Below are positions 1 to 64,000 of a stretch of DNA of 64,000 nt, one piece after another (within the stretch, counting starts at the first letter, position 1; every line of letters begins with the position of its first letter). The stretch lies in NCBI GenBank assembly GCA_963832085.1, contig CAWHSU010000003.1:22229-86228 (forward strand), read 5' to 3'. Under the pieces are notes generated by a model that was given only the letters and a program-made list of their open reading frames with translations, was not told the DNA's origin and did not search any database. Both the position numbers and the translations under genes were made by a program. This DNA comes from an uncultured Actinomycetes bacterium (GTDB lineage: Bacteria; Actinomycetota; Thermoleophilia; Solirubrobacterales; 70-9).

Positions 1-315
1 GCGCTCCTTGGCCCAGTCCATCAGGTAGCGCTTGGTGCGGGTGAAGAGGTGCTGCCCCCGCGCCGCCGCCAGCGTCACCGCCTGGCCGGAGTGACCGACT
101 GCATCGCCGGCCGCGCCGAGGCTCATCCCGAGGTGGCAAAGCACCTCGTTTCCAGGGGTTTCAGCCACGCAGGCGACGTATCTCCCGGCCGCGATCCGCG
201 CCCCGACCTCGGCCGGATCGTAGACCCACCGGAGATCGTAGGTTTGACCATATGCCGCCTCGATCGCACGCGTCAGCACGGTACCCTCGCCGGGCCCCAA
301 GAATCTGAACGTCAT
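1..315 (-). CDS. GNAT-family N-acetyltransferase, N-terminal part (3' end lies beyond the window edge)
   Basis: Manual minus-strand translation from ATG (complement of 313-315) gives MTFRFLGPGEGTVLTRAIEAAYGQTYDLRWVYDPAEV...GQAVTLAAARGQHLFTRTKRYLMDWAKER, open to position 1. The V..AARGQ.L segment resembles the GNAT acetyl-CoA motif. It is absent from the ORF track because its stop is outside the window. Confidence 0.4.
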   Translation of the reverse strand, partial: MTFRFLGPGEGTVLTRAIEAAYGQTYDLRWVYDPAEVGARIAAGRYVACVAETPGNEVLCHLGMSLGAAGDAVGHSGQAVTLAAARGQHLFTRTKRYLMDWAKER

Positions 316-342
316 GTCCATTACGGACATCATCGTCATCTC

Positions 343-416
343 GCCCGCCTAGCTCAACCTGGGAGAGCGCCTCATTTGTAATGAGGAGGTTGCCGGTTCG
401 ATTCCGGCGGCGGGCT
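343..416 (+). tRNA. tRNA-Thr (anticodon UGU)
   Basis: The cloverleaf is readable. Acceptor is GCCCGCC/GGCGGGC, T arm is GCCGG-TTCGATT-CCGGC, anticodon stem is CCTCA/TGAGG with loop TTTGTAA (anticodon TGT). Discriminator is T and no CCA is encoded. Confidence 0.9.
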
Positions 417-550
417 TCCCCTTCACTGGACTTGACAGAACACGCGAGTTCTTCGCCTGCTTCCGCAACTTTGCCCCGCCCCTCCGTTTAGGCAAGCGAC
501 GCACACGGCGCCTGTGCAAAGGGCCAGGCAACCAACCAAGGAGGCAGGAA

Positions 551-1585
551 ATGCGGCAACAACTGGGGAGTGTTGTTCGAGACGAAGGGCGAGGGCGACG
601 GCGGCTGGCGGCTCTCGCCGGCATGGCGATCGCCTGCGTGCTGCTGACGGCGGCGACGGCGCAGGCAGCGGTAATCAGCATCGGCAGCGTCTTGCCGGAA
701 GGCTGGGCTTCGAAGAAATTCGAACGGACCCAGACCCTCTTCAACACCGCCTTGCCGGAGGCCGGCGCCACCCTTGCCTCTCCGGTCAGCGGCGCGATCG
801 TGCGGTGGCGCGTGCAGGGCGCTGTCGGCGGGCCGTTCTACCTCCGGGTGCTGCGTCCGAACGGCAAAGGCGCCTATGAAGCGGCAGGGAAAAGCGCTCC
901 CGCTGTCCCGGCCGGCCCTGGACTGCAGACCTTTGAGACGAACCTGAAAATCCAGGCAGGTGACCTGATCGGCGTCAACCCGACCAGCGAAAACGACGAA
1001 ATCGGCGTCAAGACCGAGTCCGGCGCCAGCTACGCGTCGATCTTCCCGAGCCCGTTCGAAGGGACCGTCAACGCTCCCAGCAAAACGTTCACGGGCGAAG
1101 AGATCGAGCTCAGCGCCGAAGTCCAGCCGGTGCCGGAAGTCGCCTCGATCACGCCGTCCTTCGGCTCGGTCACCGGCGGCACCGTGCTGACGATCACCGG
1201 CAAGAATTTCACCGGGGCCAGCTCGGTGCTGTTCGGCACCACGCCGGCTGCCGGCTTCAGCGTCAACTCCGACACGGAGATCACCGTCACCACCCCGCGC
1301 AGCCTGCGCCCGGGCAAAGCCGACATCTCGGTGACGACCTTCGCCGGCGAGAACGTCGACACCCGCTTCGACGATTTCGTCTACCGCGCCTGCGTCGTGC
1401 CGGCGGTCAGGAACAAGCCGCTGAGGCGGGCGAAATCGCTGATCAGGAGCCGGGGCTGCAAGCTCGGCCACGTGAAGAAGGTCGAGGCTCCGGCGAAGAA
1501 AGAGGGCACGGTCCTCAAGCAGACCCCGCGACCGGGCAAAATCCTGGCGCCGGGTGCGCGCGTTCGTATCAGCTTGGGCGTCTAG
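551..1585 (+). CDS. secreted protein with IPT/TIG domain and C-terminal PASTA-like domain
   Basis: AAGGAGG lies 7 nt upstream of the ATG. Signal-like segment is LAALAGMAIACVLLTAATAQA. IPT/TIG signature is ITPSFGSVTGGTVLTITGKNFTGASSVLFG...EITVTTP. C-terminus CVVPAVRNKPLRRAKSLIRSRGCKLG...GTVLKQTPRPGKILAPGARVRISLG is PASTA-like. Confidence 0.75.
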   Translation: MRQQLGSVVRDEGRGRRRLAALAGMAIACVLLTAATAQAAVISIGSVLPEGWASKKFERTQTLFNTALPEAGATLASPVSGAIVRWRVQGAVGGPFYLRVLRPNGKGAYEAAGKSAPAVPAGPGLQTFETNLKIQAGDLIGVNPTSENDEIGVKTESGASYASIFPSPFEGTVNAPSKTFTGEEIELSAEVQPVPEVASITPSFGSVTGGTVLTITGKNFTGASSVLFGTTPAAGFSVNSDTEITVTTPRSLRPGKADISVTTFAGENVDTRFDDFVYRACVVPAVRNKPLRRAKSLIRSRGCKLGHVKKVEAPAKKEGTVLKQTPRPGKILAPGARVRISLGV

Positions 1586-1640
1586 CCCAGCAAGGGGTCC
1601 GGGGGCCGCGGTGGGGCGGCCTCCGGATCTAGGAGGGCTC

Positions 1641-2255
1641 CTACGCCTGCCAGGGGTCGTTCATCGGCTGCCGGCGCTTTTTCGAGCGCTTGAAGAGGTA
1701 GCAGCCGACCAACCCACGAGGCTCGACGTAGAAGAATTTCCCGTCGACCAGCTTCCAGCCCTCGACGGCCACCGAGTTGAGGATGTCGACGGCGTCTTCG
1801 GTCGCGCGGGCCGGCGCCCCGACGGGACCCGGGATCACCGTCGACTCGACCCGGTCGATCTCAAGCTCGTACTGGAACAGCTGCTGCCCCCGTTCGAAGG
1901 CGAGCCGGGCCCGGCCGGCCGGGCTCTGGAAGAAGGCCTGCCGTTCGGCTTCCAGCCAGAGGCGCTGCTTGATGTGCTCTCGTTCCCGGGTCCGCTGCTC
2001 GCGTTTCTCCTTCGAGAGCGGCGGCAGTTGCAGCGACGGGACCCGCGTCAAAAGGGAAAGGCGCGGCCCTTGCGGCGCTTCTTCCCGGACCAGGGCCTCC
2101 GCCGCGAGGCGCAGCCGCGGCGTCCGGATCAGGGCCATCCACTCGCCGTCCCAGAATCGTTCCGCGGTGGTTCCGAGGGGATCGGGATACCACCCCGTTT
2201 CACCTCCCTGGGGAGCCGGGGCTTGCTGGAGGCGCTCTTTCTCAAGGGTGGTCAT
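1641..2255 (-). CDS. DUF2510-domain protein
   Basis: GWYPDPLGTTAERFWDGEWM matches the DUF2510 signature. The ATG at 2255 is preferred over the TTG at 2297, but the start is not certain. Confidence 0.65.
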   Translation of the reverse strand: MTTLEKERLQQAPAPQGGETGWYPDPLGTTAERFWDGEWMALIRTPRLRLAAEALVREEAPQGPRLSLLTRVPSLQLPPLSKEKREQRTREREHIKQRLWLEAERQAFFQSPAGRARLAFERGQQLFQYELEIDRVESTVIPGPVGAPARATEDAVDILNSVAVEGWKLVDGKFFYVEPRGLVGCYLFKRSKKRRQPMNDPWQA

Positions 2256-2336
2256 CTGGAGCGGGGTAGGAAACCGGACGAATCTCCGGTAGCGCAATCG
2301 AATATCCGTTGAGTAGGCAGGGGAGTCATCTCGCTA

Positions 2337-3737
2337 CTAACGTCCGTCAGTACCCAAGACTCGCGCCTTCTCGGCGGCAAACTCCTCATCGGTGAGGATG
2401 CCTTTGTCCCGCAGGACGCCGAGCCGCTCCAGGCGGGCGAGGCGGACGTCGTCTTCGTCGGCCGGCAGCGTTGCGGTGGGGGGCTCGGCGGGCTCGTGCT
2501 CGCCGCCGGGCCGCCGCACCTCCGGCAGGCGCAGCTTCGAGGCCTGCTCGCCGACCTTCTCGCCGATGTTCGCGTCCTTGACCGCGGTGACGACCTTGTC
2601 GCGGGTACCGCCGAAGACGTCGTCGTAGGTGGCATCCGGGAACTCCTCTTCGGTCTGCCTTCGCAGCTCGTGGATCCCGAAGGCGGCCATTCCGGCGACG
2701 ACCAGGGTGGTGAGGAACGAGCGCAGCCCCTGGGTCGGGCTGCTGAGGAAGTAAAAGCCGATGACGACCACCAGCCCGGCGTAGACGTAGGCGGTGTGCA
2801 AGCGCAGGGTCGGCGCCAGGAAGCGGCGGGTGGCGCGGGCGCCAGTGGTGGGCGATGCGAGCCAGCCGGCGACCAGGAAGAGGATGCCGACGACGATCAC
2901 GGTGGTGGCGATGCTGGTCATCAGCGAGGTGCCGATGTCCCAGGCCGCTTCGCCAGCCGGCTTCGCGCTCTCGGCCGTCACCAGCTGGTCAACGACGATG
3001 CCGCCGGCGATCTGGCGGGTGACGATCACCGCGAACCCGGCGGCGATCAGGCCGACGCCGCTGAGCAGGACGGTGACCCAGCGCCCGTCGCGGGAGAGGT
3101 AGATCGCGGCGGCGAAGCAGGCGAAGGTGAGGAGCGAGAGCAGCAGCGCCAGGCCTTTGATCGCGATCGCGATGTCCTGCGCGGTTTTCAGCTCGTCCGA
3201 CTTGAGGATCTCGATCTGGGCGGCGTCGGCCGGCACTTTCTCGGTCAGGCTTTCGCCGATCCCGACCTGCTCGGCCAGGTTCTGGAGCAGCTGGCCGAGG
3301 TTGAGGCTGACGTTGCCTTCGTCGGTCTCGATCGCTTCTTTCTTGTTTTCGAGCACGGCGAGGAGTTGCTCGTGGGTGGTCCGGTTCGCCTCTTCCCAGA
3401 GCTCCTGCGCGGTCGAGGTTTCCAGCACCCTTTCGGCGCCCTGGCCTGCGAACTGACGCACCCCGCCGGCGGCGGGGCCGGCGAACTCCTTGAGGTCGTC
3501 CGGGAAGCGGTCTTCGAATTCCTTGCGGACGTCGACGTTTTCGTAGAGCTGGTCGACGAGGTAGTCGCTGAGCGCTACGCGGATCGTCTCGTTCTCCAGC
3601 AGCCGGCCGCTGGTCGAGACCCAGTCGTCGGTATTCAGCGCCTGGCGCTCGGTCCAAATCGCGAAAACGCTGAGGAAGGCGAGGATGGAACCGAGGACCA
3701 CGAAGGCCCTGACGGTACGTCGTCGTCCGCGGCTCAT
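2337..3737 (-). CDS. multi-pass membrane protein with C-terminal SHOCT domain
   Basis: Several hydrophobic helices are present. The C-terminus LARLERLGVLRDKGILTDEEFAAEKARVLG is a typical SHOCT motif. The start is taken at MSRGRRRTVRAF (ATG 3737) to avoid overlap with the divergent gene. Confidence 0.75.
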   Translation of the reverse strand: MSRGRRRTVRAFVVLGSILAFLSVFAIWTERQALNTDDWVSTSGRLLENETIRVALSDYLVDQLYENVDVRKEFEDRFPDDLKEFAGPAAGGVRQFAGQGAERVLETSTAQELWEEANRTTHEQLLAVLENKKEAIETDEGNVSLNLGQLLQNLAEQVGIGESLTEKVPADAAQIEILKSDELKTAQDIAIAIKGLALLLSLLTFACFAAAIYLSRDGRWVTVLLSGVGLIAAGFAVIVTRQIAGGIVVDQLVTAESAKPAGEAAWDIGTSLMTSIATTVIVVGILFLVAGWLASPTTGARATRRFLAPTLRLHTAYVYAGLVVVIGFYFLSSPTQGLRSFLTTLVVAGMAAFGIHELRRQTEEEFPDATYDDVFGGTRDKVVTAVKDANIGEKVGEQASKLRLPEVRRPGGEHEPAEPPTATLPADEDDVRLARLERLGVLRDKGILTDEEFAAEKARVLGTDGR

Positions 3738-3759
3738 CGGCGGATGGTATACGTGAGCA

Positions 3760-4677
3760 ATGAAGCTAGAGGGCATTCACCACATAACTGCGATCACCGA
3801 GAACGCTCAGCGCAACGTCGATTTCTACGCGGGCGTGCTGGGATTGCGGCTGGTCAAGAAAACGGTCAACCAGGACAACCCGACCGTCTACCACCTCTTC
3901 TACGCCGACGAGAAGGGGGACGCCGGCTCCGATCTGACCTTCTTCGAGTACCCCGGCGCCGCCCTGGGACGGGCGGGGGCGGGGATGGTGCACCGGGTCG
4001 TCTGGCGGGTCGCTTCGGGCGAGGCGCTGGATTTCTGGGCCGAGCGGCTGCGCGCCAACGACGTCGAGTCCGAGCGCGACGGCGACAGCCTCGTCTTCTC
4101 CGATCCCGAGGGGCTCGACCACGAGCTGCTCGTGGTCGACGTGCCCGACCAGCCGCTGATCGCCGACCACCCCGAGGTGCCGGCGGAGGTGGCGCTGCAG
4201 GGCTTCCACGCGGTCCGCGCCTACGCCGCTGCGCCGCAGGACAGCAGCGGCCTGCTCGAGGCGCTCGAGTTCGAGCAGGTGGACGGGGCCTGGGAGGCGC
4301 GCGGCGAGCAGCGCGGCGGTCTCTACATCTACGACGAGCCGCCAGCCGAGCGCGGGTTACAGGGAGCCGGGAGCGTCCATCACGTCGCTTGGGCCTCCAC
4401 CCCCGAGGAGCACATGCAGTGGCGCGAGAGAGCAGTGGCCGGCGGGGCGCAGCCGACGCCGGAGATCGACCGCTTCTACTTCAAATCGATCTACTTCCGC
4501 GAGCCCAACGGCATCCTCTTCGAGATCGCCACGCTCGGCCCGGGCTTCACCGTCAACGAGCCGCTCGAGCACCTCGGCGAGAAGCTCTCGCTGCCGCCCG
4601 ATTACGAGCACCTGCGCGACGAGGTCGAACCGAAACTGCGGCCGGTGGAGAACCCGCGGCTCAAAGCCCAGGGTTGA
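3760..4677 (+). CDS. VOC-superfamily ring-cleaving dioxygenase (MhqO/YfiE-like, two glyoxalase-fold repeats)
   Basis: N-terminus GIHHITAITENAQRNVDFYAGVLGLRLVKKTVNQDNPTVYHLFYAD and a second repeat SVHHVAWAS...YFKSIYFREPNGILFEIAT. Confidence 0.85.
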   Translation: MKLEGIHHITAITENAQRNVDFYAGVLGLRLVKKTVNQDNPTVYHLFYADEKGDAGSDLTFFEYPGAALGRAGAGMVHRVVWRVASGEALDFWAERLRANDVESERDGDSLVFSDPEGLDHELLVVDVPDQPLIADHPEVPAEVALQGFHAVRAYAAAPQDSSGLLEALEFEQVDGAWEARGEQRGGLYIYDEPPAERGLQGAGSVHHVAWASTPEEHMQWRERAVAGGAQPTPEIDRFYFKSIYFREPNGILFEIATLGPGFTVNEPLEHLGEKLSLPPDYEHLRDEVEPKLRPVENPRLKAQG

Positions 4678-5705
4678 CGGCGGACTTCACCTGGCGCGAC
4701 GCCGGGCGCACCGTGGTCTTCCGGCGGGGCGGGGTTGGGGGTGCGGTTGAGATTCTCCGTGAGCACGGGGTCGAGAAGTTCGAGCTGCTGAGTACGGAGC
4801 GGGCGCTGGGCGACGCCGAGGGTCTGGCCGCTGCGGCCGAGCGGGTGCACGAGGTTGCCCCAGGGCAGGTTCCGCTTGCTGCCGCTGAGTTGCTGGACGC
4901 GGTTGCCCTTCCTTTTGATGGCAGGCAGGAAGGGCAACCGCGTCCGGTCGTGGCGTTTGGCGGCGGCCGGGTCGTCGATGTGGCCAAGGCGATAGCTGCG
5001 ATTTCCGGGGCGGAGGTAGTGGCGGTTCCGACGACGTTGTCGGGGGCGCCGATGACGGCCATCCACCGGCTGCCGGCCGGAGCCGAAGATCGGGTGCGGG
5101 GGATGGTCCGACCCTCTCTTGTGATCGCCGACCCGGAGGCGATGACGGGCCAAGGGGAGGCGCAGCTGCGAGCCAGCGCGATGAACGCGCTGGCGCACGG
5201 GGCGGACACGCTCTACGTGCCGGGTTCGAATCCCGTCTCGGAGATGACCGCGCTGCGAGGGGCGGAGCTGATCGCGGGCGCGCTCGACCAGGAGCGGGAG
5301 GGACGCGACCGCGCCGGGCTCGCCCTTGGCTCGCTCCTGTGCGGCTACGCGATCGACTCCGCCGGCCTTGGCCTCCACCACCTCGTCTGCCAGACCCTCG
5401 TCCGCGTCTGCGGCATCCCGCACGCGGAGACCAATGCGGCGATCTTGCCGCAGGCGATCGCGTACCTGGCCGAGCGGGCGCCGGAGTCGTATAGGCGCTT
5501 AGCGGCTGCCCTTGGCACCGATCGGCCGGGGTTGCAGGGGCGGATCGAAGAGCTGGGTCGACCGCGCCCCCTCGGCGAGCTCGGCGGTGATGCATCGAAG
5601 CTCGACGAGGCGATCGAGGCGATGCTCAAACGGCCGGAGCTTGCCTACGTTCCGGGCTCTACTTCTCGCGACGATCTGACGACGTTGGTCCAGAGCGCGT
5701 GGTAG
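4674..5705 (+). CDS. iron-containing alcohol dehydrogenase / maleylacetate reductase family protein
   Basis: This is the C-terminal 343 codons of track ORF 2496..5705. A TTG start at 4674 overlaps the upstream stop. Motifs are VVAFGGGRVVDVAKAIA, AVPTTLSGA and NALAHGADTLY. Pairing with the ring-cleaving dioxygenase fits an aromatic catabolic pair. Confidence 0.8.
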   Translation: MTADFTWRDAGRTVVFRRGGVGGAVEILREHGVEKFELLSTERALGDAEGLAAAAERVHEVAPGQVPLAAAELLDAVALPFDGRQEGQPRPVVAFGGGRVVDVAKAIAAISGAEVVAVPTTLSGAPMTAIHRLPAGAEDRVRGMVRPSLVIADPEAMTGQGEAQLRASAMNALAHGADTLYVPGSNPVSEMTALRGAELIAGALDQEREGRDRAGLALGSLLCGYAIDSAGLGLHHLVCQTLVRVCGIPHAETNAAILPQAIAYLAERAPESYRRLAAALGTDRPGLQGRIEELGRPRPLGELGGDASKLDEAIEAMLKRPELAYVPGSTSRDDLTTLVQSAW

Positions 5706-5712
5706 CGACAGA

Positions 5713-5763
5713 GCCGGTCCCCATCCACCCCTACCTGCTTAGTAGGGGTGGATGGGGACCGGC
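5713..5763. terminator. 22-bp perfect hairpin between convergent genes (bidirectional terminator candidate)
   Basis: GCCGGTCCCCATCCACCCCTAC (5713-5734), a 7-nt loop, then GTAGGGGTGGATGGGGACCGGC (5742-5763). It lies between the stop of 4674..5705 (+) and the stop of 5764..6696 (-). Confidence 0.7.
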
Positions 5764-6696
5764 TCAAGCGGCCTCGTTGTTCATCAAGAGGACCCGCAAG
5801 TCGGCCGCAACCGCCTCCGGTTCGTCGTCGAGCTGATTCCAGGTGATGTGGGTGACCGAGTAGCCCGCGACCCTCAGCTTTCGATCCCGAGCCCGGTCGT
5901 TGCGAAAGGCGGTGCGGGTGGAGTGGCCGTCCCAGCCGTCGAGCTCGACGATCTCGCGCGTATCCGGCCAGTGGCAGTCGACTTGGTAGCGCTTGCCCTC
6001 GAGGAGGATCCAGTCGTTGAAGCGCGGAAGCGGCAGGCGGTGACGACGCAGGAAGGGAGCGAAGCGCTCCTCGAGAGGGCTGCGCTTGCGACCCGGTGGC
6101 TCTTTCTTCAACCGCTCTAGCGCCATCCGAACCTTCCGCACCCCTCGTTTCCCCGGATAACGCTCGACCAGGTCCCAAAGCGAGAGGCGATCCCGGAGTT
6201 CCAGGAATTCCATCTCCCGCAGAAGGTTCTCGATTACGTCTGCGGGCTCAGTCGCCGCCAGGTCGAAGATCGTTCGCGGCACCGTGGTCACCGGGATTCC
6301 CTCCTCGACGGTGATCTCGTCAGCAGGTAAGGGCGAGTGATGTCGGCGGATCTCTGTCCAAGACCTCCCCTTCCGAGGAGTGGTGACGTCGATCCTCTCC
6401 CGCGAGTTCGGACGGATCATCCACAGCGCCGCAGCTGACCAGTGACTGAGGACGGTGTTGGGTCCGGAGGCGAGAACCGCCGCCATCCACCGCCCCTCCC
6501 TCGGGATCACGCGGTGGCCCACCGCGTAGACGCCCGCATGCAGCCGATGCAGCCGCCCTGTCCTGATCCGCCTGCCGATTGAGTCCGCTCCGAACCCCAG
6601 CTGAACCAATTGATCCCGGCCCACCACCCCGTACTGACAGTCCGCCAGCTCGCCGATCGCCCGCTCCCTTTCGCGAGACCGCAAAAGAGTGCGCAT
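5764..6696 (-). CDS. DUF559 / AbiEi-N-like protein (endonuclease-fold C-terminal domain)
   Basis: The N-terminal motif ADCQYGVVGRDQLVQLG...RRIRTGRLHRLHAGVYAV is typical of the family. The C-terminal part YQVDCHWPDTREIVELDGWDGH...RDRKLRVAGYSVTHITW is DUF559-like. The start is uncertain because the track ORF begins at 6726, inside a hairpin. Confidence 0.75.
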   Translation of the reverse strand: MRTLLRSRERERAIGELADCQYGVVGRDQLVQLGFGADSIGRRIRTGRLHRLHAGVYAVGHRVIPREGRWMAAVLASGPNTVLSHWSAAALWMIRPNSRERIDVTTPRKGRSWTEIRRHHSPLPADEITVEEGIPVTTVPRTIFDLAATEPADVIENLLREMEFLELRDRLSLWDLVERYPGKRGVRKVRMALERLKKEPPGRKRSPLEERFAPFLRRHRLPLPRFNDWILLEGKRYQVDCHWPDTREIVELDGWDGHSTRTAFRNDRARDRKLRVAGYSVTHITWNQLDDEPEAVAADLRVLLMNNEAA

Positions 6697-6719
6697 ATCG
6701 CATGTTTTTGCGGTCTCGC
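6673..6719. repeat. hairpin repeat copy 1 (arms GCGAGACCGCAAAA / TTTTGCGGTCTCGC)
   Basis: 14-bp perfect stem and 19-nt loop. The same arm sequences recur at 40247-40291 with a different loop. Confidence 0.6.
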
Positions 6720-6820
6720 AGGGCACGCGCCGAGCGTGCCGGGAAACCTCGCGCGTGTGGTGCGCAGGTTGTGCCGGAAGCGATACGTAACCGTGCCCGC
6801 TTAGGCGTGTAGCGCTACGC

Positions 6821-8485
6821 GTGACCCCAGAGCGTCTTGCCTCCTACCACGCCTATACGCGCAAGCACAGCGTCAACTGGCCGCTGTACCACCTCGCCAG
6901 GGCCTTCCTGCTGCCGTTCTTCCTCGTCTACTTCCGGCTCGGCCGGATGGGACGGGAGTACGGGCGAGTCGAGGGTGGGGTGATCATCGCCTCCAACCAC
7001 CGCAGCTTCCTCGATCCCTTCGTCGCCGGCGCCTGCCTGCCCTGGCGGCGACCGATGAACTACATGGCCAAGGTCGAGCTCTTCGAGCGGCGCTGGCAGG
7101 GATGGATGCTCTCGCGGCTCGGGGCCTTCCCGGTCCGCCGCGGCGAGTCGGACGAGGAATCGATGCTGACCGCGCGGATGATCGCCGAACGCGGCGGCGC
7201 CGTCTGCGTCTTCCCCGAGGGGACGCGGATCCGCCGCGGCACCCTCGCCAACCCGAAGCGGGGGGTGGGGCGGCTCGCCCTGCAGACCGGGGCGGTGGTG
7301 ATCCCCACCGCCGTCCTCGGCACCGAAGACGTCCGCCGCGGCTGGCGCATCCGCCCGCGCAAGGTGAAGGTGCGGCTGGGGCCGCCGATGACCTTCCCCC
7401 GTGCCGAGGAGCCTTCGCCGGCGCTGGCGGAAACGGTGACCGCCCGCATCTGGCCCAACGTCCTGCTGCAGTGGGAAGACCTCGGCGGCCTGCCGCCGAT
7501 GCGCCGCGCCGCGGTGATCGGCGCCGGCAGCTGGGGGACGGCGGTGGCGGTCTTGCTCGCCCGCGGCGGGCTCGAGGTCCAGCTCGGCGCCCGCACCTCC
7601 GAGCGGGTCGAGGAGCTGATCGCCGACGGCGAGAACCGCCGCTACCTGCCCGGGGTGCCGCTGCCGGAGTCGATCGACGTCCGTCCCGCCTCGGCGATCG
7701 AGCTCGCCGGCCTCGACCTGATCTGCCTCGCCATCCCCTCCAAGCAGCTGCCGCAGGCGGTGGGAGCGATCGCCGACCGCGTCGGCTCGCGCAGCGCCGT
7801 CTTGATGCTGACCAAGGGACTGATCGCGCCGCAGGGCCAGCTGCCCTCCGACTACGTCGGCGAGCGGGTACGGGCGCGGGCGATCGCCTGCCTCGGTGGC
7901 CCCGCCCACGCCCGCGAGGCCGTCTCGGGCTCGGCGGCGCTGGTGCTGGGATCGGCCGACGAGGAGCTACGGGCGCAGATCGGCGAGGTCTTCGACCGCG
8001 CCGGCCTCGTCTGCGAGCGCTCCCGCGACGTCACCGGCGTCGAGATGGCGGGCGCCGCCAAGAACGCCGCTGCGCTGGCAGCCGCCGCTGCCGAGCCCCA
8101 TGGCCTCAACGCGGCCGGGATCGCGGTGGCGGCGATCTGGCGCGAGTGCATCGAGCACGCCGTCGCCCGCGGCGCCGAGCTCGAGACCTTCGCCGGCCTC
8201 GCCGGGGTCGGCGACCTGACCGCGACGATGATGGCCCCCACCGGCCGCAACCGTCGCGCCGGCGAGCTGCTCGGCACCGGCACCCCGGCCGCCGACATTC
8301 CCGGCAAGATCGGCCAGGCCTCCGAGGGGCTCGACACGGTGCCGCTGCTGGCGGAGGCGGTCGCCGCCTCCGGCGTCGAAGCCGAAGCGCTGGCGGCCCT
8401 GGCCGCCTTGATCCGCGGCGACCTCGACGCCGAGGAGTGGATCGCCAGCCTGCGTCAGGTCGAGCGCCAGAGGCAGGCCGCCTGA
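6821..8485 (+). CDS. fused 1-acyl-sn-glycerol-3-phosphate acyltransferase (PlsC) and NAD(P)H-dependent glycerol-3-phosphate dehydrogenase (GpsA)
   Basis: One uninterrupted 554-codon ORF. The N-terminal half carries acyltransferase motifs NHRSFLDPF (HX4D) and FPEGTR. From about codon 227, AAVIGAGSWGTAVAVLLARGG (Rossmann) is followed by GpsA-like sequence (LTKGL, GGPAHAREV-like, AGAAKN). Confidence 0.85.
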   Translation: MTPERLASYHAYTRKHSVNWPLYHLARAFLLPFFLVYFRLGRMGREYGRVEGGVIIASNHRSFLDPFVAGACLPWRRPMNYMAKVELFERRWQGWMLSRLGAFPVRRGESDEESMLTARMIAERGGAVCVFPEGTRIRRGTLANPKRGVGRLALQTGAVVIPTAVLGTEDVRRGWRIRPRKVKVRLGPPMTFPRAEEPSPALAETVTARIWPNVLLQWEDLGGLPPMRRAAVIGAGSWGTAVAVLLARGGLEVQLGARTSERVEELIADGENRRYLPGVPLPESIDVRPASAIELAGLDLICLAIPSKQLPQAVGAIADRVGSRSAVLMLTKGLIAPQGQLPSDYVGERVRARAIACLGGPAHAREAVSGSAALVLGSADEELRAQIGEVFDRAGLVCERSRDVTGVEMAGAAKNAAALAAAAAEPHGLNAAGIAVAAIWRECIEHAVARGAELETFAGLAGVGDLTATMMAPTGRNRRAGELLGTGTPAADIPGKIGQASEGLDTVPLLAEAVAASGVEAEALAALAALIRGDLDAEEWIASLRQVERQRQAA

Positions 8486-8521
8486 TGTGCCCCGGGTTGC
8501 GGGGCCCCTTAGGCTTGGCCG

Positions 8522-9085
8522 GTGAGCGGCCCCGAGGAGAACGTCGAGCCGGCCGCGCTGGCTCCGGCGGCCAAGGCGGAGCTCGACCGCGCCTTCGAGG
8601 ACTTTTACCGCTCGCACCTGAAAGACGTCTATTCCTACGCCTACTACCGGGTGGGGAACCACCACGACGCCGAGGACCTGACCGAGCAGGCGTTCCTCCA
8701 GGCCTACCGGCACTTCGACCGGGCCCGGCGCGAGTCCGACGGCCGGCCGCTGCGGCCGTGGGTGATCCGGATCGCCCACAACCTCGCCGCCAACTACTAC
8801 CGCGACCGTTCGCGCCGGCCGCAGACGCCGCTGGAAAGCACCGAGCCGATCGCCGCCCGCCACGACACCGTGGCGATCGCCGAGGGCAGGGAGGAGCTGC
8901 GGCAGGTGATGAAGCACCTCGAGCACCTCTCCGACGACCGCCGCGAGGCGCTGATCATGCGTTTCGCCCTCGGCATGGACAACCGCGAGATCGCGCGGGC
9001 GCTGGGACGCTCGGACGGGGCGACCAAGGTCCTGATCCACCGCGCGATCAAACAGCTGCAGGAGGAGATGGAAGATGCCGAGTGA
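8522..9085 (+). CDS. ECF-type RNA polymerase sigma-70 family factor
   Basis: Region 2 reads DAEDLTEQAFLQAYRHF...WVIRIAHNLAANYYRDR. Region 4 reads REALIMRFALGMDNREIARALGRSDGATKVLIHRAIKQL. Confidence 0.85.
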   Translation: MSGPEENVEPAALAPAAKAELDRAFEDFYRSHLKDVYSYAYYRVGNHHDAEDLTEQAFLQAYRHFDRARRESDGRPLRPWVIRIAHNLAANYYRDRSRRPQTPLESTEPIAARHDTVAIAEGREELRQVMKHLEHLSDDRREALIMRFALGMDNREIARALGRSDGATKVLIHRAIKQLQEEMEDAE

Positions 9086-9422
9086 CCATCTGAGCGGATC
9101 GACCTGGGACGTCGAGTCCCTGCTGACCGACGCCCTGCGGCCGATCGAGCCGCCGGAGCGGTTCTCGGGACGGCTCGAGGACACGCTCGCCGCGGTCACC
9201 CAGGCGGCGGCGGACGAGCTCTCCGACTGGGCCGAGGAGCTCTCCGAGGAAGAGCTGCGGGCGCTGCGCGATCCGCGCAACTGGGTGCGGCCGGTGGTCG
9301 CCGTCGGCGCCGGCGGGGTGGCGACCGGGGCCCTGGTCCTGCTCGAGCTGCGCCGTCGCAGCCGCAGCCGCAGCGAGAGCGGCCTACGCGCGCTTACCAG
9401 CGGGCTTCGCTCGCGGCTTTGA
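9075..9422 (+). CDS. putative anti-sigma factor (single C-terminal transmembrane helix)
   Basis: It overlaps the sigma gene stop by 11 nt, which suggests translational coupling. It has an acidic N-terminal part and a TM segment VVAVGAGGVATGALVLLEL. The call is positional inference only. Confidence 0.45.
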   Translation: MPSDHLSGSTWDVESLLTDALRPIEPPERFSGRLEDTLAAVTQAAADELSDWAEELSEEELRALRDPRNWVRPVVAVGAGGVATGALVLLELRRRSRSRSESGLRALTSGLRSRL

Positions 9423-9803
9423 CCGCCGCGGCCGTGGCCGCCTCTTCTTCGCGCTTTGTCCGCTGCGCCCGCTCGGCGTCCCCGCCGCCGCGGCCAACCC
9501 GAGCACGCCGAGCGCCAGGTGCAGCCACCCGGTACCCCAGCCGACGATCGCCAGAGCCGTGTAGAGGAGCCCGATCGCCAGCGAGTACTGGCGTGAGGCG
9601 ACGCCGGCGAGCAGCACCCCGAGGGCGCCGGTGGCGAGGTAGAGGAGGTTGAGCCAACCGTTCACCTCCAGGGCGCCGAGGGCGTCCTCGTAGTGGTCGA
9701 GCTCGCCGAAAGAGGCGCTGTAGAAGAAACCGAGGATGCCGAGGACGACGAGGACGGAACCGGCCACGGTGGCGTAGAGACGGGCGGGGCTGGCGGCCTC
9801 CAT
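9384..9803 (-). CDS. DUF4383-like small membrane protein
   Basis: Four hydrophobic helices and the pattern NGWLNLLYLATGALGVLLAG...IGLLYTALAIVGW, with a basic Lys/Arg/Pro tail. Confidence 0.65.
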   Translation of the reverse strand: MEAASPARLYATVAGSVLVVLGILGFFYSASFGELDHYEDALGALEVNGWLNLLYLATGALGVLLAGVASRQYSLAIGLLYTALAIVGWGTGWLHLALGVLGLAAAAGTPSGRSGQSAKKRRPRPRRSKPRAKPAGKRA

Positions 9804-9831
9804 CGGCGGCGATTGTAGGCTGCTCTGCTCG

Positions 9832-10656
9832 ATGGCCGAGACCTGTTACCGCCACCCCGACCGCGAGACCGGCGTTTCCTGCTCCTCCTGCGGGCGGCCG
9901 ATCTGCCCCGACTGCATGACTCCCACCCCCGTCGGCATGCGCTGCCCCGAGTGCGCCAGCCAGCGGACGAAAGTGGTGCAGGGCGTCGGCAAACCGGAAG
10001 GCTTCGCCCTGACGCCGGCCACCTACGTGCTGATCGGGATCAACGTGGTCGTCTACCTGATTCAGATCGCCACCGGCTCCGGGGGGCTGTTCACGGATGG
10101 GCTGAGCCAGTTCATGATCGACTTTGGCCTCTTCGGCCCCTTCGTCGCCGAAGGCGAGTGGTACCGCCTGATCACCAGCGGCTTCCTCCACGCCAGCATC
10201 ATCCACATCGGCTTCAACATGTTCCTGCTGCTGATCCTCGGACGGCTGCTGGAGCCGGCTCTGGGGACGCCGCGCTTCCTCGCCCTCTACTTCGCCTCGC
10301 TGCTGGCGGGATCGTGCGGCGCCCTGATCGTCGAGCCCAACGTCCTCACGATCGGCGCCTCCGGGGCCGTCTTCGGTCTTGCCGCCGCCACCTTCGTGAT
10401 CGCCCGCGGCCGCGGGATGGATTCGATCGCCAGCGAGATCGGCTTCCTCATCCTCTTCAACCTGGTGCTCGGGTTCGTCGTGCCGCGGATCAGCGTCGGC
10501 GGGCACATCGGCGGCCTCGTCGGCGGCGCCCTCTGCGCGCTGGCGATCGTCGCCGGCGAGAGGGGCATGCTCGGCCGAGCCCGGCGTCCGGCCGAGTTCC
10601 TGGCGATGGCGGCGGTCGCCGTCGTCGCCGTGATCAGCGCCCTCGCGGCCGTCTAG
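9832..10656 (+). CDS. rhomboid-family intramembrane serine protease with N-terminal zinc ribbon
   Basis: CYRHP...CSSCGRPICPDCM...CPEC zinc ribbon. Rhomboid motifs are WYRLITSGFLHASIIHIGFNM, GASGAVFGL (catalytic Ser) and GGHIGGLVGG (catalytic His). Confidence 0.85.
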   Translation: MAETCYRHPDRETGVSCSSCGRPICPDCMTPTPVGMRCPECASQRTKVVQGVGKPEGFALTPATYVLIGINVVVYLIQIATGSGGLFTDGLSQFMIDFGLFGPFVAEGEWYRLITSGFLHASIIHIGFNMFLLLILGRLLEPALGTPRFLALYFASLLAGSCGALIVEPNVLTIGASGAVFGLAAATFVIARGRGMDSIASEIGFLILFNLVLGFVVPRISVGGHIGGLVGGALCALAIVAGERGMLGRARRPAEFLAMAAVAVVAVISALAAV

Positions 10657-10669
10657 CCGGCGGGAAGGC

Positions 10670-11221
10670 TCAGCGCCGCGAGGCCGGCGCCCGCAGCGCC
10701 ACGAAGCCGAGGTTGCCGGGCGGGTCAACGAGGTCGGGATGGAGGATGTGGCCGAGCAGCTCGACGCCGTCAACCAGGCGCGGGCCGGGCTCGACGAAGA
10801 CGGTCCCCTCGACCGCGTAGAGGCGGGTGGCGCCGAGTCCGGCGATCTGCTCCCAGCGCTCCATCGCCTGCGCCTGCGCGTTCTCGACCGAGACCGCCGG
10901 CATGACGATGACGACGTCGGCGCCGAGGCTCTCCATCTCGCCCCAGCCGACGGCCGGCGGGTTGAGCCCGGGGTCGCCGGCGACGTCCTCGCCGCCGGCG
11001 ATCGAGATCATCTCGGGGATCCAGAAGCCGCCGACGCGGGGCGGGTCGAGCTGCTGCAGGGCGATCACCCGCGGCGAGCCGGTTCCGGCCACGCCGGCGC
11101 GCAGCGTCGCCAGCCGCCCCTCGAGCTCTCCCCGCAGCTCGTGGGCGTGGTCTTCCATCCCCGTCGCCTCGCCCAGCCTGACGATCTCTTCGAGCATCTC
11201 GCTGAGCGTGGCAACTCGCAT
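10670..11221 (-). CDS. BtuF/FecB-class periplasmic-binding-protein fold, C-terminal lobe only (probable 5'-truncated remnant)
   Basis: The 183-aa ORF aligns by eye only with the second lobe of the family (PRVIALQQLDPPRVGGFWIPEMISIAGGEDV...GADVVIVMP). There is no signal peptide or first lobe. Only 120 nt of non-coding DNA lies upstream. Confidence 0.5.
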   Translation of the reverse strand: MRVATLSEMLEEIVRLGEATGMEDHAHELRGELEGRLATLRAGVAGTGSPRVIALQQLDPPRVGGFWIPEMISIAGGEDVAGDPGLNPPAVGWGEMESLGADVVIVMPAVSVENAQAQAMERWEQIAGLGATRLYAVEGTVFVEPGPRLVDGVELLGHILHPDLVDPPGNLGFVALRAPASRR

Positions 11222-11341
11222 AGTTCGGTCAATATCGCACTTGATCGGACCCGAGGCATGAGAGCGCCGGAGCGGGTAGCTATATTCACGGTGCCGAATG
11301 GCCGAGGACGTCCCAGCCCGAAGTACCGGGCCGCATAGCCG

Positions 11342-12646
11342 ATGAGCGTCCTACTGCTCGTCCTGCTTCTGCTGCTGATTGCGGTCAACGGCTTCTTCGT
11401 CGCGGCCGAGTTCGCGATCGTGCGCTCGCGCCGCTCGCGGCTGGAGCAGCTGCGCGAGGAGGGCGACAAGCGCGCCACCCAGGCCCTCAACCAGGTCGAC
11501 CACGTCGACCAGTACGTCGCCACCTCGCAGGTGGGGATCACGCTCGCCTCCCTCGGCATCGGCTTCCTCGGCGAGCCGGCGCTGGCGGAGCTGTTCGAGC
11601 CGCTCGTCGGCGAATTCTTCGGCCACGCCGCCGCCGTCGCGATCTCAATCGCCGCCGCCTTCACGATCGTCACCTTCCTCCACGTCATCCTCGGCGAGCA
11701 GGCGCCGAAGATGCTGGCGATCGGCAAGGCCGAGGGCGTGCTGATGTGGATCGCCGGCCCGATGGCCTTCTTCCGCCGGATTCTGCATCCGCTGATCGTC
11801 GCCACCAACGTCCCCGCCAACTTCCTCGTCCAGCGAGTGCTGAAAGTCGAGGTCGAAGACGGCGAGGAGACCTCGCCCGAGGAACTGCGACTGCTGATCT
11901 CCCGAGGCGCTCAGCGTGGCCGGCTCGACCCGGGGGAGGCCGGCATGCTCGGCGGCGTCTTCCACCTGCACGAGCAGGAGGCGCGGGAGGTGATGACGCC
12001 GATCCCGGCCGTCGTCACCGTCGATGCTTCCGACACGGTGGAGGCGGCGCTGCGGCGCTGCGTCACCTCCGGGCACACGCGCCTGGTCGTGATCGAGGAC
12101 GAGAACCCCGACCGGGTCAAGGGCGTCGTCCACAACAACAGCCTCGCCCGGCTCTACATGAGCGAGGGGCCCGAGGCGGCGCTCGACACGGTCATCCGCG
12201 ACGCTCTGATCGTGCCGGAGACGCGGCCGCTCGACGACCTCCTGCACGACCTCCAGGTGCAGCGCACTTCGCTCTCGGTCGTCGTCAACGAGTACGGGCG
12301 CACGGTCGGGATCGTCACCGTCGAGGACATCCTCGAGGAGGTGGTGGGGGAGATCGAGGACGAGACCGATCCGCGCGCGGCGGCGGTGCGGAAACTGAAC
12401 AACGGCGACTGGTTCGTCCGCGGCCACGTCTCGCTCGGCGACCTCTCCGATGCCGGCATCGAACTGCCCGTGGACAGCGAAACGTACAACTCGATCGGTG
12501 GCTACGTCTTCGGCGAGCTCGGCCGGCTGCCCAAACGCGGGGACTCGATCACCGCCAACGGCTACACGATCCGAGTCGAGGCGGTGCGGGAGAACCGGAT
12601 CGAGGCGGTGCGGATCAGCAACAGTTCCGTCCGCCCCGCTACCTAA
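11342..12646 (+). CDS. CNNM/HlyC-CorC family transporter (DUF21 + CBS pair + CorC_HlyC domain)
   Basis: N-terminal DUF21 (NGFFVAAEFAIVRSRRSRL), a CBS pair region, and C-terminal NSIGGYVFGELGRLPKRGDSITANGYTIRVEAVRENRI. Confidence 0.9.
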   Translation: MSVLLLVLLLLLIAVNGFFVAAEFAIVRSRRSRLEQLREEGDKRATQALNQVDHVDQYVATSQVGITLASLGIGFLGEPALAELFEPLVGEFFGHAAAVAISIAAAFTIVTFLHVILGEQAPKMLAIGKAEGVLMWIAGPMAFFRRILHPLIVATNVPANFLVQRVLKVEVEDGEETSPEELRLLISRGAQRGRLDPGEAGMLGGVFHLHEQEAREVMTPIPAVVTVDASDTVEAALRRCVTSGHTRLVVIEDENPDRVKGVVHNNSLARLYMSEGPEAALDTVIRDALIVPETRPLDDLLHDLQVQRTSLSVVVNEYGRTVGIVTVEDILEEVVGEIEDETDPRAAAVRKLNNGDWFVRGHVSLGDLSDAGIELPVDSETYNSIGGYVFGELGRLPKRGDSITANGYTIRVEAVRENRIEAVRISNSSVRPAT

Positions 12647-12689
12647 CTTCATCGAGCAACCCGCGACCGCTCGAATCTGGAGGTACCGC

Positions 12690-12926
12690 ATGTGGGTTGT
12701 ACGCCTGACCGACAAGCAGCTCGAGGTCCTCAGGGCCCTGCTGCGCTCCGAGGAGCACCTCGGCCCCGCGCTCAGGGGTTCGATCGAGGCCCTCGACCTC
12801 GCCCGCTGGGACGATCTCCCCGAGGCTGAGTTGCCTTGGGACGAGATCGAGATCTCCGCCCGCCGCCAGGGGATTAGTGAGGCGGATGTGATTTGGGACG
12901 TTTCTGGAAAGAGCAGGGCGGCTTAG
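12690..12926 (+). CDS. hypothetical 78-aa protein
   Basis: GGAGG lies 6 nt upstream of ATG 12690. This is the inner part of track ORF 12450..12926, whose upstream part overlaps the CNNM gene. No recognisable domain. Confidence 0.45.
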   Translation: MWVVRLTDKQLEVLRALLRSEEHLGPALRGSIEALDLARWDDLPEAELPWDEIEISARRQGISEADVIWDVSGKSRAA

Positions 12927-12944
12927 ACGAAGCGTTGCCGGTAC

Positions 12945-13086
12945 AGGGGTCCGGTCATCCCCTGAGTGAATTTGTCGCGTCCCTATCGGGACAGCTCCCG
13001 AAGATGCTGCCTGCCTATGGCAGGCAGAAATCAGATTGCATTTCGCGCGCTTCGCGGACATTCCCTCAGGGGATGACCGGACCCCT
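12945..13086 (-). repeat. structured inverted-repeat element, copy A (sense orientation inferred on minus strand)
   Basis: 22-bp perfect closing stem AGGGGTCCGGTCATCCCCTGAG (12945-12966) / CTCAGGGGATGACCGGACCCCT (13065-13086). Internal hairpins are CTGCCTGCC-TAT-GGCAGGCAG (13007-13027) and GTCCC-TATC-GGGAC. It shares GGAATGT.CG, ATGCAATCTGAT and a CGCGAAGCGCG hairpin with copy B when reverse-complemented. Confidence 0.55.
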
Positions 13087-13178
13087 CTCCAACACGCAGC
13101 ATCGGGACGGCCAAGGGTCCGGCATCTCTCAATTAGAAAGCTGCCGTCCCTATGGCGTCTGTGAGAGCTCGTTACGTA

Positions 13179-13321
13179 GGGAGGATGTCGATACCCCCGA
13201 GGCGGGAATGTTCGGCGATATGCAATCTGATGTTTGCGCGCGAAGCGCGCTCACAGATTGCGGCTAAGCGGCGAAGCCGCGTGCCGCGCAATTCCCGGGG
13301 AGGGGGTATCGACATCCTCCC
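13179..13321 (+). repeat. structured inverted-repeat element, copy B
   Basis: 20-bp perfect closing stem GGGAGGATGTCGATACCCCC (13179-13198) / GGGGGTATCGACATCCTCCC (13302-13321). Inner stems are GGGAAT/ATTCCC and GCAATCTG/CAGATTGC. Two hairpins carry GAA triloops (GCGCGC-GAA-GCGCGC and GCGGC-GAA-GCCGC). Confidence 0.55.
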
Positions 13322-13340
13322 CCTCGCAACGCCAAGTCCC

Positions 13341-14162
13341 TCAGTCGTAGCTGTAGAACCCCGCGCCGGACTTGCGACCCAGCTTTCCTTCGCCCTCCAT
13401 CTTCACCATCAGATCAGGTGGCTTGTGGGTGGGCTCGTTCGACTCGGCGTAGAGGGCGTCGCCGATCGCCCTCGAGACGTCGAAGCCGACGAAGTCGAGC
13501 AATGCCAGTGGGCCCATCGGGTGGCCGGCGCCGAGCTTCATGCAGGTGTCGACCGCGCCGGGCTCCATCCCGGTCCGTTCGATCATCCGCACCGCGTCGA
13601 AGAGGTAGGGGAAGAGGAGGCGGTTGACGACGAAGCCGGCTTCGTCGGGGACCTCGACCGCGGTCTTGCCGAGGGCGGCGGCCCAGGCGAGCACCTTCTC
13701 GCGGGTGCCGGCGGCGCCGTCGGGGATGCAGACCTCGATCAGCTTCATCCGCGGCACCGGGTTGAAGACGTGGAAGCCGAAGAGGCTGTCGGTGCCGGCG
13801 GCCCCGGCGATCTCGGCGATGCTGAGCGAAGAGGTCGTGGTGCCGAGATCGGCATTCGGGCAGGCCGCGGCGATCGCTCGCAGCAGCTCGCCCTTCGGCT
13901 CCACCTCCTCGACGATCGCCTCGACGATGACGTCGCAGTCGGAGAGGTCCTTGGGGTCGGTGGTGACCCGCAGCCGCGAGGGCTCGGCGCCCTCGATCTT
14001 GGCGCAGGCGGCGACCACTTTCTCCTCAGCGCGCCAGGCCGAGGCCTCGCTGCGAGCGAGCAGGATCGTGTCGGCGGTCGTGGTTGAGACCGCGGCAAGG
14101 CCGGTGGCGATTGCCCCGCTGCCCGCGATCCCTGGACTCGAGTACCCCTGATTTGCGCTCAT
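13341..14162 (-). CDS. 3-hydroxyacyl-CoA (3-hydroxybutyryl-CoA) dehydrogenase
   Basis: N-terminal dinucleotide fold (IAGSGAIATGLA). Family motifs are FGFHVFNPVPRMKLIEV, GFVVNRLLFPYL and MKLGAGHPMGPLALLDFVG. Confidence 0.85.
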   Translation of the reverse strand: MSANQGYSSPGIAGSGAIATGLAAVSTTTADTILLARSEASAWRAEEKVVAACAKIEGAEPSRLRVTTDPKDLSDCDVIVEAIVEEVEPKGELLRAIAAACPNADLGTTTSSLSIAEIAGAAGTDSLFGFHVFNPVPRMKLIEVCIPDGAAGTREKVLAWAAALGKTAVEVPDEAGFVVNRLLFPYLFDAVRMIERTGMEPGAVDTCMKLGAGHPMGPLALLDFVGFDVSRAIGDALYAESNEPTHKPPDLMVKMEGEGKLGRKSGAGFYSYD

Positions 14163-14226
14163 TGGCCCGGGTTCCTATCACGCATCCCCGCCCCGATGAC
14201 GTGAGCCCGGTCTTTGCTCCTGGGCT

Positions 14227-14249
14227 TGGCTGACTGACCAGTCAGTCGG
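14227..14249. promoter_or_regulatory. palindromic operator candidate TGGCTGACTGACCAGTCAGTCGG
   Basis: Core palindrome TGACTG-AC-CAGTCA lies 65 nt from both divergent start codons (hbd 14162, thiolase 14314). It is 22/23 identical to 25722-25744. Confidence 0.55.
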
Positions 14250-14313
14250 CTACTCTGGAGAGGAGGCAGCGCGTGCGCGCGCCGATGATTCTTCTTCAGA
14301 ACGGAGGCTGGCG

Positions 14314-15495
<1,182 letters not shown>

Positions 15496-15552
15496 GGCGC
15501 CGCGGGCGGGGGTAGGTTCCCTGCCCCTTCCACTTCGAGCCAAGGAGACAAC

Positions 15553-16023
15553 TTGAACAAGGTATTGCTTGCCGCGCTGGCAGCGTTGGCGCTGATCGCG
15601 GCGCTCGTCGCCGGCTGCGGCGGCGACAGTGAGACCGACCGCGAGACGACCGCGACGATCACCAAAGCAGAGCTGATCAAACAGGGCGACGCGATCTGCG
15701 AGAAGGCCAACGAAGCGAGCGAATCCGAAGCCGAAGAGTTCGCCGAGGAAAACGACTTCACGCTTGAAAAAGCGAGCAAAGAGCAGATCGAAGAAGCGGT
15801 CGGCGAGGTGCTCGTCCCGAACCTGAACGGGCAGGTTGAGGATCTGAGGGCCCTTGGCGCGCCCGAGGGCGACGAGGACCAGGTCGAGGAGATCTTCGTC
15901 TCGCTCGAAGGGGCGGCAGACGAAATCGACGATGACCCGGGTCTGGTCTTCGAGGAGGAGACCCTGAAAGAGCCGAGCGAACTGGCCGAGGATTACGGGT
16001 TCAAGGTCTGCGGCGAAGGATGA
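15553..16023 (+). CDS. lipoprotein, paralog 1 of a tandem pair
   Basis: AAGGAG plus a TTG start. Lipobox is LVAGCGG. It shares KAELIKQGDAICEKANE ... LRALGAPEG ... DYGFKVCGEG with the next gene. Confidence 0.7.
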   Translation: MNKVLLAALAALALIAALVAGCGGDSETDRETTATITKAELIKQGDAICEKANEASESEAEEFAEENDFTLEKASKEQIEEAVGEVLVPNLNGQVEDLRALGAPEGDEDQVEEIFVSLEGAADEIDDDPGLVFEEETLKEPSELAEDYGFKVCGEG

Positions 16024-16029
16024 CCCTTT

Positions 16030-16061
16030 CGGGTCGCCGGACCAGCAGGCCCGGCGACCCG
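16030..16061 (+). terminator. hairpin after lipoprotein 1
   Basis: CGGGTCGCCGG (16030-16040) / CCGGCGACCCG (16051-16061), 7 nt after the stop codon. There is no clear U tract. Confidence 0.5.
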
Positions 16062-16134
16062 ATCAAGCTCGTTTAGCTGATTGATCGAAAAGTCGATACC
16101 TTTCCTGCGCTGACGTACCGGCGGAGGAGGGAAG

Positions 16135-16614
16135 ATGAGGAAGCGATCAATCGGGCTGTTTGCCATAGCTGCGTTGCTGGCGACGATCGTCTTCGGCTGC
16201 GGTGGGGGAGACGAGACGACTGAGTCGACCGCCTCGCTGACCAAGTCGGCGTTCATCAAGCAGGGCAACGCGATCTGCGCCCGCACCAACAAGCAGTTCG
16301 AAGACGAATTCGAAGACTTCTCGAACGAAAAGACCAGCCTCTCGACGAGCGGGGAACCGAGCAGGCCACAGCTGATCGAAGCGGTGGAACAGCTCTACAT
16401 TCCGATCATCGGACAGCAGATCGAAGAACTGCGGGCACTTGGCGCCCCCGCCGGGGAGGAGCAGGAAGTCGACAAAGCGGTCAGCGCCGGCGAAGAAGGG
16501 CTTCAGGAGGTCAGGGAAGACCCGAGCAGCCTTCTGGTTTCCAGCGGCGGCCCCTTTGGGGAATACAACAAACTGATGACCGATTACGGCCTCGCCGAGT
16601 GCGGCGAAGAATAG
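16135..16614 (+). CDS. lipoprotein, paralog 2 of a tandem pair
   Basis: Lipobox is IVFGCGG. It shares KSAFIKQGNAICARTNKQFE ... LRALGAPAG ... DYGLAECGEE with paralog 1. Confidence 0.7.
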   Translation: MRKRSIGLFAIAALLATIVFGCGGGDETTESTASLTKSAFIKQGNAICARTNKQFEDEFEDFSNEKTSLSTSGEPSRPQLIEAVEQLYIPIIGQQIEELRALGAPAGEEQEVDKAVSAGEEGLQEVREDPSSLLVSSGGPFGEYNKLMTDYGLAECGEE

Positions 16615-16619
16615 AACCT

Positions 16620-16651
16620 GGAGGTCACCTGGCCAGCCGGCCAGGTGACCT
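16620..16651. promoter_or_regulatory. 14-bp perfect hairpin/palindrome GAGGTCACCTGGCC-AGCC-GGCCAGGTGACCTC (terminator or operator)
   Basis: It lies 6 nt after the lipoprotein stop and 19 nt before the acyl-CoA dehydrogenase ATG. It contains the CTGGCCAG core also seen in the P450 upstream palindrome. Confidence 0.5.
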
Positions 16652-16669
16652 CTATATGCTGCGCCCTCG

Positions 16670-17848
16670 ATGGACCTGACGCTGTCGCCAGCGGAGGAGG
16701 AGTTCCGCGACGAGGTTCGCACCTGGCTGCAGGAGAACCACCCCGGGCCGGAGCCCGAGGCCGGCCTCGACGAGGTGATGGCCTTCCGCAGCGAGTGGCA
16801 GCTGAAGTTGCACGCCGCCGGTTGGGCCGGGATCTCCTGGCCGAAGGAGTACGGCGGCCGCGGCGCGACGATGATCGAGCAGGCGATCTTCGCCGCCGAG
16901 GCATCGCGCCAGGAAGCGCCGAGCCCCGCCAACGTCCTCGGCCTGGCGATGGGCGGCCCCGTCGTCATCGCCCACGGCAGCGATGAGCAGAAGGCCCGTT
17001 ACCTGGAGCCGATCCTGACCGGTGAGGAGATCTGGTGCCAGGGCTTCTCCGAGCCAGAGTCGGGCTCCGACCTCGCTTCGCTGAAGACCCGCGCGGTCAA
17101 GGACGGCGACGAATGGGTGGTCACGGGGCAGAAGGTCTGGACCACCTTCGCCCAGTACGCCAAGTGGTGCATGCTCGTCGCCCGCACCGACCCCGATGCG
17201 CCAAAGCATCAGGGCCTCACCTACTTCCTGATGGACATGGAGCAGGAGGGGGTGCAGACGCGGCCGCTGGTCCAGATCACCGGTGAGGGCGAGTTCAACG
17301 AGGTCTTCTTCGAGGAGGCGCGTGTGCCCGACGCGAACGTCGTCGGCGGTGTCGGCAACGGCTGGGCGGTGGCGATCACGACCTTGATGAACGAGCGCGC
17401 CGGGCTTGCCTTCGGCGCGATCTCCCAGATCCAGAACAGCCTCGGCCGGCTCGCGAAGCTGGCGCAGGAGACCCAGGCAGGCGGCGGCACCGCGGCCGAC
17501 GACGCCTACTTCCGCCAGCGGATCGCCCAGCTCCACATCGAGGTGGAGACGATGCGCCTCAACGCCTACCGCGGCCTGACCAAGACGATGCAGTCGGGGA
17601 TCCCGGGGCCGGAGGGCTCGCTCGGCAAGTGGCAGTGGGCCGACATCAACCAGGACCTGACCGAGCTGGCGCTGGAGATCGAGGGCGCCTACTCGGTGCT
17701 GATGCGCGGCTCCGAGCACGCGGTCGCCGGCGGCGCCTGGCAGTACGGCTTCCTTCGCTCCCGCGCCAACTCGATCGAGGGCGGGACCACCGACATCCTC
17801 AAAAACATCATCGCCGAGCGGGTGCTCGGCCTGCCGAGGCTGCGGTAG
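16670..17848 (+). CDS. acyl-CoA dehydrogenase
   Basis: ACAD N-terminal, middle and C-terminal domain pattern (WCQGFSEPESGSDLASL, GQKVWTTFA, IEGGTTDILKNIIAERVLGLP). Confidence 0.9.
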   Translation: MDLTLSPAEEEFRDEVRTWLQENHPGPEPEAGLDEVMAFRSEWQLKLHAAGWAGISWPKEYGGRGATMIEQAIFAAEASRQEAPSPANVLGLAMGGPVVIAHGSDEQKARYLEPILTGEEIWCQGFSEPESGSDLASLKTRAVKDGDEWVVTGQKVWTTFAQYAKWCMLVARTDPDAPKHQGLTYFLMDMEQEGVQTRPLVQITGEGEFNEVFFEEARVPDANVVGGVGNGWAVAITTLMNERAGLAFGAISQIQNSLGRLAKLAQETQAGGGTAADDAYFRQRIAQLHIEVETMRLNAYRGLTKTMQSGIPGPEGSLGKWQWADINQDLTELALEIEGAYSVLMRGSEHAVAGGAWQYGFLRSRANSIEGGTTDILKNIIAERVLGLPRLR

Positions 17849-18973
17849 ATGTACTTCGACCTCACCGACGAGCAGCAGGCGATCAAGTCGACCGCCCACG
17901 ACTTCCTCTCCTCGCGCTTCAAATCCGACCGCATCCGGGAGATCGCTGAGAGCGAGAGCGGCTTCGACGAGAGCGGCTGGAGGGAGATGGCCGAGCTCGG
18001 CTGGGCCGGGCTGGCGCTGCCGGAGGAGTGGGGTGGACAGGGACTGGGGATCGTCGACCTGGCGGTGCTCTTCGAGGAGATGGGCTACGCCCTCGCTCCC
18101 TCGCCGCTGCTCTCCAACACGGTCGTCGGCTTGGTGCTCGCCGCCGGCGGCTCCGACGAGCAGCGCGAGCGCTACCTGGCGCCGCTCGCCGCCGGTGAGT
18201 TGCGCGCCACGCCGGCCTTGGTCGACGCCGGCGCAGCGGCGGAGCCGGGGATGTTCACGCTGGACGCCGAGTCGGCTGGCGACGGCGTCGTCCTCAACGG
18301 CGAAAAGACGCTGGTGATGGACGCGGCGAGTGCCGACCTCTTCCTCGTCGCCACCTCCGACGGCCGCCGCCACCTCGTCGAGAAGGGGGCCGAGGGCGTC
18401 ACGGTGATACCCGAGGAGTCGATCGACCTCACCCGCCGCCTCTCCTCGGTCCGGCTCGACGCAGTCCAGGTCGCCCCGGAGGCGACGCTGCCGGGTGAGG
18501 GATCTGACTACTTCCCGGTCCTGCACCGCGCCTGCGTGGCGCTCGCGGCCGAGTCCACCGGGGTCGCCCAGCGCTCGCTGGAGATGTCGGTCGCCTATGC
18601 CAAAGACCGCCAGCAGTTCGGGCGGCCGATCGGCGCCTACCAGGCCGTCTCCCACCGCTGCGCGCAGATGCTGTTGGAGACCGAGAACTCCCGCTCCGCC
18701 GTCTACGGCGCCGCCTGGGCCGCCGACGCCGAGCCGGAGTCGCTGCCGCTGGCGGCCTCGATGGCCAAGGCCTATTCCTCCGATGCCGGCTGGCGGGTGC
18801 CCGACGCGGCAATCCAGGTCCACGGCGGGATCGGCTTCACCTGGGAGCACGACCTCCACTTCTTCCTCAAGCGCGGCCGCGCCAACGCGGCCATGTTCGG
18901 CAGCGCCAAGTGGCACCGCGAGCAGGTCGCCGAGGCCGTCCTGGCGGGCGAGACCGCTCCGGCCAGCGCCTGA
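17849..18973 (+). CDS. acyl-CoA dehydrogenase family protein (second subunit candidate)
   Basis: TAG-ATG abuts the upstream ACAD. ACAD-like sequence is present throughout (YQAVSHRCAQM, IQVHGGIGFTWEHDLHFFLKR). Confidence 0.85.
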   Translation: MYFDLTDEQQAIKSTAHDFLSSRFKSDRIREIAESESGFDESGWREMAELGWAGLALPEEWGGQGLGIVDLAVLFEEMGYALAPSPLLSNTVVGLVLAAGGSDEQRERYLAPLAAGELRATPALVDAGAAAEPGMFTLDAESAGDGVVLNGEKTLVMDAASADLFLVATSDGRRHLVEKGAEGVTVIPEESIDLTRRLSSVRLDAVQVAPEATLPGEGSDYFPVLHRACVALAAESTGVAQRSLEMSVAYAKDRQQFGRPIGAYQAVSHRCAQMLLETENSRSAVYGAAWAADAEPESLPLAASMAKAYSSDAGWRVPDAAIQVHGGIGFTWEHDLHFFLKRGRANAAMFGSAKWHREQVAEAVLAGETAPASA

Positions 18974-18984
18974 GCTGATCCAGG

Positions 18985-20013
18985 ATGGGCGCCCTCGATC
19001 GCATCTCCGTCGCCGCGATCGGAACGTCGGTTGCCGACCTCGAGGCGGAGACGCTGCGGGCCGAGGCCGCCGGCGTCGAGTGCGTTTGGGCGCCGGAGCT
19101 CTTCCGCAGCGCCGTCACCCAGGCCAGCTACCTGGCGGCGAAGACCGAGCGGATCGGGGTCGCTACCGGCATCGTCTGGGCCTTCACCCGCAGCCCCTTC
19201 ATCCACGCGATCAGCGCCCTCGACGTCGACGAGATGTCGGGCGGGCGCTTCCGGCTGGGGATGGGGGCGGGGGTCAAACGCCTCAACGAGACCTGGCACA
19301 ACGCCGACTACGGCCGGCCGGCGCCGCACCTGCGCGAGGCGATCGAGGCGACGCGGCTGATCATGCGCCAGGCCAGCGCGGGTGAGCCGATCCGCTACCA
19401 GGGCGAGTACTACGACATCGACATCAAGGGCTGGGTGCGCCCGCACCCGGCGCCGCGCGAGGCGGTGCCGATCTACACCGCCGCCGTGCAGGCAGGGATG
19501 GCGCGGATGGCCGGCGACGTCGCCGACGGGCTGATCGGCCACCCGATCCAGAGCCTGCGCTGGATCGACGAGGTCGTCGTCGATGCTTTCGAGGAGGGCC
19601 TGCGGCGCTCCGGCCGCCAGCGCTCCGACTTCGACTACCTGCCGACCGTCTGCTGCGCGATCGACGACGACGAGGGGCGGGCGATCGAGATGGCCCGGCG
19701 TACGATCTCCTTCTACGCGACCGTGAAGACCTACATGCCGCTCTGGGAGCTGCACGGCTTCGCCGACAACGCGGTCGCCGCCGGCGAGGCATTCCGTCGC
19801 GGCGATCTGGCGGCGGTCCCGGCCGCGATCAGCGACGAGATGGTCGAGGCCTACTGCGCCGCCGGGCCGCTGGACAAGGTCCGCGCCCGGGTCGAGGCCA
19901 CCGCCGAGCGCGCCGACGGCCTCTTCCTCACCCCGCCCACCTACTTCATCTCCCCCGAGGAGCTGAGCGAGTTCCAGAACCGCATCATCGACGCCTTCGG
20001 CCCGGAGGCGTGA
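18985..20013 (+). CDS. LLM-class (luciferase-like) flavin/F420-dependent oxidoreductase
   Basis: AEAAGVECVWAPELF...RIGVATGIVWAFTRSPF...GRFRLGMGAG is typical of LLM TIM-barrel proteins. Confidence 0.85.
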   Translation: MGALDRISVAAIGTSVADLEAETLRAEAAGVECVWAPELFRSAVTQASYLAAKTERIGVATGIVWAFTRSPFIHAISALDVDEMSGGRFRLGMGAGVKRLNETWHNADYGRPAPHLREAIEATRLIMRQASAGEPIRYQGEYYDIDIKGWVRPHPAPREAVPIYTAAVQAGMARMAGDVADGLIGHPIQSLRWIDEVVVDAFEEGLRRSGRQRSDFDYLPTVCCAIDDDEGRAIEMARRTISFYATVKTYMPLWELHGFADNAVAAGEAFRRGDLAAVPAAISDEMVEAYCAAGPLDKVRARVEATAERADGLFLTPPTYFISPEELSEFQNRIIDAFGPEA

Positions 20014-20327
20014 ACGCCGAGTCTGCGAAAACCGGCGATATAGGCCGGTTCTCGCAGACTCGCGAGTTCGAGGTGCTGGAGCGGGTGCGTGAGATTCCGG
20101 AGGGGTTCGTTCGCACTTATGGGGATGTCTCGCCGGGGGCGCCCCGGTTCGCCGGGACCGTCCTCTTCCACGCCGAAGATCCCGACCTGCCGTGGTGGCG
20201 CGTCGTCCGCGCCGACGGTTCCCTGGCCAAGGCCGATCGCCAGCGCGCGCTGCTCCTCGCCGAGGGCGTGCCGTTCCGCGGCGCCCGCGTCGACATGGAG
20301 CTCGCCCGCCTCCCGGCCGGCGAGTAG
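20010..20327 (+). CDS. alkyltransferase-like (ATL) / MGMT DNA-binding-domain protein lacking the acceptor cysteine
   Basis: VREIPEGFVRTYGDV ... LPWWRVVRADGS. The PCHRV active site of O6-alkylguanine transferases reads PWWRV here. A GTG start overlaps the upstream stop (GTGA). Confidence 0.7.
   Translation: MNAESAKTGDIGRFSQTREFEVLERVREIPEGFVRTYGDVSPGAPRFAGTVLFHAEDPDLPWWRVVRADGSLAKADRQRALLLAEGVPFRGARVDMELARLPAGE
20018..20062. repeat. 19-bp (one mismatch) inverted repeat inside the 5' end of the ATL ORF
   Basis: CGAGTCTGCGAAAACCGGC, loop GATATAG, then GCCGGTTCTCGCAGACTCG. Confidence 0.5.
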
Positions 20328-20328
20328 G

Positions 20329-20604
20329 TCAGCCCCGTTCCATCTCCCGCTGGACGTCGGCCTCGGTGATCCGGTTGCTGGGCCCGTAGGCCTTCCAGGC
20401 CTGGACGACGACGGCAATGCCGACCCCGAGGATCACCCAGACCGGCCAGAAGTAGCCGCCGTCTCCCATCGCCCAGATGACGATGCAGACGAGGACGGCG
20501 AAGGCACCGCCGGCGGCCATTCCTTTGAAGTCCTGCTTCAGCTTCAGGCGCTGAATCGCGAGTTCGCGCGCCTGCTCGGGCTTGTCGATGCCTTCCTCGG
20601 CCAT
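20329..20604 (-). CDS. 2TM-domain small membrane protein
   Basis: A basic/acidic N-terminus is followed by two helices (GGAFAVLVCIVIWAM, WPVWVILGVGIAVVVQAW), as in the 2TM family. Confidence 0.65.
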   Translation of the reverse strand: MAEEGIDKPEQARELAIQRLKLKQDFKGMAAGGAFAVLVCIVIWAMGDGGYFWPVWVILGVGIAVVVQAWKAYGPSNRITEADVQREMERG

Positions 20605-20632
20605 GGCGGCATCCTAGCCGCCATGGCCGAGG
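20595..20632 (-). terminator. 16-bp perfect hairpin after the RiPP-like operon, overlapping the start codon of the 2TM gene
   Basis: CCTCGGCCATGGCGGC (20595-20610), loop ATCCTA, then GCCGCCATGGCCGAGG (20617-20632). It lies 13 nt downstream of the stop at 20645-20647. ATG 20604 sits inside the stem. Confidence 0.55.
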
Positions 20633-20644
20633 TCGTTACGCCGG

Positions 20645-21169
20645 TTAGGGGCAGATGACGATCAGGTGGAAGTCGGCGTCCTCGGGGCCGCCGTCTTTGT
20701 CTTTGGTCCGGACCTCGATCGCGTTTGGGTTGGCGGCGGAGGTGTTGGTCTGCGCGTAGCCCGAGTTCGGGACCGTGGTGCCGGCGTTGTTGCGGGCGGC
20801 GACGTTGGCGCAGGTGGAGACGTTGAACGGGAAGACGATGGTCACCGCTCCGCCGCCCTCGGTCGCCGTGATGCCGGTGCCGCTGGCGCGAGCCAGGGCG
20901 GCGTTGCCGGGGTTCGCCGGGTTGTTGACGACCGCCCAGAAGGTGTGGGTGGCGACCTTCGCGAACGGCACCGTGCCGAGCTTGTTGTTGTTGATCTGGA
21001 ACCCCGTCAGGGTGTCCTGCTTCAGCTTGCCGCCGCCGATCGTCTGCTTTTTGATCGCACCGCCGTTGATCGACTGCGCCGCGTATGCGGTTCCCGCCAG
21101 GGCGGCGACCAGTGCGATCAGCGCCACCACCATCGCCGGCGATGGGCGCCTCTTCATCAGCGTTTTCAT
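20645..21169 (-). CDS. secreted/anchored 174-aa protein, third gene of the RiPP-like operon
   Basis: An ATGA start-stop overlap links it to the upstream gene. Signal/anchor is PAMVVALIALVAALAGTAYA. The mature part is Asn/Gly/Thr-rich with two Cys (STCANV, VICP). No recognised domain. Confidence 0.65.
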   Translation of the reverse strand: MKTLMKRRPSPAMVVALIALVAALAGTAYAAQSINGGAIKKQTIGGGKLKQDTLTGFQINNNKLGTVPFAKVATHTFWAVVNNPANPGNAALARASGTGITATEGGGAVTIVFPFNVSTCANVAARNNAGTTVPNSGYAQTNTSAANPNAIEVRTKDKDGGPEDADFHLIVICP

Positions 21170-22731
21170 TCTGGATTCCCTTCCAGTCGTGGTCTTTCGT
21201 CAACCCGCCCAAGCGGCGGAAGCTGCGCCTGTCCATGGGGAGGCGCGAGTGACTCTTCGAGCAGTACCCGCTGATCGTGAAGATCAGCCTCGGAGAGGCG
21301 CCGTAGCTGCCCCTCGAGCGCTTCCAGGGGACTGGAACGAAAGCATTGGGGCTGGGCGATGCCATGGCGATCGCGAAGATCGCAGGAGTCGAGCTGCGTC
21401 CAGAAGTAGGGAACGTCTCCGCGAAGTAGATCGCCGACCTCGCTCCCGATGAGTCTTGCGCCGGGAGCTTCAAGTGACGATTGATGGGTCTCCAGGCTGG
21501 TGCGCAAAGCGTGTTCTCGCTCCTCTGTCGGAGCGGCAGTCGGCTGCAGAAGCTGGAAATACCGGACCACATAGTGCGCCGTGAAGCGAACGATGTGCCT
21601 GACTCGCAGCTCGCCGCTCCGGAGGCTGGTCTCGACCTCTCGCCGAACCCGGTCCCGCTCGCCCAGCATCACTCGGTAGCCGAGTTCGAAGCCGGCGAGC
21701 AGATCGGGGAGGAAACGGGACGGCTCGACCAGATGGCCGCTGTGGTCACTCCTGCGGTTGGCCGCGTGGAAGTAGGGCATGCGGTAGCCGACCATCTGCC
21801 GGCCCCCCTCGCGCAGGGAATGGACCGCCCAGCGCCGGCACGAGCCACCGCCTTGAAGGCCTGAGTTTGCAACGGTCGGGCTGGGCCTCTCGATCAGGCC
21901 GCTCGAGGTCACGTCGGTTGGCGAGATCACCTCGGGAAAGCGATAGAAGGCGGTCTCGAAGTCGATCGCCACTGGATGTGCCCCCACCGCCAGCACGTTT
22001 TCCATGTGCAGGTCCGTGATGTTGAGCGCGTAGGCGGCGGCGGCGAGGGCGCCGAAGCGGAAGTAAAAGCGCTCGAGCGCCCTCTTCGTATGGCTGCGCT
22101 GCGCCGTCGAGGCATAGGCGACGAAGCCGTACTCCTCGCCCAGCGGTGCGTACTTCAAGGTTGCGAAGAGAGCTTCATCCCCACGGCCGGGAGAGATCTC
22201 CGCCAGCATGGACGAGACCAAGTGATCGCTCCGCAGGTTGACCGGCTTGTAGACGACGGCCTGTTGGGATGAGAAACGAATGAGCACCGGGCGCTTGCCA
22301 TCGTTGTGGCTCTCGGACCCCAGCGCCTCGATGGCGCTGATTTCAGAGATCGCGGGAGAGCGCTGAAGCGGCAGCTGTGGGAGGTGAGAGCAGGCACGCG
22401 AGAGCGCCTCCGCCAGGTTCTTCGCCTGCCCCTCCAGGCGGCGCTCGGAAAGCTCCCTGAGCCAGGCGGTGTGGGAAGGATGGGCGATCGAGCTGGCCTG
22501 GGGGTCTTGGCCTTCCCTCCGGGCGATCCGACCGACCGCGGCCGCTACGACCGCCGTCGGAGTCATGGGTTCATCCGCTGCCTCTGCGAGTTGTTCCCGG
22601 ATCCGGCGGACCGCTGATTGGGACAGCGGCAAGGTCGAGGCTGAAACTACTTCAGCGAGGGCCGCCTCGACCCTCTGCCGGTGGGCTTGGGAAAGAGAGA
22701 CGGCGGGGTCAGCTGCAGGTGCCCGAGGCAC
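21166..22731 (-). CDS. stand-alone LanM-type dehydratase (lipid-kinase-like, DUF4135) domain protein without LanC cyclase domain
   Basis: GSESHNDGKRPVLIRFSSQQAVVYKPVNLRSDHL, ITDLHMENVLAVGAHPVAIDFETAF, RVRHIVRFTAHYVVRY and GDLLRGDVPYFWTQ all match the conserved blocks of class II lanthipeptide synthetase N-terminal domains. The ORF ends at 521 aa with no SxxxGxxG / WCxG / CHG cyclase motifs. Confidence 0.85.
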   Translation of the reverse strand: MPRAPAADPAVSLSQAHRQRVEAALAEVVSASTLPLSQSAVRRIREQLAEAADEPMTPTAVVAAAVGRIARREGQDPQASSIAHPSHTAWLRELSERRLEGQAKNLAEALSRACSHLPQLPLQRSPAISEISAIEALGSESHNDGKRPVLIRFSSQQAVVYKPVNLRSDHLVSSMLAEISPGRGDEALFATLKYAPLGEEYGFVAYASTAQRSHTKRALERFYFRFGALAAAAYALNITDLHMENVLAVGAHPVAIDFETAFYRFPEVISPTDVTSSGLIERPSPTVANSGLQGGGSCRRWAVHSLREGGRQMVGYRMPYFHAANRRSDHSGHLVEPSRFLPDLLAGFELGYRVMLGERDRVRREVETSLRSGELRVRHIVRFTAHYVVRYFQLLQPTAAPTEEREHALRTSLETHQSSLEAPGARLIGSEVGDLLRGDVPYFWTQLDSCDLRDRHGIAQPQCFRSSPLEALEGQLRRLSEADLHDQRVLLEESLAPPHGQAQLPPLGRVDERPRLEGNPE

Positions 22732-23308
22732 AGCACCTGGTGGTGTTCACGCCGTACTTCTCGATCAGCGTCGCTTCCAGGGACTTGAGGTCGAGTTCGT
22801 CCTGGCGCGAGGGGCTCTCCGTGAGCACGAGGTGGTAGGTGAATTCCGAATTCTCCAGCACGACGATCTGACGCGCTGGCGGCGAGTAGCCACGGCTCTC
22901 GAGCACCTTGCCCGGGTTGCGGATCAGCTCGGCTTTGAAATCGTCGTCGCTGAGGGAATCCGCGATCACGTCGCTCGGAAGCCAGCACTCGAGGCTGTCG
23001 TCGTCATGCATCTCCCGCGAGAGAATCTCCAGCAGGGACTCGCGCGAGAGCTGCGCCAGGTGTTTCTTGCGCGCCGGCAGCGCGAAGAATTTGATCTCCG
23101 CCGAATCGACCGCCACACAGAAGGTCTTGTTGTCAGGCCAGCGGGAAATCCGTTCCCGCAGCAAGCTGGTGGGATCGGTGAGTAGGAGCGCTCGCACCTC
23201 CGGGTCCGTCCAGGCGGCGGCCGTCACGCTTGCCGGCAGGATCGTCCAGTCCATGATCTCGGGAACCTCGAATCGGGTCTCGGTTTCGGACTGGGCCAAC
23301 TCTGGCAT
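22709..23308 (-). CDS. RiPP precursor candidate: two tandem nitrile-hydratase-like leader (NHLP) domains plus Cys/Ser/Thr-rich C-terminal core
   Basis: AAGGGA lies 7 nt upstream of ATG 23308. NHLP-like block 1 is AAAWTDPEVRALLLTDPTSLLRE...TFCVAVDSAEIKFFALPARK. Block 2 is SDDDFKAELIRNPGKVLESRGYSPPARQIVVLENSEFTYHLVLTESP. The C-terminus is LIEKYGVNTTRCCASGTCS. Confidence 0.75.
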   Translation of the reverse strand: MPELAQSETETRFEVPEIMDWTILPASVTAAAWTDPEVRALLLTDPTSLLRERISRWPDNKTFCVAVDSAEIKFFALPARKKHLAQLSRESLLEILSREMHDDDSLECWLPSDVIADSLSDDDFKAELIRNPGKVLESRGYSPPARQIVVLENSEFTYHLVLTESPSRQDELDLKSLEATLIEKYGVNTTRCCASGTCS

Positions 23309-23494
23309 TGCGCTTCCCTTCGGTTGGGAACTCGGAAGGTCCCCGCGGGGGCCATTGAAGTTCGCTGAATGTAGGAAGGCGGTCGGACGAATCGCAGCTC
23401 CGCATCCCCCTTCCCGCGTTAGATAACGCACCGAAGCCCGCCAGACAGCCGGGAACCTCGGGATTTGCGCAGAGTCCGCGTCTGAGAGTTGCCG

Positions 23495-24157
23495 CTAACT
23501 CGGCAAAGCGGAGACGAAGCGCTCGAAGGAGCCGATGTCGGTGACTGCAGGCCCGTGACCGGGCAGGATCAGGGAGGGCTCGAGCTCGGCCAGCTTGCGG
23601 ATCGAGCGCCGGTTCTCCGCCGGGTCGGGGGTGAGGTCGGCCGGGGGCTCGGCCAGCCGCGTCCGCATCGTCACGTAAGTGATGTTGCGGATCACGTCGC
23701 CGCAGAGCGCGACCCGGTCGGAGTCGCGGAAGAAGATCACCTCGCCCGGGGCGTGGCCCGGCGCGTGGACGACGCGGAAGCCGGCCACCTCGTCGCCCTC
23801 CTGAAGCACGCGGTCGACCTTGTGGGGCGGTCCCGTCCACATCTTGCCGAAGGCCTGGGCCACCGGCTTGGGGCTTGCCGCGACCGGCCGCCGCCCCTCC
23901 ATCGCGTCGACGTCGTCGGCATGGCAGGCGAGCGGAACCCCGCGCGCCTCGCAGACGGCCTTCGCGCAGCCCTGGTGGTCGGGATGGACGTGGGTGAGGG
24001 CGACCATCGAGATCTCCCGCCCCTCGAGCTCGGAGAAGATGCGGCGCTTGTCCCAGCGCCGGCCGGCGTCGATGAGAACGTCCTCGGCGAGGTAGACGTT
24101 GATCAGGGGGCGGGGTGCTTCCTTCAGCCGCCAGACGCCGGGAGCGAGGTACTTCAA
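23495..24157 (-). CDS. MBL-fold metallo-hydrolase
   Basis: ALTHVHPDHQG (HxHxDH) and later VHAPGHAPG and ILPGHGP. Confidence 0.85.
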   Translation of the reverse strand: MKYLAPGVWRLKEAPRPLINVYLAEDVLIDAGRRWDKRRIFSELEGREISMVALTHVHPDHQGCAKAVCEARGVPLACHADDVDAMEGRRPVAASPKPVAQAFGKMWTGPPHKVDRVLQEGDEVAGFRVVHAPGHAPGEVIFFRDSDRVALCGDVIRNITYVTMRTRLAEPPADLTPDPAENRRSIRKLAELEPSLILPGHGPAVTDIGSFERFVSALPS

Positions 24158-24402
24158 TGGGAGATCCCGAGCCCGTCGCGGGGCTCGCCGCTGTGCTGGG
24201 CGAGCTCTTCCAGGCGGGCGATCTGCCGCTCGCCTTCGAGCCGTGCCGGATGCCCCGCCGGCAGCGGCTCGATCAGGCGGCGGATCCGGTTGCGGACCTG
24301 GAGCGCGAAGTGGGGGGTGACGGGACCGGCGAGGGCACGGATGTCCTCGACCGTGATCTCCTGCGCCTGCCCGAGCAGCTCGGGGTTCTCGGACTCGCTC
24401 AT
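24154..24402 (-). CDS. hypothetical 82-aa protein
   Basis: 4-nt overlaps with both neighbouring genes suggest an operon. No recognisable domain. Confidence 0.45.
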   Translation of the reverse strand: MSESENPELLGQAQEITVEDIRALAGPVTPHFALQVRNRIRRLIEPLPAGHPARLEGERQIARLEELAQHSGEPRDGLGISH

Positions 24403-25718
24403 TCTTCGTCGCTTATTTTCGCCAGCTCGGCCAGCTCGTCGACTTCCGCCTGCTGGCCGACCTCGATCGCCTCCTGATCGCCGATCACCCAGACGTGGTT
24501 GTAGAAGGCGCGGGTGGGGTCGGTGGTATATCCGGGCTTCACGTCGAGGAAGTAGTTGCGGAGGTCCGCCGGGAGCGTAGCGGCGTTGTCGGTGAGGAGC
24601 AGCGGCCCCCAGGTGCCCGAGGCCGAGAGCGGCGCCGCGGCGGCGGCGTCGGCGGGGGAGTCGCTGCGGGCGAGGACGAAGCCGTGGCCGGGGTCGTTGA
24701 CGTTCCAGCCGAAGTTGCCGTCGCGATAACGGGCGAAGGCGAGGGCGTTGGCGACCGGGTCCTCGCCGCCCACGCGCTTGACCCGTTTTGCGACTTTGGC
24801 GACCTCGCGGACGACCTCGGAGGAGATCACCGAGGAGGGACCGAGCACGTAGACCGGCACCTTCGGGTGGTCTTCGAGGACGGCGACGGTGGCCGCAGGC
24901 AGCTTCTCCGTGTCGGCATAGAGCACCGGGTCGCCGGAGCGGGCGGCCCAGGCGGCGGCGGGCATCGCGAACTCCGGCTGGGAGCTGGAGGCGATGACGA
25001 TATGCCGCGGGGGTTTGCCGGTGAGGCGGTCCCGCAGGGCGGCGATCTGGGCGGCGGTGGCGGCGGATTCGCCGCTGTCGATCGGCACCGCGTCCCCCGG
25101 GTATGCCAGCCGCCCCACGGCGAAGAGCGCTGCGTTCCCGGTCGCCTCGCCGCCCTGCGGATCGAGCGCCGAAAGCGCTTCATCGCTCGTCTCCGGCAGC
25201 TCCTCCGAGTTCGAGAAGAGGATCGGCGTCCGCACCGGCGGCGCCATCAGGACGGAGGCGGCGATCGCGCCTGCCCAGTCCTCTTCGCCGACCAACGCCA
25301 CCGCCGCCGGACGCTGCTCGGGCGTGGTCGAGGGGAAGACGGCGAGGGCGACGGCGGCTGCGTTGGCGACCGGGTCGGAGCCGCCGATGCGGACCGTGTT
25401 GTTGGTCGCGAAGCTCGGATAGCCCAGCTCTTCGGCAGGCTGGGAGACAGGGGCCTCCGCGGGATCTGCGGTGTCCGCGGGGGCTGGCGTGGGGGCAGGG
25501 GAGGTGGTGCCCTTGTCGCCATCGCCGCCGCTGCCGAAGACGATCGCAGCCGCGATGAAGGCGAGCGCGAGTACGACGAGCGCCGCCAGCGCCTTCGGTG
25601 CCCCCGGCTTCGGCTCGCGCTTCTTCTCGGTCTCGGGGACGTCCGCGTTGATCGGCCGCTTCGGGATCACGGAAGGAAACGTATCGGGGTGCCTGCCGCC
25701 GGGAGGAGTAAAGTCCAA
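24399..25718 (-). CDS. membrane-anchored protein with cell-wall-binding-repeat-2-like repeats
   Basis: TM anchor is ALAALVVLALAFIAAAIVF. Modules repeat, such as RIGGSDPVANAAAVALAVFP ... PILFSNSEELP and RVGGEDPVANALAFARY ... PLLLTDNAATLP. Confidence 0.6.
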   Translation of the reverse strand: MDFTPPGGRHPDTFPSVIPKRPINADVPETEKKREPKPGAPKALAALVVLALAFIAAAIVFGSGGDGDKGTTSPAPTPAPADTADPAEAPVSQPAEELGYPSFATNNTVRIGGSDPVANAAAVALAVFPSTTPEQRPAAVALVGEEDWAGAIAASVLMAPPVRTPILFSNSEELPETSDEALSALDPQGGEATGNAALFAVGRLAYPGDAVPIDSGESAATAAQIAALRDRLTGKPPRHIVIASSSQPEFAMPAAAWAARSGDPVLYADTEKLPAATVAVLEDHPKVPVYVLGPSSVISSEVVREVAKVAKRVKRVGGEDPVANALAFARYRDGNFGWNVNDPGHGFVLARSDSPADAAAAAPLSASGTWGPLLLTDNAATLPADLRNYFLDVKPGYTTDPTRAFYNHVWVIGDQEAIEVGQQAEVDELAELAKISDEE

Positions 25719-25721
25719 GAC

Positions 25722-25744
25722 TGGCTGACTGACCAGTCAATCGG
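25722..25744. promoter_or_regulatory. palindromic operator candidate TGGCTGACTGACCAGTCAATCGG (second copy)
   Basis: 22/23 identical to 14227-14249. It ends 31 nt upstream of the acyl-CoA dehydrogenase ATG at 25775. Confidence 0.55.
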
Positions 25745-25774
25745 TAGGCGCAGAGGACCAGAAGGGGAGAAGAG

Positions 25775-27034
25775 ATGGATTTCGCACTGAACGAGGAACA
25801 GCTTGAGTTCAAAGCGCGGTGTCGCAAGTTCGCCGCCGAGGTGATGCGACCGGTCGCGCGCAAGCACGACGAAGAGGAGAGCATCCCCTGGGAGGCGATC
25901 AAAGAGGCGCGCCGACAGGGCTTTGGTGGCCTCGAGTCGATCCAGCGCAACGCCGCCGACCCCGAGGGTCAGATGCAGGTGATCTCGGCCGAGGAGTTCC
26001 ACTGGGGCTGCGCCGGGATCGCGCTGGCGATCAGCGGCTCCGGCCTCGCCGCCGCCGGCATCGCCGCCTCGGGCACCGGTGAGCAGATCGGCCGCTGGGT
26101 CCCCGAGTGCTTCGGCAGCGGTGAAGAGATCAAGCTCGGCGCCTACGCCGTCACCGAGCCGCAGGCCGGCTCCGACGTCAAGAACCTGAAGACGACCGCC
26201 AAGCGCGACGGCGACGAGTGGGTCCTCAACGGGACCAAGGTCTTCATCACCAACGGTGGCATTGCCGACGTCCACGTCGTCGTCGCCGTCGTCGACCCCG
26301 AGCTCGGGACCCGCGGCCAAGCCTCCTTCGTGGTCCCGAAGGGGACCCCCGGCCTCAGCCAGGGCAAGAAGGAGACGAAGCTCGGGATCCGCGCCTCCCA
26401 CACCGCCGAGATCGTGCTCGAGGACTGCCGCATCCCCGTCGATTACCTGCTCGGCGGCGAGGAGAAGCTGGAGAAGAAGCTGCAACGCGGTCGGGAAGGG
26501 AAGAAATCCCGCGGCGCCGATGCGCTCGCGACCTTCGAGATCACCCGGCCGCTGGTCGGCGCTTCCGCGCTCGGGATCGCCCAGGCTTCCTACGAGTGGA
26601 CGCTGGAGTACCTCGACGGCCGCTCCGAAGGCGGCGTGCCGATGCTGAAGGCGCAGCGGATCCAGCAGACGCTGGCCGACGTCGCCACCGAGATCGAAGC
26701 CGCCCGCCTGCTGGTCCAGCGCGCCGCCTGGATGGGGCGCAACGGCAAACCGATGACCGGCGGCCAGGGCTCGATGTCGAAGCTCAAGGCCGGCGACGTG
26801 ACGATGTGGGCGACGACGACGCTGATGGACCTGGTCGGCCCCTACTCGCAGAGCACCGATTGCCCGCTGGAGAAGTGGTTCCGCGACGCCAAGATCTACC
26901 AGCTGTTCGAGGGCACGGCCGAGATCCAGCGGATGGTCATCTCCCGCATGCAGGCTCGCGACTACGCCGAGCGCCTCGGCTACGCCGCCGAAGTCGCCGA
27001 GGAGACGATCAAGAAGGAGCCGGTCGCGGCCTAG
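25775..27034 (+). CDS. acyl-CoA dehydrogenase
   Basis: YAVTEPQAGSDVKNLKTTA, GTKVFITNGG and QLFEGTAEIQRMVISR. Confidence 0.9.
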   Translation: MDFALNEEQLEFKARCRKFAAEVMRPVARKHDEEESIPWEAIKEARRQGFGGLESIQRNAADPEGQMQVISAEEFHWGCAGIALAISGSGLAAAGIAASGTGEQIGRWVPECFGSGEEIKLGAYAVTEPQAGSDVKNLKTTAKRDGDEWVLNGTKVFITNGGIADVHVVVAVVDPELGTRGQASFVVPKGTPGLSQGKKETKLGIRASHTAEIVLEDCRIPVDYLLGGEEKLEKKLQRGREGKKSRGADALATFEITRPLVGASALGIAQASYEWTLEYLDGRSEGGVPMLKAQRIQQTLADVATEIEAARLLVQRAAWMGRNGKPMTGGQGSMSKLKAGDVTMWATTTLMDLVGPYSQSTDCPLEKWFRDAKIYQLFEGTAEIQRMVISRMQARDYAERLGYAAEVAEETIKKEPVAA

Positions 27035-27054
27035 CCTCGATCTATCCTCGGTCC

Positions 27055-27975
27055 GTGCACGGACCGCACGACTATAGCCACGCACTCGACGCCCGCCGCG
27101 CGGACAGCCGGCGGCGGATGTGGGTGGCGCTGGGGATCAACCTCGGGCTGTTGGTGGCTGAGGCGATCGGCGGCATCCTCACCGGCTCGCTGGCGCTCCT
27201 CGCCGACGCCGGCCATGTCCTCTCTGACGCCGGCGCGATCGTCCTCGCCCTGATCGCGGTGCGGCTGGCGGCGCTGCCGGCGACCGGCCGGCGCACCTTC
27301 GGTTACCAGCGCTCGGAGGTGCTGGCGGCGCTGGTCAACGGGCTGACGCTGGTGGCGGTCAGCATCGCGATCGCCGTCGCCGCCTTCGGTCGTTTCGGCG
27401 ACCCGCCGGAGATCGACGGCTGGGGGGTGCTCGCGCTCGGCCTCTTCGGGCTCGCCGGCAACCTCGCTGCGACGGTCGTCCTCGCCCGCGGCCAGCGCGA
27501 GGACATCAACCTCGAGGGGGTGCTGCGGCACTCGGCCGCCGACGCGCTCGGCTCGGTCGGGGTGGTGGTCGCCGGCGCCTTCGTCCTGCTCGGCGGCTCA
27601 CCCGTCGTTGACCCGATCGTCGGCCTGCTGATCGCGGTCCTGATCCTCGCCTCCTCCTGGCGCCTGATCAAGGAGCCGGTCGACGTCCTGATGGAGGCGG
27701 CGCCGGCCGGCTTCGACGTCGATGGCGCTGGGGCGGCGATCTGCCAGGAGGAGGGGGTGCGTTCTGTGCACGACCTCCACGTCTGGACGCTGACGGCCGG
27801 TTTCGGGGCGCTCGCGGCGCACGTAGTGGTCGCCCAGGGAAGCGACCGCGACCTGATCCGGCGCCGGCTCGAGCTGACCCTGCGCGAGCGCTACGGGATC
27901 GAGCACACGACCCTGCAGATGGAGGAGGAGGCAGACCAGGAGCTGCTGCGCGTCGAGAACGCCTCGCCTCGTTAG
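27055..27975 (+). CDS. cation diffusion facilitator (CzcD-type Zn/Co/Cd efflux) transporter
   Basis: GTG 27055 is in the frame of track ORF 26218..27975. Motifs are GSLALLADAGHVLSDAG, FGYQRSEVLAALVNG and HDLHVWTL. Confidence 0.9.
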   Translation: MHGPHDYSHALDARRADSRRRMWVALGINLGLLVAEAIGGILTGSLALLADAGHVLSDAGAIVLALIAVRLAALPATGRRTFGYQRSEVLAALVNGLTLVAVSIAIAVAAFGRFGDPPEIDGWGVLALGLFGLAGNLAATVVLARGQREDINLEGVLRHSAADALGSVGVVVAGAFVLLGGSPVVDPIVGLLIAVLILASSWRLIKEPVDVLMEAAPAGFDVDGAGAAICQEEGVRSVHDLHVWTLTAGFGALAAHVVVAQGSDRDLIRRRLELTLRERYGIEHTTLQMEEEADQELLRVENASPR

Positions 27976-28078
27976 TGCTTACGTCTACTTAATTTTAGTA
28001 GTTCATGCTTTCCTCCTGTTGGGGGTGGCCCTAGCCTGGGTAGCGCAACAGCGGATGATCAGGCAGACGAGGAAATAC

Positions 28079-28799
28079 ATGGTGGGCGCAATCTCGGGTG
28101 CGGGGTTGATCGCCGCCGCGCTCGTCGCCTTCGTTCTGTTGGTCTCGGCTCAGGTCTTCGAGGACTGGCCGCTTTCCGGACTGGCGGGCGCCGACGAGGA
28201 GACCTCGGTCTCTTCTGCGGAGCCAGCCGCACCCGGTACCGGTGTGGCGGCCGCGGCAGTGGCGCCGGCCGGTTCGAAAGCCGCGCCCGGTCAGGGCGAC
28301 GGCGGCGCGGCCGCAGGGCGGCGCGGCGGACCGAGGCGGATCGTCCCCGGCCGGTGGTCAAGGAGTCGCCGGTACCGGCCAGCAGCCAGGCAGCCCTGGC
28401 GGCGGCGGTGGCGATGGAGGAGGCGCGGCACCCGGCGGCGGTGACGGCGGCTCCGTCCCGACCTCGACCCCCGGCGGACCTTCGGGCGGCGGAGGCGGAG
28501 GCGGGGGCACGGCTTCGAATGCCGGCAGCGGCAGCGGCGGCAGCGGCAGCGCCGGCGGCGGCGAAACCGGCGGCGGCAGCACGACCGCCTCGACGCCCTC
28601 CGGGAAAGTCACCGGCACCGTCAACGAAACCGTCAACCAGGTCGATCAGACGGTCACCGGCGGGGTGCTGGAGGAAACCGGCGTCACCCAGGTGACCGAA
28701 GGCGCGGTCAACGGAGTCGCCGGCCCCGAATCCACGGTTGGCCAGGTGGTCGACAGCACCGTCGGCACCGTCGAAGGCATCCTCAAACCGAAAAAATAG
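28079..28799 (+). pseudogene. membrane-anchored Gly/Ser/Thr-rich protein, reading frame broken near 28318
   Basis: The N-terminal anchor (MVGAISGAGLIAAALVAFVLLV...GQGDGGAAAG) lies in one frame. The Gly-rich remainder (GGAADRGGSSPAGGQG...VTGTVNETVNQVDQTVTGGVLEETG...GILKPKK) lies in the +1 frame. Neither frame alone gives a sensible protein. Confidence 0.55.
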
Positions 28800-28854
28800 A
28801 TTGAGAACTGAGCGTTCCGCCCGCTCAGGCCCTAATCGTCAAAATGCCCTCCCT

Positions 28855-30165
28855 ATGGCGGAGCGAGGACAGCCGGGCTCGGTGACGAGCGGTGACCCGA
28901 TCGAGGACTCGGCCGTCTTCCCGCAGGGGAGCCGCGTCAACGCGGAGGGGCACCTCGAGGTGGCCGGCTGCGACGTGGTCGCGCTGGCCGAAGAGCACGG
29001 CACCCCCGCCTACTTCTACGCCGAGGACGACATCCGCGCCCGCGCCCGCGCCTACCGCGAGGCCTTCGAGCGCCGCGGCGCCGAGTACGAGGTTCTCTTC
29101 GCCAGCAAGTCGCTGCCCTGCACCGCCGCCTACCGCCTCTTCGCCGAGGAGGGCCTCTCCGTCGACGTCGCCTCCGGCGGCGAGCTGCACATGGCGCTGC
29201 GCGCCGGCTTCGACCCCGACCGCATCCACATGCACGGCAACAACAAGTCCGACGCGGAGATCCTCTTCGCCGCCCGGTCCGGGATCCGCCACCTGATCGT
29301 CGACTCCTTCGACGAGATCGAGCGCTGCGAGCGGCTGCTCGACGAACCGCAGAGGGTGCTGATCCGGGTCACTCCTGGGATCAAGCCCTCGACCCACGAC
29401 TACATCACCACCGGCCAGCTCGACTCCAAGTTCGGCTTCGGGCTCGCGGACGGACTGGCGGCGAGTGCGATCGAGCGGGTGCTCGCCTCCGACAAGCTCG
29501 AGCTGGTCGGGCTGCACGCCCACATCGGCTCCCAGATCTTCGAGCTCGAGCCCTACACGCTGGCGATCCAGGCGCTGGGGGAGCTGGCCGGCGACTGGTG
29601 CCAGGTCGTCAACGTCGGCGGCGGCCTCGGCGTCGCCTACACGATCGAGGACGAGCCACCCTCGATCGACGCCTACGTCGAGGTCAAGGTCCGCGGCGTC
29701 CACGAGGTCTTCGGCCCGGAGGTGCGGATCCTGGTCGAGCCGGGCCGCTCGCTGGTCGCCAACGGCGGCCTCACCGCCTATCGCGTCGGCACCGTCAAGG
29801 AGATTCCCGGCGTGCGCACCTACGTCGCCGTCGACGGCGGCATGTCCGACAACCTGCGGCCGATGCTCTATGGCTCCCACTACGAAGCGCTGATCGCCGA
29901 CCGCGCCGGCGCCCCCGCCGACACCCTGGTGACGATCGCCGGGATGCACTGCGAGTCCGGCGACGTGATCGTCCGCGACACGCTGCTGGCGGAGCCGGCC
30001 GTCGGCGACGTCCTCGTCACCCCGGCGACCGGCGCCTACGGTTACGCGATGGCGAACAACTACAACGGGGTGCCGCGACCGCCGGTCGTCTTCTGCCGCG
30101 ACGGCGAGTCGCGGGTGGTCGTGCGGCGCGAGACCTACGAGGACCTGACCGCGAGGGACGTCTAA
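28855..30165 (+). CDS. lysA: diaminopimelate decarboxylase
   Basis: [34 protein letters not shown] and HGNNKS. Conserved lysA-hom-thrC-thrB order. Confidence 0.9.
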
Positions 30166-30170
30166 AGCGC

Positions 30171-31403
30171 GTGGCCTCCGCAGGCTCCAAACCCGTCCGC
30201 ATCGGGCTGCTTGGGCGCGGCACGGTCGGCGCCGCCTTCGCCGACCTGCTCGCCGAGCGGGCGGAGGCGGTCGAGGCGGCGACCGGGAGGCGGCCGGAAG
30301 TGACCGGGGTGCTGACCCGGGAGGAAGGCGACTTCGAGTCGATCCTCGCCGGCTCGGACCTGATCGTCGAGCTGATGGGGGGGACCGACCCGGCGCGGGA
30401 TCACGTCCGCGCCGCCCTGCGCGCCGGCAAGCCCGTCGTCACCGCCAACAAGCAGCTGCTCGCCCAGCACGGCGACGAGCTCTTCGCCGTCGCCCGCGAG
30501 GCGGGGGTGCAGCTGCGCTTCGAGGCGGCGGTCGCGGCGGTGATCCCGATCGTGCGGACGATCCAGGAGAGCTTCGGCGTCACCGAGATCGCCAAGGTCT
30601 TCGGGATCGTCAACGGCACCACCAACTTCATCCTCACCGAGATGGCGGCGAGCGGCGCCGGCTACGACGACGTCCTCGCCCGCGCCCAGGAGCTCGGGTA
30701 CGCCGAGGCCGACCCCTCCGACGACGTCAACGGCGCCGACGCCGCGGCGAAGATGGCGATTCTCGCCCGCCTCGCCTTCCACACCCCGGTCACCCTCTCC
30801 GAGGTCACCTACGAGGGGATCGAGGGGATCCAGCCCGACGACATCGCCTACGCGAAGGAGCTGGGGCTCTCGCTGAAGCTGCTCGGGGTGGCCGAACGGC
30901 GCGACGGCGGGATCAGCGTCCGCGTCTTCCCCTGCTTCCTCTACCGCGGCCACCCGCTGGCGCCGATCGAAGGGCCGTTCAACGCGGTCATGGTCGAGGC
31001 GCCGGCGATCACCGAGGTGACGATGTCGGGACCGGGGGCGGGAGGGCTGCAGACGGCCTCGGCGGTGCTCGGCGACGTCGTCTCGATCCTCGCCGGCGAG
31101 GCGCCCGTGCACGAGACCCGGGTCGAGCTGCCGATCGTCGCCGACGTCAGCTCCTCGTTCTACCTCTACCTCGAGGTGGCGGACGAGCCCGGCGTGCTGG
31201 CGCGGGTCGCGACCGTCCTCGGCGACCACGGCATCTCGGTCAAGAGCGTCGTCCAGCGCGGGATCGGCGACGAGGCGCGGCTGGTGATGGTGATCCACGA
31301 GTGCCTCGAGTCGAAGTTCGCGGCGGCGGTCGAGGCGCTGGGCGACCTCGGCGACCTGCGCGCCCCGCCGCGTTCTATCCGCGTGATCGAGGAGGAGTAC
31401 TGA
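30171..31403 (+). CDS. hom: homoserine dehydrogenase (with C-terminal ACT domain)
   Basis: GTG 30171. Motifs are [32 protein letters not shown] and [18 protein letters not shown], followed by an ACT-like tail. Confidence 0.9.
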
Positions 31404-32437
31404 TGGCCGCCGGCCTGATCGACCGCTACCGCGACCGGCTCTCGCTGGAGCCCGGCGACCCTGTTGTGACCCTGAACGAGGGCTCGACGCCGCTGATCGA
31501 GGCGCCGCGGCTCTCGGAGCGGATCGAAGCCCGCGCCTATCTCAAATTCGAGGGCCTGAACCCGACCGGCTCGTTCAAGGACCGGGGGATGACGGTGGCG
31601 GTCTCCCGCGCCAAGGGGCGCGGGGCGGAGGCGATCATCTGCGCCTCGACCGGCAACACCGCCGCCAGCTGCGCCGCCTACGCCGCCCGCGCCGGGATGC
31701 GGGGGGCGGTGATCGTCCCCGAGGGGAAGATCGCGATCGGCAAGCTCGCCCAGGCGCTGATGCACGGTGCCCGCGTGGTCGCCCTGCAGGGGAACTTCGA
31801 CGACGCCCTGCGGATCGTCCGCGAGCTCTCCCAGAAGCACCCGATCGAGCTCGTCAACTCGGTCAACCCGCACCGGATCGAAGGCCAGAAGACGGCCGCC
31901 TTCGAGGTGGTCGAGGATCTGGGCGGGGCGCCGGGCGCGCTGGCGATCCCGGTCGGCAACGCCGGCAACGTCACCGCCTACTGGCGCGGCTTCCAGGAGG
32001 CCGAAACCGCGCCGATCCTCTACGGCTTCCAGGCCGAGGGCGCCTCGCCGTTGGTGCGGGGCGAGCCGGTGCAGAACCCGGAGACCGTCGCCTCGGCGAT
32101 CCGGATCGGCAACCCGGCCCGCTGGGAGGAGGCGATGGCCGCCTTCACCGCCTCCCGCGGCCGCGTCGCCGCCGTCTCCGACGAGCAGATCTTGAACGCC
32201 TACCGCTGGCTTGCCGACACCGAAGGCGTCTTCTGCGAGCCCGCCAGCGCCGCCTCGGTGGCGGGGCTGCTGGCCCACGGCCTGCCGGTCGTCGAGGGTG
32301 CCGCGAAGCCGGAGACCGTCGTCTGCGTCCTCACCGGCCACGGCCTCAAGGACCCCGACACCGCCCTCGGCAAAGCCCCCGCGGTGATCGCCTGCGAGAA
32401 CGACCTCAGCGCCGTCGAGCGCGCGGTCTTCGATTGA
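31403..32437 (+). CDS. thrC: threonine synthase
   Basis: TGATG overlap with hom. Motifs are [17 protein letters not shown] (PLP lysine) and ASTGNTAAS. Confidence 0.9.
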
Positions 32438-32444
32438 GCCGCAG

Positions 32445-33326
32445 ATGACCACGCGCCGGCGACTCGTCCGCGTCCCCGCCTCCTCGGCCAACCTCGGGCC
32501 CGGCTACGACGCGATGGCGGCGGCGATGGCGATGCACCTCGAGCTCGAGGTGGAGGAGGTGGGGGAGTTCTCCTTCGACCCGGGCGGGCTCGAGGTCTCG
32601 ACCGGGCGCGGCAACCTGCTCGTGCGGGCGTTCGAGAGCCTGCGGCCGGCGGACGGCATCGCCTTCCGGCTGCGCAGCGAGATCCCGCTGGCGCGGGGGC
32701 TGGGCTCGAGCTCGGCGGCGATCGTTGCCGGCCTCTACGCCGCCGACCACCTCTACGAGCTGGCGCTCTCCAAGGAGGAGATGCTGGCGCGGGCGACCGA
32801 GATCGAGGGGCATCCCGACAACGTCGCCGCGGCGATCTACGGGGGCTTCGTGGTTTGCGGGACGGGAGACGGCGGCGCGCCGACGGCGGCGCGGTTCGAC
32901 CCACCCGAGGGGCTGGAGGGGATCGTCGTGATCCCGCCCGACGAAGTCTCGACCAAGCTGGCACGCGAGGCGATCCCGGCGCAGGTGCCGCTGGCCGACG
33001 CCGTCGCCAACGTCTCCGCCGCGGCGATGCTGGTGCTGGGCCTGCGCAGCTCCGACCTCGACCTGCTCGCCCGCGGCCTTCACGATCGCCTCCATCAGGA
33101 CCGCAGGCGCGACCTCTACCCGCGCTCGATGGCGATCGTCGACTCGGCACAGGAGCTGGGGGCGCTGGGGGCGACGATCTCCGGCGCCGGCCCCACGGTC
33201 CTGGTCTGGACCACCTGGCAGGACGCCGGCAACGTCGCCGCGGCGCTGGAGGAGCGCTGCGCCGGCTGGGCCGAGGTCAAGCGCCTGCCCTTCAGCCCGC
33301 TCGGCGCCGACGTGCCGGAGCTTTGA
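32445..33326 (+). CDS. thrB: homoserine kinase
   Basis: VPASSANLGPGYD and the GHMP motif PLARGLGSSSAA. Confidence 0.9.
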   Translation: MTTRRRLVRVPASSANLGPGYDAMAAAMAMHLELEVEEVGEFSFDPGGLEVSTGRGNLLVRAFESLRPADGIAFRLRSEIPLARGLGSSSAAIVAGLYAADHLYELALSKEEMLARATEIEGHPDNVAAAIYGGFVVCGTGDGGAPTAARFDPPEGLEGIVVIPPDEVSTKLAREAIPAQVPLADAVANVSAAAMLVLGLRSSDLDLLARGLHDRLHQDRRRDLYPRSMAIVDSAQELGALGATISGAGPTVLVWTTWQDAGNVAAALEERCAGWAEVKRLPFSPLGADVPEL

Positions 33327-33333
33327 TCGGCTG

Positions 33334-33711
33334 ATGGACTGGGTGGTGCAGATCGGGCTGGTCGAGTTGGCGATCGGCGGGCTGCTCGGCTGGGCGATGG
33401 TGATCCGCGGCGAGAGGCCCGAGTGGCTGCGGCGGATCGGCGTCGTCGCCCCGCAGCGGATTCGCCAGGTCCACCTCGACTACGTGATGATGGGCCTGAT
33501 CCTGATCGGGGTCGGGCTGGCGGTGCCCGACCTGCCGACCGCGATCGCCGCCGCGCTCGTCTTCGGCACCTTCGTCAACCCGCTCCTCTTCGTCCCGCTC
33601 GCCTTCGACCCCGACGTGGAGGGGCGCCTCTGGTACCGGGCGCTGGCGGTGGTCAGCTTCATCGGCGTCAGCGGCGGGCTCGTCGCCGCGGCGATCGTCG
33701 GGCCTGGGTAG
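33334..33711 (+). CDS. small integral membrane protein (4 predicted helices)
   Basis: Hydrophobic 125-aa ORF immediately after thrB. No known domain recognised. Confidence 0.5.
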   Translation: MDWVVQIGLVELAIGGLLGWAMVIRGERPEWLRRIGVVAPQRIRQVHLDYVMMGLILIGVGLAVPDLPTAIAAALVFGTFVNPLLFVPLAFDPDVEGRLWYRALAVVSFIGVSGGLVAAAIVGPG

Positions 33712-33742
33712 ATCGCCGCCGGCGCGATTAGGATCGCGCGCC

Positions 33743-34710
33743 ATGCCGACCTACTCGAAGCCGAAGCTGCTCCTGCCCGTCCTCGTCCTCGCCGTGGCGC
33801 TTGCCTTTCCGGTCGCCGCGAACGCGACGTTGAGCTATGTCAAAGATCCGTTCAAGACGACGATCTACGTCGCCAACGACGATGGCAGCGGCGCGCGCAA
33901 GGTCGAGAAGGGGCACAACCCGCACGTCGCCCCTGACGGGCTCTCGGTCGCCTACCTCCACGAAGGTCCGAAGAACGCGCAGGAACTGAAGCTCGCTCCC
34001 GCGAGCGGCGGCGCCGGCAAGACCTTGATGACCAACCTGCGCGAAGCGTTCTACCTGGCCTGGTCGCAGGACTCGAAGACGATCGCGGCGCTGCGCGGGC
34101 CCGAACTCGGCAAGCGCAACCTGGTCCTGATCGACGTCGCCAGCGGCAAGCAGACGGTCGTCGCCAGTGGCTACTTCAGCGGCTTCAGCTTTTCTCCGGA
34201 CAGCACCGAAATCGCCTACGCGCGCTCCGGGAGCGAAAAGTTCCCGCCGCGCAGCGACGTCTTCCGCTTCCCGGTGCCGATCCCCGGCGTGGTCAACGTC
34301 CGCGCCCCGGAACCGGTGCGGCTGACCAGCGACCACCGTTCCTCCGATCCGCTCTGGGGCCCGAGAAAATCGTTTTCGTCAAGACCATTGACGGGAAAAA
34401 GCGCAAGTACGGGCCGAAGAACGAGCTCTTCTTGATGAACTCCCAGGGCAAGGGGGTCAAGCGCCTCACCAACACCAAGGTCCCACCGCTGCTGCAGGGC
34501 CTCTTCCCGACCGACTGGTCCGCCAACGGCGCTCGCCTGCTGGCCGAGTTCCAGGGCCAGGACACCAGCTACGCCGTCGCGTCAATCCGACGCGAACGGG
34601 CGCGGCCAGGAGCAGGTCGTCTCGGCACCGCTTCCACCGACGCCGGCCTCGGCGACGAAGCCGGCTTCAACCGCTCCGGCAGCCGATCCAATCTCCGCCG
34701 ACGGCACTGA
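33743..34710 (+). pseudogene. TolB-like PD40 beta-propeller protein, frameshifted near 34360
   Basis: A signal peptide is followed by PD40-like repeats (VAPDGLSVAY, WSQDSKTIA, FSPDSTEIAY). After ...DPLWGP the sequence continues sensibly only in the -1 frame (EKIVFVKTIDGKKRKYGPKNELFLMNSQGKGVKRLTN...TDWSANGARLL). A 1-nt loss in GGGGCCCGAG would explain this. Confidence 0.6.
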
Positions 34711-34712
34711 GC

Positions 34713-35009
34713 CGCTACACGATCAAGCATCGGGACGAATTCGAGCGGATGGAGGGGTCGGGCGACTGGCTTGGCGCACAGGCCTCGGACCTCGCCTGCG
34801 GCTCAACCGGTCAATCGGTCCAAGACGGTCCCCTACACGACGAGAGCGGCAGGTCGAGCCTACTGATCGAGGCGAGGCGCTCGGTCAGGAGGACACGGCG
34901 CCTGTCGACACCTTCGCTAGCTCGAGGAACCGCTCGACGATCGTCAGTCGCTTTGACGCTCGTCACGCCTCTGATCGGCGTAGGAGCAACAAGCGGCAGG
35001 CCACGCTAG
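34713..35009 (+). pseudogene. possible degraded cupin-domain gene remnant
   Basis: RYTIKHRDEFERMEGSGDWLGAQ...PLHDESG resembles the N-terminus and first metal-binding motif of small cupins. The rest is not protein-like in any single frame. Weak call. Confidence 0.3.
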
Positions 35010-35033
35010 GCTATTGCGGGCTTGACCGAGCCC

Positions 35034-35039
35034 TATAAT
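35034..35039 (+). promoter_or_regulatory. perfect TATAAT hexamer upstream of gltB (candidate -10)
   Basis: TATAAT lies 64 nt upstream of GTG 35103 in a ~70% GC context. GGGAGG lies 7 nt upstream of the start. No correctly spaced -35 was found. Confidence 0.3.
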
Positions 35040-35102
35040 CCCGTAACTCGTTAACCCGTCGCGCGCCCGCTCGAAGAAGGCGTGGAACCCGGGAGGTAAA
35101 AA

Positions 35103-38100
35103 GTGAAGACCCAGTCCGATCGCGCCGCTCGCGTCGAGCGCTACTCGCCAGAGCGTCCCTACCGTCCGCTCGTCTCACCGCCCAGCGTCGAGGACAAGGA
35201 CGCCTGTGCCATCTACGCCTCGGTCCGCAAGGACGCGACGCCGAGCCATGAACCGATCGAGCTGGCGATCCCCGCCCTGCAGAAGATGCTCCACCGCGCC
35301 GGCAACGTCGACGGCGAGGGGGACGGCTGCGGCCTGCTGCTCGACATACCGCGCAGGATCTGGGCCGAGGAGGTCCGCACCGGGGGGCACGATCCTTCCC
35401 TGGCCACGGATGACGCCTTCGCCGTAGCCCACGTCTTCATCGAGCGCTCTCAGGACGTCGAGAAGATCAAGCACGACGCCCGCGAACTGCTCGCCGAAGG
35501 CGGCTTCCGCGTCCTCGCCGAGCGCGTCGGCGTCGTCAACTCACCGGCGCTGGGCCCGACCGCGCGCGAGGAGGAGCCGATCTTCTGGCAGCTCGCCGGC
35601 CTCGTCCCCGACGCCGGCTGCCGCGACTCGGTCCTCTTCGACCTGATGATCACGCTGGAGAAAGAGCTCGACGTCCACGTCCCCTCGTTCTCCGCCACCA
35701 CCTGCGTCTACAAGGTGATGGGCGCGCCGAAGGTCCTCGGCGAGTACTACCCCGACCTCCGCGACCCGCGCTTCGAGACGATCGGTTGCTTCGGCCACAA
35801 CCGCTACTCGACCAACACCTGGCCCTCCTTCAAGCGGGTGCAGCCGTTCTCGGTCCTCGGCCACAACGGCGAGATCAACACGATCCAGCAGCTGCGCCAG
35901 GAGGCGAAGATGCTGGCGGTTCCGATCCAGCCCGACTCCTCCGATTCGCAGGACCTCAACCGCACGATCGACACCCTGGTCAGCCGCGAGGGCTTCAGCC
36001 TCGCCGAGGCGATGGAGATGGTGGTGCCGCCGATCGTCGAGGAGATCAAGGGCCTCCCCGCCGATCTGCACGCCTTCTACCTCTACCTGCACCAGACGAT
36101 GGGGCCGTTCGCCCAGGGCCCGGTGGCGCTGATCGCCCGCCAGTCCGACGAGTGCGTCTTCTCCGCCGACGCGATGGGTCTGCGTCCGCTCTGGCAGGTC
36201 GAGACCGAAGACGACTACGTCTTCAGCTCCGAGCCCGGCGTCGTCTCGGTCGCGAAGATGTGCTCGGAGCCGAAGCCGCTCGCCCCGGGCGAGAAGGCGC
36301 TGGTCCTGATCGACCGCGCCGGGCGCAACTCGACCCTGCACCCGCACGACGAGATGCTGCGGATCGTCCGCGACCGCTGGCTGGCTCGCAACGGCATCGA
36401 GGCGATGGCCGCCTACGACCGCGCCCTGGAGACCGGCGGCCCGCTCGAGGGCAAGGACGTCCCCGGCTACTCCGACGCCGGCCCCGAGGAGCCGGTCAAG
36501 GTCTCCGACCGCGTCCTCGCCGGCTTCGGCTGGCAGCGCGACGACGTCAAACTGGTCCAGCAGATGGCCTCCAACGGGGCCGAGCCGGTCGGCTCGCTCG
36601 GCTACGACGGCCCGCTGGCGGCGCTCTCGCCCGAGCGGCAGAACCTCGCCGACTACTTCAAGGAGACGGTCGCCGTCGTCACCAACCCGGCGATCGACCG
36701 CGAACGCGAGATGGAGCACTTCTCGACCCGGACCCTGCTCGGGCGGCGCCCCTCCCCGGACAACGCGGGCGAGGACACCGGCACCGTCGAAACTCGGCTT
36801 CCCGGTCGTCCTCGGCGGCCACCACGGCCTGGCGCCGCTCGCCGACAAGACCTACCGGGCGATCGCGCGCGAGCACGACACCTACCTGCTCGAGGACCTC
36901 TGGGAGGAGTTCGGCGGCCGCGCCGGCGCCGTCGACATCTCCCTGCTGGAGTCGGAGACGACCCGGGGCGCGATAGAGCGGGTCAAGCAGGAGGCGGTGA
37001 AGAAGGTCCGCAACGGCTGCGAGCTGCTGGTCCTCACCGACCGCACCGTCTACGACGCCGAGCGGCGCTACCTCGACCCGCACCTGGCGACCTCGGCGAT
37101 CGACCAGGCGCTGAAGCAGTTCAAAGTCGAGACCGGCGAAGTCAACCTGCGGCGGCGCTGCGGCATCGTCCTGCGCTCGGCCGCGATCCGCAACGTCCAC
37201 GACGTGATGCTCGCGCTCGGCCTCGGCGCCAACGGCGTCTGCCCGTACACGATGGTCGAGGTGATCTGCGTCGAGGACTACGAGTCCGACGTCTCCAACC
37301 TCTGCGCGGCGCTGCGCAAAGGGATCGAGAAAGTGATCTCGACGATCGGCATCCACGAGGTCCGCGGCTACGCGCGCCAGTTCAGCTCGATCGGGATCAA
37401 GCCCGAGCTGGCCGAGATCTTCCAGACCGAGTTCTACGCCGCCTCCGAGAAGGCGGGGACCGGCTTCGCCGACCTCGACGAGGACACCAACGCCCGCGCC
37501 CACGCCCTCAGCGGCGACGAGGCGGCGGCGAAACCGGCGAAGACGTTCCGCTTCTACCCGAAGGTCTACAAGGCCGCGATCGCGACCGCGAACGGCTCCG
37601 GGACCTACGAGGAGTACTCGCAGAAGGTCCGCGACCTGGAGAAGCAGAGCCCGATCTCGATGCGCCACATCATGGGGCTGGTGGGCGATCGGGAGCCTCT
37701 GAAGGACGCAAGCGTCGTCGACGCCGGTGTCGGCCACCACGACTACCCGATCGTGATCTCCTCGATGAGCTTCGGCTCGCAGTCCGAGCCGGCCTTCCGC
37801 GCCTACGCCGACGCGGCGAAGGCGACCAACATCCTCTGCATGAACGGCGAGGGTGGCGAGATCCGCGACATGTACGGGCAGTACCGCAACTGGCGCGGGC
37901 AGCAGGTTGCCTCGGGACGCTTCGGCGTCTCGGCGGAGATGCTGAACAGCTCCTACGTCGCCGAGATCAAGATCGGCCAGGGCGCCAAGCCCGGCGAGGG
38001 CGGTCACCTGCCCGGCAAGAAGGTCTCGGAGAAGGTCGCCGCCGCGCGTAACGCCTCGCCCGGCACCGACCTGATCTCGCCCTCCAACAACCACGACCTC

Positions 38101-39768
38101 TACTCGATCGAGGACCTGGCCGAGCTGATCGACGAGCTGAAGACCGTCAACCCGGACGTGCGGGTCTCGGTCAAGGTGCCGGTGGTGCCGAACATCGGCA
38201 CGATCGGCCTCGGGATCGCCAAGGCCGGCGCCGACATCATCACCCTCTCGGGCTTCGAGGGGGGGACCGGTGCGGCGCGCCAGCACGCGCTGCGCCACGT
38301 CGGGCTGCCGAGCGACATCGGCACCCGCGCCGTGCACCGGGCGCTGATGGAGGCCGGGCTGCGCAACCGGGTCGAGATCTGGGCCGACGGCGGCTACCGG
38401 ACCGGCCACGACATCGTCAAACTGCACTGCCTCGGGGCCAACCGGGTCGGCTTCGGCACCCTGGCGATGGTCTCGATCGGCTGCACGATCTGCCGCGGCT
38501 GCCAGCTCGACACCTGCCACGTCGGGATCGCGACCCAGATCGAGACCCCCGAAGAGGCGGAGGCCCACGGGCTGAAGAAGTTCACCCCGCAGGAGGTCGA
38601 CCGCGCGGCGGAGAGCTGCGCCCGCTTCTTCGCCTCGATGGGCGAGGAGGTCAAGCAGGTGGTGGCCTCGCTCGGCTACGACCGCGCCCAGGACCTGGTC
38701 GGCCGCTACGACCTGCTGGAGCAGGTGGCGGCCAAGGACACGATCGACCTGGCGCCGCTGATCGAGCCGCTGGAGGAGCACCTCGACCTCGAACCGCTCG
38801 ACCTGCCGGTGGCCGAGGAGACCGAGGCGCGGGCCGAAGCCGGCCTCGTCGTCGCCCGGCCGATCCGGATGGAGGCGAAGGAGGCCTCGAGCCAGATCGC
38901 CGCGCTGGCGCCGGAAATCTGCGGCGGCACCACCATCCGCAGCCAGTTCCCACGTGCGACCGACGCCAACGACCGCGTCCTCGGCACCGAGCTCTCCGGG
39001 GCGATCGCCCGCTCGCGGATCTTCGAAGACGGTCCCGAGTCCAGCGACGAGGTCCTCGCCAGCCTCGAGTTCAACGGCGGCTCCGTCGCCGGCCAAGGGC
39101 TCGGCGCCTTCAACTCCTACGGGGTCAACATCCGCATCGAGGGCGGCGCCCAGGACGGCGTCGGCAAGACGATGCTGGGCGGGACGATCGCGATCCTCAA
39201 GGGCAAGGGTGCGCGCGGCCAGCGCCTCAACGGCTCCGTCGGCAAGTCCTTCGCCTACGGCGCCCAGCGCGGCAAGCTCTACGTCCAGGGCTCGGCCGAC
39301 TCGCGCTTCTGCATCCGCTTCTCCGGCGCCGACGTGGTGCTCGCGGGCGAGCCCGAGGGGCCGATCGACGACAGCCGCGGCGTCCTCGCCGACCGCGCCA
39401 ACGTCAAGGGCTTCGCCTTCGAGTACATGACCTCGGGCCGCGCCGTCGTCCTCGGCGACATCGGTCCCTGGGCCTGCGCCGGCATGACCGGCGGCCGCGT
39501 CTACGTCCGCCAGAACGCCTTCGGCCTCGACCGCGCCGCGATCGAACGCCGCCTCGGCAAGGGCGCCAAAGTCGAGCTCAAGGACCTCGACGCCGAAGCC
39601 CTGATCGACATCGACGACCTTCTCGGCGGCTACGCCTCTGAACTCCGCGCCACCGACCAGAACGAGGAGGCCGACCGCGTCCTCGACCTGGCCGCCGACG
39701 CCACCAGCAACTTCCTGATGATCGTCCCGTTCAAGGTCCAGGCGGACCCGAGCATCAGCACCGAGTGA
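35103..39768 (+). pseudogene. gltB: glutamate synthase large subunit, one frame break near 36786-36795
   Basis: GATase-2 domain (DACAIYAS..., GHNRYSTNTWPSF, LGHNGEINT). The central domain continues in the +1 frame after ...GEDTGTVE (LGFPVVLGGHHGLAPL...). FMN domain motifs are ISSMSFGS, KIGQGAKPGEGGHLPG, ISPSNNHDLYSIEDL and CRGCQLDTCHVG. A C-terminal GXGXG domain follows. Confidence 0.85.
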
Positions 39769-39769
39769 T

Positions 39770-40264
39770 TTAGGGCGTTTTCCCCTCCAACCGGTCCGCG
39801 ATCGCACGGACCTCCTCCAGGAGGCCGTCGAGCATGCGCTCGGTGTCGGAGTGGATGCGCCACTCGGCCAGGCGGCGTTCGGCGTCGAGGCTGTCGAGGC
39901 GCTGTTCGAGGGTGGCGGTGCGGTTCTCAAGGCGAGAAATCGAGCGGTCGGTGCGCTTTTGGGACTTGCGGATGCGGGTCTTGACGTAGCGGCGGAGGTC
40001 CTCCTGCATCGTGTCGAGCTCGCGGCGGAGGTCGCTGTTGAGCGGCGCGTTCTGCTCGTCGAGCATCTGCTCGACGCCGTGGCGGACGCGTTCGATCTCG
40101 GCGTGGAGCTCGGCGCGGGCGCGCTCGGCGGAGGCCGAGATCGACTCCTCGCCCGATCGGAAGCCGGGATCGTCCGGTGGCTGGGCAGCGTTCACCGCCT
40201 CGCATCGTAGGAGCGGGGGTGGCGGGAAAAGGGAGCCTGGATCTCGCGAGACCGCAAAAAACAT
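39770..40264 (-). CDS. hypothetical coiled-coil protein
   Basis: Heptad-like charged sequence (AELHAEIERVRHGVEQMLDE...LEQRLDSLDAERRLAEW). The start is uncertain because the annotated ATG lies in a hairpin loop. Confidence 0.45.
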   Translation of the reverse strand: MFFAVSRDPGSLFPPPPLLRCEAVNAAQPPDDPGFRSGEESISASAERARAELHAEIERVRHGVEQMLDEQNAPLNSDLRRELDTMQEDLRRYVKTRIRKSQKRTDRSISRLENRTATLEQRLDSLDAERRLAEWRIHSDTERMLDGLLEEVRAIADRLEGKTP

Positions 40265-40291
40265 CCCTCAAGGAGGGTTTTTGCGGTCTCG
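40247..40291. repeat. hairpin repeat copy 2 (arms CGAGACCGCAAAAA / TTTTTGCGGTCTCG)
   Basis: 14-bp perfect stem and 17-nt loop containing CCCTC-AAG-GAGGG. The arms are identical to the 6673-6719 copy. It lies between the FHA gene stop and the next minus-strand ORF. Confidence 0.6.
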
Positions 40292-40297
40292 GCTGAT

Positions 40298-40875
40298 CTA
40301 TGGCTGCAGCAGGTACAGGCGGTAGCGGCCGATCGCCAGCTCGTCGCCGGGCTGCAGCTCGGCGAACTCCACCTTGCGGCCGTTGACGAGGACGCCGTTG
40401 AGGCTGCGGTCGTCGAGGATCCGCGGGGGTTTGTCGGACTCGAAGCGCGACCATCGCGTGGCGGCGGGAGACGCTGGGGTCGTCGAGGAAGATCTCGGCC
40501 GTGTCGCAGCGGCCGATCCGGCTCCAGCCGCCCTCGAGCGCGAAGGTCGACGATCTCACCTCGCTCGCGCAGAGCGAGGTGGTAGCCCGGCCTCGGTCAG
40601 GCTCGCGCGAGCCTGGTCCAGCCAGTTCGGCGTCTCGCGCTCGCCGCTCAGCGCGAATTCGACGGTGGGAGGACCGTGCTCCTGCAGCGAGGAGAAGATC
40701 GAGTCGCGGCGGAAGCGGATCGTCCCGCAGCGCGGGCACTCCGGCAGCGGGTCGGTCTCGCGCAGGGCGAGCTGGGTGCCGCAGACGAGGCAGAAGTAGG
40801 TGCCCTCTCCGGGCAGGGAGCCGGTGGCGTAGGCCTCGCCGGCCGGGTGGTGCCGGCACTCTCGAAAATAGGAAA
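40298..40875 (-). pseudogene. zinc-ribbon + FHA-domain protein needing at least two frame changes
   Basis: Frame A encodes YFCLVCGTQLALRETDPLPECPRCG. Frame B encodes STFALEGGWSRIGRCDTAEIFLDDPSVSRRHAMVA. Frame A again encodes RFESDKPPRILDDRSLNGVLVNGRKVEFAELQPGDELAIGRYRLYLLQP-stop. GGAAGGAG lies upstream, but there is no in-frame canonical start. Confidence 0.6.
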
Positions 40876-40989
40876 CTCTCCTTCCTGACTGGTCGCATTC
40901 GATACTAGACGCGGACTTCGTCCCTTGTCACTTGAAATCTCTCTACCAGATCCCCCCTGGGTGGCCGCCATCTAGAATCCGCCGCCCCG

Positions 40990-41506
40990 ATGGGTCCGAT
41001 CAGCACCGAAATCGAGATCGACGTTCCCCGCGAGCAGGCTTTCGCGGCGATCGCCGACCTCGCCAGCGCGGCCCTCCTTCACCGACCACTTCCTCACCGA
41101 CTTCCATCTCACCCGCATCGAAGCGATGGGAATCGGCGCCGGAGCGCGGTTCCGCGCCCACGGCCCGCTGCGGAAGGTCTGGATGGACACCTCGATCGTC
41201 GCGATCGAGGGGCCCTTCCGAATCGTCGAGGAAGGCCGCGGCGGCCGCGGCAACCGGATCCCCAACCACACGGTCTGGGAGCTGACGGAGGCGCCGGGGA
41301 ACCTGACCGCCGTCCGCGTCTCCCACTGGACCGAACCCGCAGCCGTCGACCGCGTTCTCGAGCTGCTCAGCGCCGGCTCCCTCTTCCAGGCCCGTGGCTG
41401 GCGCCAGGCCCTGCGCCGTCTGCGCGACAACCTCGAGTCCGACCAGCCCCGCGCCGAGCGGATCGCGATCGCCGGCGGCAACCGGTACGCGACGGGCATC
41501 CCCTAG
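40990..41506 (+). pseudogene. SRPBCC (START/polyketide-cyclase-like) family protein, frameshifted near 41062-41071
   Basis: MGPISTEIEIDVPREQAFAAIADLAS lies in one frame. It continues as RPSFTDHFLTDFHLTRIEAMGIGAGARFRAHGPLRKVWMDTSIVAIEGPFRIVEEG... in the +1 frame. Confidence 0.6.
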
Positions 41507-41529
41507 AGCGATATAGACTCCTCGCCGCG

Positions 41530-42134
41530 ATGTCCCCGCACCGCCGCCTCCTCTGCCCTGCTTGCGCTCCTGGCGCTGCTCGCGCTCGCCGTCGGCGTCT
41601 CCGCCTGCGGCTACGAGAGCGACTCGCACGAGGTCGAGGAGGGCGCGCCGGTCGAGATCGGCGAGCTCCACTACAACGTCACCTTCTCGCGCTACCTCAA
41701 CCCCAACGACTCCGAGGATGAGGCCTATCTCGAGGGCCAGCCGGAAGCGCCGGAGGGGACGGCCTACTTCGGCGTCTTCTTCGAAGTCCAGAACGAATCC
41801 GATCACGTGCAGCCACTGCCGGAGACGCTGACGATCACCGACACCGAGGACCAGGAGTACGAGGTGCTCGAGAGCGAGAGCATCTTCGCCCTGCCGCTCG
41901 GCGGTGAGGTCGAGGCCGAAGAACAGGTCCCGGTCCTCGACTCGGCGCCGCAGCTGGGGGCGATCGAAGGCTCCGTGGCGATCTTCCTGCTTCCGGACGA
42001 AGCTTCCGAGAACCGGCCGCTGATCCTCCACATCCCCGCCGCCGAGGAGGGCGAAGAGGGCGGCGAAGTGACGCTCGACCTCAGCCGCGCGCACGTCTGG
42101 CGGCGGCGGACCGCTACGCGCCTCGGTCGCCTGA
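41530..42134 (+). CDS. putative lipoprotein (DUF4352-like beta-sandwich); start and stop both out of frame with the body
   Basis: The body frame gives ASSALLALLALLALAVGVSACGYESD... YFGVFFEVQNESDHVQPLPETLTITDTEDQEYEVLES.... The only nearby ATG (41530) is in the -1 frame relative to it. The body frame has no stop before 44998, so the 3' end is set provisionally at the downstream hairpin. Confidence 0.4.
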
Positions 42135-42152
42135 ATAGCGCTGCTATTCAGG
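42130..42152. terminator. 10-bp hairpin CCTGAATAGC-GCT-GCTATTCAGG between convergent genes
   Basis: Perfect stem in a locally AT-richer patch between the lipoprotein gene (+) and the PBP gene stop (42218, -). Confidence 0.5.
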
Positions 42153-42217
42153 CTCCCTGCGTCCTTGTACTGCTTGGTCCGGCGCTCGCCAGCCGCACAC
42201 GCGGGGGCGGTTTCAAC

Positions 42218-43951
42218 TCAGAGCCCCGCCGCGAGGACTTCCGAGGCGATCGGCGCCGCGACTTCGCCGCCGGAGGCTTCGGCTTCGATCAGCAGCACCC
42301 CGACCGCCAGCCGCGGCTTCTCGGCCGGGGCGAAGGCGGTGAACCAGGCGTCCTTGATCTGGACCGGGTTCTCCTCTTCCTCCTGGCCCGGCTTCGGGCC
42401 AAGCTCCGCGGTCCCGGTCTTGGCGGCGACCTGCGCCTCGGAGATCGCCCCGGCGGTGCCGGTGCCTTCGGTGACGACGCCGATCATCAACTCGGTCATC
42501 TGCTTCGCCACCTGCGGCGACATCACCCGCACCGCCTCGGGGTCGGGGCGGAGTTTCTTGGTGACGACGATCGAGGTCGGCAGCCGCACACCTTTGTTGG
42601 CTACCGCCTGCGAGACGCTTGCCATCTCCAGCGGGGTGGCCAGCACTTCCCCCTGGCCGATCGCCGAGACGCCGAGGTCGATTTCTTCGCCGATCTCGGT
42701 CGGGATCGTCGATTCCTCCGGCTCGACTTCGCGGACGATCTGCGGCGCGTAGAGAGCGGGCGGCTGGTTGAAGCCGAACTTCTCCGCGGTTTCGACCAGC
42801 TTGTCGTTGCCGACCGCCGGGCCGAGCGGGGCGAAGACGGCGTTGCAGGAGTGGGCGAAGGCTTCGCGGAAGGTGCCGCCGCAGAACTCGCCGTTGGCGT
42901 TGTAGATGAAGCGTCCGCCGACGTTGATGCCGTCGCTGATTTCGAATTCGTCGTCCATGCTCACCTCGCCGGCTTCCAGGGCGGCGACGGTGGTCAGGAC
43001 CTTGAAGGTGGAGCCGGGGGGCTGGGGAGCGGAGAAGGCCTGCCCGGCCAGCGCCCGCACGTCGCCGGTGCGGGTGTCGAGCGCCGCGACCCCGCCCGAG
43101 CGCCCGGCCAGCGCCGCAACCGCGACCTCCTGCAGCTCGGGGTCGATCGTCGTCTTCACCGGGGCGCCGGGTTGCGGTTTCGATTTGGCCAAGGTGCGGA
43201 CGGAGGAGCCGTCGGCGGTCACCGCCAGCAGGGAGCCGCCGGGCTTGCCGGCGAGGCGGGCGTTGAAGGCGCGCTCGAGGCCGCTGATCCCGACCGGCGT
43301 TTCCGGCGAGAAGCCGCGGCGGGCGAGCCTGGCCAGTTCTTCTTCGGGGGCTTCGCCGATTTCGCCGGTGACGTCGATCGCGGCGCTGCCGAGCGGGTGT
43401 TCCCGTTCGGTCGCCGGGCCCTCGGCCAGCGGCGTCCCGTCCCGGGCCAGGATCGGCGCCCGTTCGGCGAGCTCGGTGTCGGCGGCCAGTTCCTCGCTCT
43501 CCCGCAGGCCGGGGAAGACCAGGCTCTCGTCCCATTCGATCCCGCCGTCGGCGAAGGGCAGGACGACCTCCGCTGCGACCGGGCCGAAGGCGACCGTGGC
43601 GACCGTCATCTCGACCGGGACCGCCTTGCCGGCGCCGCTGTCCTCGGCCTCTCCGGCGGAGCCCGCCTCGATCTGCCGCGCCGTCGCCACCTGCTGGGCT
43701 TCGCGGTAGGCGGCTTCGAAATCCTTGCGACTGATTCGCGCTTTCGAGGCCGCGTTCAGCTCCCCGTACATGCCTTTGAAGTTCTTCGCCTCCCAGGCCG
43801 CGGCGAAGCGATCGGCGGCTTCCTTCTCGGGCGAGCCGGGCGAGCCGGTGGCGGCGCCGATGACGAAAGCGACCAGGGCGACGACGGCCAGCGGCAGGGT
43901 GCGGGTGATGAGGCGGCGGCGACGCTCACCCTCGGCGGGAAACGAACTCAC
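42218..43951 (-). CDS. penicillin-binding protein, transpeptidase class (with N-terminal NTF2-like/MecA_N-type domain)
   Basis: TM anchor. Motifs are SxxK as PPGSTFKVLT, SxN as HSCNAVF and KTG as AKTGTAE. Confidence 0.9.
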   Translation of the reverse strand: MSSFPAEGERRRRLITRTLPLAVVALVAFVIGAATGSPGSPEKEAADRFAAAWEAKNFKGMYGELNAASKARISRKDFEAAYREAQQVATARQIEAGSAGEAEDSGAGKAVPVEMTVATVAFGPVAAEVVLPFADGGIEWDESLVFPGLRESEELAADTELAERAPILARDGTPLAEGPATEREHPLGSAAIDVTGEIGEAPEEELARLARRGFSPETPVGISGLERAFNARLAGKPGGSLLAVTADGSSVRTLAKSKPQPGAPVKTTIDPELQEVAVAALAGRSGGVAALDTRTGDVRALAGQAFSAPQPPGSTFKVLTTVAALEAGEVSMDDEFEISDGINVGGRFIYNANGEFCGGTFREAFAHSCNAVFAPLGPAVGNDKLVETAEKFGFNQPPALYAPQIVREVEPEESTIPTEIGEEIDLGVSAIGQGEVLATPLEMASVSQAVANKGVRLPTSIVVTKKLRPDPEAVRVMSPQVAKQMTELMIGVVTEGTGTAGAISEAQVAAKTGTAELGPKPGQEEEENPVQIKDAWFTAFAPAEKPRLAVGVLLIEAEASGGEVAAPIASEVLAAGL

Positions 43952-43997
43952 CGACGAAAGGTAAAGGAGCGATTCCCGGCATGCTTCTATTCACCGG

Positions 43998-45140
43998 GTG
44001 ACCGTGCTGGATTGGGCGATCGTCGCCTTCACCCTGGCCCTCGCCCTCTGGGGTTACCGGCAGGGCCTGATCGTCGGCGCGCTGACCCTGCTGGGCTTCG
44101 GGATCGGGGCCTTCGCCGGCAGCAGGATCGGCCCGCTGCTGCTGAACCAGGGCTCGCACTCCCCGTATGCACCGCTCTGCGCGGCGCTGGGAGCGCTCCT
44201 GGTCGGGGCGCTGACGGCGGTGACCCTGGAGAGCTTCGCGCTCGGGCTGCGGGAAAAGATCGTCCGCCGGCCCTTCCTGCACGCGGCCGACGGGGCCGGC
44301 GGGGCGGCCCTGATCGCCTCGGTCGCGCTCGGGATGGCCTGGGTCTTCGGCGCCGTGCTCCTCCACGCCCCCTCGACGGCGCAGCTGCGCGCCGACATCC
44401 AGCAGTCGCTGATCCTGCGCAGCCTCAACGACGTCCTGCCCCCGACCGGGCCGGTGCTGAACGCGCTCAACCGGGTCGATCCGGCGCCGACGGTGCTCGG
44501 CCCCGCCGCGCCTGTCGCCGCCCCCGACGCGGGGATCGCCTCCGACCCGCAGGTCCTCGATGCCGGCGACTCCGTCGTCCGCGTCCTCAGCACCGCCTGC
44601 GGGCTCGGGATCGAGGGGTCGGGCTGGGCGGTCGAACCGGGAGTGGTCGTCACCAACGCCCACGTCGTCGCCGGCGCCGACGACACCACCGTCACCACCC
44701 AGAACGGGACCGAGCTGGAGGCGACCCCGATCTACTACGAGCCGCGGCAGGACCTGGCGCTGCTGCGGGTGGGGACGGCGCTCCCGGTCCTGCCGATCAG
44801 CTCGCGTCGCCAGGAGGGCGAGGATGCGGCGGTCCTCGGCTATCCCGAAAACGGTCCCTACTCGCTCTCACCGGCCCGGATCGGCGAAACCCGAGCGACT
44901 ATCAGCGAGGACTCCTACGGCAACGGCCCGATCGAGCGCACGATCGTCTCGATGAGCGGGATCGTCCGCAGCGGCAACTCCGGTGGGCCGCTGGTTGACC
45001 CGCAGGGAAACGCCGTCGGCACCGTCTTCGCCGCGACCACCAGCGGCCCGCGAGGGGGCTTCGCGATCCCGGCCGAGCAGGTGAGCGAAGCCCTGCAGCG
45101 AACCGTCGACGAGGTCGACACCGGTCCCTGCACGGCGTGA
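43998..45140 (+). CDS. CvpA-family membrane domain fused to trypsin-like serine protease (MarP-like)
   Basis: Four N-terminal helices (colicin V production fold). S1 protease triad contexts are TNAHVVAG, DLALLRV and GNSGGPLV. Confidence 0.85.
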   Translation: MTVLDWAIVAFTLALALWGYRQGLIVGALTLLGFGIGAFAGSRIGPLLLNQGSHSPYAPLCAALGALLVGALTAVTLESFALGLREKIVRRPFLHAADGAGGAALIASVALGMAWVFGAVLLHAPSTAQLRADIQQSLILRSLNDVLPPTGPVLNALNRVDPAPTVLGPAAPVAAPDAGIASDPQVLDAGDSVVRVLSTACGLGIEGSGWAVEPGVVVTNAHVVAGADDTTVTTQNGTELEATPIYYEPRQDLALLRVGTALPVLPISSRRQEGEDAAVLGYPENGPYSLSPARIGETRATISEDSYGNGPIERTIVSMSGIVRSGNSGGPLVDPQGNAVGTVFAATTSGPRGGFAIPAEQVSEALQRTVDEVDTGPCTA

Positions 45141-45181
45141 GGGCCGAAAAGCCCAGCACTTACGTTCAGTAAGCTCGGAAT

Positions 45182-45532
45182 ATGGAGCAGGTCACTTCGA
45201 CCCAGGTCCAAGGGGAGGTGCCGGGGGCGGTCTGCCCGCACTTCCACCATGCGATCGAGTTGATCGGCAAGCGCTGGACCGGCGCGATCGTCTGTGCCCT
45301 GACGGAGCGGCCGATGCGTTATGCCGAGCTGGGCAAGGCGGTTCCGGGACTCTCTGATCGACTGCTCTCGCAGCGGCTGCGAGAGCTGGAGGGGGAGGGG
45401 CTGGTCGAGCGCCAGGTCGAAGCCGGCACGCCGGTGCGGGTGACCTACTCCCTGACCGTGATCGGGCAAGGGCTTGATCCCGTTCTCAATGAGCTGAAGG
45501 TTTGGGCTAGAGAGTGGAAGAAAGCCAGCTGA
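45182..45532 (+). CDS. HxlR-family winged-helix transcriptional regulator
   Basis: CPHFHHAIELIGKRWTGAIVCAL...MRYAELGKAVPGLSDRLLSQRLRELEGEGLVER. Confidence 0.85.
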   Translation: MEQVTSTQVQGEVPGAVCPHFHHAIELIGKRWTGAIVCALTERPMRYAELGKAVPGLSDRLLSQRLRELEGEGLVERQVEAGTPVRVTYSLTVIGQGLDPVLNELKVWAREWKKAS

Positions 45533-46833
45533 GCCCGCCCGGTGCGGGAGCGCAGCTTCCGGGGCCGTTCGCCGTCGGTCGCTACGCGCGCAAACTGCAG
45601 GGGTGGATGCGCCAGCGGGCGCGGGTGCAGCTGATCGGCGAGGTGACCGGGATCGGCCGCAGCAAAGTTCAGGCCTACTTCGAGCTGCGCGACGGCGAGG
45701 GCGCGATCCCCTGCGCGATCTGGCTCAACGATCTTGAGAAGGCGGGGCTGAGCGAGACCAGCCTCCGCGACGGGGCCGAAGTCGTGATCTCCGGCGGGCT
45801 CGACTACTACCCCGGCGGCGGCCAGGCCTCGCCCAACTTCTGCTTCCGCGCCACCCACGTGCGGCTGGCGGGGGAGGGGGACCTGATCGCGCGACTGGAG
45901 GCGCTGCGCAAGCAGCTGCGCGCGGAGGGCCTGTTCGAGCTGCAGAAGCAGCTGGCGCGGCCGTTGCTGCCGAAGACGATCGGCGTCGTCACCGCGGAGA
46001 CGGGGGCGGCCCGGCGCGACCTCTGCGCGGGGCTGGAGCGGCGGGGCTGGGGAGGGTCGGTGATCTGGGCCTTCGCCCCGGTGCAGGACCGCCACGCCGC
46101 GCCTGCGATCGGGATGGCCCTCCAGGACCTGGCGGCGCGGCCGGAGGTGGAGGCGATCGTCGTCACCCGCGGCGGCGGCAGCCTCGCCGACCTCTGGGCC
46201 TTCTGCGACGAGACGCTCTGCCGCACGGTGGCGATGCTGCGGGTGCCGGTGATCAGCGCCGTCGGCCACGAGCGCGACAGCACCCTGATCGACGACGTCG
46301 CCGCTGTCGCCTGCTCGACGCCCACCCACGCCGCCGAAGCGGCGGTGCCGCTCGACTGCCTGGCGGCACGAGAGAGCCTCGAGCGCTGCGCGGTGGCGCT
46401 GCGGCGGGCGGGGGAGGGGGCGATCGGGACCCGCTCCCGTCACCTCAGCGCCCTGGCGCGGGGGCCGGCAAGGGCTCTGCAGCGAGAGCGCTCCGCCCTC
46501 AACCAGAAGATCCGCGAGATCCGCGCCGCCGCCGAACGAGGGCTGGCGGACCGGGCTGCTTCGCAGCGGCGGATCGGGACCGTGGTGCTGGAGCGGGCGC
46601 GGCGACGGGCGATCGGCGCCGACATGGAGAAACGGCGGGAGGCCCTGCATCGGGCTACGGTCGCGCTACGCGCCCACGAACCCGAGCGGACGCTGGAGAG
46701 GGGCTACGTCCTGGTCGAGGACCCGGCCGGGGAGCCGCTGACGAGCGCTGCCGAGGCGGGCGCCGCGGAGCGCATTAGCCTTCGCTTTGCCGATGGAAGA
46801 GTCCGAGCGAAACCCGAGCGAGAAGGTGCCTGA
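45514..46833 (+). CDS. xseA: exodeoxyribonuclease VII large subunit
   Basis: An OB-fold N-terminus is followed by IGVVTAETGAARRD, TRGGGSLADLWAFCDE and VISAVGHERD. Confidence 0.85.
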   Translation: MEESQLSPPGAGAQLPGPFAVGRYARKLQGWMRQRARVQLIGEVTGIGRSKVQAYFELRDGEGAIPCAIWLNDLEKAGLSETSLRDGAEVVISGGLDYYPGGGQASPNFCFRATHVRLAGEGDLIARLEALRKQLRAEGLFELQKQLARPLLPKTIGVVTAETGAARRDLCAGLERRGWGGSVIWAFAPVQDRHAAPAIGMALQDLAARPEVEAIVVTRGGGSLADLWAFCDETLCRTVAMLRVPVISAVGHERDSTLIDDVAAVACSTPTHAAEAAVPLDCLAARESLERCAVALRRAGEGAIGTRSRHLSALARGPARALQRERSALNQKIREIRAAAERGLADRAASQRRIGTVVLERARRRAIGADMEKRREALHRATVALRAHEPERTLERGYVLVEDPAGEPLTSAAEAGAAERISLRFADGRVRAKPEREGA

Positions 46834-47050
46834 CTCCTACGAGGCCGCCGTCGAGCGGCTGGAGGAGATCATCGACCGGCTCGACTCCGGCCAGGCAGGG
46901 CTGCGCGAGACGCTTGAGCTCTGCAAGGAGGGGCGGGACCTGGTCGGCTACTGCGCGGCGGAGCTGGACGAGGTCGGCGAGGGCTTGAAAGAGCTGCGGC
47001 TAGACGACTTAGCTGTTCGGCTCGAGGGGGCCGGAGCAGAGACCCCGTAG
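46787..47050 (+). CDS. xseB: exodeoxyribonuclease VII small subunit
   Basis: SYEAAVERLEEIIDRLDSGQAGLRETLELCKEGRDL. It overlaps the xseA 3' end. Confidence 0.8.
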   Translation: MPMEESERNPSEKVPDSYEAAVERLEEIIDRLDSGQAGLRETLELCKEGRDLVGYCAAELDEVGEGLKELRLDDLAVRLEGAGAETP

Positions 47051-50000
47051 GGCGGGGCAGCCGCGGCAGAGGGACCAGTCGCGTTCCTCCGGGGCTGCCA
47101 CCGGGAACTCGCCATGGCTGATCTGGGCGATCGCCTGCTCCAGCGCGGAGCGGGCGGTGGCCATCTCCTCGGCTCCGAGCAGGGAGACGGCCGGCTCGTC
47201 TGGTCGCTCGAGGAAGACGTAGACGACCTCGACTTCCTGCGCGCCCAGGGCCTCGGCCACCGCCAGCGCGTAGATCGAGCGCTGCACCTCGTACTTCGCC
47301 GCGCGCTCAGCCGGTTCGACGTCGGCTAGGCGGTCGGTCTTGTAGTCGATCACCAGCGGCGGTTGGCCCTCGCGCTCGACCAGCAGGTCGATCGACCCGC
47401 GCAGGACGGTGCCGCCGACGCCGAGCAGGAGCGGGACCTCGGCGCGGGTGCGGGTCGCGTCCGCCGCGATCCGCTCGCGCAGGGGCGAGTCGATCCACTG
47501 CCGGACCGGCTCGAGCATCTCTGCTCCCGCCTCCTCGGCCAGCCCGTTGGAGACGGCATGGCGCGCGGCCAGCTCCGGCGGCGGCATCGCCCACCCGTTC
47601 GCCTCGCTCCACTCGAGCAGCGCGTGCACCGCGGCCCCGCGAGCCGTCCGCTCCTCGCGCGCCGACGGCAAGATGGCCTCGTCTTCACCGGACGCAGTTG
47701 TCCCCGGTATGCGGGGAGAAGTGCGTTCGCTTTGCGCCAGCCCGAGGACGCGCTCCATGTAGAAGCGGTAGGGGCACTCCTGGTAGGCCGAGATCGCGGT
47801 GTAGGAGAGGGGGCGGCTGGGGACGGTCGGCGGCTGGCGCTCGACCAGGGGCGGCGGACCCTCGCCGAGCTCGCGCTCGGCCGCGTCCATGCGGCGCAGA
47901 GCGCGCAGCTCGGCCGCCCGCCCGGGCGAGGGGAGGTTCACCCGGACCGCTATCTCCGACGGTTCGAACTCGGCCTCCAGGCCGGGCCTTGGGGCGGGGG
48001 CTGCCACCGGCACCGTCGCCTCGGCGTCCCGCGGCACCCCGAGGGCGTCGACGAGGCGCTCGACCACCGGCTTGCCCTTCGTCTCCTTCCCCTCTTTGGG
48101 GTTGACGACGCCGCTGAGGATCAGGTGGCGCCGGGCGCGGGTGGCGGCGACGTGGAACAGGCGCAGCTCCTCTTCGGCTTCCCGCGCCTGCGACTCCTCC
48201 CAGAGGGCGCCGTAGTCGAAGAGGTCGATCTTCGGGCTGCCGAGGCGGACCAGGCGCAGCCCCACCCGCGGCTGCTCCTCGCGGCCGATCGCCAGCAGCG
48301 GCGCGCGATTGCCGCCCAACAGCCGCCGCGAGAGGTCGGGCACGGCGACGACGCCGAACTCGAGGCCCTTGGCGTTGTGGACGGTCATGATCCGCACCCC
48401 GTCGTGGCCCTCGGCCGCGGTCGCCGCCTGCGCCTCGGCTTCGCCCTCGGCCCGGGCGGCGAGGAGATCGAGGAAGCCGCGCAGGTCGCGCCCCTCGCGG
48501 GACTCGAACTCGGCCGCGAGGCGGCCCATCTTGCGGACGTTGGCGAAGCGCGCCTCGCCGGCCGGCCGCGAGAGCACCGCCAGGTCGTAGCCGGTCTCGG
48601 TCACCGCCGCCTCGATCAGGGCGGGCAGCGAGAGCCGCGACCCGCGCTCGCGCAGGCTGCCGACCGCGGCGACGAATTTCGCCAGCAGCTCCCGCTCCGA
48701 GGCCGGGATCCCCTCCAGTCGCTCGGGCTCGACCAGCTCGGCGTCGCCGGCGCCCGCCGCGCGCTCCACCGCCGGCCAGACGTGCCGGCGCTTGCCCGCC
48801 GCTTTGCGCAGCAGCCAGAGCGTGTCGGGGGCGAGGCCGCAGGCGGGGGAGGCGAGGGCACCGAAGAGGGCGTGGTCGTCGAGCGGGTTGGCGATCACCG
48901 CCAGCAGCGCGCAGACATCGGCCACCTGCTGCTGGGACCAGTAGCCGCGCCCGCCGACCACGTAGGGCCGCAGTCCCGCTCGTTCGAGCGAGTCCTCGTA
49001 GGCGTCGAGATGGGTGAAGGCGCGCAGCAGCACCACCATCTCCCCGCGCGGCACGCCTTCGGCGGCCAGCTCGCGCAGCCGCTCGGCGACGAAGCGCGCC
49101 TCCGCCAGGCAGTTGAGCGGGGTGGAGCCGTCGATCGTCGGCTCGAGCTCTATTCCCTCCTCGTCCCAGCCGTCGCGGGCGGTCAGCAGCAGCTCGACGG
49201 CGGGCTCGGTCTCAGCGACTTCTTGCACGGGAAGCGAGAGGTCGCCGGCGCCGACCCGCAGCGGCGTGTATGCCTCGCCCAGCAACGCTTCGCCGCAGAG
49301 GTTGACGGCGCCGATCAGCTCCGGGCGCGAGCGGAAGTTGCCGCTGAGCCGCATCAACTCGGCGTCGGCGCGGCGGTCGATCTCCTCGCGCCGGCGGCGG
49401 AAGACTTCGAGGTCGGCGTGGCGGAAGCCGTAGATCGACTGCAGCTCGTCACCGACCACGATCAGCTCGGTCTTGGGACCGCGCAGCGCCTCGATCAGCC
49501 GCAGCTGCAGCCGGTTCGTGTCCTGGAACTCGTCGACGAGGATCTGACGGAAGCGCGAGCGATAGGCCTCGCCGATCTCGGCCCGCTCCAGCAGCCGCGC
49601 GGCGAGGATCTGCAGGTCCTCGAAGTCGATCCCGGCGCGCCGTTCCTTCGCCGCTCCGAAGCGGGAGGAGAACAGCGCCAGCAGCTCGCCGATATGGCCG
49701 TAGACGACCCCGCCCTCGCCGGCCTCGGCGGTGCGGGCGATCGCGGCGTCAATCGCCTCCTTGTAGGGGGCGAGGGCCTTGGCCTTGCTGCCGGTCCCGA
49801 ACGCGAGCAGCTCGTCGAGGCCGGGCGCGGGGCCGGAGGCGGTCAGTCGCGCCAGCGCTCGCTCGAGCCGCTCCCGTTTCGGGTCGCTCTCCTTCAGCTC
49901 CCCCAGGCACTCGCGGGCGGCCTCGGCGGCCCGGCGCACCGCCGCCTCGGGATCGGCCGGCGGCGGCTCGGGCAGCCGCGGCTCGGCGACGCCGCGGCTG

Positions 50001-50551
50001 CGCAGCTCGGCGTGGATGCCGGCGACCATCGCCCGCAGGTTCTCGAGGTCGTAGGCGGCGACGGTCTCCTCCCGGGCGGCGTCGCCCCCGGCGAGGAACT
50101 CGACCAGGGCGTCGTCGAAGGCCTCCCGCGCGGCGCGGCCGGTCTCCGGCGCGTCGAGCACGCGGAAGCCGGGGTCGACCCCGGCGGCGACGGGGTGGGC
50201 GGCGAGGACGCGGTTGCAGAAGCCGTGGATCGTCGTCACCCAGGCGCCTCCGATCCCCGCCAGGACCGTCGCGGCCCGGGTGGATCCCCGTTCCGCCCGC
50301 CGCGTCAGCTCGGCCCGGATCCGCTGGCGCAGCTCCGCCGCCGCCTTGTCGGTGAAGGTGAAGGCGAGGATCGCGTCGGGGGAGAGGCCGCTGTCGCAGA
50401 CCAGGCGGCAGTAGCGGTCGACCATGACCCCGGTCTTGCCGGTGCCCGCCCCCGCTTCCAGCAGGACGTCCTTGCCGCGCACGGCGATCGCGGCGGCCTG
50501 CTCGGGCGTCGGCTGGCGTGCTGGGGCTGCGGCGACCTGCTCGGTGCTCAC
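47009..50551 (-). CDS. addA: UvrD/Rep-type helicase fused to PD-(D/E)XK nuclease (AddA / AdnB-type subunit)
   Basis: Walker A is EAGAGTGKTG. UvrD motifs are FTFTDKAAAEL, VDEFQDTN and TVHNAKGLEF. The C-terminal nuclease reads IDLLVE...VIDYKTD. Cys motifs are QECPYRF and CRGCPALRGLC. Confidence 0.85.
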   Translation of the reverse strand: MSTEQVAAAPARQPTPEQAAAIAVRGKDVLLEAGAGTGKTGVMVDRYCRLVCDSGLSPDAILAFTFTDKAAAELRQRIRAELTRRAERGSTRAATVLAGIGGAWVTTIHGFCNRVLAAHPVAAGVDPGFRVLDAPETGRAAREAFDDALVEFLAGGDAAREETVAAYDLENLRAMVAGIHAELRSRGVAEPRLPEPPPADPEAAVRRAAEAARECLGELKESDPKRERLERALARLTASGPAPGLDELLAFGTGSKAKALAPYKEAIDAAIARTAEAGEGGVVYGHIGELLALFSSRFGAAKERRAGIDFEDLQILAARLLERAEIGEAYRSRFRQILVDEFQDTNRLQLRLIEALRGPKTELIVVGDELQSIYGFRHADLEVFRRRREEIDRRADAELMRLSGNFRSRPELIGAVNLCGEALLGEAYTPLRVGAGDLSLPVQEVAETEPAVELLLTARDGWDEEGIELEPTIDGSTPLNCLAEARFVAERLRELAAEGVPRGEMVVLLRAFTHLDAYEDSLERAGLRPYVVGGRGYWSQQQVADVCALLAVIANPLDDHALFGALASPACGLAPDTLWLLRKAAGKRRHVWPAVERAAGAGDAELVEPERLEGIPASERELLAKFVAAVGSLRERGSRLSLPALIEAAVTETGYDLAVLSRPAGEARFANVRKMGRLAAEFESREGRDLRGFLDLLAARAEGEAEAQAATAAEGHDGVRIMTVHNAKGLEFGVVAVPDLSRRLLGGNRAPLLAIGREEQPRVGLRLVRLGSPKIDLFDYGALWEESQAREAEEELRLFHVAATRARRHLILSGVVNPKEGKETKGKPVVERLVDALGVPRDAEATVPVAAPAPRPGLEAEFEPSEIAVRVNLPSPGRAAELRALRRMDAAERELGEGPPPLVERQPPTVPSRPLSYTAISAYQECPYRFYMERVLGLAQSERTSPRIPGTTASGEDEAILPSAREERTARGAAVHALLEWSEANGWAMPPPELAARHAVSNGLAEEAGAEMLEPVRQWIDSPLRERIAADATRTRAEVPLLLGVGGTVLRGSIDLLVEREGQPPLVIDYKTDRLADVEPAERAAKYEVQRSIYALAVAEALGAQEVEVVYVFLERPDEPAVSLLGAEEMATARSALEQAIAQISHGEFPVAAPEERDWSLCRGCPALRGLCSGPLEPNS

Positions 50552-53500
50552 CGCTCCTCGCCCTCCTCTTCCTGCTCGTAGCGCGGCGCGCGGTCGCGGC
50601 GGCAGATCGGGGCGAAGGTGCAGTAGGCGGGGCAGACGTCGTGGCCGCGCAGGCCCGGCCGCGGTCCCGGGTCGCGGCGGATCTCGCCGCGCCGCATCCG
50701 GGTGACGATCGTGCCCGCCCGCTGCCGCGTCTCGTCGAGCAGCTCTTTCAGGCCCTCGGGCTCGACGACGTCGCCGCGGTAGAGGTCGTAGCCGGCGAGG
50801 TCCTCGGCCACCTCGGTTGAGACCACGCCGCGAGGGCGGCGTGAGGAGGTGCCCCGCAGCGGGTGGTAGAGGGCCCCGACCGGCTCCGCGCCCCAGTGCT
50901 CGGCGACGGCGAGCAGGTAGAGCGGCAGCTGCAGCTTCGCCCGCTCCTCGAACTTCTCCCGGGGGGTGACCTGACCGGCGAGCTTGTAGTCGATTACGAC
51001 CGCCCGCCCCTCGCGGGAGCGGTCGACGCGGTCGACGGCCCCGTGCAGTCCCCAGCCGCCCAGGTCAAGGGCCGGGCGCTCGGCGTCGGGGTGCTCGCCG
51101 AAGCGCGCCTCCAGCAGCCACGGCTCGAAGCCGCCGGTCTCGCGCTCGGACTCCTCGGCGAGGAAGCGGTCCAGCAGCCGTTCGACCCGGCGGACGATCG
51201 CCCGCTCGGCCGGGTGGGTGCCAAGCTCGCGCTCGACGACGACCGCCGCCACCAGTTCGCGGCCGCGCTCGGTCCAGGCGCCGAGGGTCCCCGGCCGCGG
51301 CAGCGGGTCGCCGCCCGGCCGCTCCCGGTAGAGCCGGTCGAGCGCCTCGTGCATCAGCCCGCCCTGGACCAGCGGGTCCGGGGCGGGGTCGAGCAGCTGC
51401 GGGTCGAGCTCGTGGCCGGCGAACCAGCGGTAGGAGCAGACGTCGAACTCCTCCAGCGTGGTGCCGCCGTAGGCGGGGACCGACGCCAGCGACTCCAGCG
51501 CCGCCGGATTCGTCAACGGTCCGGGCGCGCGGGATGCGGCCTCGACCCGCCGCGCCTCCTCCACCCGCGCGGTCACCCGCGCCGCCAGCTCCCCCTCGAC
51601 TTCGAGCCGGCCCAGCAGGGCGGCGGTGTCGGCGGCGGGACCCTGCGCGGCCAGCGCCCGTGCCAGCTCGTCCTCCGAGGGCGCCTCGGCCGGCGCCACC
51701 ACCACCTGCGCGAGGTCGCGCGTGACCGTGATCTCCTCCTCGACCGGGTCGGAGCCGCTGCCCTCCGGGGCCGGGGCCAGCAGCGCCCGCACGTCGTCGA
51801 TCAGCGGCGAGCGCGCCGTCGCCGCTCCGTCCTCATCGCTGTCGCGGTAGGAGAGGACGAGGCTGCGGCGGGGGAGGGCGAGGCAGGCGGCGAAGAGATA
51901 GCGCTCCTCGGCCTCGCTGTCCCCGCGTGGGTCGAGGCCCAGCGTCTGTCGCTGCGAGTCGGAGAGGAAGGGGTCGGCGCCGCGGTCGCGGCGGGGGAAC
52001 TCGCCGTCCTGCAGGGAGCCGACGACGACGTGGTCGAAGCGGGCGGCGCGGAGGCGGTAGGGGCTGGCGACGCGGACGCGTCCTTCCACCGGGCCCGACC
52101 AGACGCGGAAGTCGAGCTCTTCGATCACCCGCGCCAGCTCGACGGCGCGCGGGGCCAGGTCCCCCAGCTCGGCGAGGTCCGCGAGCGCCGAGGAGATCGC
52201 CGCCGCGGCGCGCAGCTCGAGCCCGTCGCCGCGCTGGGGCTGGGGCCCGTCCTGCTCCTCGCGCAAGGGGCGGGACGCCATCCGCCCCGCCAGGGCCGCG
52301 ACCGCCGCCGCCAGCTCGGCCGGCGAGCGCACGGCCGCCTCGCGCAGCTGCAGGAGGTCGCGTGGTGGCTCTCCATCCTCGCCCTGCCAGAGCAGCAGCG
52401 CGGTCTCGGCGTCGCGGACCCGGCGGCGGCGGATCCGGCGCTCGAACCAGTCGACGCGGCCGGGGGAGAAGCCGGAGGGGCCGCGCAGGTAGCGGAGGAA
52501 GTCGGAGGCGCGGCGGGCGCCGAACTCCGCCTCCAGCAGGGCGATCAGGGCACCGCCGGCGCCCGTCTGGGCGACCGGCAGCTCCGCCTCCAGCGCCGTG
52601 GCGATCCCGTTCGCCTCCAGCGCGGCGGCGACCTCCCCGCCGCGGCGCCCGGGGTCGCGGAGGGCGACCGCGACCTCGTCCGGCTGGGCGCCGCCGTGGA
52701 CGAGGCGGGAGACGTGGGCGGCGATCGCCTCGGCCTCGGCCCGGGTCCCGGCCGAGCGCAGCAGGGTGAGGCTGCCGTCCGCTTCGGCCCGCTTGGGGCG
52801 GGGGGCGCCGAAGGAGACGGTGAGGTTGAAGAGCAGCGGGCTGAGGGTGTTGCCGGGCTCCGCCTCCGTCGCCACCTCCTCCGCCGTGCCGATCCGATCC
52901 CGCAGCTGGCCCAGCAGGCGCCCTCGCGCCGCCAACGCCGCGTTTCCCTCTTCATAAGGGATGGCGACCGTCACCTCGGTCAGCTTGGCGAAGGCGGCGA
53001 GGAGCTCGAACTGGTTCCTGGTCAGGTCGTCGAAGCCGTAGAGGAGCAGCGGGCGCTCGCCCCAGAAAGAGCCGTCGCGCCGCAGCTGGGCGATCGCCTC
53101 GCGGGCGATCCCGTGGGCATCGGCGCGGCCGCTGCGCCGGCGCACCTCCTCGTAGCCGCCGTAGAGCGCGGCGAGGTCGCTGAGGTAGGCGGAGCCCTCG
53201 AGGGTGGCCGCGCTCGCCTCGACCTCCCGCGGTCCGACCCCCGCCGCCTGCAGCTCGTCGAGCAGGCGCTCCAGGGCACCGGCGAAGCGGGGGCGGGTCG
53301 CGGAGCGGCGCAGCGGTCCGAGCCGGCCCCGCCGCGACTCGATCGCCACGGCGACGGCGCGCAGCCGCTGGGCGGGGGAGAGCTCGGCCCCGGGCGGCGA
53401 CCCGGCGGCGGTGGCGACGGTGCGGAAGAGAGCGCCGAAGGTCATCGCCGAGCCACCCAGGAGGGCCCCCTCCGCGCAGAGCTCGCGCTCGAACCAGAAG

Positions 53501-53679
53501 ACGTCGTCGACGGTCGGCAGGACGAGGATGGGGTCGCGATCCAGGCTGGCGGCAAAGGCGCGGCGGATCAGCCCGGCGCGGCCCGAGTTGGGCGGTCCGT
53601 GGATCAGTTTCAGCGGCACTCGCCCGAGCCTAGGGACGGCTCCGGCGTCGCCAGCGCAACGTCCTCCACGACCCCGCAA
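50548..53679 (-). CDS. addB: AddB / AdnA-type helicase-nuclease subunit
   Basis: 4-nt overlap with the downstream helicase gene. N-terminal P-loop is IHGPPNSGRAG. C-terminal nuclease reads GAVDRVD...VVIDYKL. Cys motifs are VCSYRWF and CPAYCTFAPIC. The true start may be the internal GTG giving VPLKLIHGPP. Confidence 0.8.
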   Translation of the reverse strand: MRGRGGRCAGDAGAVPRLGRVPLKLIHGPPNSGRAGLIRRAFAASLDRDPILVLPTVDDVFWFERELCAEGALLGGSAMTFGALFRTVATAAGSPPGAELSPAQRLRAVAVAIESRRGRLGPLRRSATRPRFAGALERLLDELQAAGVGPREVEASAATLEGSAYLSDLAALYGGYEEVRRRSGRADAHGIAREAIAQLRRDGSFWGERPLLLYGFDDLTRNQFELLAAFAKLTEVTVAIPYEEGNAALAARGRLLGQLRDRIGTAEEVATEAEPGNTLSPLLFNLTVSFGAPRPKRAEADGSLTLLRSAGTRAEAEAIAAHVSRLVHGGAQPDEVAVALRDPGRRGGEVAAALEANGIATALEAELPVAQTGAGGALIALLEAEFGARRASDFLRYLRGPSGFSPGRVDWFERRIRRRRVRDAETALLLWQGEDGEPPRDLLQLREAAVRSPAELAAAVAALAGRMASRPLREEQDGPQPQRGDGLELRAAAAISSALADLAELGDLAPRAVELARVIEELDFRVWSGPVEGRVRVASPYRLRAARFDHVVVGSLQDGEFPRRDRGADPFLSDSQRQTLGLDPRGDSEAEERYLFAACLALPRRSLVLSYRDSDEDGAATARSPLIDDVRALLAPAPEGSGSDPVEEEITVTRDLAQVVVAPAEAPSEDELARALAAQGPAADTAALLGRLEVEGELAARVTARVEEARRVEAASRAPGPLTNPAALESLASVPAYGGTTLEEFDVCSYRWFAGHELDPQLLDPAPDPLVQGGLMHEALDRLYRERPGGDPLPRPGTLGAWTERGRELVAAVVVERELGTHPAERAIVRRVERLLDRFLAEESERETGGFEPWLLEARFGEHPDAERPALDLGGWGLHGAVDRVDRSREGRAVVIDYKLAGQVTPREKFEERAKLQLPLYLLAVAEHWGAEPVGALYHPLRGTSSRRPRGVVSTEVAEDLAGYDLYRGDVVEPEGLKELLDETRQRAGTIVTRMRRGEIRRDPGPRPGLRGHDVCPAYCTFAPICRRDRAPRYEQEEEGEER

Positions 53680-53739
53680 ACTGGGGGATTAGCGGGCATC
53701 TTTTGGCGTCATCGGCCGCCTCTAAATTCTGCGCAGACG

Positions 53740-54195
53740 ATGTCACTCTGCTTCGTAGACCCAGCCGACGCCATCCGCGCCATCGCCGACTCCGTCGGGC
53801 GAGAGGCGCGCCGCCAACTCCTCGGGGAGGCGGTGCGGGCGTGGGTGGACGAGATCCCAGACGCAGAGCTCGAGGTTCACTACGCGAAGGCGATCGCCGA
53901 GCTCGACGAGCACGACCTCTCGATGCTCGCCGCCTGGCACGGCTCCCTCGAGTCCGGCCAGCCGGTCCCCAACCGCGACTTCCTCATGGCCGCCTTCGGC
54001 TCCCTCGGCGAGAACCGCCGCGAGGCCCTCAAGCTCGCCGCCGGCTTCCGCGGCGAGGAGGCGGTCGACTCCGGAGTCACCGAGGAGGACGCCCTTGAGC
54101 TGGTCCTCGGCCTCCTCGGCCCACCCCGACTGATGGAGCTCGCCGCCGAGGCGCTCGAGCTCTACGTCTGGGACCGGGCTGGTAGCGACAATTAG
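53740..54195 (+). CDS. hypothetical acidic 151-aa protein
   Basis: ATG 53740 is in the frame of track ORF 50863..54195. The upstream part of that ORF is antisense to addB. No known domain. Confidence 0.45.
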   Translation: MSLCFVDPADAIRAIADSVGREARRQLLGEAVRAWVDEIPDAELEVHYAKAIAELDEHDLSMLAAWHGSLESGQPVPNRDFLMAAFGSLGENRREALKLAAGFRGEEAVDSGVTEEDALELVLGLLGPPRLMELAAEALELYVWDRAGSDN

Positions 54196-54243
54196 TTAGG
54201 GGCAAGGGGGAGAGCTCGAGGGGGTCAAGGCTTAGAAGGCCTG

Positions 54244-54555
54244 GTGATCCTTGCAACGGTGTCCCGGCTGCTCTTCGGCGAGCCCCTTCCAGGCGATTGG
54301 GCGGGCTGGCTCGTCCTCTTGATCGGCATTTGGAGCGGGCTGGGCGTCTTGCAAGTCACTGTTGCGGCTTTCATCGACCAGCACAAGAAGGGACCGATCA
54401 AACTGAGGCTCAGTGGTTATCTCCTGCCCGGGGGTTGGGCCGCATGGGGAGGGCTCTTGATCTACGAGGAGCCCCGGCCTTTTCCAGTCTTGGTCGTTTT
54501 GTTGGGACTGCTGGCGATGCTGGCTTCGGCCAGGGAGCTTCGCCGGAGAGCTTGA
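54244..54555 (+). CDS. hypothetical membrane protein (103 aa)
   Basis: Three hydrophobic helices. It lies in a locally lower-GC segment. Confidence 0.4.
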   Translation: MILATVSRLLFGEPLPGDWAGWLVLLIGIWSGLGVLQVTVAAFIDQHKKGPIKLRLSGYLLPGGWAAWGGLLIYEEPRPFPVLVVLLGLLAMLASARELRRRA

Positions 54556-54583
54556 CGACAAAACATCTACCCGAGGGTGCATA

Positions 54584-54778
54584 ATGAAAGAAATGAAGAC
54601 CAGCGAGAAAACCGACCTTCTGGCAACCGTCATCGGAGTTGTCCTGACTTTGACGGCGGGAACGGGCTTGAGCATTTTGCTCGACGGGTTCGTGCAGGGG
54701 TTCTTGGCTCTCGGCGTTCTGTCTCTTGGATTGATCGTCTTTCTCGTGCGCCGCGATTTCATTTCGATAGAGCTGTAG
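54584..54778 (+). CDS. hypothetical small membrane protein (64 aa)
   Basis: Two hydrophobic helices ([32 protein letters not shown]) in lower-GC context. Confidence 0.4.
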
Positions 54779-54827
54779 GAGCCGGTGGCGCCGAACTACA
54801 GGGAGCCGGCTGGCTAAGCTCGCTCCC

Positions 54828-56273
54828 TTGGACGTTCCCCCGCAAGCGATCGTCATCTTCGGTGCCACCGGCGACCTGGCGCGGCGGAAGCTGCTGCCGG
54901 GGTTGCTGCGGCTTTTTCAGGCGGAGCTGATGCCGGAGTTCCGGATCGTCGGGGTGTCGATGGAGGAGATCAACGACGCCCGCTTCCGGGCGATCGCCGA
55001 AGAGGCCTGCCGCGAGTTCGCCCGCCACGCCTTCGGCGGCGAGGAGTGGCACGAGTTCTCCGCTCGGCTCTCCTACGTGCCGCACTCCTCGGCGCCGGAG
55101 GGGCTGAAGGAGGCGGTCGACAGGGCCGAAGCGGACCTCGGCCCACAGATGCGCCTGCTCCACTACCTGAGCGTGCCGCCGACGGCCGCCCCCGACGTGA
55201 TCCAGATGCTGCGGACCTGCGGCCTCTCGGAGCGCTCGCGGGTGATAATGGAGAAGCCGTTCGGGACCGACCTCGCCAGCGCCCGCAAGCTGAACGAGAT
55301 GGTCCACGAGGTCCTCGACGAGGACCAGGTCTTTCGCATCGACCACTTCCTCGGCAAAGAGGCGGCGCAGAACATCCTCGCCCTGCGCTTCGCCAACGGC
55401 CTCTTCGAGCCGATCTGGAACCGCAACCACATCGACCACATCCAGATCGACGTGCCGGAGACGCTCGGGGTCGGTTCGCGCGCGAAGTTCTACGAGAAGA
55501 CGGGCGCCTTCCGCGACATGGTCGTCACCCACCTGATGCAGATCCTCGGCTTCGTCGCGATGGAGCCGCCGACGGCGCTGGCGCCGGAACCGATCACCGA
55601 GGAGAAGGACAAAGTCTTTCGCAGCCTGCAGCCGCTCGACCCCTCCCAGGTGGTGCGCGGGCAGTACGAGGGCTACCGCGAAGAGCCCGGCGTCGACCCC
55701 GACTCCAGCACCGAGACCTTCGTCGCCCTGCGCTGCGAAATCGACAACTGGCGCTGGAGCGGCGTCCCCTTCTTCCTGCGCACCGGCAAGCGGATGGGCG
55801 ACAACGCTCGCATCATCTCGATCGCCTTCCGCGAGCCGCCGCACGCGATGTTCCCCCAGGACTCCCGGGTCGGTCGCTACGGCCCCGACCACCTCACCTT
55901 CGACCTCCACGAGTCCTCCCGCGTCTCGCTCTCCTTCTACGGCAAGCGGCCGGGGATGGGGATGGTGCTGGAGAAGGCGAGCATGCAGTTCTCGCTGGAG
56001 GAAACCGACTACCGCGGCGAGGCGGTCGAGGCCTACGAGCGGCTGATCCGCGATGCGATGATCGGCGACCGCACCCTCTTCACCACCGCCCGCGGGATCG
56101 AGCGGCTCTGGGAGGTCGCCGAACCGCTGCTGCGGGACCCGTCGCCGGTGAAACCGTACCCGCAGGGCTCCTGGGGACCGACCGAGATCGGCGGCCTGAT
56201 CGCTCCCCACAGCTGGCGCCTGCCGTTCGCCCGCCGCTGGCGTGAGTCGCCTGCCGGGCTGAAGAACGGCTAG
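54828..56273 (+). CDS. zwf: glucose-6-phosphate dehydrogenase
   Basis: [19 protein letters not shown] (NADP site), RIDHFLGKE (active site) and MEPP. TTG start. Confidence 0.9.
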
Positions 56274-56902
56274 CCGAGCGCCGCCCGGATCTCGGCGATC
56301 GCCTGCGCGTTGTCGCGGAAGTGGACGGCCTTCATCCCGGCCGCTTCGGCGCCGTCGATGTTCGGCTGCAGGTCGTCGATGAACAGGCACTCCCCGGCCG
56401 GCGTCCCGAGCCGCTCCAGGGTCAGTTCGTAGATCCGCGCTTCCGGCTTGCGGCAGCCGACGAAGGCGGAGTCGACGATCTCCTCGAAGATCTCGTCGAC
56501 CGGCAGCATCGCGCGCCAGATCGGCTCCCACTCGCGCACGTTGTTGGTCAGCATCGCCATCTTCAGCCCGCTCGCCTTCAGCTCCCGCATCAGCTCGATC
56601 ATCTCCTCGTTCGGATGCAGGGCGCCCCAGAACTTCTGGCGGAAGTGGTGCAGGTGGGGGCGGTGGCCGAGGACCGTCTCCAGGCCGTCCTCGAGCCCCT
56701 CGACGAACTCGTCTTCGCTGATCTCCCCCCGCTCGAGCCGGAAGAGGGGGATCTCCTCGCCCTCCTCGAGCCCGACCCGCATCGCCTTGCCGAGGTTTTC
56801 GGGAGAGATCCCGCTGTCGTCCTGGAAGGCGGCGAAGGCGGCGAGCAGCGGCGTCGTCAGGACGCCGCCGAAGTCGGAGACGACCGCGCGGATCTCAGCC
56901 AT
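56270..56902 (-). CDS. HAD-superfamily hydrolase (subfamily IA)
   Basis: Start at [15 protein letters not shown] (DxG/DxD motif I). Motif II is LTNN. Motif IV is LFIDD. Upstream codons of the track ORF overlap the preceding gene. Confidence 0.8.
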
Positions 56903-57290
56903 CGACGCTGCGGGAGACCTCGTAGGTGCCGAGCCCCTCGCGCCCCTCGATCGACCAGCGGAAGAAGGCGATCCGGGAATCGAGCCCCTGGCGGCGAACG
57001 GCAACCGAGCTGATCAGCGTCCCGGCCCCGCGCAGCGGCCGCATCTCCTCGATGCTCGGCCAGAGCTCGAGCGTGACCCGACGTTGCACCCCGTCCTCGC
57101 CGTACTCGGTCGATAACAGCGCTTCCTCGAAGGCGAGGGGGGCGCCGTCGGGGTCGCAGAGGACCGCGGTGACCTCCTCGTCGCCGTGCGCCCGGCCGCC
57201 CGCCGGCAGCGACGAGGTGACGGCGAGGAGCCCCCCGTCGGAGAACACGACCCCGATCGACCGCCGCACGATCTGACCCTCCTGGCTCAT
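56895..57290 (-). CDS. hypothetical 131-aa protein
   Basis: 8-nt overlap with the HAD gene start suggests an operon. No recognised domain. Confidence 0.4.
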   Translation of the reverse strand: MSQEGQIVRRSIGVVFSDGGLLAVTSSLPAGGRAHGDEEVTAVLCDPDGAPLAFEEALLSTEYGEDGVQRRVTLELWPSIEEMRPLRGAGTLISSVAVRRQGLDSRIAFFRWSIEGREGLGTYEVSRSVDG

Positions 57291-57315
57291 GCCCGGCAGC
57301 CTAGTGATTGCAGAA

Positions 57316-57367
57316 GGGTGTGGTTGAGCTTTGGTGCCTCATAGGGGGCCAAAGCTCAACCACACCC
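57316..57367. repeat. 19-bp perfect hairpin GGGTGTGGTTGAGCTTTGG / CCAAAGCTCAACCACACCC in a divergent promoter region
   Basis: 14-nt loop. It ends 22 nt before ATG 57390. It shares the GTGT..TGAGCTTT / AAAGCTCA..ACAC core with 62150-62195. Confidence 0.6.
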
Positions 57368-57389
57368 CGTCGTTCTAGATTGCGGTGCC

Positions 57390-57932
57390 ATGACCGCCCT
57401 CAGCATTCGCGATGCCGACCCCGCCCGCGACGCCGCCGCCTGCGTTGCGATCTACGCCCCGCACATCGAGGAGAGCGCCGTCTCCTTCGAGGAACGGGCA
57501 CCGGAGGCGGGGGAGATGGCGACGCGGATCGAGCGCTACGGCGCCAGCCACGCCTGGCTTGTCGCCGAGATCGAGGGGGAGGTGGTCGGTTACGCCTACG
57601 CGACCGCCTTCAACGAGCGGCCCGCCTACCGCTGGAGCGCCAGTGTCTCCGTCTACGTCGGCGAGAGCGCTCGCGGCCACGGCGTCGGCCGCGCCCTCTA
57701 CGAAGCCCTCTTCGACCGCCTGCGCGAGCGCGGCTTCCGCATGGCCTGCGCCGGGATCACGCTGCCGAACGAGGCGAGCGTCGGCCTGCACGAGAGCCTC
57801 GGCTTCGAGCGGGTGGGGGTGAACCGCGAGATCGGCTGGAAGCACGGCGCCTGGCACGACGTCGGCTGGTACCAGCTGGAGCTGGCGCCGGCGGGGGAGG
57901 GGCCGCCCCCGGAGCCCCAACTGCCGGGCTGA
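57390..57932 (+). CDS. GNAT N-acetyltransferase, phosphinothricin/arsinothricin acetyltransferase-like
   Basis: IRDADPARDAAACVAIYAPHIEESAVSFEE..., GYAYATAFNERPAYRWSASVSVYV and RGHGVGRALYEALF are typical of the PAT subfamily. Confidence 0.8.
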   Translation: MTALSIRDADPARDAAACVAIYAPHIEESAVSFEERAPEAGEMATRIERYGASHAWLVAEIEGEVVGYAYATAFNERPAYRWSASVSVYVGESARGHGVGRALYEALFDRLRERGFRMACAGITLPNEASVGLHESLGFERVGVNREIGWKHGAWHDVGWYQLELAPAGEGPPPEPQLPG

Positions 57933-57958
57933 GCCGGCCGCCCGGCTACCATGCAGGG

Positions 57959-58297
57959 ATGAGCGATAACCCCGCACCGACCGACGCGACCAGCGACGAA
58001 ACCCTCACCGAGGAGGACGTCTACGAGGCGCTCGAGGAGGTCATCGACCCCGAGCTCGGCCTCGACTTCGTCAACCTCGGCCTCGTCTACGACGTCAACA
58101 TCGAGGGCACCGAGGTCTACGTCACCTTCACCCTGACGACCCCCGCCTGCCCGATCGGCCCCCAGGTCTCCGAGCAGATGCGCGAGTTCGTCGGCGACCT
58201 CCCGGGCGTCACCGCGGTCCACCCGAAGATGGTCTTCGATCCCGCGTGGAGCCCGGAACTGATGTCCGAGGAGGCGAAGTTCGCCCTGGGGTTCTAG
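57959..58297 (+). CDS. DUF59/SufT-like metal-sulfur cluster assembly factor
   Basis: VYEALEEVIDPELGLDFVNLGLVYDV...VTFTLTTPACPIGP. Confidence 0.8.
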   Translation: MSDNPAPTDATSDETLTEEDVYEALEEVIDPELGLDFVNLGLVYDVNIEGTEVYVTFTLTTPACPIGPQVSEQMREFVGDLPGVTAVHPKMVFDPAWSPELMSEEAKFALGF

Positions 58298-59547
58298 GAA
58301 AGCCGGACCGGCAGCGTTTTCAGCTGGTTGAGGAAGCCCGACTCGACGAAGGCGGGCTGTCCCGCCATCTCCGTGTTCGGGTAGCGCGCCAGGGTCTCCT
58401 CGAGGAGGATCTTCAGCTCGAGGCGGGCGAGAGCGGTGCCGAGGCAGAAGTGACGGCCGCCGGCGCCGAAGGCCTGGTGCTCGGGATTGCGGAGGACGTC
58501 GAAGCGGTCGGGATCCTCGTAGCGGCTCTCGTCGCGGTTCGATGAGGCGTACCACATGACCACCTTGTCGCCCTCTTTGATCTGCTGGCCGCCGAGCTCG
58601 GTGTCCTTGGTCGCGGTGCGGCGGAAGTGGGCGAAGGCGGGAAACATCCGCAGCGCCTCCTCGACCGCGCCGGGGATCAGGGCGGGGTCCTCGACCAGCA
58701 GCCGGCGCTGATCGGGATTTTCCATCAGCGCCCGCATGGCGCTGGAGTAGGTGGCCTTGGTGCTGTCGTTGCCGGCGGCGACGAGGAGGAAGAAACCCAT
58801 CACGATCTCGTGCTCCTCGAGGCGCTGGCCTTCGACCTCGGCCTCGACGAGGACGCTGGTCAGGTCGTCGGTCGGGTTCTCGCGGCGCTCGGCGATCATC
58901 GCGCCGCAACGGGCGAAGACCTGCTGGATCGCTTCCTGGATCGTCTCTTCGACGTTGTCGACCGAGGGGCTGTAGTCGGGGTCGCTGGCAGCAAGGGCCA
59001 TGTTCATCAGATCCGCCCAGGCCTGGTCGTCTTCCTCCGGAATCCCCATGAAGCTGCCGATCACCCGCGAGACGGCGGGCTGGGCGACGTCGGTGACCAG
59101 ATCGCATGAGTCCCGGCCCTCCAACCGGTCGAGCACGCCGACGACGATCTCGCGGATCTCGTCCTCGTGGGCGGCGATCCGCTTCGGCGTGAACCCGGCC
59201 TGGAAGAGGGCCTTGAGCCGGTCGTGCTTGGGCGGGTCCATGCCGATGAACATCGCCCGCGCCAGCTCGATCGGGAAGACCTCGTCGATCACGACCACGC
59301 CCCCGAGTTCGGAGGAGTAGGTCTCCCAGTCGCGACTGACCGTGTGGACGTCGTCGGCTTTGGTCACCGACCAGAAGCCCTTGGCGGCGGGGAGCTCGGT
59401 GACCTCCGAGGTCCAGTGGACGGGACACTCGCCCCGCATCCGCTTGAACAGCTCGAGCGGCGGCCCCTGTTCCCAGTGCTCTCGCTCCAGCACCAGCGCG
59501 TCTCTGACGTCGCCGTCCCCGGCCGCGATCTCTCTCTGGTCCGCCAC
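58294..59547 (-). CDS. cytochrome P450
   Basis: The I-helix is VAAGNDST. EALR (ExxR) is present. Heme loop is FGAGGRHFCLGTALAR. The GTG start at 59547 gives a 417-aa protein. The upstream 156 codons of the track ORF are Arg/Pro/Gly-rich and not protein-like. Confidence 0.9.
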   Translation of the reverse strand: MADQREIAAGDGDVRDALVLEREHWEQGPPLELFKRMRGECPVHWTSEVTELPAAKGFWSVTKADDVHTVSRDWETYSSELGGVVVIDEVFPIELARAMFIGMDPPKHDRLKALFQAGFTPKRIAAHEDEIREIVVGVLDRLEGRDSCDLVTDVAQPAVSRVIGSFMGIPEEDDQAWADLMNMALAASDPDYSPSVDNVEETIQEAIQQVFARCGAMIAERRENPTDDLTSVLVEAEVEGQRLEEHEIVMGFFLLVAAGNDSTKATYSSAMRALMENPDQRRLLVEDPALIPGAVEEALRMFPAFAHFRRTATKDTELGGQQIKEGDKVVMWYASSNRDESRYEDPDRFDVLRNPEHQAFGAGGRHFCLGTALARLELKILLEETLARYPNTEMAGQPAFVESGFLNQLKTLPVRLS

Positions 59548-59560
59548 GGCCCTGAATACT

Positions 59561-59580
59561 AACTGGCTGGCTGGCCAGTT
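59561..59580. promoter_or_regulatory. palindrome AACTGGC-TGGCTG-GCCAGTT upstream of the P450 gene (operator candidate)
   Basis: 7-bp arms lie 14-33 nt upstream of the P450 start. On the coding strand it is followed by TAGTAT 8 nt before the GTG. Confidence 0.4.
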
Positions 59581-59594
59581 TGAACGACCCGCCT

Positions 59595-60119
59595 TTACGG
59601 TCCCGACGGCCGCAGTCGGAAGAGCAGGTGGGGCAGGCCGGCGTGGATGGCCTCCCCGTCCTTCGCGAACCCCACTTTCTCCGCCACCCGCCGGGAGGCG
59701 AGGTTCGCCGGCAGCACCAGTGCGATCACCTCCTCGAAGCGCAGCTCGACCGCCCACTCGACCGCCGCTGCCGCCGCCTCGGTCCCCAATCCTCGGCCGT
59801 GGAGGCGGGGCTCGATGCTCCAGGGAAGCTCGACCTGGGCGGTGCCCTCGACCGAGGTCCAGGCGAGGCCGCCGCGGCCGGCGAACTCGCCGCTCTCCTT
59901 CTCGATCAGGACCCAGGGCCCGAAGCCGTGGTCGGCCCAGTGGGCGCAGTCGCCTTCGACCAGCTCGTCGAGCACCCGTGCCTCGAACGGCGGCAGCGGC
60001 GGCGGGCGCAGCCACCTTTCGACGACGGGATGTGTGAAGTGGGCATGGTAGGCGGCCCGGTCCTCAGGGGTCGGCCGACGGGCCAAAAGCCGCCGCGTCT
60101 GCCGTGCCCCGTCCGCCAA
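59595..60119 (-). CDS. GNAT-family N-acetyltransferase (RimJ/RimL-like)
   Basis: GFGPWVLIEKESGEFAGRGGL... and HGRGLGTEAAAAAVEWA (acetyl-CoA motif). Confidence 0.8.
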   Translation of the reverse strand: MADGARQTRRLLARRPTPEDRAAYHAHFTHPVVERWLRPPPLPPFEARVLDELVEGDCAHWADHGFGPWVLIEKESGEFAGRGGLAWTSVEGTAQVELPWSIEPRLHGRGLGTEAAAAAVEWAVELRFEEVIALVLPANLASRRVAEKVGFAKDGEAIHAGLPHLLFRLRPSGP

Positions 60120-60121
60120 CT

Positions 60122-60637
60122 TCAGCCTCGATCGGAGGGGGGAAGCCGGGGCTCCCGGTCGCCCTGGGGCGGCACCTCTTCGGCGCTGGCGTCGAAGTCG
60201 TAGTCGCGGCTGGGCGGCGGGCCGCCGGGGGGCGGACCGAACGGCCCGGGGCCGCCACCGCCCATGCCGACGACCGCGAAGCGCCCGATCGTCAGCCGTT
60301 TCAGCAGCCGCCGCGCGATCGCCCGCGTCGGCGGCAGCAGCAGGAAGAGCCCGAAGACGTCGGTCAGGAAGCCGGGCGTCAGCAGCAGGGTGCCGCCGAT
60401 CACGATCAGCACCCCGTCGGCCACCTCCCTGCCCGGGAAGCGCCGCGCCGCCAGCGCTTCATTGAAGCGCCGCCAGGCGCTCCGCCCCTCGCGTTTGAGC
60501 AGCATCGACCCGAGCACGGCGTCGGCCAGCAGCAGGATCAGCGTCGGCACGACGCCGATCGCCTGCCCGACCTGGATGATCACGTAGAGCTCCGCGATCG
60601 GGATGACGATGAAGAGGAGGACGAGGAGAAGGGGCAT
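60122..60637 (-). CDS. FxsA-family membrane protein
   Basis: MPLLLVLLFIVIPIAELYVIIQVGQAIG... and LLLTPGFLTDVFGLFLLLPPTR are typical FxsA blocks. The tail is Gly/Pro-rich. Confidence 0.8.
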   Translation of the reverse strand: MPLLLVLLFIVIPIAELYVIIQVGQAIGVVPTLILLLADAVLGSMLLKREGRSAWRRFNEALAARRFPGREVADGVLIVIGGTLLLTPGFLTDVFGLFLLLPPTRAIARRLLKRLTIGRFAVVGMGGGGPGPFGPPPGGPPPSRDYDFDASAEEVPPQGDREPRLPPSDRG

Positions 60638-60669
60638 CTCGGTTCTCCCGCTACCCGTGGGAAAAGCGG

Positions 60670-62085
60670 CTAAGCCGCTTTGGCGGCTTTGCCCGCCGCC
60701 GCCTCGAGCTCGGCCAGGGATTCGTTGAGGCCGTTGCTGACGACGTCGATGTCTCCCATCGAGTCGTAGTCGGCCAGCAGCCCGAACCCGACCTTGCCGT
60801 GGTAGCTCATGATCGCCACCGCCAGGGAGTGGTTCTGCGGCAGGAAGGCGACCGGGAAGACTTCCTCGAGTTCGCGCCCCAGCACGTAGAGCGGCAGCTG
60901 CGGTCCCGGCACGTTGGTGACGATCAGGTTGAAGAGACGGGTCGAGAAGTTGATCCGCGCGGCCTGGGCGAGGATCGTCGGCGGCGCGAAGTCGTTGAAG
61001 CGAGAGATCACTTCCGCCCCCAGCGCTTGTTTGGAGCGCTTCAGCCCGGCCATCGCGTCGCTGACCGTGCGCAGCCGCCGCACCGGGTCCTCGATGTAGA
61101 CCGGCAGCGGCCCCCGCATCAATGCGATCCGGTTGCCGAGGTTGCCGCGCTCGTCCTCGCTGCGGACCGAGACCGGCACCAGTGCCCGCAGCTCCAGACC
61201 CTCGGTGCGGATGCCGCGGCCGTGCAGCCACCTGCGCAGGGCGCCGGTGATGACGGCGAGGACGACGTCGTTGACGGTGCCGCCGAGGTTGTCCTTGATC
61301 CGTTTGAAGGCGGCGAGCTCCGAACGCGCCCAGACGTAGCGGCGGTGGGGCCCGATCTCGTCGTTCAGCGGCACGTCCGGCGCCGGGTCGGCGAAGGCGC
61401 TGACGATCTCCCCGACGCCCTCCAGCGCCTCGACCGCCTTGCGCGCCGTCGTCTCCGGGTTGCGGACGACGTCGACCGCGCGCTCGGCGAGCTTGACCGG
61501 GGCGGCGACCGCGTCGGCGATCCCGCGCGCGACCAGCTCGGTGGTGCCGGGTTCCGGCTGCGGCACCCAGTCGTCCTCGAGCTCGAGCGGAGCGGCGTCG
61601 CGCTCGAGGTCGAAGAGAACCGTGCCGATGTCGACCCCGGAGATCCCGTCGACCATCGCGTGATGGGTCTTGGTCAGGATCGCAAAGCGGTTGCGCTCCA
61701 GGTTCTGCGCCAGCCACAGCTCCCAGAGCGGCTTCGAGCGGTCGAGCTGCTGGGAGAAGATGCGGCCGGCGAGCCGTTTCAGCTGCTCCTCGCCGCCCGG
61801 TTCGGGCAGCGCGGTGTGGCGGATGTGGTAGGTGAGGTTGAAGTTGACGTCGTCGGCCCAGAGCGGCCGGCCGGCCTCCAGCGGCGGCACCACCAGCTTC
61901 TGGCGGAACCGCGGCACCAGCGGCAGGCGCTTGCGGACGTGCTCGACCAGGTCGTTGTATTTCGGCGGCGGCCCCTCGAAGATGAGGATCGCGCCGATGT
62001 GCATGTGGCTGCTGGAGCTCTCGTTGGTCAGGAACGAGGCGTCGACAGCGGTGAGGCGGTCGAGGTGGCGGCCGGAGGTTGCCAT
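60670..62085 (-). CDS. wax ester synthase / diacylglycerol acyltransferase (WS/DGAT)
   Basis: HMHIGAILIFEGP, catalytic HHAMVDGISG (HHxxxDG) and NVPGP. Confidence 0.9.
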   Translation of the reverse strand: MATSGRHLDRLTAVDASFLTNESSSSHMHIGAILIFEGPPPKYNDLVEHVRKRLPLVPRFRQKLVVPPLEAGRPLWADDVNFNLTYHIRHTALPEPGGEEQLKRLAGRIFSQQLDRSKPLWELWLAQNLERNRFAILTKTHHAMVDGISGVDIGTVLFDLERDAAPLELEDDWVPQPEPGTTELVARGIADAVAAPVKLAERAVDVVRNPETTARKAVEALEGVGEIVSAFADPAPDVPLNDEIGPHRRYVWARSELAAFKRIKDNLGGTVNDVVLAVITGALRRWLHGRGIRTEGLELRALVPVSVRSEDERGNLGNRIALMRGPLPVYIEDPVRRLRTVSDAMAGLKRSKQALGAEVISRFNDFAPPTILAQAARINFSTRLFNLIVTNVPGPQLPLYVLGRELEEVFPVAFLPQNHSLAVAIMSYHGKVGFGLLADYDSMGDIDVVSNGLNESLAELEAAAGKAAKAA

Positions 62086-62149
62086 CCAGCAAGGCTACTT
62101 ATGCCGCAATTTCGGGGCTCGCTCGCCCCATCTACCGCAAGGCAGCGAC

Positions 62150-62195
62150 CGTGTCTGAGCTTTCCCGTCGTCTTTGTGGGTCAAGCTCAGACACG
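62150..62195. repeat. 13-bp perfect hairpin CGTGTCTGAGCTT / AAGCTCAGACACG in a divergent promoter region
   Basis: 20-nt loop. It ends 20 nt before ispH ATG 62216. Its core is related to the 57316-57367 hairpin. Confidence 0.55.
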
Positions 62196-62215
62196 TCCCC
62201 CGGTACCCTGGGGGC

Positions 62216-63181
62216 ATGGCTGCCACCGCCACCGCGCCCAAACGGGTGCTCCTCGCCGCCCCCCGCGGCTACTGCGCCGGCGTCGACCGCGCCGTGCAGA
62301 CGGTCGAGCGCGCGCTTGAGCTCCACGGCGCCCCCGTCTACGTGCGCAAGGAGATCGTCCACAACAAGCACGTGGTTGAGGAGCTGGCCAAGCGCGGGGC
62401 GATCTTCGTCGAGGAGGAGACCGAGGTGCCGGAGGGCGCGATGGTCGTCTTCTCTGCCCACGGGGTCGCTCCCAGCGTCCACGAGAACGCCGCCGCCCGG
62501 CGGCTGCGGACGATCGACGCCACCTGCCCGCTGGTGACCAAGGTCCACGTTTCCGCCCGCCGCTTCGCCGCCCAGGGCTACACGATCATCATGATCGGCC
62601 ACGAGGGCCATGAGGAGGTCGAAGGCACGACCGGCGAGGCGCCCGGCAGCATCGTCCTGATCGAAACCGCCGACGAAGTCGAGAGCCTCGAGGTCCCCGA
62701 CCCGGACAAAGTCGCCTTCATCACCCAGACGACGCTCTCGGTCGACGAGACCGCCGAGGTGATCGCCGCCCTGCGCGCCAAGTTCCCCGGCATCGTCAGC
62801 TCCAAGTCCGACGACATCTGTTACGCGACCACCAACCGCCAGATCGCGGTCAAGCAGCTCGCCCGCGAGTGCGACCTGGTCCTGGTGATCGGCTCGACCA
62901 ACTCCTCCAACTCCAACCGCCTGGTCGAGGTCGCGCGCGAACACGGCGCGGCCTCGCACCTGATCGACAACCACACCCAGGTCCAGGAGGAGTGGCTGGA
63001 GGGCGTCGAGACCGTCGGCATCACCTCCGGCGCCTCCGCCCCCGAGGAGCTGGTCGAGAGCCTCGTCACCTTCTTCCGCCAGCGCGGCGCCGACGACGTC
63101 TCCGAGCTCCGGACCGTCCACGAGGACGTCCGCTTCATGCTCCCGAAGGAGATTCGCGAAGAGGTTGCGGCGCGGGCCTAG
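62216..63181 (+). CDS. ispH: 4-hydroxy-3-methylbut-2-enyl diphosphate reductase
   Basis: [15 protein letters not shown] (Cys1), [11 protein letters not shown] (Cys2), ICYATTNRQ (Cys3) and [13 protein letters not shown]. Confidence 0.9.
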
Positions 63182-63187
63182 CAGTCG

Positions 63188-63550
63188 TTACTCGTACGGC
63201 GCGTAGCGGTTGTGCAGCATCAGGTCGTTGCCGTCGGGGTCGGTGAACAGCGCCATGTGGCAGACGCCGGTGTCGAAGGTCTCGCCGGCGAACTCGACGC
63301 CTTTGGCTTCCAACTCCTTGCGGGCGGCGGGGACGTCGTCGACGTGCAGCGCCGGGTGGGCGTTTTTCTGGGGCGCGAACTCCATCCCCTGTTTCGCCGG
63401 TTCCCAGATCCCGAAGCAGGTCTCGCCGACCCAGAACTCGAAGCGGCTGTTTTCGTCTTGCTTGAGGCCGAGGGTGTCGACGTAGAAGGCGCGGGTGCGC
63501 TCGGCGTCGGTGGACGGAACGCCGACGAAGTCGGTCTTGGTGATCATCAT
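63188..63550 (-). CDS. VOC-family (glyoxalase/bleomycin-resistance fold) protein
   Basis: FVGVPSTDAERTRAFYVDTLGL... and HMALFTDPDGNDLMLH. Confidence 0.8.
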   Translation of the reverse strand: MMITKTDFVGVPSTDAERTRAFYVDTLGLKQDENSRFEFWVGETCFGIWEPAKQGMEFAPQKNAHPALHVDDVPAARKELEAKGVEFAGETFDTGVCHMALFTDPDGNDLMLHNRYAPYE

Positions 63551-63568
63551 TCCTCCTCGTGACTGGGT

Positions 63569-64000
63569 TCAGGGGATGCCGGGGGCGAAGCTTAGGGACC
63601 AGATCTTGACGCCTGGGGCGGGGCGGAGGACGAGGTTGTGGGCCGCGTGGCCCGGGTGCTCGGCCAGGGTGCGGAGGCCGGGGACGGGGCCGGCCGGAAC
63701 GCTGCTCCACCCGCCGTCGATCTCGACCCCGATCTCGCCCACCCCCTCGACCGTGGCGAAGGCCCCGCCCGCCTGGTAGTCGAGCGCCAGGTCCTCGCCG
63801 TCCTCCCCCGCCACCCAGGGGCGCTCCCAGGAACCGCCGGGGAAGACCTCGGGCGTGGGAGGGATCACCCGCGCTCCGGGACCGTCGGTGGGCCGCAGCG
63901 GCGCCATCGGCTCGGGCAGCTCCTGCAGCGCGTCCTGCTCCCGCAGCTCGGCCTGGATCGCTTCCTCGGTCGCCCGGTATTCGCCCTCGCCGAAGTGCAC
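63569..64000 (-). CDS. C-terminal part of an unidentified protein (5' end beyond window)
   Basis: Open to the window edge. The sequence (…GEDLALDYQAGGAFATVEGVGEIGVEIDG…LVLRPAPGVKIWSLSFAPG) resembles the beta-sandwich tails found after redoxin/DipZ-type proteins, but this is only an impression. Confidence 0.35.
   Translation of the reverse strand: MHFGEGEYRATEEAIQAELREQDALQELPEPMAPLRPTDGPGARVIPPTPEVFPGGSWERPWVAGEDGEDLALDYQAGGAFATVEGVGEIGVEIDGGWSSVPAGPVPGLRTLAEHPGHAAHNLVLRPAPGVKIWSLSFAPGIP

Follow-up and report, generated by a model that had tools for sequence, protein, structure and literature searches.

The locus is probably a two-gene accessory cassette of the RiPP type, lodged in the short spacer that separates the resident genes for an MBL-fold hydrolase and a 174-aa secreted protein. 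The cassette, likely a rare insert, is composed of a large NHLP precursor with an invariant Cys/Thr-rich tail and a cyclase-less LanM-type dehydratase. Its gene content, domain content, residue conservation, synteny, and purifying selection were observed directly (Table 1). Sequence comparison across loci indicates that the conserved unit is two genes, the precursor and the dehydratase.

The window is the whole 64,000-nucleotide stretch of DNA that was analyzed. The pair is located within a block of conserved gene order in Solirubrobacterales: CWB2, 82-aa, MBL, the insert, 174-aa secreted protein, 2TM, MGMT-like, F420-LLM, and ACAD. The CWB2, 82-aa, and MBL genes (23495..25718, minus strand) share 4-nt overlaps between neighbors. 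Both GC and GC3 drop across the precursor and dehydratase relative to the flanks. The intergenic region 5' of the precursor carries blocks conserved among pair-bearing loci, CTGCGCAAATC, GGTGCGTTAT, and TTCGTCCG..TACATTCAGCGAAC (alignment A5). This region, which matches neither the sigma-70 consensus nor any Rfam family, is a possible candidate promoter belonging to the pair.

Several points of a preliminary description of this DNA were confirmed. The host was called Thermoleophilia-like, and the related loci are all from Solirubrobacterales MAGs. No protease, exporter, or cyclase was noted nearby, and a Pfam scan of 39 window proteins found no LanC, no ABC/C39 exporter, and no LanP-type protease across the 64 kb; the LanT-type exporter, LanP protease, and immunity genes of class II lanthipeptide clusters are likewise missing from these 39 proteins. 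A LanC-like gene may lie elsewhere in the genome, beyond the 64 kb. Though an NHLP precursor is present, neither the window nor the related loci encode a radical SAM epimerase or other proteusin tailoring gene. An S8 peptidase in the related locus L002 also occurs in the pair-less loci L047 and L078.

Table 1. Features of the cassette and of the resident genes around it (positions in the window)
Feature	Position	Strand	Basis or remark
CWB2-domain protein gene	24399-25718	-	resident upstream gene
82-aa protein gene	24154-24402	-	resident upstream gene
MBL-fold hydrolase gene	23495-24157	-	resident, upstream of pair
Intergenic region 5' of precursor	23309..23494	-	blocks shared by pair-bearing loci (alignment A5)
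Precursor gene, 199 aa + stop	22709..23308	-	TIGR03793, PF02979, homologue lengths
NHLP-like repeat 1	22997..23257	-	precursor residues 18-104; hhalign
NHLP-like repeat 2	22742..22993	-	precursor residues 106-189; best TIGR03793 stretch
Predicted core TTRCCASGTCS	22712..22744	-	precursor residues 189-199; alignment A1
LanM-type dehydratase domain (DUF4135), 521 aa, no LanC-like cyclase domain	21166..22731	-	PF13575, CylM alignment
Relic of MBL/174-aa spacer	21170..21219	-	comparison with about 70 pair-less loci
174-aa signal-peptide protein, unknown fold	20645..21169	-	resident gene, outside cassette
16-bp hairpin at 174-aa/2TM junction	20595..20632	-	folding against shuffles

The first gene of the pair encodes a RiPP-type precursor, as originally proposed. 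Its product scores 55.8 bits against the TIGR03793 NHLP leader model (cutoff 50.9) over two stretches and matches PF02979 with E = 2.5e-10. Translation most likely begins at ATG 23308, which is favored by the 199-aa length of the homologues, and not at GTG 23431, the longest-ORF start assigned earlier. The ATG stands behind the Shine-Dalgarno sequence GAAGGGAAG. There are 16 clusters of homologues, 13 of them exactly 199 aa long, and those that reach the N-terminus start with MPE(L/V), the exception being one distant VPLV. The dN/dS of the gene is 0.07-0.17.

The precursor contains two tandem NHLP-like domains. When the profiles of the N-terminal and C-terminal halves of the family are aligned by hhalign, residues 18-104 fall on residues 106-189 with a probability of 97.5% (E = 8e-12). 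AF2 gives the repeats a secondary structure of H-H-H-E-E in a model with low pLDDT. NHLP leaders are folded and protein-like (PMC12537861), and the two domains are probably folded here too. The precursor has no Gly-Gly/Gly-Ala leader cleavage site; the junction with the tail reads (K/R)(Y/F)G-x-x-(S/T)T(K/R)CC, in this case ...KYG-VNTT.... The L173 precursor has a GG 8 residues further upstream.

At its C-terminus, the precursor carries the predicted core, for which the family consensus (S/T)T(K/R)CCASGTC is nearly invariant. Residues T190, C192, C193, A194, S195, G196, T197, and C198 are found in at least 90% of sequences (alignment A1, 16 precursor clusters). For each of the three Cys, a conserved Thr/Ser stands exactly three residues before it (i/i+3: T189-C192, T190-C193, and S195-C198). 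Distant pairs end in TTKCCASGTCD (L171), STKCCATGTCS (L172), and TTKCCASGTCDLIAC (L173), and a related core, STKDCGTGTC, is found in L097 on a short precursor of 50 aa. The core is kept in pairs from unrelated contexts, with enzyme identities of 35%, 34%, and 27% and contig GC contents of 67%, 51%, and 26%; its invariance spans organisms of about 26-70% GC. Among the loci fetched in the metagenome scan, the motif occurs solely beside stand-alone DUF4135 genes and is absent from all others, which are mostly full-length LanM. NHLP precursors otherwise have a variable core behind the cleavage site, whereas this core is invariant.

The second gene encodes a class II-type dehydratase domain without a cyclase, in agreement with the first description. 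The protein matches PF13575 (E = 2.5e-50), but reaches 193.6 bits against the TIGR03897 LanM model, below its cutoff of 304, with the N-terminal part alone covered. It aligns with CylM and LicM2 solely across their dehydratase domains, stopping at CylM ~619. The protein ends ~25 aa beyond the segment aligned with CylM 601-619, and has no LANC_like Pfam match. The close family is made up of 12 clusters, with members of 348-518 aa, and the dN/dS of the gene is 0.21-0.27.

The kinase residues K162, D240, H242, N245, and D257 align with CylM K274, D347, H349, N352, and D364, and the elimination residues E140, H142, R378, and T384 with CylM D252, H254, R506, and T512. Catalytic and elimination roles have been assigned to these CylM residues (PMC4550811). 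R378 is invariant in alignments A2 (the close family) and A3 (23 stand-alone sequences). H142 does not vary in A3 and is kept in at least 90% of A2, a level that T384 reaches in the two alignments alike. E140 is a conservative D-to-E change that is conserved in A2 only, not in A3. Relative to a complete LanM, the enzyme possesses the kinase/lyase and phosphate-elimination residues and lacks the C-terminal Zn-dependent LanC-like domain.

The two genes overlap by 23 nt, as was reported: the precursor stop TGA (22709-22711) is located within the dehydratase ORF, which starts at GTG 22731. This GTG is the sole start able to include the conserved N-terminal segment. The genes also overlap or abut elsewhere, by 32 nt on the P0153 contig and also at L097.

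These features suggest a chemistry for the pair. The dehydratase would dock on the NHLP domain(s) of the precursor, phosphorylate the tail Thr/Ser with ATP, and then eliminate phosphate to give Dhb/Dha. The three tail Cys could then add to the dehydro residues, generating up to three small (methyl)lanthionine rings, with ring closure either spontaneous or via an unlinked enzyme. LanM dehydratase domains remain active when excised, in a leader-dependent manner, and it is on this domain that NHLP leaders dock (PMC12537861, PMC10676384). On sequence grounds, dehydration of the tail by the stand-alone enzyme is moderately likely. Against this, CcaM shows that some DUF4135 domains are active only with a partner domain, and the counterpart of CylM D252 is a Glu in the window enzyme.

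Thioether ring formation in the tail is uncertain; what the sequence shows is the i/i+3 Thr/Ser-Cys spacing. Spontaneous Lan formation from Dha is documented (PMC12291118). Of the acceptors proposed here, two out of three would be Dhb, a residue of lower reactivity than Dha. A lanthipeptide antibiotic is disfavored by a core that is invariant across phyla, which is atypical of that class.

One possible reading is that the family is an undescribed, phylogenetically widespread two-gene system. It would consist of a tandem or single NHLP precursor ending in (S/T)TKCCA(S/T)GTC and a cyclase-less LanM-type dehydratase, with one fixed product and no dedicated cyclase, protease, or exporter. That product might be a tiny tricyclic thioether peptide made by substrate-controlled cyclization. 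Alternatively, it might be an intracellular protein that bears a modification at its C-terminus and has a conserved role of a non-antibiotic kind (cofactor-like, metal-binding, or signaling).

A less likely rival reading is that no peptide is released. The 199-aa tandem-NHLP protein would then itself be the functional product of a protein-level modification system and remain in the cell, its modified C-terminal tail serving as, e.g., an intramolecular thioether knot, a metal site, or a motif of reactive dehydro residues and Cys. Neither here nor at the distant copies does the pair come with a gene for a cyclase, protease, or exporter. Because no recognizable cleavage site, protease, or exporter is found in any context seen, the product may never be released. 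The whole 199 aa is under strong purifying selection with conserved length, the leaders of this type are protein-like, and the invariance of the core resembles that of cofactor-like or structural products over diversifying antibiotics. However, the leader peptides of other RiPPs are conserved too, the 50-aa precursor of L097 implies that a large scaffold is not obligatory, and cleavage by housekeeping proteases is possible.

The nearest known systems are PoyF/PoyA and EmbM/EmbA, and the cassette looks like an uncharacterized variant of that kind. PoyF and EmbM are the cyclase-less LanM-like precedents (PMC9505594). PoyF/PoyA, from the proteusin polytheonamide, is similar in combining an NHLP-type leader precursor with a stand-alone homologue of the LanM dehydratase domain, a likeness drawn from description and not from sequence alignment. 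PoyF dehydrates Thr (PMC9505594). Its single dehydration leads to an N-terminal keto-acyl cap, whereas the predicted target here is the Cys-rich C-terminal tail. The window locus has no counterpart of the rSAM epimerase, methyltransferases, hydroxylase, and protease (PoyH) that belong to the large PoyF cluster, and the window precursor differs from PoyA in its tandem NHLP leader.

EmbM/EmbA produces phospeptin in Ca. Eudoremicrobium and is likewise a minimal precursor, containing adjacent Thr, with one cyclase-less LanM-like enzyme. A kinase-only system of this type, in which the tail phosphorylated on Thr/Ser is the end product, is unlikely for the window pair. In its favor, the EmbM product is diphosphorylated at adjacent Thr3/Thr4 and the tail here also has an adjacent TT; salivaricin 10 is described as retaining a phospho-Thr. 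However, EmbM has no phosphate-elimination residues and stops at phosphorylation, while the window enzyme keeps R378, H142, and T384, the conserved counterparts of CylM R506, H254, and T512. EmbA is a Cys-free precursor whose Nif11 leader bears a Gly-Gly site, while the window precursor has tandem NHLP domains, no GG, and three invariant Cys alongside Thr/Ser. Of the traits of a phospeptin-like system, the cassette shares the cyclase-less enzyme, but not the absence of elimination residues or the Cys-free core.

Other systems are further removed. In ProcM/ProcA-type and other NHLP-led class II lanthipeptide systems (DprM, OspM, MppM), too, a LanM dehydratase domain reads an NHLP leader, and the core contains Ser/Thr and Cys. 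They differ in having a Zn-dependent LanC domain and hypervariable cores, whereas the cassette has no cyclase domain and an invariant core. CcaM (LanMbC, dehydrazoles) possesses a divergent DUF4135 dehydration domain and forms dehydro residues without lanthionine rings. CcaM works independently of a leader and acts only beside YcaO-made azoles; at the window locus there is neither a YcaO nor a fused domain.

Characterized cyclase-less LanM-like enzymes are few (PoyF and EmbM), and a stand-alone DUF4135/NHLP family would escape mining pipelines that use LanC domains as their anchor. In this family, the stand-alone dehydratase comes with a core that contains Cys and holds from 26 to 70% GC. If the proposed chemistry is true, the pair would be a minimal two-gene system in which to ask whether small lanthionine rings form by substrate control alone. 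It would also provide a first case of a "protein-like" leader built from tandem NHLP domains, and it might point to a conserved role of dehydro/thioether peptides other than as antibiotics.

The pair is rare. The 174-aa gene is found between the MBL-fold and 2TM/MGMT-like genes, without precursor and dehydratase, in 79 of 80 Solirubrobacterales genome loci, and the MBL/174-aa spacer is typically about 75 nt (between -4 and 152 nt in 70 of 75 measured loci). At one further locus, L043, a decayed, pseudogenized remnant of the pair shows its loss. Dehydratase divergence tracks flank divergence (r = 0.94), which fits a maintained, vertically inherited gene. Decay of the pair into a relic that no longer has a function in this genome is improbable. 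In favor of decay, most related genomes lack the pair, one carries the L043 pseudogene, GC3 is below that of the flanks, and the original dehydratase stop has been lost, so that the ORF runs into the spacer of its neighbor. Against this, both ORFs are intact, the core and all catalytic residues are conserved, dN/dS is 0.07-0.27 across both genes, and divergence of enzyme and flank remains correlated.

The preliminary description had combined the precursor, the dehydratase, and the 174-aa protein into one RiPP module, with the secreted protein as a receptor, chaperone, processing factor, or immunity factor. By the refutation test that the description itself had named, this did not hold. The 174-aa family is widespread without the other two genes, as the 79 pair-less loci show, and the family sizes are very unequal, with at least 1897 homologue clusters at 90% identity for the 174-aa protein versus 12 for the dehydratase and 16 for the precursor. 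The more distant pairs, at L171, L172, and L173 and on the P0153 contig, have other genomic surroundings, and among the genes called at L171, L172, L173, and L097 there is no ~174-aa neighbor. In L006 and L091, the pair is downstream of the 174-aa gene, not upstream. Although the 174-aa gene adjoins the pair in all pair-bearing Solirubrobacterales loci, the rearranged L006 included, a three-gene module is very improbable. The 174-aa gene, the ATGA junction, and the hairpin most probably belong to the resident genes.

The 174-aa product does have the signal peptide ascribed to it, which is Sec-type on inspection (KRR, a hydrophobic core, and AYA|AQ). It has no Pfam or NCBIfam match, and its AF2 model (pLDDT 52.8) has no match in the PDB by Foldseek at E <= 0.001.

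The ATGA overlap and the closing hairpin had suggested an operon, yet belonged to the resident neighbor, which comparative synteny revealed; such junctions call for caution. The overlap of the dehydratase stop and the 174-aa start (21166-21169) is present, but does not represent a conserved coupling, being confined to the window and L003; the gap is 60-76 nt in L002, L004, L005, and L007. The overlap arose when the dehydratase ORF became extended through the former MBL/174-aa spacer. In about 70 pair-less loci, this ~75-nt spacer reads CGCC..GGCGGGTTAC..GGAAGGGAGTCCAG-ATG. The relic in the window retains a short hairpin (CCGCC..GGCGG) as well as GTTGAC and the Shine-Dalgarno sequence GGAAGGGAA. 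It is now translated as the C-terminal end of the dehydratase, a non-conserved tail (PPHGQAQLPPLGRVDERPRLEGNPE) that is found in the window and P0002 only. With the native spacer 5' of the 174-aa gene shortened, co-transcription is plausible, and in the lineage of the window this gene may passively share the transcript of the pair.

The larger hairpin, said to close the unit, does exist; its 16-bp stem is perfect and encloses a loop of 6 nt (-48.6 kcal/mol, z = -5.1, matched by 0 of 200 shuffles). It has no U-tract and was not called by the terminator scan. The next gene, which encodes a 2TM domain, has its ATG (20604) within the 3' arm. The same hairpin is found at the 174-aa/2TM junction of the pair-less loci L012, L032, and L068; since it occurs in pair-less genomes and overlaps the 2TM start, it does not delimit a RiPP unit.

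The conserved unit at this locus is composed of two genes, a precursor with an NHLP-type leader and a stand-alone DUF4135 (LanM-type) dehydratase. Within Solirubrobacterales, the two genes are always found together (in the window and in L002-L010 and L091, fetched loci of other genomes). The preliminary description had added the gene immediately downstream, encoding a 174-aa signal-peptide protein, to form a three-gene RiPP-like module. This gene is a resident of the locus and not a partner of the pair.

Features of the pair, its surroundings and the compared loci
Sequence	Position	Strand	Feature
Window	24399-25718	minus	CWB2-domain protein
Window	24154-24402	minus	82-aa protein
Window	23495-24157	minus	MBL-fold hydrolase
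Window	23309-23494		186 nt 5' of the precursor, with conserved blocks
Window	22709-23431	minus	Precursor, longest ORF; similar to nitrile hydratase alpha and NHLP leader
Window	23308	minus	Precursor ATG, almost certainly the start
Window	22731	minus	Dehydratase GTG start
Window	22709-22711	minus	Precursor stop
Window	21166-22731	minus	DUF4135 protein (dehydratase)
Window	21170-21219		Shortened copy of the pair-less spacer
Window	21166-21169	minus	ATGA, DUF4135 stop and 174-aa start
Window	20645-21169	minus	174-aa protein, without family match
Window	20595-20632		Hairpin
Window	20329-20604	minus	91-aa 2TM-domain protein
Window		plus	Neighbours: MGMT-like DNA-binding protein, F420-type LLM oxidoreductase, acyl-CoA dehydrogenases
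Window	15553-16023	plus	~157-aa protein
Window	16135-16614	plus	~157-aa protein, paralogue
Window	43998-45140	plus	CvpA-peptidase fusion
L002	7094-9966		Peptidase_S8 and MBL-like genes
L012	4800-4850		Hairpin, pair-less locus
L043	9031-10000		Decayed copy of the pair
L097	3552-4037		ORF beside the pair
L143	7244-9700		Lacticin-481-type locus
L158	7000-10150		Lacticin-481-type locus
L173	1628-2032		Acetyltransferase gene beside the pair

In a word-indexed search, the 174-aa family comprised at least 1897 clusters, of which the best 120 are all 174-175 aa in length and at least 80% identical, whereas the same kind of search returned 12 dehydratase and 16 precursor clusters. The 174-aa protein was also used to scan the 185,579 GTDB species representatives, each species being covered by one genome, which gave 194 stretches with a relative. 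The best 80 loci of the 194 were fetched, all from Solirubrobacterales or "Actinomycetes" MAGs, and were compared with eleven window proteins by tblastn. The block ACAD, CWB2, 82-aa, MBL, 174-aa, (2TM), MGMT-like, LLM, ACAD is present in 79 of these 80 loci, and the precursor and dehydratase have no match in 79 of the 80. The distance from the MBL stop to the 174-aa start is -4 to 152 nt (typically ~75 nt) in 70 of 75 measurable loci, leaving no space for the pair. The 174-aa proteins of pair-less L011, L032, and L068 are 90-92% identical to that of the window; those of pair-bearing L004 and L006 are less similar, at 72-77%. The 174-aa family is thus widespread without the other two genes, and its proposed partnership with them is refuted. 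An AlphaFold2 model of the protein, built from 26 sequences that are all at least 80% identical, has a mean pLDDT of ~53, and a Foldseek search of this model against the PDB gave no match with E <= 0.001.

The precursor stop lies inside the dehydratase ORF, as first described. The precursor almost certainly begins at an internal ATG preceded by the Shine-Dalgarno sequence GAAGGGAAG, giving a product of 199 aa. This is the exact length in 13 of 16 homologue clusters, and homologues that reach the N-terminus start with MPE(L/V), the sole exception being one distant VPLV. The GTG start of the dehydratase is supported because the segment SLSQAHRQRVEAALAEVVSASTLP, located shortly 3' of it, is conserved in the 45%-identical homologues P0007 and P0008 and has no other start codon ahead of it. 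The NCBI gene call, which begins at M56, is too short. Upstream of the precursor, the blocks CTGCGCAAATC, GGTGCGTTAT, and TTCGTCCG..TACATTCAGCGAAC are conserved among pair-bearing loci. This 186-nt region matches neither Rfam nor the sigma-70 consensus, and it may hold a promoter or regulatory site belonging to the pair. Rfam and promoter/terminator scans of 20200-24500 gave nothing useful.

Two features had been taken as signs of a coupled, closed unit. The first is the ATGA overlap between the dehydratase and the 174-aa gene, which is real. In pair-less genomes, the ~75-nt spacer before the 174-aa gene contains, in conserved order, a small hairpin (CGCC..GGCGG), GTTAC..TTGATTTCGGGTACTCGG, the Shine-Dalgarno sequence GGAAGGGAG, and ATG. 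The shortened copy kept in the window (CCGCCGCTTGGGCGGGTTGAC...CTGGAAGGGAATCCAGAATG) is read as the final ~17 codons of the dehydratase. The resulting C-terminal tail, PPHGQAQLPPLGRVDERPRLEGNPE, occurs only in the window and its homologue P0002; other family members end ~20-25 residues sooner, and their genes are 60-76 nt from the 174-aa gene. The overlap is therefore a lineage-specific read-through into the neighbor's spacer and not a coupling of the unit.

The second feature is the hairpin, a perfect 16-bp stem (-48.6 kcal/mol, z = -5.1). It does not close a three-gene unit, since pair-less L012, L032, and L068 have it too, between the 174-aa and 2TM genes and directly behind the 174-aa stop, with base changes that preserve pairing. 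In loci having the 3' arm only, the stop codon and the bases after it (TAG GAT) correspond to the loop, TAGGAT. The hairpin lacks a U-tract and was not called by a terminator scan. The 3' arm holds the 2TM start codon, which suggests that the hairpin controls translation of the 2TM gene and does not act in termination.

The position of the pair varies: L006 and L091 carry it downstream of the 174-aa gene, in the order MBL, 174-aa, 67-aa, precursor, dehydratase, MGMT-like. The spacer between the MBL and 174-aa genes seems to be a hot spot for insertions, as unrelated inserts of 0.85-3 kb occupy it in at least five other loci (L050, L054, L057, L065, L066, and L081 are listed). In L050, L054, L065, and L081, the main ORF of the insert runs on the opposite strand and encodes 370-485 aa; both strands of the L066 insert carry large ORFs, and the L057 insert had none that passed the filter. 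L002 carries Peptidase_S8 and MBL-like genes between its 174-aa and MGMT-like genes. The S8 peptidase was considered as a LanP-like leader protease and rejected: the same two genes occur in pair-less L047 and L078 and are absent from the window, so they are not linked to the RiPP pair.

A decayed copy of the pair is present in L043, a Solirubrobacterales MAG (DATAMR010000044.1). Its precursor (P0146) is missing approximately residues 6-64 through an internal deletion and, having lost its stop, is fused to a 59-aa extension. Only residues 55-144 of the dehydratase are left, and the final ~25 nt ahead of the 174-aa ATG are kept. Across six loci, dehydratase identity correlates with flank identity (r = 0.94), which fits a single ancient acquisition followed by repeated loss. 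The GC content of the pair is 0.63-0.67 versus 0.70-0.735 in the flanks, and its GC3 is 0.75 and 0.80 versus 0.89-0.96. Both genes are under purifying selection, with dN/dS values of 0.07-0.17 for the precursor and 0.21-0.27 for the dehydratase.

The precursor "leader" is a tandem duplication of an NHLP-like domain. Profile-profile (hhalign) comparison of the family's N- and C-terminal halves aligned residues 18-104 with 106-189 (97.5% probability, E = 8e-12); the duplication is visible only by this means, as direct BLASTP of the two halves gave no match. Two TIGR03793 stretches agree with this arrangement, as does a repeated H-H-H-E-E pattern in a low-confidence AlphaFold2 model (16-sequence alignment, mean pLDDT ~53), of which only the secondary structure was used. 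The tail, T189-T190-R-C192-C193-A-S195-G-T197-C198-S, follows the second repeat only. T190, C192, C193, A194, S195, G196, T197, and C198 are each found in at least 90% of sequences. Each Cys is exactly three residues past a conserved Thr/Ser (189 to 192, 190 to 193, and 195 to 198).

PDB searches with the enzyme matched only CylM and LicM2, across their dehydratase domains. The enzyme ends where the CylM dehydratase domain ends (~residue 619) and has no LanC domain. By alignment with CylM and the residue roles established for it (PMC4550811), the kinase residues are K162, D240, H242, N245, and D257 (CylM K274, D347, H349, N352, and D364), and the elimination residues are E140, H142, R378, and T384 (CylM D252, H254, R506, and T512). 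H142, D240, H242, N245, D257, and R378 are invariant in a 23-sequence stand-alone alignment, in which K162 and T384 are present in at least 90% of sequences. E140 is conserved in the close-family alignment only.

When 1.84 billion representatives were searched exhaustively with HMMER, 6127 relatives were identified. The ~25 best matches past the immediate family are almost all stand-alone proteins of 440-515 aa with 27-39% identity, and full-length LanMs enter the list only from ~E = 1e-30. Genomic context was inspected for five stand-alone relatives. P0150 (35% identity; L171, 67% GC) has a 198-aa double-NHase-like precursor ending in TTKCCASGTCD, with a UvrD-like fragment and a large unknown protein as neighbors. 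The precursor of P0151 (34%; L172, 51% GC) ends in STKCCATGTCS, and an M48 peptidase is encoded on the other strand. P0153 (34%) is found in an RHS-toxin neighborhood, and its 200-aa NHase-like precursor gene overlaps the enzyme gene by 32 nt. P0154 (32%) is on a 1.7-kb contig with no neighbors called, where the 39-aa end of an upstream ORF overlaps the enzyme start. For P0159 (27%; L173, 26% GC), the precursor ends in GTTKCCASGTCDLIAC, and the adjoining downstream gene matches Pfam GNAT families.

A metagenome scan with the stand-alone DUF4135 alignment relied on a generic TDxHxEN pattern. Most of its loci were canonical full-length LanM, and only L091 and L097 were gained. L097 (23% identity, 41% GC) encodes a 50-aa precursor that ends in STKDCGTGTC and overlaps the enzyme start; the ORF beside this pair is GNAT-like by eye. 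In other lineages, the pair may have GNAT as an optional third component. The LanM loci provided a negative control for the core motif. In a six-frame scan of every fetched locus, [ST]K.C[AGS][ST]GTC was found only beside stand-alone DUF4135 genes and in none of the other metagenome-scan loci, which are mostly full-length LanM. L143 and L158, on contigs of 33-34% GC, were rejected as stand-alone cases. Both have lacticin-481-type precursors (...GWFATITDDCPNSVFVCC) followed by a ~545-aa DUF4135 ORF, L158 has LanC-like motifs on separate ORFs downstream, and the LanM in each appears interrupted or split.

When excised, LanM dehydratase domains still dehydrate their substrates in a leader-dependent manner, and it is on this domain that the NHLP leader docks (PMC12537861, PMC10676384). 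It is moderately likely that the present enzyme would likewise dock on the NHLP domain(s), phosphorylate Thr/Ser of the tail, and then eliminate the phosphate. Rings of (methyl)lanthionine with i/i+3 spacing could then arise from the three Cys. Lan has been documented to form spontaneously from Dha (PMC12291118), but non-enzymatic cyclization was excluded for the ProcA peptides studied (PMC8163290), and two acceptors in this tail would be Dhb. The preliminary description was correct that the locus lacks a cyclase, protease, and exporter: the 39 window proteins scanned include no LanC, C39/ABC, or LanP-type gene. Moreover, in none of the contexts seen is the pair linked to a cleavage motif, protease, or exporter, and the core is invariant across phyla. 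A modification that stays on the protein and is not released, or else a conserved non-antibiotic role, is therefore to be taken seriously as an alternative.

The closest precedents of the pair are PoyF/PoyA and EmbM/EmbA (PMC9505594). PoyF/PoyA shares the NHLP leader and the LanM-dehydratase-only enzyme but sits within a large proteusin cluster. EmbM/EmbA is also a minimal pair, although EmbM is kinase-only and EmbA has a Nif11 leader and a core without Cys. The locus is neither a proteusin cluster nor a phospeptin-like system, and since the cyclase domain was looked for and is absent, the enzyme is not a class II lanthipeptide synthetase in the strict sense. By analogy, the pair is most like a PoyF-type dehydratase predicted to act on a lanthipeptide-like core. 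What is new is the tandem NHLP leader, along with the invariant core rich in Cys; neither CCASGTC nor KCCASG appears in ~8 million full texts. The family is out of reach of LanC-anchored mining.

Elsewhere in the window, two adjacent genes encode paralogous ~157-aa proteins that lack a Pfam match and carry N-termini of the lipoprotein type (L-A/V-x-G-C-G-G). L005 has similarly sized genes in the corresponding position, which may be their counterparts. A gene about 21 kb from the pair encodes a CvpA (colicin V production) membrane domain fused to a trypsin-like peptidase domain and adjoins a PBP transpeptidase gene.

Follow-up and report, generated by a model that had tools for sequence, protein, structure and literature searches.

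The 64-kb stretch of DNA analysed here (the window) contains a gene pair in which a stand-alone enzyme of the LanM type is encoded next to its putative substrate. With a probability of roughly 0.6, the enzyme is a working peptide kinase/dehydratase of class II type (LanM-like) that stands on its own, and the protein encoded immediately upstream is its dedicated substrate. ATP-dependent dehydration of Thr/Ser residues in a ten-residue core motif of that protein is the most likely mechanism as judged from the conserved residues, and thioether rings would then form without a dedicated cyclase. The pair of precursor and enzyme is the conserved unit of a small, undescribed family, in which the enzyme gene always lies beside a precursor with a Cys-rich motif and has no cyclase gene nearby. 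The new part is the strict coupling of this enzyme clade to a near-invariant, Cys-containing core. The cyclase-less architecture alone is not new because the PoyF/AerF dehydratases and the EmbM kinase have already been characterised. The genes of the module and its surroundings are listed in Table 1.

Table 1. Coordinates of the precursor-enzyme pair and of neighbouring genes in the window.
Feature	Coordinates	Strand	Basis or remark
Stand-alone DUF4135 (LanM-type kinase/dehydratase) gene	21166..22731	-	521 aa from GTG 22731; without cyclase domain
Precursor gene, 199 aa, two tandem NHLP domains and a disordered C-terminal tail bearing the core	22709..23308	-	TIGR03793, structure model, conservation
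Core motif TTRCCASGTC	22715..22744	-	Instance of [ST]T[KR]CCA[ST]GTC
p174, secreted protein of 174 aa	20645..21169	-	Signal peptide in the sequence; ATG overlaps the enzyme stop (ATGA)
2TM-domain protein, 91 aa, downstream neighbour	20329..20604	-	Pfam 2TM E 1.1e-8; also in L004 and L005
MBL-fold metallo-hydrolase, 220 aa, glyoxalase-II-like	23495..24157	-	Intact HxHxDH; Pfam Lactamase_B E 5.8e-25
p82, protein of 82 aa	24154..24402	-	4-nt overlap with each neighbour
CWB2 cell-wall-binding-repeat protein, membrane-anchored or secreted	24399..25670	-	CW_binding_2 E 4.7e-19, 3 stretches

The sequence-only reading had described a stand-alone LanM-type kinase/dehydratase of 521 aa that stops where LanM proteins continue into their cyclase. 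The ORF is present on the minus strand, and all motifs quoted for the dehydratase occur in its translation. It matches the Pfam DUF4135 profile (PF13575) with an E-value of 2.5e-50 and a score of 172 bits, and its residues 91-445 span positions 4-377 of the 378-position profile. The NCBIfam LanM model TIGR03897 gives 193.6 bits over the N-terminal part of the model only, which falls short of the curated cut-off of 304 bits. In alignments, enzyme residues 103-264 and 375-495 pair with CylM 215-371 and 503-619, and residues 128-267 and 343-493 with LicM2 188-323 and 420-569. Both alignments stop at the dehydratase/cyclase boundary (CylM residue ~619, LicM2 ~569), where the enzyme itself ends, and therefore the ~370-410 C-terminal residues that form the cyclase part are unmatched. 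The profile match and these alignments bear out both the assignment and the end point. A structure model of the enzyme, itself only moderately confident (pLDDT 68), has LicM2 and CylM as its best PDB matches (E ~1e-14, query-normalised TM-score 0.57-0.59). The enzyme thus shares the kinase-like dehydratase fold and the catalytic residues with canonical LanMs such as CylM, LicM2 and ProcM, and some LanMs also act on NHLP-type leaders (PMC12537861). Unlike the canonical LanMs, it lacks the ~400-aa Zn-dependent LanC-like domain and scores below the TIGR03897 cut-off, and its N-terminal part is ~110 residues shorter than that of CylM (residue 103 corresponds to CylM 215).

The database start of the gene, ATG 22566, gives a protein of 466 aa, and the alternative GTG 22731 gives 521 aa. 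Sequence comparison indicates that the GTG is probably the correct start, because homologues conserve the peptide that precedes the ATG, and the GTG is the sole start that they have in common. It sits within the C-C-A codons of the precursor, and the two genes therefore overlap by 23 nt.

Several features of the gene could suggest a decayed remnant or an assembly artefact, that is, a truncated and non-functional LanM whose cyclase half was lost by frameshift or deletion. Its GC3 is 0.74 overall and 0.56-0.63 over the last 120 codons, compared with 0.92-0.96 in the flanking genes. Its codon-usage score is low. It has only 47-63% amino acid identity to its relatives, whereas the flanking genes have 90-97%. 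Against this, 11 homologues from independent assemblies, at 46-77% identity, share the enzyme's end point, and the identical protein is present in two other sequencing runs. The enzyme has a dN/dS of 0.26-0.30 and all of its catalytic residues are intact. No LanC remnant is found downstream in any frame, and the architecture is common to the whole clade (~27 or more representative clusters). A frameshift running into a LanC domain, which the sequence-only reading had raised as a danger to its own claim, is not seen, and truncation and pseudogene formation are rejected on the same grounds. We consider the remnant or artefact reading to be effectively refuted.

The search for an encoded cyclase used an HMM trained on the last 430 residues of 91 full-length LanMs and run on six frames. 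It detects the cyclase in 12 control LanM loci with E-values of 1e-25 to 1e-95. In the six frames of the 64-kb window it finds nothing better than E 5.8, and it has no match in the six frames of the related loci. Pfam scans of all called genes of the window contain no LANC_like domain, and precomputed annotations show none either. The proposal that the window encodes a DUF4135 domain and no LanC thereby holds under profile searches. No conserved LanC partner was found within ~10 kb in independent lineages.

A LanC could lie elsewhere in the genome because the search covered 64 kb of it, from a contig that is 170 kb or longer. If a LanC-type or other cyclase encoded elsewhere served the dehydratase in trans, the resulting split class II system would also accommodate the behaviour of dehydrobutyrine (Dhb). 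In lanthipeptide chemistry, cyclisation onto Dhb residues is mostly enzyme-assisted. Besides the window itself, the unrelated loci L027, L030 and L033 argue against such a partner, as none has a LanC within 6-21 kb of the module. In L033 the module is a compact unit adjoining Tn7-like transposition genes, and in L031 and L032 it consists only of a 53-aa precursor, the enzyme and a GNAT. We regard a cyclase acting in trans as rather unlikely.

The gene next to the enzyme had been named as the likely precursor gene, and its product carries the marks of one. It scores 56.8 bits in 2 stretches against the NHLP leader model TIGR03793 (cut-off 50.9 bits). Its structure model (pLDDT 81) has two repeats, each of three helices and a hairpin, followed by a tail that is predicted to be disordered, and the best PDB fold matches of this model are nitrile hydratase alpha subunits. 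The precursor gene is conserved in every related locus. The motif provides the only invariant columns of the precursor alignment (mean column identity 35%), and outside the motif the precursors diverge to 25% identity. Within the motif the hydroxyl positions vary between Ser and Thr only and the Cys residues are invariant. Phosphorylation/dehydration, and any thioether formation, are predicted to take place in this motif. A literature search for the motif gave no relevant paper. Some distant precursors have Tat or Sec signal peptides, and some extend beyond the motif.

The proposed family is defined by a DUF4135-only gene of 430-520 aa that is directly preceded, in the same orientation, by a sequence encoding [ST]T[KR]CCA[ST]GTC. 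The window and all 21 stand-alone DUF4135 loci each have a single copy of the motif, which lies just upstream of the enzyme gene and shares its strand, and the motif is absent from 13 canonical LanM control loci. The pairing thus holds in 22 of 22 loci, including ones reached via the enzyme alone, on contigs of 34-70% G+C. A near-invariant core over such a range suggests a conserved biological function, as opposed to the variable cores of most RiPPs. In a profile search of 1.84 billion representatives, the 27 best matches are all at most 517 aa long and outrank the first full-length LanM. By these profile scores the enzyme forms a separate, high-scoring clade that is set apart from the LanMs. 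Word-indexed protein searches gave at least 12 and at least 19 relatives, and a metagenome scan with the precursor profile gave at least 5 loci. In the GTDB species genomes the enzyme profile found only canonical LanMs, with best segments of 23-31% identity. The domain content of the window suggests a high-GC chromosome, probably actinobacterium-like.

The residues that CylM uses for phosphorylation and elimination are known (PMC4550811). In CylM numbering, the enzyme keeps the phosphorylation residues K274, D347, H349, N352 and D364 and the elimination residues H254, R506 and T512, the latter two being R378 and T384 of the enzyme. The position of CylM D252 is occupied by Glu. The same nine positions are kept across 48 stand-alone proteins, and Glu at the D252 position is found in 26 of 47 stand-alone proteins as against none of 40 full-length LanMs. 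Loss of the catalytic Asp/His residues, which would have spoken against an active enzyme, is not seen: D347, H349 and D364 are retained, as are the elimination Arg and Thr.

The sequence-only reading had also considered a phospho-peptide as the product. Here the enzyme would act as a kinase that stops at phospho-Thr/Ser and yields a phosphorylated tail. The precedent is EmbM, the single-domain, cyclase-less LanM homologue that serves as phospeptin kinase in 'Ca. Eudoremicrobium malaspinii' (PMC9259500). Like the window enzyme, it has no cyclase and its gene lies beside a precursor gene in a minimal cluster (PMC9259500), and its characterised product is a diphosphorylated peptide (PMC9259500, PMC9505594). 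The substitution of D252, a P-loop residue that contributes to elimination in CylM, would fit such an outcome, and on sequence grounds it counts against dehydration. Asp to Glu is a conservative change, however, and EmbM has lost the elimination residues, leaving its product phosphorylated, whereas H254, R506 and T512 are kept in the window enzyme and throughout its clade. Loss of T512 abolishes elimination in CylM (PMC4550811). Moreover, the EmbM precursor EmbA has a Nif11 leader and no Cys, while the window precursor has an NHLP leader and a three-Cys core, and a phospho-peptide would leave the invariant Cys residues without a role. The retained elimination residues speak against this product, and we think it improbable.

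For the preferred reading, dehydration with ring formation, we propose four steps. The enzyme would dock on the folded tandem-NHLP domain of the precursor. It would then phosphorylate Thr/Ser residues in the flexible motif with ATP/Mg2+, as homology and the retained residues indicate. Elimination of the phosphate, for which the retained elimination residues speak, would yield Dhb/Dha. Finally, the three invariant Cys residues would react with the dehydro residues and close (methyl)lanthionine-type rings, with no dedicated LanC involved. This last step is the least certain; it would be substrate-controlled and possibly sped up by the dehydratase. Excised LanM dehydratase domains are active alone (PMC10676384). 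The motif begins with [ST]-T-[KR]-C-C, which conforms to the (Dhx)2-X-X-Cys pattern known for enzyme-free cyclisation, and the lanthionine ring of rosin A1 forms non-enzymatically, governed by its Dha-Dhb-X-X-Cys sequence (PMC12291118). Cyclase-free ring closure may be slow or may fail, because Thr-derived Dhb is a poor Michael acceptor. It also counts against the preferred reading that dehydration, ring formation and ring topology are all things that we infer.

A near-invariant core is unusual for antimicrobial RiPPs and could reflect another role, e.g., metal binding by the three Cys residues. In one such alternative, the dehydro residues would stay as they are, the Cys residues would form a metal site, a disulfide or an attachment point for a partner, and the carrier would be an exported nitrile-hydratase-alpha-like protein instead of a released peptide. 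The modelled fold of the whole precursor is consistent with this, as the active site of nitrile hydratase alpha is a Cys/Ser claw. So are the near-invariance of the core across phyla, the signal peptides and post-motif extensions of some precursors, and the absence of a leader protease. PoyF and CcaM are precedents for dehydration without lanthionine. On the other side, free thiols beside Dha/Dhb tend to react and no metal-insertion or activator gene is present. We rejected the tail as a nitrile hydratase claw on account of its spacing, C-C-x4-C, which differs from the claw's C-x2-C-x-C. Dehydration without rings seems to us an unlikely end point.

CcaM, the LanMbC enzyme of the dehydrazoles, is itself a DUF4135 dehydratase of divergent sequence whose products contain dehydro residues but no lanthionine rings, and some of its precursors have NHLP-like leaders. 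It differs from the window enzyme in carrying a fused, Zn-free class III cyclase domain, which it requires for activity, and in being leader-independent and reliant on azoles installed by a YcaO. The window enzyme is single-domain with no fused partner, and Pfam scans find no YcaO in the window. By analogy, CcaM also weighs against the preferred reading, as it shows that a DUF4135 domain can require a fused partner.

The closest published parallels are PoyF and AerF, cyclase-less LanM-like dehydratases that stand alone in the biosynthesis of the proteusins polytheonamide and aeronamide (PMC9505594, PMC9060474). A PDB search found no solved structure of PoyF or AerF, and the comparison is with their published description. 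In both systems a free-standing LanM-type dehydratase is paired with an NHLP-leader precursor and dehydration is expected, and in the window the DUF4135-only enzyme gene adjoins and overlaps an NHLP precursor gene, as in a proteusin-type pairing. The PoyF substrate has a long core without Cys, in which a single N-terminal Thr is dehydrated, whereas the window core is a ten-residue motif with three invariant Cys residues on a precursor with two NHLP domains. PoyF clusters are also rich in radical-SAM epimerases and methyltransferases. The window cassette has neither these nor a protease: Pfam scans find no radical-SAM, methyltransferase or hydroxylase domain in the cassette or the window, and no leader protease or exporter is encoded in the cassette.

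A small acyltransferase of the GNAT type is the third partner in loci L027-L034, and the GNATs of L027-L030 are orthologous (31-39% identity). The three-part layout of this wider family resembles that of selidamide/nostolysamide-type clusters, which combine an NHLP or Nif11 precursor, a GNAT and a LanM. Selidamide GNATs acylate the side chains of core Lys or Orn residues (PMC8784127), and the motif of the wider family carries a conserved Lys, on which the GNAT, the third partner in most other lineages, would probably act. Selidamide LanMs differ in being full-length with a cyclase, and the selidamide cores are variable sequences located after a Gly-Gly cleavage site. The GNAT is absent from the window and its high-GC relatives (tblastn gives nothing better than E 0.004), and in the window the motif Lys is replaced by Arg, a change that occurs only in loci without a GNAT.

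Genome mining for lanthipeptides usually takes LanC-like proteins, or DUF4135 proteins no shorter than 500 aa, as its starting point, and a short, cyclase-less clade is easily missed for this reason. If the three Cys residues form thioether rings, the pair would be a natural, minimal two-gene path to lanthionine-type cross-links without a cyclase. Such a path would help in understanding how substrates control cyclisation and would be of use in peptide engineering, and the pair is small enough for direct testing. A broader interpretation is possible but distinctly tentative. It would see an undescribed, phylogenetically widespread system in which a dedicated cyclase-less LanM clade, unaided by any type of LanC, installs dehydro residues and thioether cross-links on a fixed ten-residue TT(K/R)CCASGTC that ends a full-size nitrile-hydratase-alpha-like protein. 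This protein would be Sec/Tat-exported in some lineages and probably GNAT-acylated in many. Instead of a variable antimicrobial peptide, the product would be a conserved, cross-linked protein or cofactor-like tail that serves in housekeeping or signalling.

Other neighbours were considered as parts of the module. The MBL-fold hydrolase, whose closest PDB sequences are 2zwr and 2xf4, occurs in those high-GC syntenic loci whose sequence extends upstream. Its place in the cassette made this Zn hydrolase a candidate for a substitute cyclase, but L022, L027, L028, L030 and L031 lack it, and it was rejected as a general partner. It is a lineage-specific neighbour with an uncertain link to the module. 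Likewise p174, p82, the CWB2 protein and the 2TM protein were rejected as core components: they are confined to the syntenic high-GC lineage, and their adjacency is for that reason not independent evidence. The next ORF after the enzyme, p174, is unrelated to it; it is conserved in syntenic loci (relocated upstream of the precursor in L007) and absent from distant ones. Neither p174 nor p82 has a family match in domain scans, and p82 has 71-88% identity in syntenic loci. The CWB2 gene is the first of the upstream operon and is likewise seen in the high-GC syntenic loci that include upstream sequence. The links of the CWB2 and 2TM proteins to the module are uncertain. A scan of 20-26 kb found no promoter-like sites and 2 terminator-like sites, where 3.5 are expected by chance. 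The only Rfam match is a tRNA at 343-416, and the PDB sequence matches of the CWB2 protein are Cwp6 and Cwp8.

DUF4135 is the dehydratase domain of class II lanthipeptide synthetases. A sequence-only reading had proposed that the window encodes such a LanM-type dehydratase with no cyclase domain. The ORF in question is present, is the longest at its position and contains all of the quoted motifs in its 521-aa translation. Its product, hereafter the enzyme, matches Pfam DUF4135 (E 2.5e-50) over nearly the entire profile and has no second domain. It scores 193.6 bits against the NCBI model of full-length LanMs (cut-off 304), and the match is confined to the N-terminal part of that model. CylM and LicM2 are canonical class II synthetases of solved structure, and the enzyme aligns by sequence with residues 215-371 and 503-619 of the former and 188-323 and 420-569 of the latter. 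Because this alignment stops at CylM 619 and LicM2 569, where their dehydratase halves end, and leaves their last 370-410 residues unmatched, the enzyme comprises the dehydratase half only. An AlphaFold2 model (pLDDT 68, pTM 0.71) has a LanM-type fold. Its only strong PDB matches are LicM2 and CylM (E 1.8e-14 and 4.5e-14; query-normalised TM-score 0.57-0.59), followed by lipid and PIKK kinases at E ~0.01 or worse. The database start of the enzyme is ATG 22566. Since the peptide upstream of this ATG is conserved among homologues and the sole start common to them is a GTG inside the Cys-Cys-Ala codons of the precursor gene, the 521-aa reading is probably correct; it makes the two genes overlap by 23 nt.

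The possibility that the ORF is a broken LanM was rejected on several grounds. Eleven homologues from independent metagenomes (46-77% identity, 348-518 aa, DUF4135 only) stop at the same alignment position, which answers the frameshift or truncation that the sequence-only reading had named as a possible refutation. Two further sequencing runs contain the identical protein. The dN/dS against three relatives is 0.26-0.30, so the enzyme is under purifying selection. When 1.84 billion representative proteins were searched with a profile, the first full-length LanM ranked below 27 proteins of at most 517 aa, and 43 of the best 150 matches are shorter than 640 aa. The next ORF downstream is unrelated: it encodes a secreted protein, and its ATG shares bases with the stop codon of the enzyme.

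Residue roles described for CylM (PMC4550811) were mapped through the structure-sequence alignment. The phosphorylation residues K274 (VVYKP), D347, H349 and N352 (TDLHMEN) and D364 (IDFET) are all kept, as are H254, R506 and T512 (RVRHIVRFT for the latter two), which act in phosphate elimination. Only the elimination residue D252 is changed, to Glu. In a comparison of 48 stand-alone proteins with 40 full-length LanMs, H254, D347, H349, N352, D364, R506 and T512 (T or S) are conserved, and K274 is replaced only in two stand-alone representatives (Ile, Asn). Of the stand-alone proteins, 26 of 47 have Glu at the D252 position, against none of 40 full-length LanMs; this Glu is therefore a clade marker. 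In EmbM, the phospeptin kinase, the elimination residues are lost and the reaction ends at phosphorylation (PMC9259500, PMC9505594), whereas H254, R506 and T512 are retained here. By its residues, the enzyme looks like a complete dehydratase.

A cyclase HMM, trained on the last 430 residues of each of 91 full-length LanMs from the profile search, was run over the six-frame translations of the window and all fetched loci. It recovers the cyclases of 12 control loci with canonical LanMs at E 1e-25 to 1e-95. In the window nothing scores better than E 5.8, in agreement with the earlier claim that no LanC-like sequence is present, and related loci fetched later gave no match. Pfam scans of all callable window genes found no LANC_like, YcaO, radical-SAM, C39-peptidase or ABC-exporter domain. 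The rest of the window is a housekeeping chromosomal region with lysA/hom/thrC/thrB-like genes, plsC-gpsA, a sigma factor, a PBP, AddAB-like nucleases, G6PD and IspH.

Immediately upstream of the enzyme lies a 199-aa precursor, a two-domain protein rather than a short leader peptide. The NCBI NHLP-leader model matches it in two stretches (56.8 bits, cut-off 50.9). In its structural model (pLDDT 81), a unit of three helices and a β-hairpin occurs twice, with one more helix and a disordered tail that ends in GVNTTRCCASGTCS. Its closest folds in the PDB are entire nitrile hydratase alpha subunits (E 5.6e-6, ~155 aligned columns). Consistent with this, its two halves match separate regions of that subunit in sequence (residues 31-99 to alpha 125-193; 101-161 to alpha 31-96). 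The tail carries the motif [ST]T[KR]CCA[ST]GTC. A single copy of it directly precedes the stand-alone DUF4135 gene, in the same orientation, in the window and in 21/21 related loci; the motif is present in 0/13 canonical LanM loci. The pairing is thus obligate in this set. Exact protein look-ups, rather than a motif search, supplied 17 of the 21 loci (L001-L008, L022, L023, L029-L034; 15 by enzyme, 2 by precursor), which are only partly independent as several are near-duplicates. L024-L028, five loci in all, were found by a scan with the motif among its patterns and lend weaker support; L025 and L026 end short of, or barely reach, the enzyme gene. The pair is found on contigs of 34% to 70% G+C. 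Outside the motif, precursor identity falls to 25-38% among related loci, and in L031 and L032 the precursor is a 53-aa peptide without an NHLP domain. When the precursors are aligned (mean column identity 35%), invariance is confined to the motif residues T, C, C, A, G, T and C, and the remaining two hydroxyl positions are S or T only. No other evidence speaks as strongly as this strict coupling for the tail as substrate of the enzyme, and for its hydroxyl and thiol groups as the parts that matter. No paper mentioning the motif was found in a literature search.

The enzyme would dock on the NHLP domain of the precursor, and ATP-dependent phosphorylation and elimination would follow at the four Thr/Ser of the motif. 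The Cys thiols might then add to the resulting dehydro residues. LanM dehydratase domains are active when excised (PMC10676384), and in rosin A1 a lanthionine ring forms non-enzymatically, directed by Dha-Dhb-X-X-Cys, with the dehydrating enzymes merely speeding it up (PMC12291118). Since the [ST]-T-[KR]-C-C motif also conforms to a (Dhx)2-X-X-Cys pattern, ring closure without a cyclase is plausible. S195 and C198 of the precursor have the common i, i+3 spacing. Ring closure is nevertheless the least secure step of the scheme: Dhb accepts thiols poorly, the genome might carry a cyclase gene at another site, and the motif Cys could have another role. Some distant precursors begin, by eye, with twin-arginine (RRKFL, L030) or Sec-like (L027, L028) signal peptides, and several extend past the motif in Cys/His-rich or Gly-rich sequence. 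The product may therefore be the whole modified protein instead of a released peptide.

The cyclase-less architecture is not new, because PoyF/AerF and EmbM are known. Compared with these systems, known here by description, the window enzyme belongs to a distinct clade with a Glu-for-Asp P-loop change, one fixed core with three Cys is kept across distant lineages, and the precursor has full nitrile hydratase alpha-subunit size with tandem NHLP domains. Radical-SAM and other proteusin enzymes are missing, and the window lineage has no GNAT. This clade would escape the usual mining strategies for lanthipeptides.

In the window and its close relatives, the gene order is CWB2 protein, 82-aa protein, MBL-fold hydrolase, precursor, enzyme, 174-aa secreted protein and 2TM protein. 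The flanking genes are 90-97% identical, so this adjacency is not independent evidence, and more distant loci are without these neighbours. Outside the window lineage the recurring third partner is a small GNAT acyltransferase (L027-L034; those of L027-L030 are orthologous, 31-39% identity). The window has no module-type GNAT. The motif Lys is replaced by Arg solely in loci without a GNAT. This fits Lys as the GNAT target, as in selidamides (PMC8784127), and is suggestive only. L030 has an extra PhyH-type oxygenase. In L033 and L034 the module adjoins Tn7-like transposition genes, and the one on a 393-kb contig of ~46% G+C, listed below under L033 and L028, may be transposon cargo.

Coordinates of features in the window and in related loci
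Locus	Feature	Coordinates	Strand	Remark
Window	tRNA gene	343-416	+	
Window	Flank compared with 21166-23308	16670-20013		
Window	174-aa secreted protein	20645-21169	-	no family match
Window	Enzyme	21166-22731	-	
Window	Precursor	22709-23308	-	
Window	CWB2, 82-aa and MBL-fold hydrolase genes	23495-25670	-	tight operon upstream of precursor, 4-nt overlap at each junction; conserved in high-GC syntenic loci only
Window	Flank compared with 21166-23308	25775-27034		
Window	Region upstream of glutamate-synthase-like ORF	34435-36997		no confidently called gene, lower G+C
Window	Glutamate-synthase-like ORF	36997-39768		open frame reaches back to 36310
Window	GNAT gene	57390-57932	+	~35 kb from cassette; no significant tblastn match to module GNATs
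Window	GNAT gene	59595-60086	-	as preceding
L007	Homologue of 174-aa protein	1506-2027		upstream of precursor instead
L027	Cytochrome c and flavocytochrome c sulfide dehydrogenase flavoprotein	1216-2989		low-GC locus; immediately upstream of precursor
L027	Precursor	2992-3639		
L028	Precursor	602-1354		
L028	Precursor/GNAT/DUF4135 module beside TnsA-like, integrase-core protein, TniB, TniQ	5403-10306		
L030	Precursor	8686-9495		
L033	Module and neighbours as in L028	13688-20667		

Between close relatives, the enzyme and precursor have diverged much further than the surrounding chromosome: dS is 1.0-1.5 for the enzyme and 0.74-0.82 for the precursor versus 0.30-0.45 for most flanking genes, and the amino-acid identity of the enzyme is 47-63%, well below the 90-97% of the flanks. 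The GC3 of the enzyme is 0.74 (versus 0.92-0.96 in flanking genes), a weak codon bias. The module may have been exchanged between lineages, or weaker codon selection alone may account for these values. Elsewhere in the window, the glutamate-synthase-like ORF starts at position 144 of the central-domain profile, and this gene may be disrupted or miscalled. The tRNA gene is the only Rfam match of the window (65.5 bits).

Follow-up and report, generated by a model that had tools for sequence, protein, structure and literature searches.

[quoted passage not shown] The question raised by this locus is whether the tail is the core of a small peptide released from a long leader, or an arm that is modified and kept on a folded protein. 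The features that bear on this question are the following.

20645..21169, minus strand: 174-aa signal-peptide protein, the ATG of which overlaps the DUF4135 stop by 4 nt
21166..22731, minus strand: cyclase-less LanM-type Ser/Thr kinase/phospholyase (DUF4135 only; profile matches and alignment to CylM/LicM2)
22709..23308, minus strand: gene, with its stop codon, of the 199-aa substrate protein that consists of two NHase-alpha-like (NHLP-clan) repeats
22712..22750, minus strand: flexible C-terminal arm, residues 187-199, VNTTRCCASGTCS (pLDDT <50 and sequence)
22715..22744, minus strand: family-defining motif [ST]-x-x-C-C-A-[ST]-G-T-C (position table and codon variation)
22751..22987, minus strand: repeat 2, residues ~108-186, with the fold of repeat 1 (AF2)
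23000..23251, minus strand: repeat 1, residues ~20-103, three helices, a beta hairpin and a helix (AF2)
23313..23321, minus strand: purine-rich ribosome-binding site GAAGGGAAG, 4 nt 5' of the ATG (read from the sequence)

The 199-aa protein and its two repeats

The open reading frame starts at ATG 23308 and ends with the stop codon 22711-22709. The sequence-only reading had reported it at 22709-23308, and the frame, both leader segments quoted for it and the tail KYGVNTTRCCASGTCS were indeed present there, although the strand, which is minus, had been left unstated; on the plus strand the same interval gave an unrelated translation and no meaningful protein. All close homologues (n=16) were 199 aa long and began with MPEL, so that an upstream GTG, giving a 240-aa version, was excluded as the start. 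About 70 cluster representatives matched the protein over its full length, and these matches, the 16 close homologues and the synonymous variation at the motif codons indicate that the frame is a real gene and not a chance open reading frame.

Profile searches revealed that the protein matches the NCBIfam leader_NHLP model (TIGR03793) with 56.8 bits (curated cutoff 50.9) in two stretches, the better one at residues 113-179, and the Pfam NHase_alpha model (PF02979) with 41.7 bits (cutoff 27.2) in three stretches; all 62 family members match TIGR03793. The two halves align with each other at 24% identity (E=0.004), and the AF2 model (pLDDT 84.9, pTM 0.77) showed two helix-helix-helix-hairpin-helix copies of equal size (H26-53/E62-77/H89-100 and H112-138/E147-162/H174-185), followed by residues 187-199 at pLDDT <50. 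The two NHLP segments proposed earlier were thus recovered by the profile, and membership of the NHLP clan with two units was borne out by both scores and by the model.

The repeats differ in their closest relatives. Profile alignment placed repeat 1 nearest to NHase alpha repeat B, downstream of the metal claw (NHase alpha 127-193), with TIGR01323 aligning residues 45-99 to model positions 124-178, while repeat 2 was closest to the classical NHLP leader and to NHase alpha repeat A (NHase alpha 55-119); NHase alpha itself consists of two repeats of the NHLP-type unit. The top 39 Foldseek matches of the model were all NHase alpha or SCNase gamma chains, over 155-177 aligned columns. The earlier statement that the protein has no double-glycine site held on inspection, and the nitrile hydratase metal site, which would have spoken for an enzyme, was not found: the CxLCSC/CxxCSC metal-binding motif is absent from the 199-aa sequence, with the linker 99-111 (EMHDDDSLECWLP) in its place, and no GG/GA cleavage site occurs in the protein, in which repeat 2 ends in LDLKSLEATLIEKYG in place of the ELSDEELxxVAGG leader end and the corresponding segment closes with ..EKYG. 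The accompanying view that known NHLP precursors carry one such domain had to be given up, as fused NHLP-Burk pairs exist and an exhaustive metagenome search returned many NHLP leaders in two or four copies, with GG sites of the ordinary kind.

The C-terminal arm and its partner enzyme

The last 13 residues hold five Ser/Thr and three Cys, as had been counted, and the motif reads T189-T-R-C192-C193-A-S195-G-T197-C198 in the window protein. Among the 56 sequences of the position table, Ser or Thr was found at -3 in 56/56, each of the following C, C and A in 55/56, Ser or Thr at x4 in 53/56 and the third Cys in 49; the three variants with Gly at x4, which are possibly related sequences, all lacked the third Cys. 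Synonymous variation was observed at nearly every motif codon, and codon comparison indicates that selection on the motif is at the amino-acid level. Homologue comparison further revealed that conservation within the protein is highest in the motif, unlike in a variable core, that the motif often does not lie at the C-terminus, up to 58 residues following it, and that the stretch joining it to the last helix differs in length and sequence. Conservation of the Cys/Ser/Thr pattern, which the sequence-only reading had proposed as a check, was therefore confirmed, while its assignment of the tail as a RiPP core fared unevenly: a short Cys/Ser/Thr tail does adjoin a lanthipeptide-type dehydratase, but a near-invariant and often internal stretch is untypical of cores.

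The partner gene likely starts at GTG 22731, which sits within the Cys-Cys-Ala codons of the precursor gene and gives an overlap of 23 nt. Its public annotation begins at ATG 22566 (466 aa); a conserved peptide is encoded upstream of this position, and the Met is missing from orthologues. The 142-nt "spacer" that the annotated start would leave was rejected as an attenuator hairpin, its fold z-score being only -2.0 and the stretch being conserved as DUF4135 coding sequence; no sigma-70-like promoters were found and terminators showed no excess. The protein matched PF13575 with 172 bits and TIGR03897 with 193.6 bits (cutoff 304), the latter only in the LanM N-terminal part. Alignment to CylM and LicM2 showed that the phosphorylation residues are kept (CylM K274, D347, H349, N352 and D364 are K162, D240, H242, N245 and D257 in the window enzyme), as are the elimination residues H254, R506 and T512 (H142, R378 and T384), with D252 replaced by E140. 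These catalytic residues were conserved in seven DUF4135 partners at 19-60% identity. The protein ends after DUF4135 and no neighbour has a LanC Pfam match, so a Zn-dependent LanC-like cyclase was not found, nor were signal peptides in the DUF4135 partners.

Pairing of the precursor with DUF4135 was observed in 10 independent loci across phyla, down to 28% precursor identity. The same-strand adjacency loci are the window, L002, L007, L004, L005/6, L010/11, L012, L013, L020 and probably the contig of P0019, spanning Actinomycetota to Alphaproteobacteria with precursor identities of 28-81%; the narrower-alignment metagenome scan gave seven loci and the genome scan two, so that about a dozen loci underlie the co-occurrence statistics. 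DUF4135 was absent beside three motif-less two-domain homologues (P0054, P0036, P0056), and in L001/L003 and L020 both module genes have decayed together while the flanking genes are intact. Around the motif-bearing P0048 (L018/L019), the 8 kb upstream and the 2.4 kb downstream are free of DUF4135; the 941-aa neighbour of P0048 was rejected as a divergent LanM, as it shows no DUF4135 similarity and carries a lipoprotein signal. In five distant loci a GNAT gene lies between precursor and DUF4135; the Lys before Cys-Cys was discarded as its target because Gln occupies that position in the GNAT-containing L010 and L011.

Other neighbours were not retained as parts of the module. The upstream MBL-fold hydrolase, 82-aa protein and CWB2 protein, like the 174-aa and 2TM proteins downstream, showed conservation in close relatives alone, and all of these genes persist undamaged in L001/L003 although the module itself has decayed there. 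The 174-aa gene, which is probably co-transcribed with the DUF4135 gene, encodes a protein with no Pfam match and with tblastn matches only in L001-L003; being confined to close relatives and surviving where the module decayed, it probably lies outside the module.

Taken with a probability of about 0.5, our main reading is that the locus encodes a translationally coupled two-gene module in which the partner dehydrates the C-terminal arm of a folded ~20-kDa scaffold and probably also closes thioether bridges in it, the product probably being kept on the protein. The first gene would supply the two NHLP/NHase-alpha-type repeats with a disordered 13-residue arm bearing the motif, and the second a cytoplasmic LanM-type enzyme with the kinase/phosphate-elimination domain alone. 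By analogy with published NHLP-LanM pairs, the enzyme would dock on the repeats; NHLP leaders have a defined structure to which the dehydratase domain of LanM binds (PMC12537861), and this domain keeps its activity when excised (PMC10676384). RiPP precursors with long leaders are also the substrates of two LanM-like enzymes that have no cyclase, the dehydratase PoyF and the kinase EmbM, the PoyA leader being of the NHLP and the EmbA leader of the Nif11 type (PMC9505594). The conserved active site and the strict gene pairing suggest that the enzyme would phosphorylate at least one of the invariant hydroxyl residues T189, S195 and T197 and then eliminate the phosphate to give Dha/Dhb. CcaM, an unusual DUF4135 enzyme, does not act on its NHLP precursor before azole installation, so substrate requirements cannot be assumed.

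Because a Cys/Ser/Thr tail adjoins a lanthipeptide-type dehydratase, the tail would most plausibly be modified by dehydration or (methyl)lanthionine chemistry. More speculatively, the nearby invariant Cys might add to Dha/Dhb without a dedicated cyclase, forming a compact thioether-bridged knot; the [ST]xxC spacing would make T189 to C192 and S195 to C198 the likely pairs, possibly with C193 and T197 joined as well. As the partner has no cyclase, thioether formation is a step that we only infer; uncatalysed cyclisation leads to mixed products in many lanthipeptides.

Fate of the modified arm

Genes for a protease, PCAT transporter, exporter or immunity function were not conserved across the loci, and a peptidase-containing ABC exporter of the TIGR03796/03797 type was found neither near the window gene nor as a conserved neighbour in related loci. 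N-terminal Tat, Sec or lipoprotein signals were present in ~22/56 substrates (~40%), as counted with a crude classifier to which missed Tat signals were added by eye, and TIGR01409 scored above cutoff in P0026. A C(x2-3)CH sequence lay beside the motif in 13/22 signal-bearing members as compared to 2/34 signal-less ones. Both a signal peptide and CxxCH are lacking in the window protein, a copy that would act in the cytoplasm. Its relatives in other phyla are predicted to be exported whole, and so resemble antibiotic precursors less than they do modified proteins. The export signals, together with the lack of a conserved protease or exporter, argue against a simple leader-cleaved secreted peptide; since in diderm relatives the Tat, Sec and lipoprotein signals stand on the whole protein, the modified arm would most likely stay on its scaffold, or be released only after export.

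A classical class II-like lanthipeptide, with the two-repeat unit as a long leader and a ~13-residue core that is dehydrated, cyclised, cut near the conserved [YF]-G186 and thereby freed as a small peptide with bioactivity, seems unlikely on this evidence. It would explain why an NHLP-clan leader adjoins a LanM-type dehydratase and why LDLKSLEATLIEKYG is similar to ELSDEELxxVAGG, with which NHLP leaders end, the same two-domain scaffold also precedes other core types (P0056; P0072-P0079, with GG sites), and single loci offer candidate accessory genes, namely an S8 peptidase at L002, a MacB-type ABC system at L011 and a TonB receptor beside P0048. Nevertheless, no protease, PCAT transporter or immunity gene recurs across loci, the variable distance and sequence from helix to motif mean that no cleavage site is conserved, the core would be near-invariant across phyla, unlike those of antibiotics, up to 58 residues lie beyond it, and about 40% of the "leaders" carry Tat, Sec or lipobox signals, a lipid anchor on a disposable leader making little sense.

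The NHase alpha fold of the whole protein, seen in the 39 top Foldseek matches, and three Cys with Ser/Thr reminiscent of the CxLCSC claw could instead point to an unmodified metal-, heme- or sulfur-binding arm, replacing the NHase Cys claw or swinging as in SoxY, with the DUF4135 protein as a regulatory kinase or maturation factor. Proteins loaded with a cofactor are the typical bearers of Tat signals, C(x2-3)CH is enriched beside the motif in signal-bearing members, L012 adjoins a flavocytochrome c sulfide dehydrogenase and an ArsR-type regulator, and P0048 lies by its TonB-dependent receptor. We regard this alternative as quite improbable, given that Ser/Thr at -3 and Thr at +6 belong to the invariant part of the motif, that the presence of the motif tracks a dehydratase with a complete elimination site, that the motif is unlike CxLCSC and the tail is predicted to be disordered and not packed in a site, and that the window protein has neither signal peptide nor CxxCH. 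A binding arm would be compatible with a dehydrated one if the modification creates the binding site. Phosphorylation of the tail Thr/Ser as the end product is very improbable: the cyclase-less, LanM-like EmbM yields a diphosphorylated peptide (PMC9505594), the adjacent Thr-Thr of the window tail resembles EmbA Thr3/Thr4 and the window enzyme has Glu for D252, but EmbM has no elimination residues and EmbA no Cys (PMC9505594), whereas R378, T384 and H142 are conserved family-wide here and the substrate has three conserved Cys.

Within the main reading of a dehydrated arm kept on its scaffold, the arm might, speculatively, be a redox-, metal-, heme- or sulfur-interacting element rather than a classical antibiotic. 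Only tentatively do we extend this to a module that makes a protein-borne cofactor and not a natural product, with dehydro-residues or thioethers on an NHase-alpha-like arm and the intact protein serving as a redox, metal or sulfur-handling arm. Such a protein would be cytoplasmic in Actinomycetota, and Tat-exported or lipid-anchored in diderms, where the arm often lies by a c-type heme site. If so, these "lanthi-proteins" would form a new class and include the first RiPP-like substrates with Tat export, the line between RiPP natural products and post-translational protein cofactors would blur, and the role in the cell envelope of an NHase-alpha-like scaffold with a Cys/thioether arm, often near a heme site, would come into question. 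If the partner modifies the tail, the family would represent a widespread minimal two-gene system that applies lanthipeptide chemistry to an invariant motif of an exportable folded protein, and a simple test case for cyclase-independent thioether formation. For genome mining, NHLP-clan matches with a conserved tail and a signal peptide should not automatically be taken as antibiotic precursors.

Comparison with known systems

The combination of two-repeat scaffold, Cys/Ser/Thr motif and DUF4135 partner is an undescribed family, without curated model or name, that comprises about 50 distinct 50%-identity clusters in at least Actinomycetota, Alphaproteobacteria and Nitrospirota; a literature search on the motif, on Tat export of NHLP-leader RiPPs and on DUF4135 yielded no account of the clade. 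With classical NHLP precursors and proteusins (PoyA with PoyF) it shares a structured, NHase-alpha-derived leader without the metal claw, a core or tail after the A-type repeat and a partner that can be a cyclase-less LanM dehydratase (PoyF). It differs in having two repeats per chain, no GG/GA motif and an invariant motif of 10 residues in place of a variable or long core, and, as compared to proteusins, no rSAM epimerase, methyltransferase or protease, while homologues carry export signals.

Tandem NHLP-Burk pairs in one polypeptide, some ending in Cys-Cys, were described in Delftia and Acidovorax by Haft et al. (2010; PMC2887384). NHLP-Burk proteins (TIGR03795, BMA_0021/0022) resemble the present family in that two units may be fused, in lacking a motif-2/GG site and in their very short suffix. 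However, the motif is different, and they are paired with a TOMM cyclodehydratase-docking fusion in place of DUF4135; genes for YcaO or a cyclodehydratase were seen at none of the loci. The window protein scored 20.3 bits against TIGR03795/PF27793 (cutoff 41), and all 62 family members apparently stay below this threshold, the best E-value being 1e-8.

The LanM enzymes CylM, LicM2 and ProcM share the kinase/phospholyase domain with all catalytic residues (D252 being Glu in the window enzyme) and a Ser/Thr plus Cys substrate, but are ~950-1000 aa long, whereas the DUF4135 partners have 437-543 aa and no LanC-like cyclase domain. The phospeptin pair EmbA/EmbM is likewise a minimal set of two genes, for a long-leader precursor and a cyclase-less LanM-like enzyme; the leader of EmbA is of the Nif11 type with a GG site, Cys is missing from EmbA, and EmbM lacks elimination residues, while both Cys and elimination residues are conserved here. 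With NHase alpha and thiocyanate hydrolase gamma the overall two-repeat fold is shared (Foldseek E about 2e-6), with similarity in both repeats, but the repeat order is permuted in sequence (repeat 1 being like B and repeat 2 like A) with no claw between them; the TIGR01323 score was 41.7 bits (cutoff 249.85), and no NHase beta-subunit gene lies near the 199-aa gene. Bufferins are signal-peptide-bearing, protein-like RiPP metallophores that are Cys-modified and exported with a signal peptide, not leader-cleaved; they rely on an MNIO/DUF692 enzyme, thiooxazoles and Sec signals. Enzyme, fold and chemistry are different in the present family, many members of which carry Tat signals where bufferins carry Sec signals.

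Precursor gene and its two repeats

[quoted passage not shown] The gene is real and lies on the minus strand.

Precursor gene and neighbouring genes in the window
23308 (ATG) to 22711-22709 (stop), minus: precursor, 199 aa, ending ...IEKYGVNTTRCCASGTCS
4 nt ahead of ATG 23308, minus: ribosome-binding site GAAGGGAAG, read from sequence
21166-22731, minus: DUF4135 gene (partner)
20645-21169, minus: 174-aa protein without family match, having a signal or anchor at the N-terminus; ATG and the stop of the DUF4135 gene share 4 nt

Plus-strand translation of 22709-23308 was rejected as meaningless, and a 240-aa precursor from an upstream GTG was not used because all close homologues start with MPEL.. 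and have 199 aa. The NHLP model TIGR03793 (NCBIfam) matched the precursor in two stretches with 56.8 bits (curated cutoff 50.9), as the sequence-only reading had anticipated, and Pfam NHase_alpha matched it in three stretches with 41.7 bits (cutoff 27.2). The two halves can be aligned with each other (E=0.004), and a confident AlphaFold2 model built from 62 homologues (pLDDT 84.9, pTM 0.77) consists of two copies of one helix-helix-helix-hairpin-helix unit, with residues 187-199 disordered. The precursor is thus a two-repeat scaffold of the NHLP clan carrying a flexible, nearly invariant Cys/Ser/Thr arm.

A Foldseek search of the PDB returned as significant matches solely nitrile hydratase (NHase) alpha and thiocyanate hydrolase gamma chains (39 chains, E down to 2e-6, 155-177 aligned columns). 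Comparison of the family profile with PDB sequences revealed that NHase alpha is itself composed of two such repeats around the metal-binding CxLCSC claw, A before and B after it. Repeat 2 of the precursor is closest to repeat A and to the classical NHLP leader, repeat 1 is closest to repeat B, and no claw lies between the precursor's two repeats. In classical leaders the core follows the A-like repeat; the precursor tail occupies exactly that place, with LDLKSLEATLIEKYG where NHLP leaders have ELSDEELxxVAGG. Within 20600-23600, GC is 0.635-0.66 over the 174-aa gene, the DUF4135 gene and the precursor versus 0.69-0.73 in the flanks, about 5-7% lower, which is compatible with horizontal acquisition.

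Tail motif and export signals

Searched exhaustively with a profile, 1.84 billion cluster representatives yielded 1065 matches, about 70 of which cover both repeats in one stretch. NHLP leaders in two or even four copies, with variable cores and ordinary GG sites, were common (e.g., the representatives P0072-P0079, P0076 having four units), and fused tandem NHLP-Burk pairs, some with a Cys-Cys end, are known (Haft et al., 2010; PMC2887384), so that doubling as such is not new and the novelty first attached to it was not borne out. Four tandem NHLP-like units were seen in P0076 (406 aa), P0095 and P0097, and the C-terminal end of P0076 consists of a GG site and, after it, a core rich in Gly and Tyr (..GYSSYYGYYGGYYGGYGSGYTT).

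The precursor is a member of a separate clade, whose defining feature is the tail motif [ST]-x-x-C-C-A-[ST]-G-T-C. Neither a curated NCBIfam or Pfam model specific for this clade nor a description of it in the literature searched was found, and its members are labelled 'hypothetical protein' in the source records.

Motif positions in the 56 motif-bearing sequences
Three residues before the first Cys: Ser/Thr in 56/56 (the search pattern did not require this)
First Cys, second Cys and Ala: 55/56 each
Position x4: Ser/Thr in 53/56
Position x7 (third Cys): Cys in 49/56

In all three sequences where x4 is Gly, the third Cys is missing. Nearly every motif codon varies synonymously, Ser being encoded by both TCN and AGC, and an alphaproteobacterial homologue with 39% overall identity still has YGVNTTKCCASGTCD. 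Conservation across homologues agrees with the proposal that the tail is a RiPP core, but the tail is also the most conserved part of the precursor, the opposite of typical RiPP families.

N-terminal export signals are present in about 22 of the 56 sequences. Many are clearly twin-arginine (e.g., MERRDFIRK.., MQRRDFLLG..), TIGR01409 scores above cutoff in P0026, and at least five signal-bearing members have a lipobox (LSGC, ATGC, SIGC, LSSC, LLGC). At the alphaproteobacterial locus L004, GGAGG stands 6 nt ahead of the GTG that opens the Tat signal. Residues beyond the motif are frequent (up to 58), and the loci have no protease, PCAT exporter or immunity gene in common. The rival explanation of a classical released lanthipeptide has the core-like position of the tail on its side; the export signals, motif extensions and missing protease, exporter and immunity genes weigh against a peptide simply cut from its leader. 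Another rival is an arm that binds metal or heme without being modified. The pattern C(x2-3)CH(G), that of c-type heme attachment sites, lies directly beside the motif in 13/22 signal-bearing versus 2/34 signal-less members (manually corrected counts), which likewise speaks against simple leader cleavage; against the unmodified arm stands the associated enzyme.

Partner enzyme and its association with the precursor

The gene following the precursor on the same strand encodes a DUF4135-only protein (PF13575, 172 bits). LanM model TIGR03897 scores 193.6 bits, under its cutoff of 304, with the match confined to the N-terminal part of the model, and a cyclase domain is absent. Alignment to CylM and LicM2 revealed that the phosphorylation residues K274, D347, H349, N352 and D364 and the elimination residues H254, R506 and T512 are kept, while D252 is conservatively replaced by Glu; the roles in CylM were taken from a mutagenesis study (PMC4550811). 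These residues (K162, D240, H242, N245, D257, H142, R378, T384 and E140 in 521-aa numbering) are common to seven partners with just 19-60% identity, and because of this conservation the partner appears to be a competent PoyF-type dehydratase. A phosphorylated tail as end product is a third rival; EmbM is a kinase without elimination residues (PMC9505594), whereas the partner has them and hence does not look like EmbM.

Public annotation starts the partner at ATG 22566 (466 aa). A conserved in-frame peptide (..VE..L.EVVSAS.LP.S..) lies upstream and reaches GTG 22731, and the Met of ATG 22566 is Cys or Leu in orthologues, so the annotated start is probably too late and GTG 22731, within the precursor's Cys-Cys-Ala codons, most likely the start. 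The 23-nt overlap with the precursor end implies translational coupling. A similar overlap in a different relative frame occurs at homologous locus L007. The 174-aa gene is conserved in close relatives only (86-87% identity); at L002 the genes after it, on the opposite strand, encode an S8 peptidase and another MBL-fold protein, both missing from the window.

At loci spanning 28-81% precursor identity, the gene after the precursor homologue, in the same orientation, is a DUF4135-only gene; in five distant, signal-bearing loci a small GNAT acetyltransferase gene lies between the two.

Loci with the precursor-DUF4135 pair
Window, and second contig with identical protein: GNAT absent from the window
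L002, L007: GNAT absent
L004, alphaproteobacterial MAG: GNAT absent
L005/L006: GNAT at L005 3544-3969
L010/L011: GNAT at L010 1128-1583 and L011 ~6777-7169
L012: GNAT at 3639-4046
L013: GNAT at 1335-1793
L020: DUF4135 (5217-5840) truncated to 207 aa, beside IS21-family transposase genes and IS110 and IS66 elements
Contig of P0019: probable pair

The association is strict, the sole exception being the motif-bearing P0048 (Nitrospiria MAG, L018), where the 11 kb available for inspection contain no DUF4135. P0048 is flanked by a downstream TonB-dependent receptor and an unannotated 941-aa lipoprotein gene (L018 9178-11215 and 5018-7843). No DUF4135 was found near the motif-less two-domain homologues P0054, P0036 and P0056 (3/3). 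In L001/L003 (Solirubrobacterales MAG; decayed module at L001 10389-10664 / L003 10470-10745), the precursor is N-truncated and frameshifted and DUF4135 mostly deleted to a 92-aa remnant, while the flanking MBL-fold, 82-aa and 174-aa genes (87-91% identity) and CWB2 (69%) are intact. This joint loss argues that precursor and DUF4135 form one functional unit with the flanks outside it; decay of the module is seen in two lineages, the L001/L003 MAG and L020.

The genes of P0054 (Rickettsiales MAG) and P0036 come directly after that of ribosomal protein L31 (rpmE), in the same orientation (L015-L017 8001-8585; L021/L022 6001-6543); here an uncharacterised NHase-alpha-like protein has a conserved position of its own. 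P0056 (L023 3661-4467) continues after the two-domain scaffold with three copies of GPGC..RFRC.PI[FW]AE, a different multi-core tail on a two-repeat leader; its 121-aa and 298-aa neighbours are unannotated.

Proposed modification and comparison with known systems

We infer that the partner would dock on the precursor repeats, as seen in other NHLP-LanM pairs (PMC12537861), and would dehydrate T189, S195 and/or T197. More speculatively, neighbouring Cys might add without a cyclase, giving T189-C192 and S195-C198 rings with or without C193-T197, and the modified arm might remain on the protein in a role related to redox, metal, heme or sulfur. Since signal peptides are absent from the DUF4135 partners, any modification would have to come before export. 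At L012, a single observation, flavocytochrome c sulfide dehydrogenase genes (cytochrome c subunit and Tat-signal flavoprotein, 1216-2989) lie upstream and an ArsR-type regulator (5650-5967) downstream, a possible link of the module to sulfur metabolism at this one locus. A MacB-type ABC system near the module at L011 and the TonB receptor beside P0048 are further context hints, each seen once.

Within the libraries and literature searched, the combination appears to be undescribed: two repeats with a short invariant motif, neither a cleavage site nor a cyclase, a minimal operon of two genes and, as predicted from the signals, export of the whole protein in many lineages. Its parts are already known, namely the NHLP clan, the dehydratase domain of LanM, and PoyF and EmbM as earlier cases of enzymes without a cyclase.
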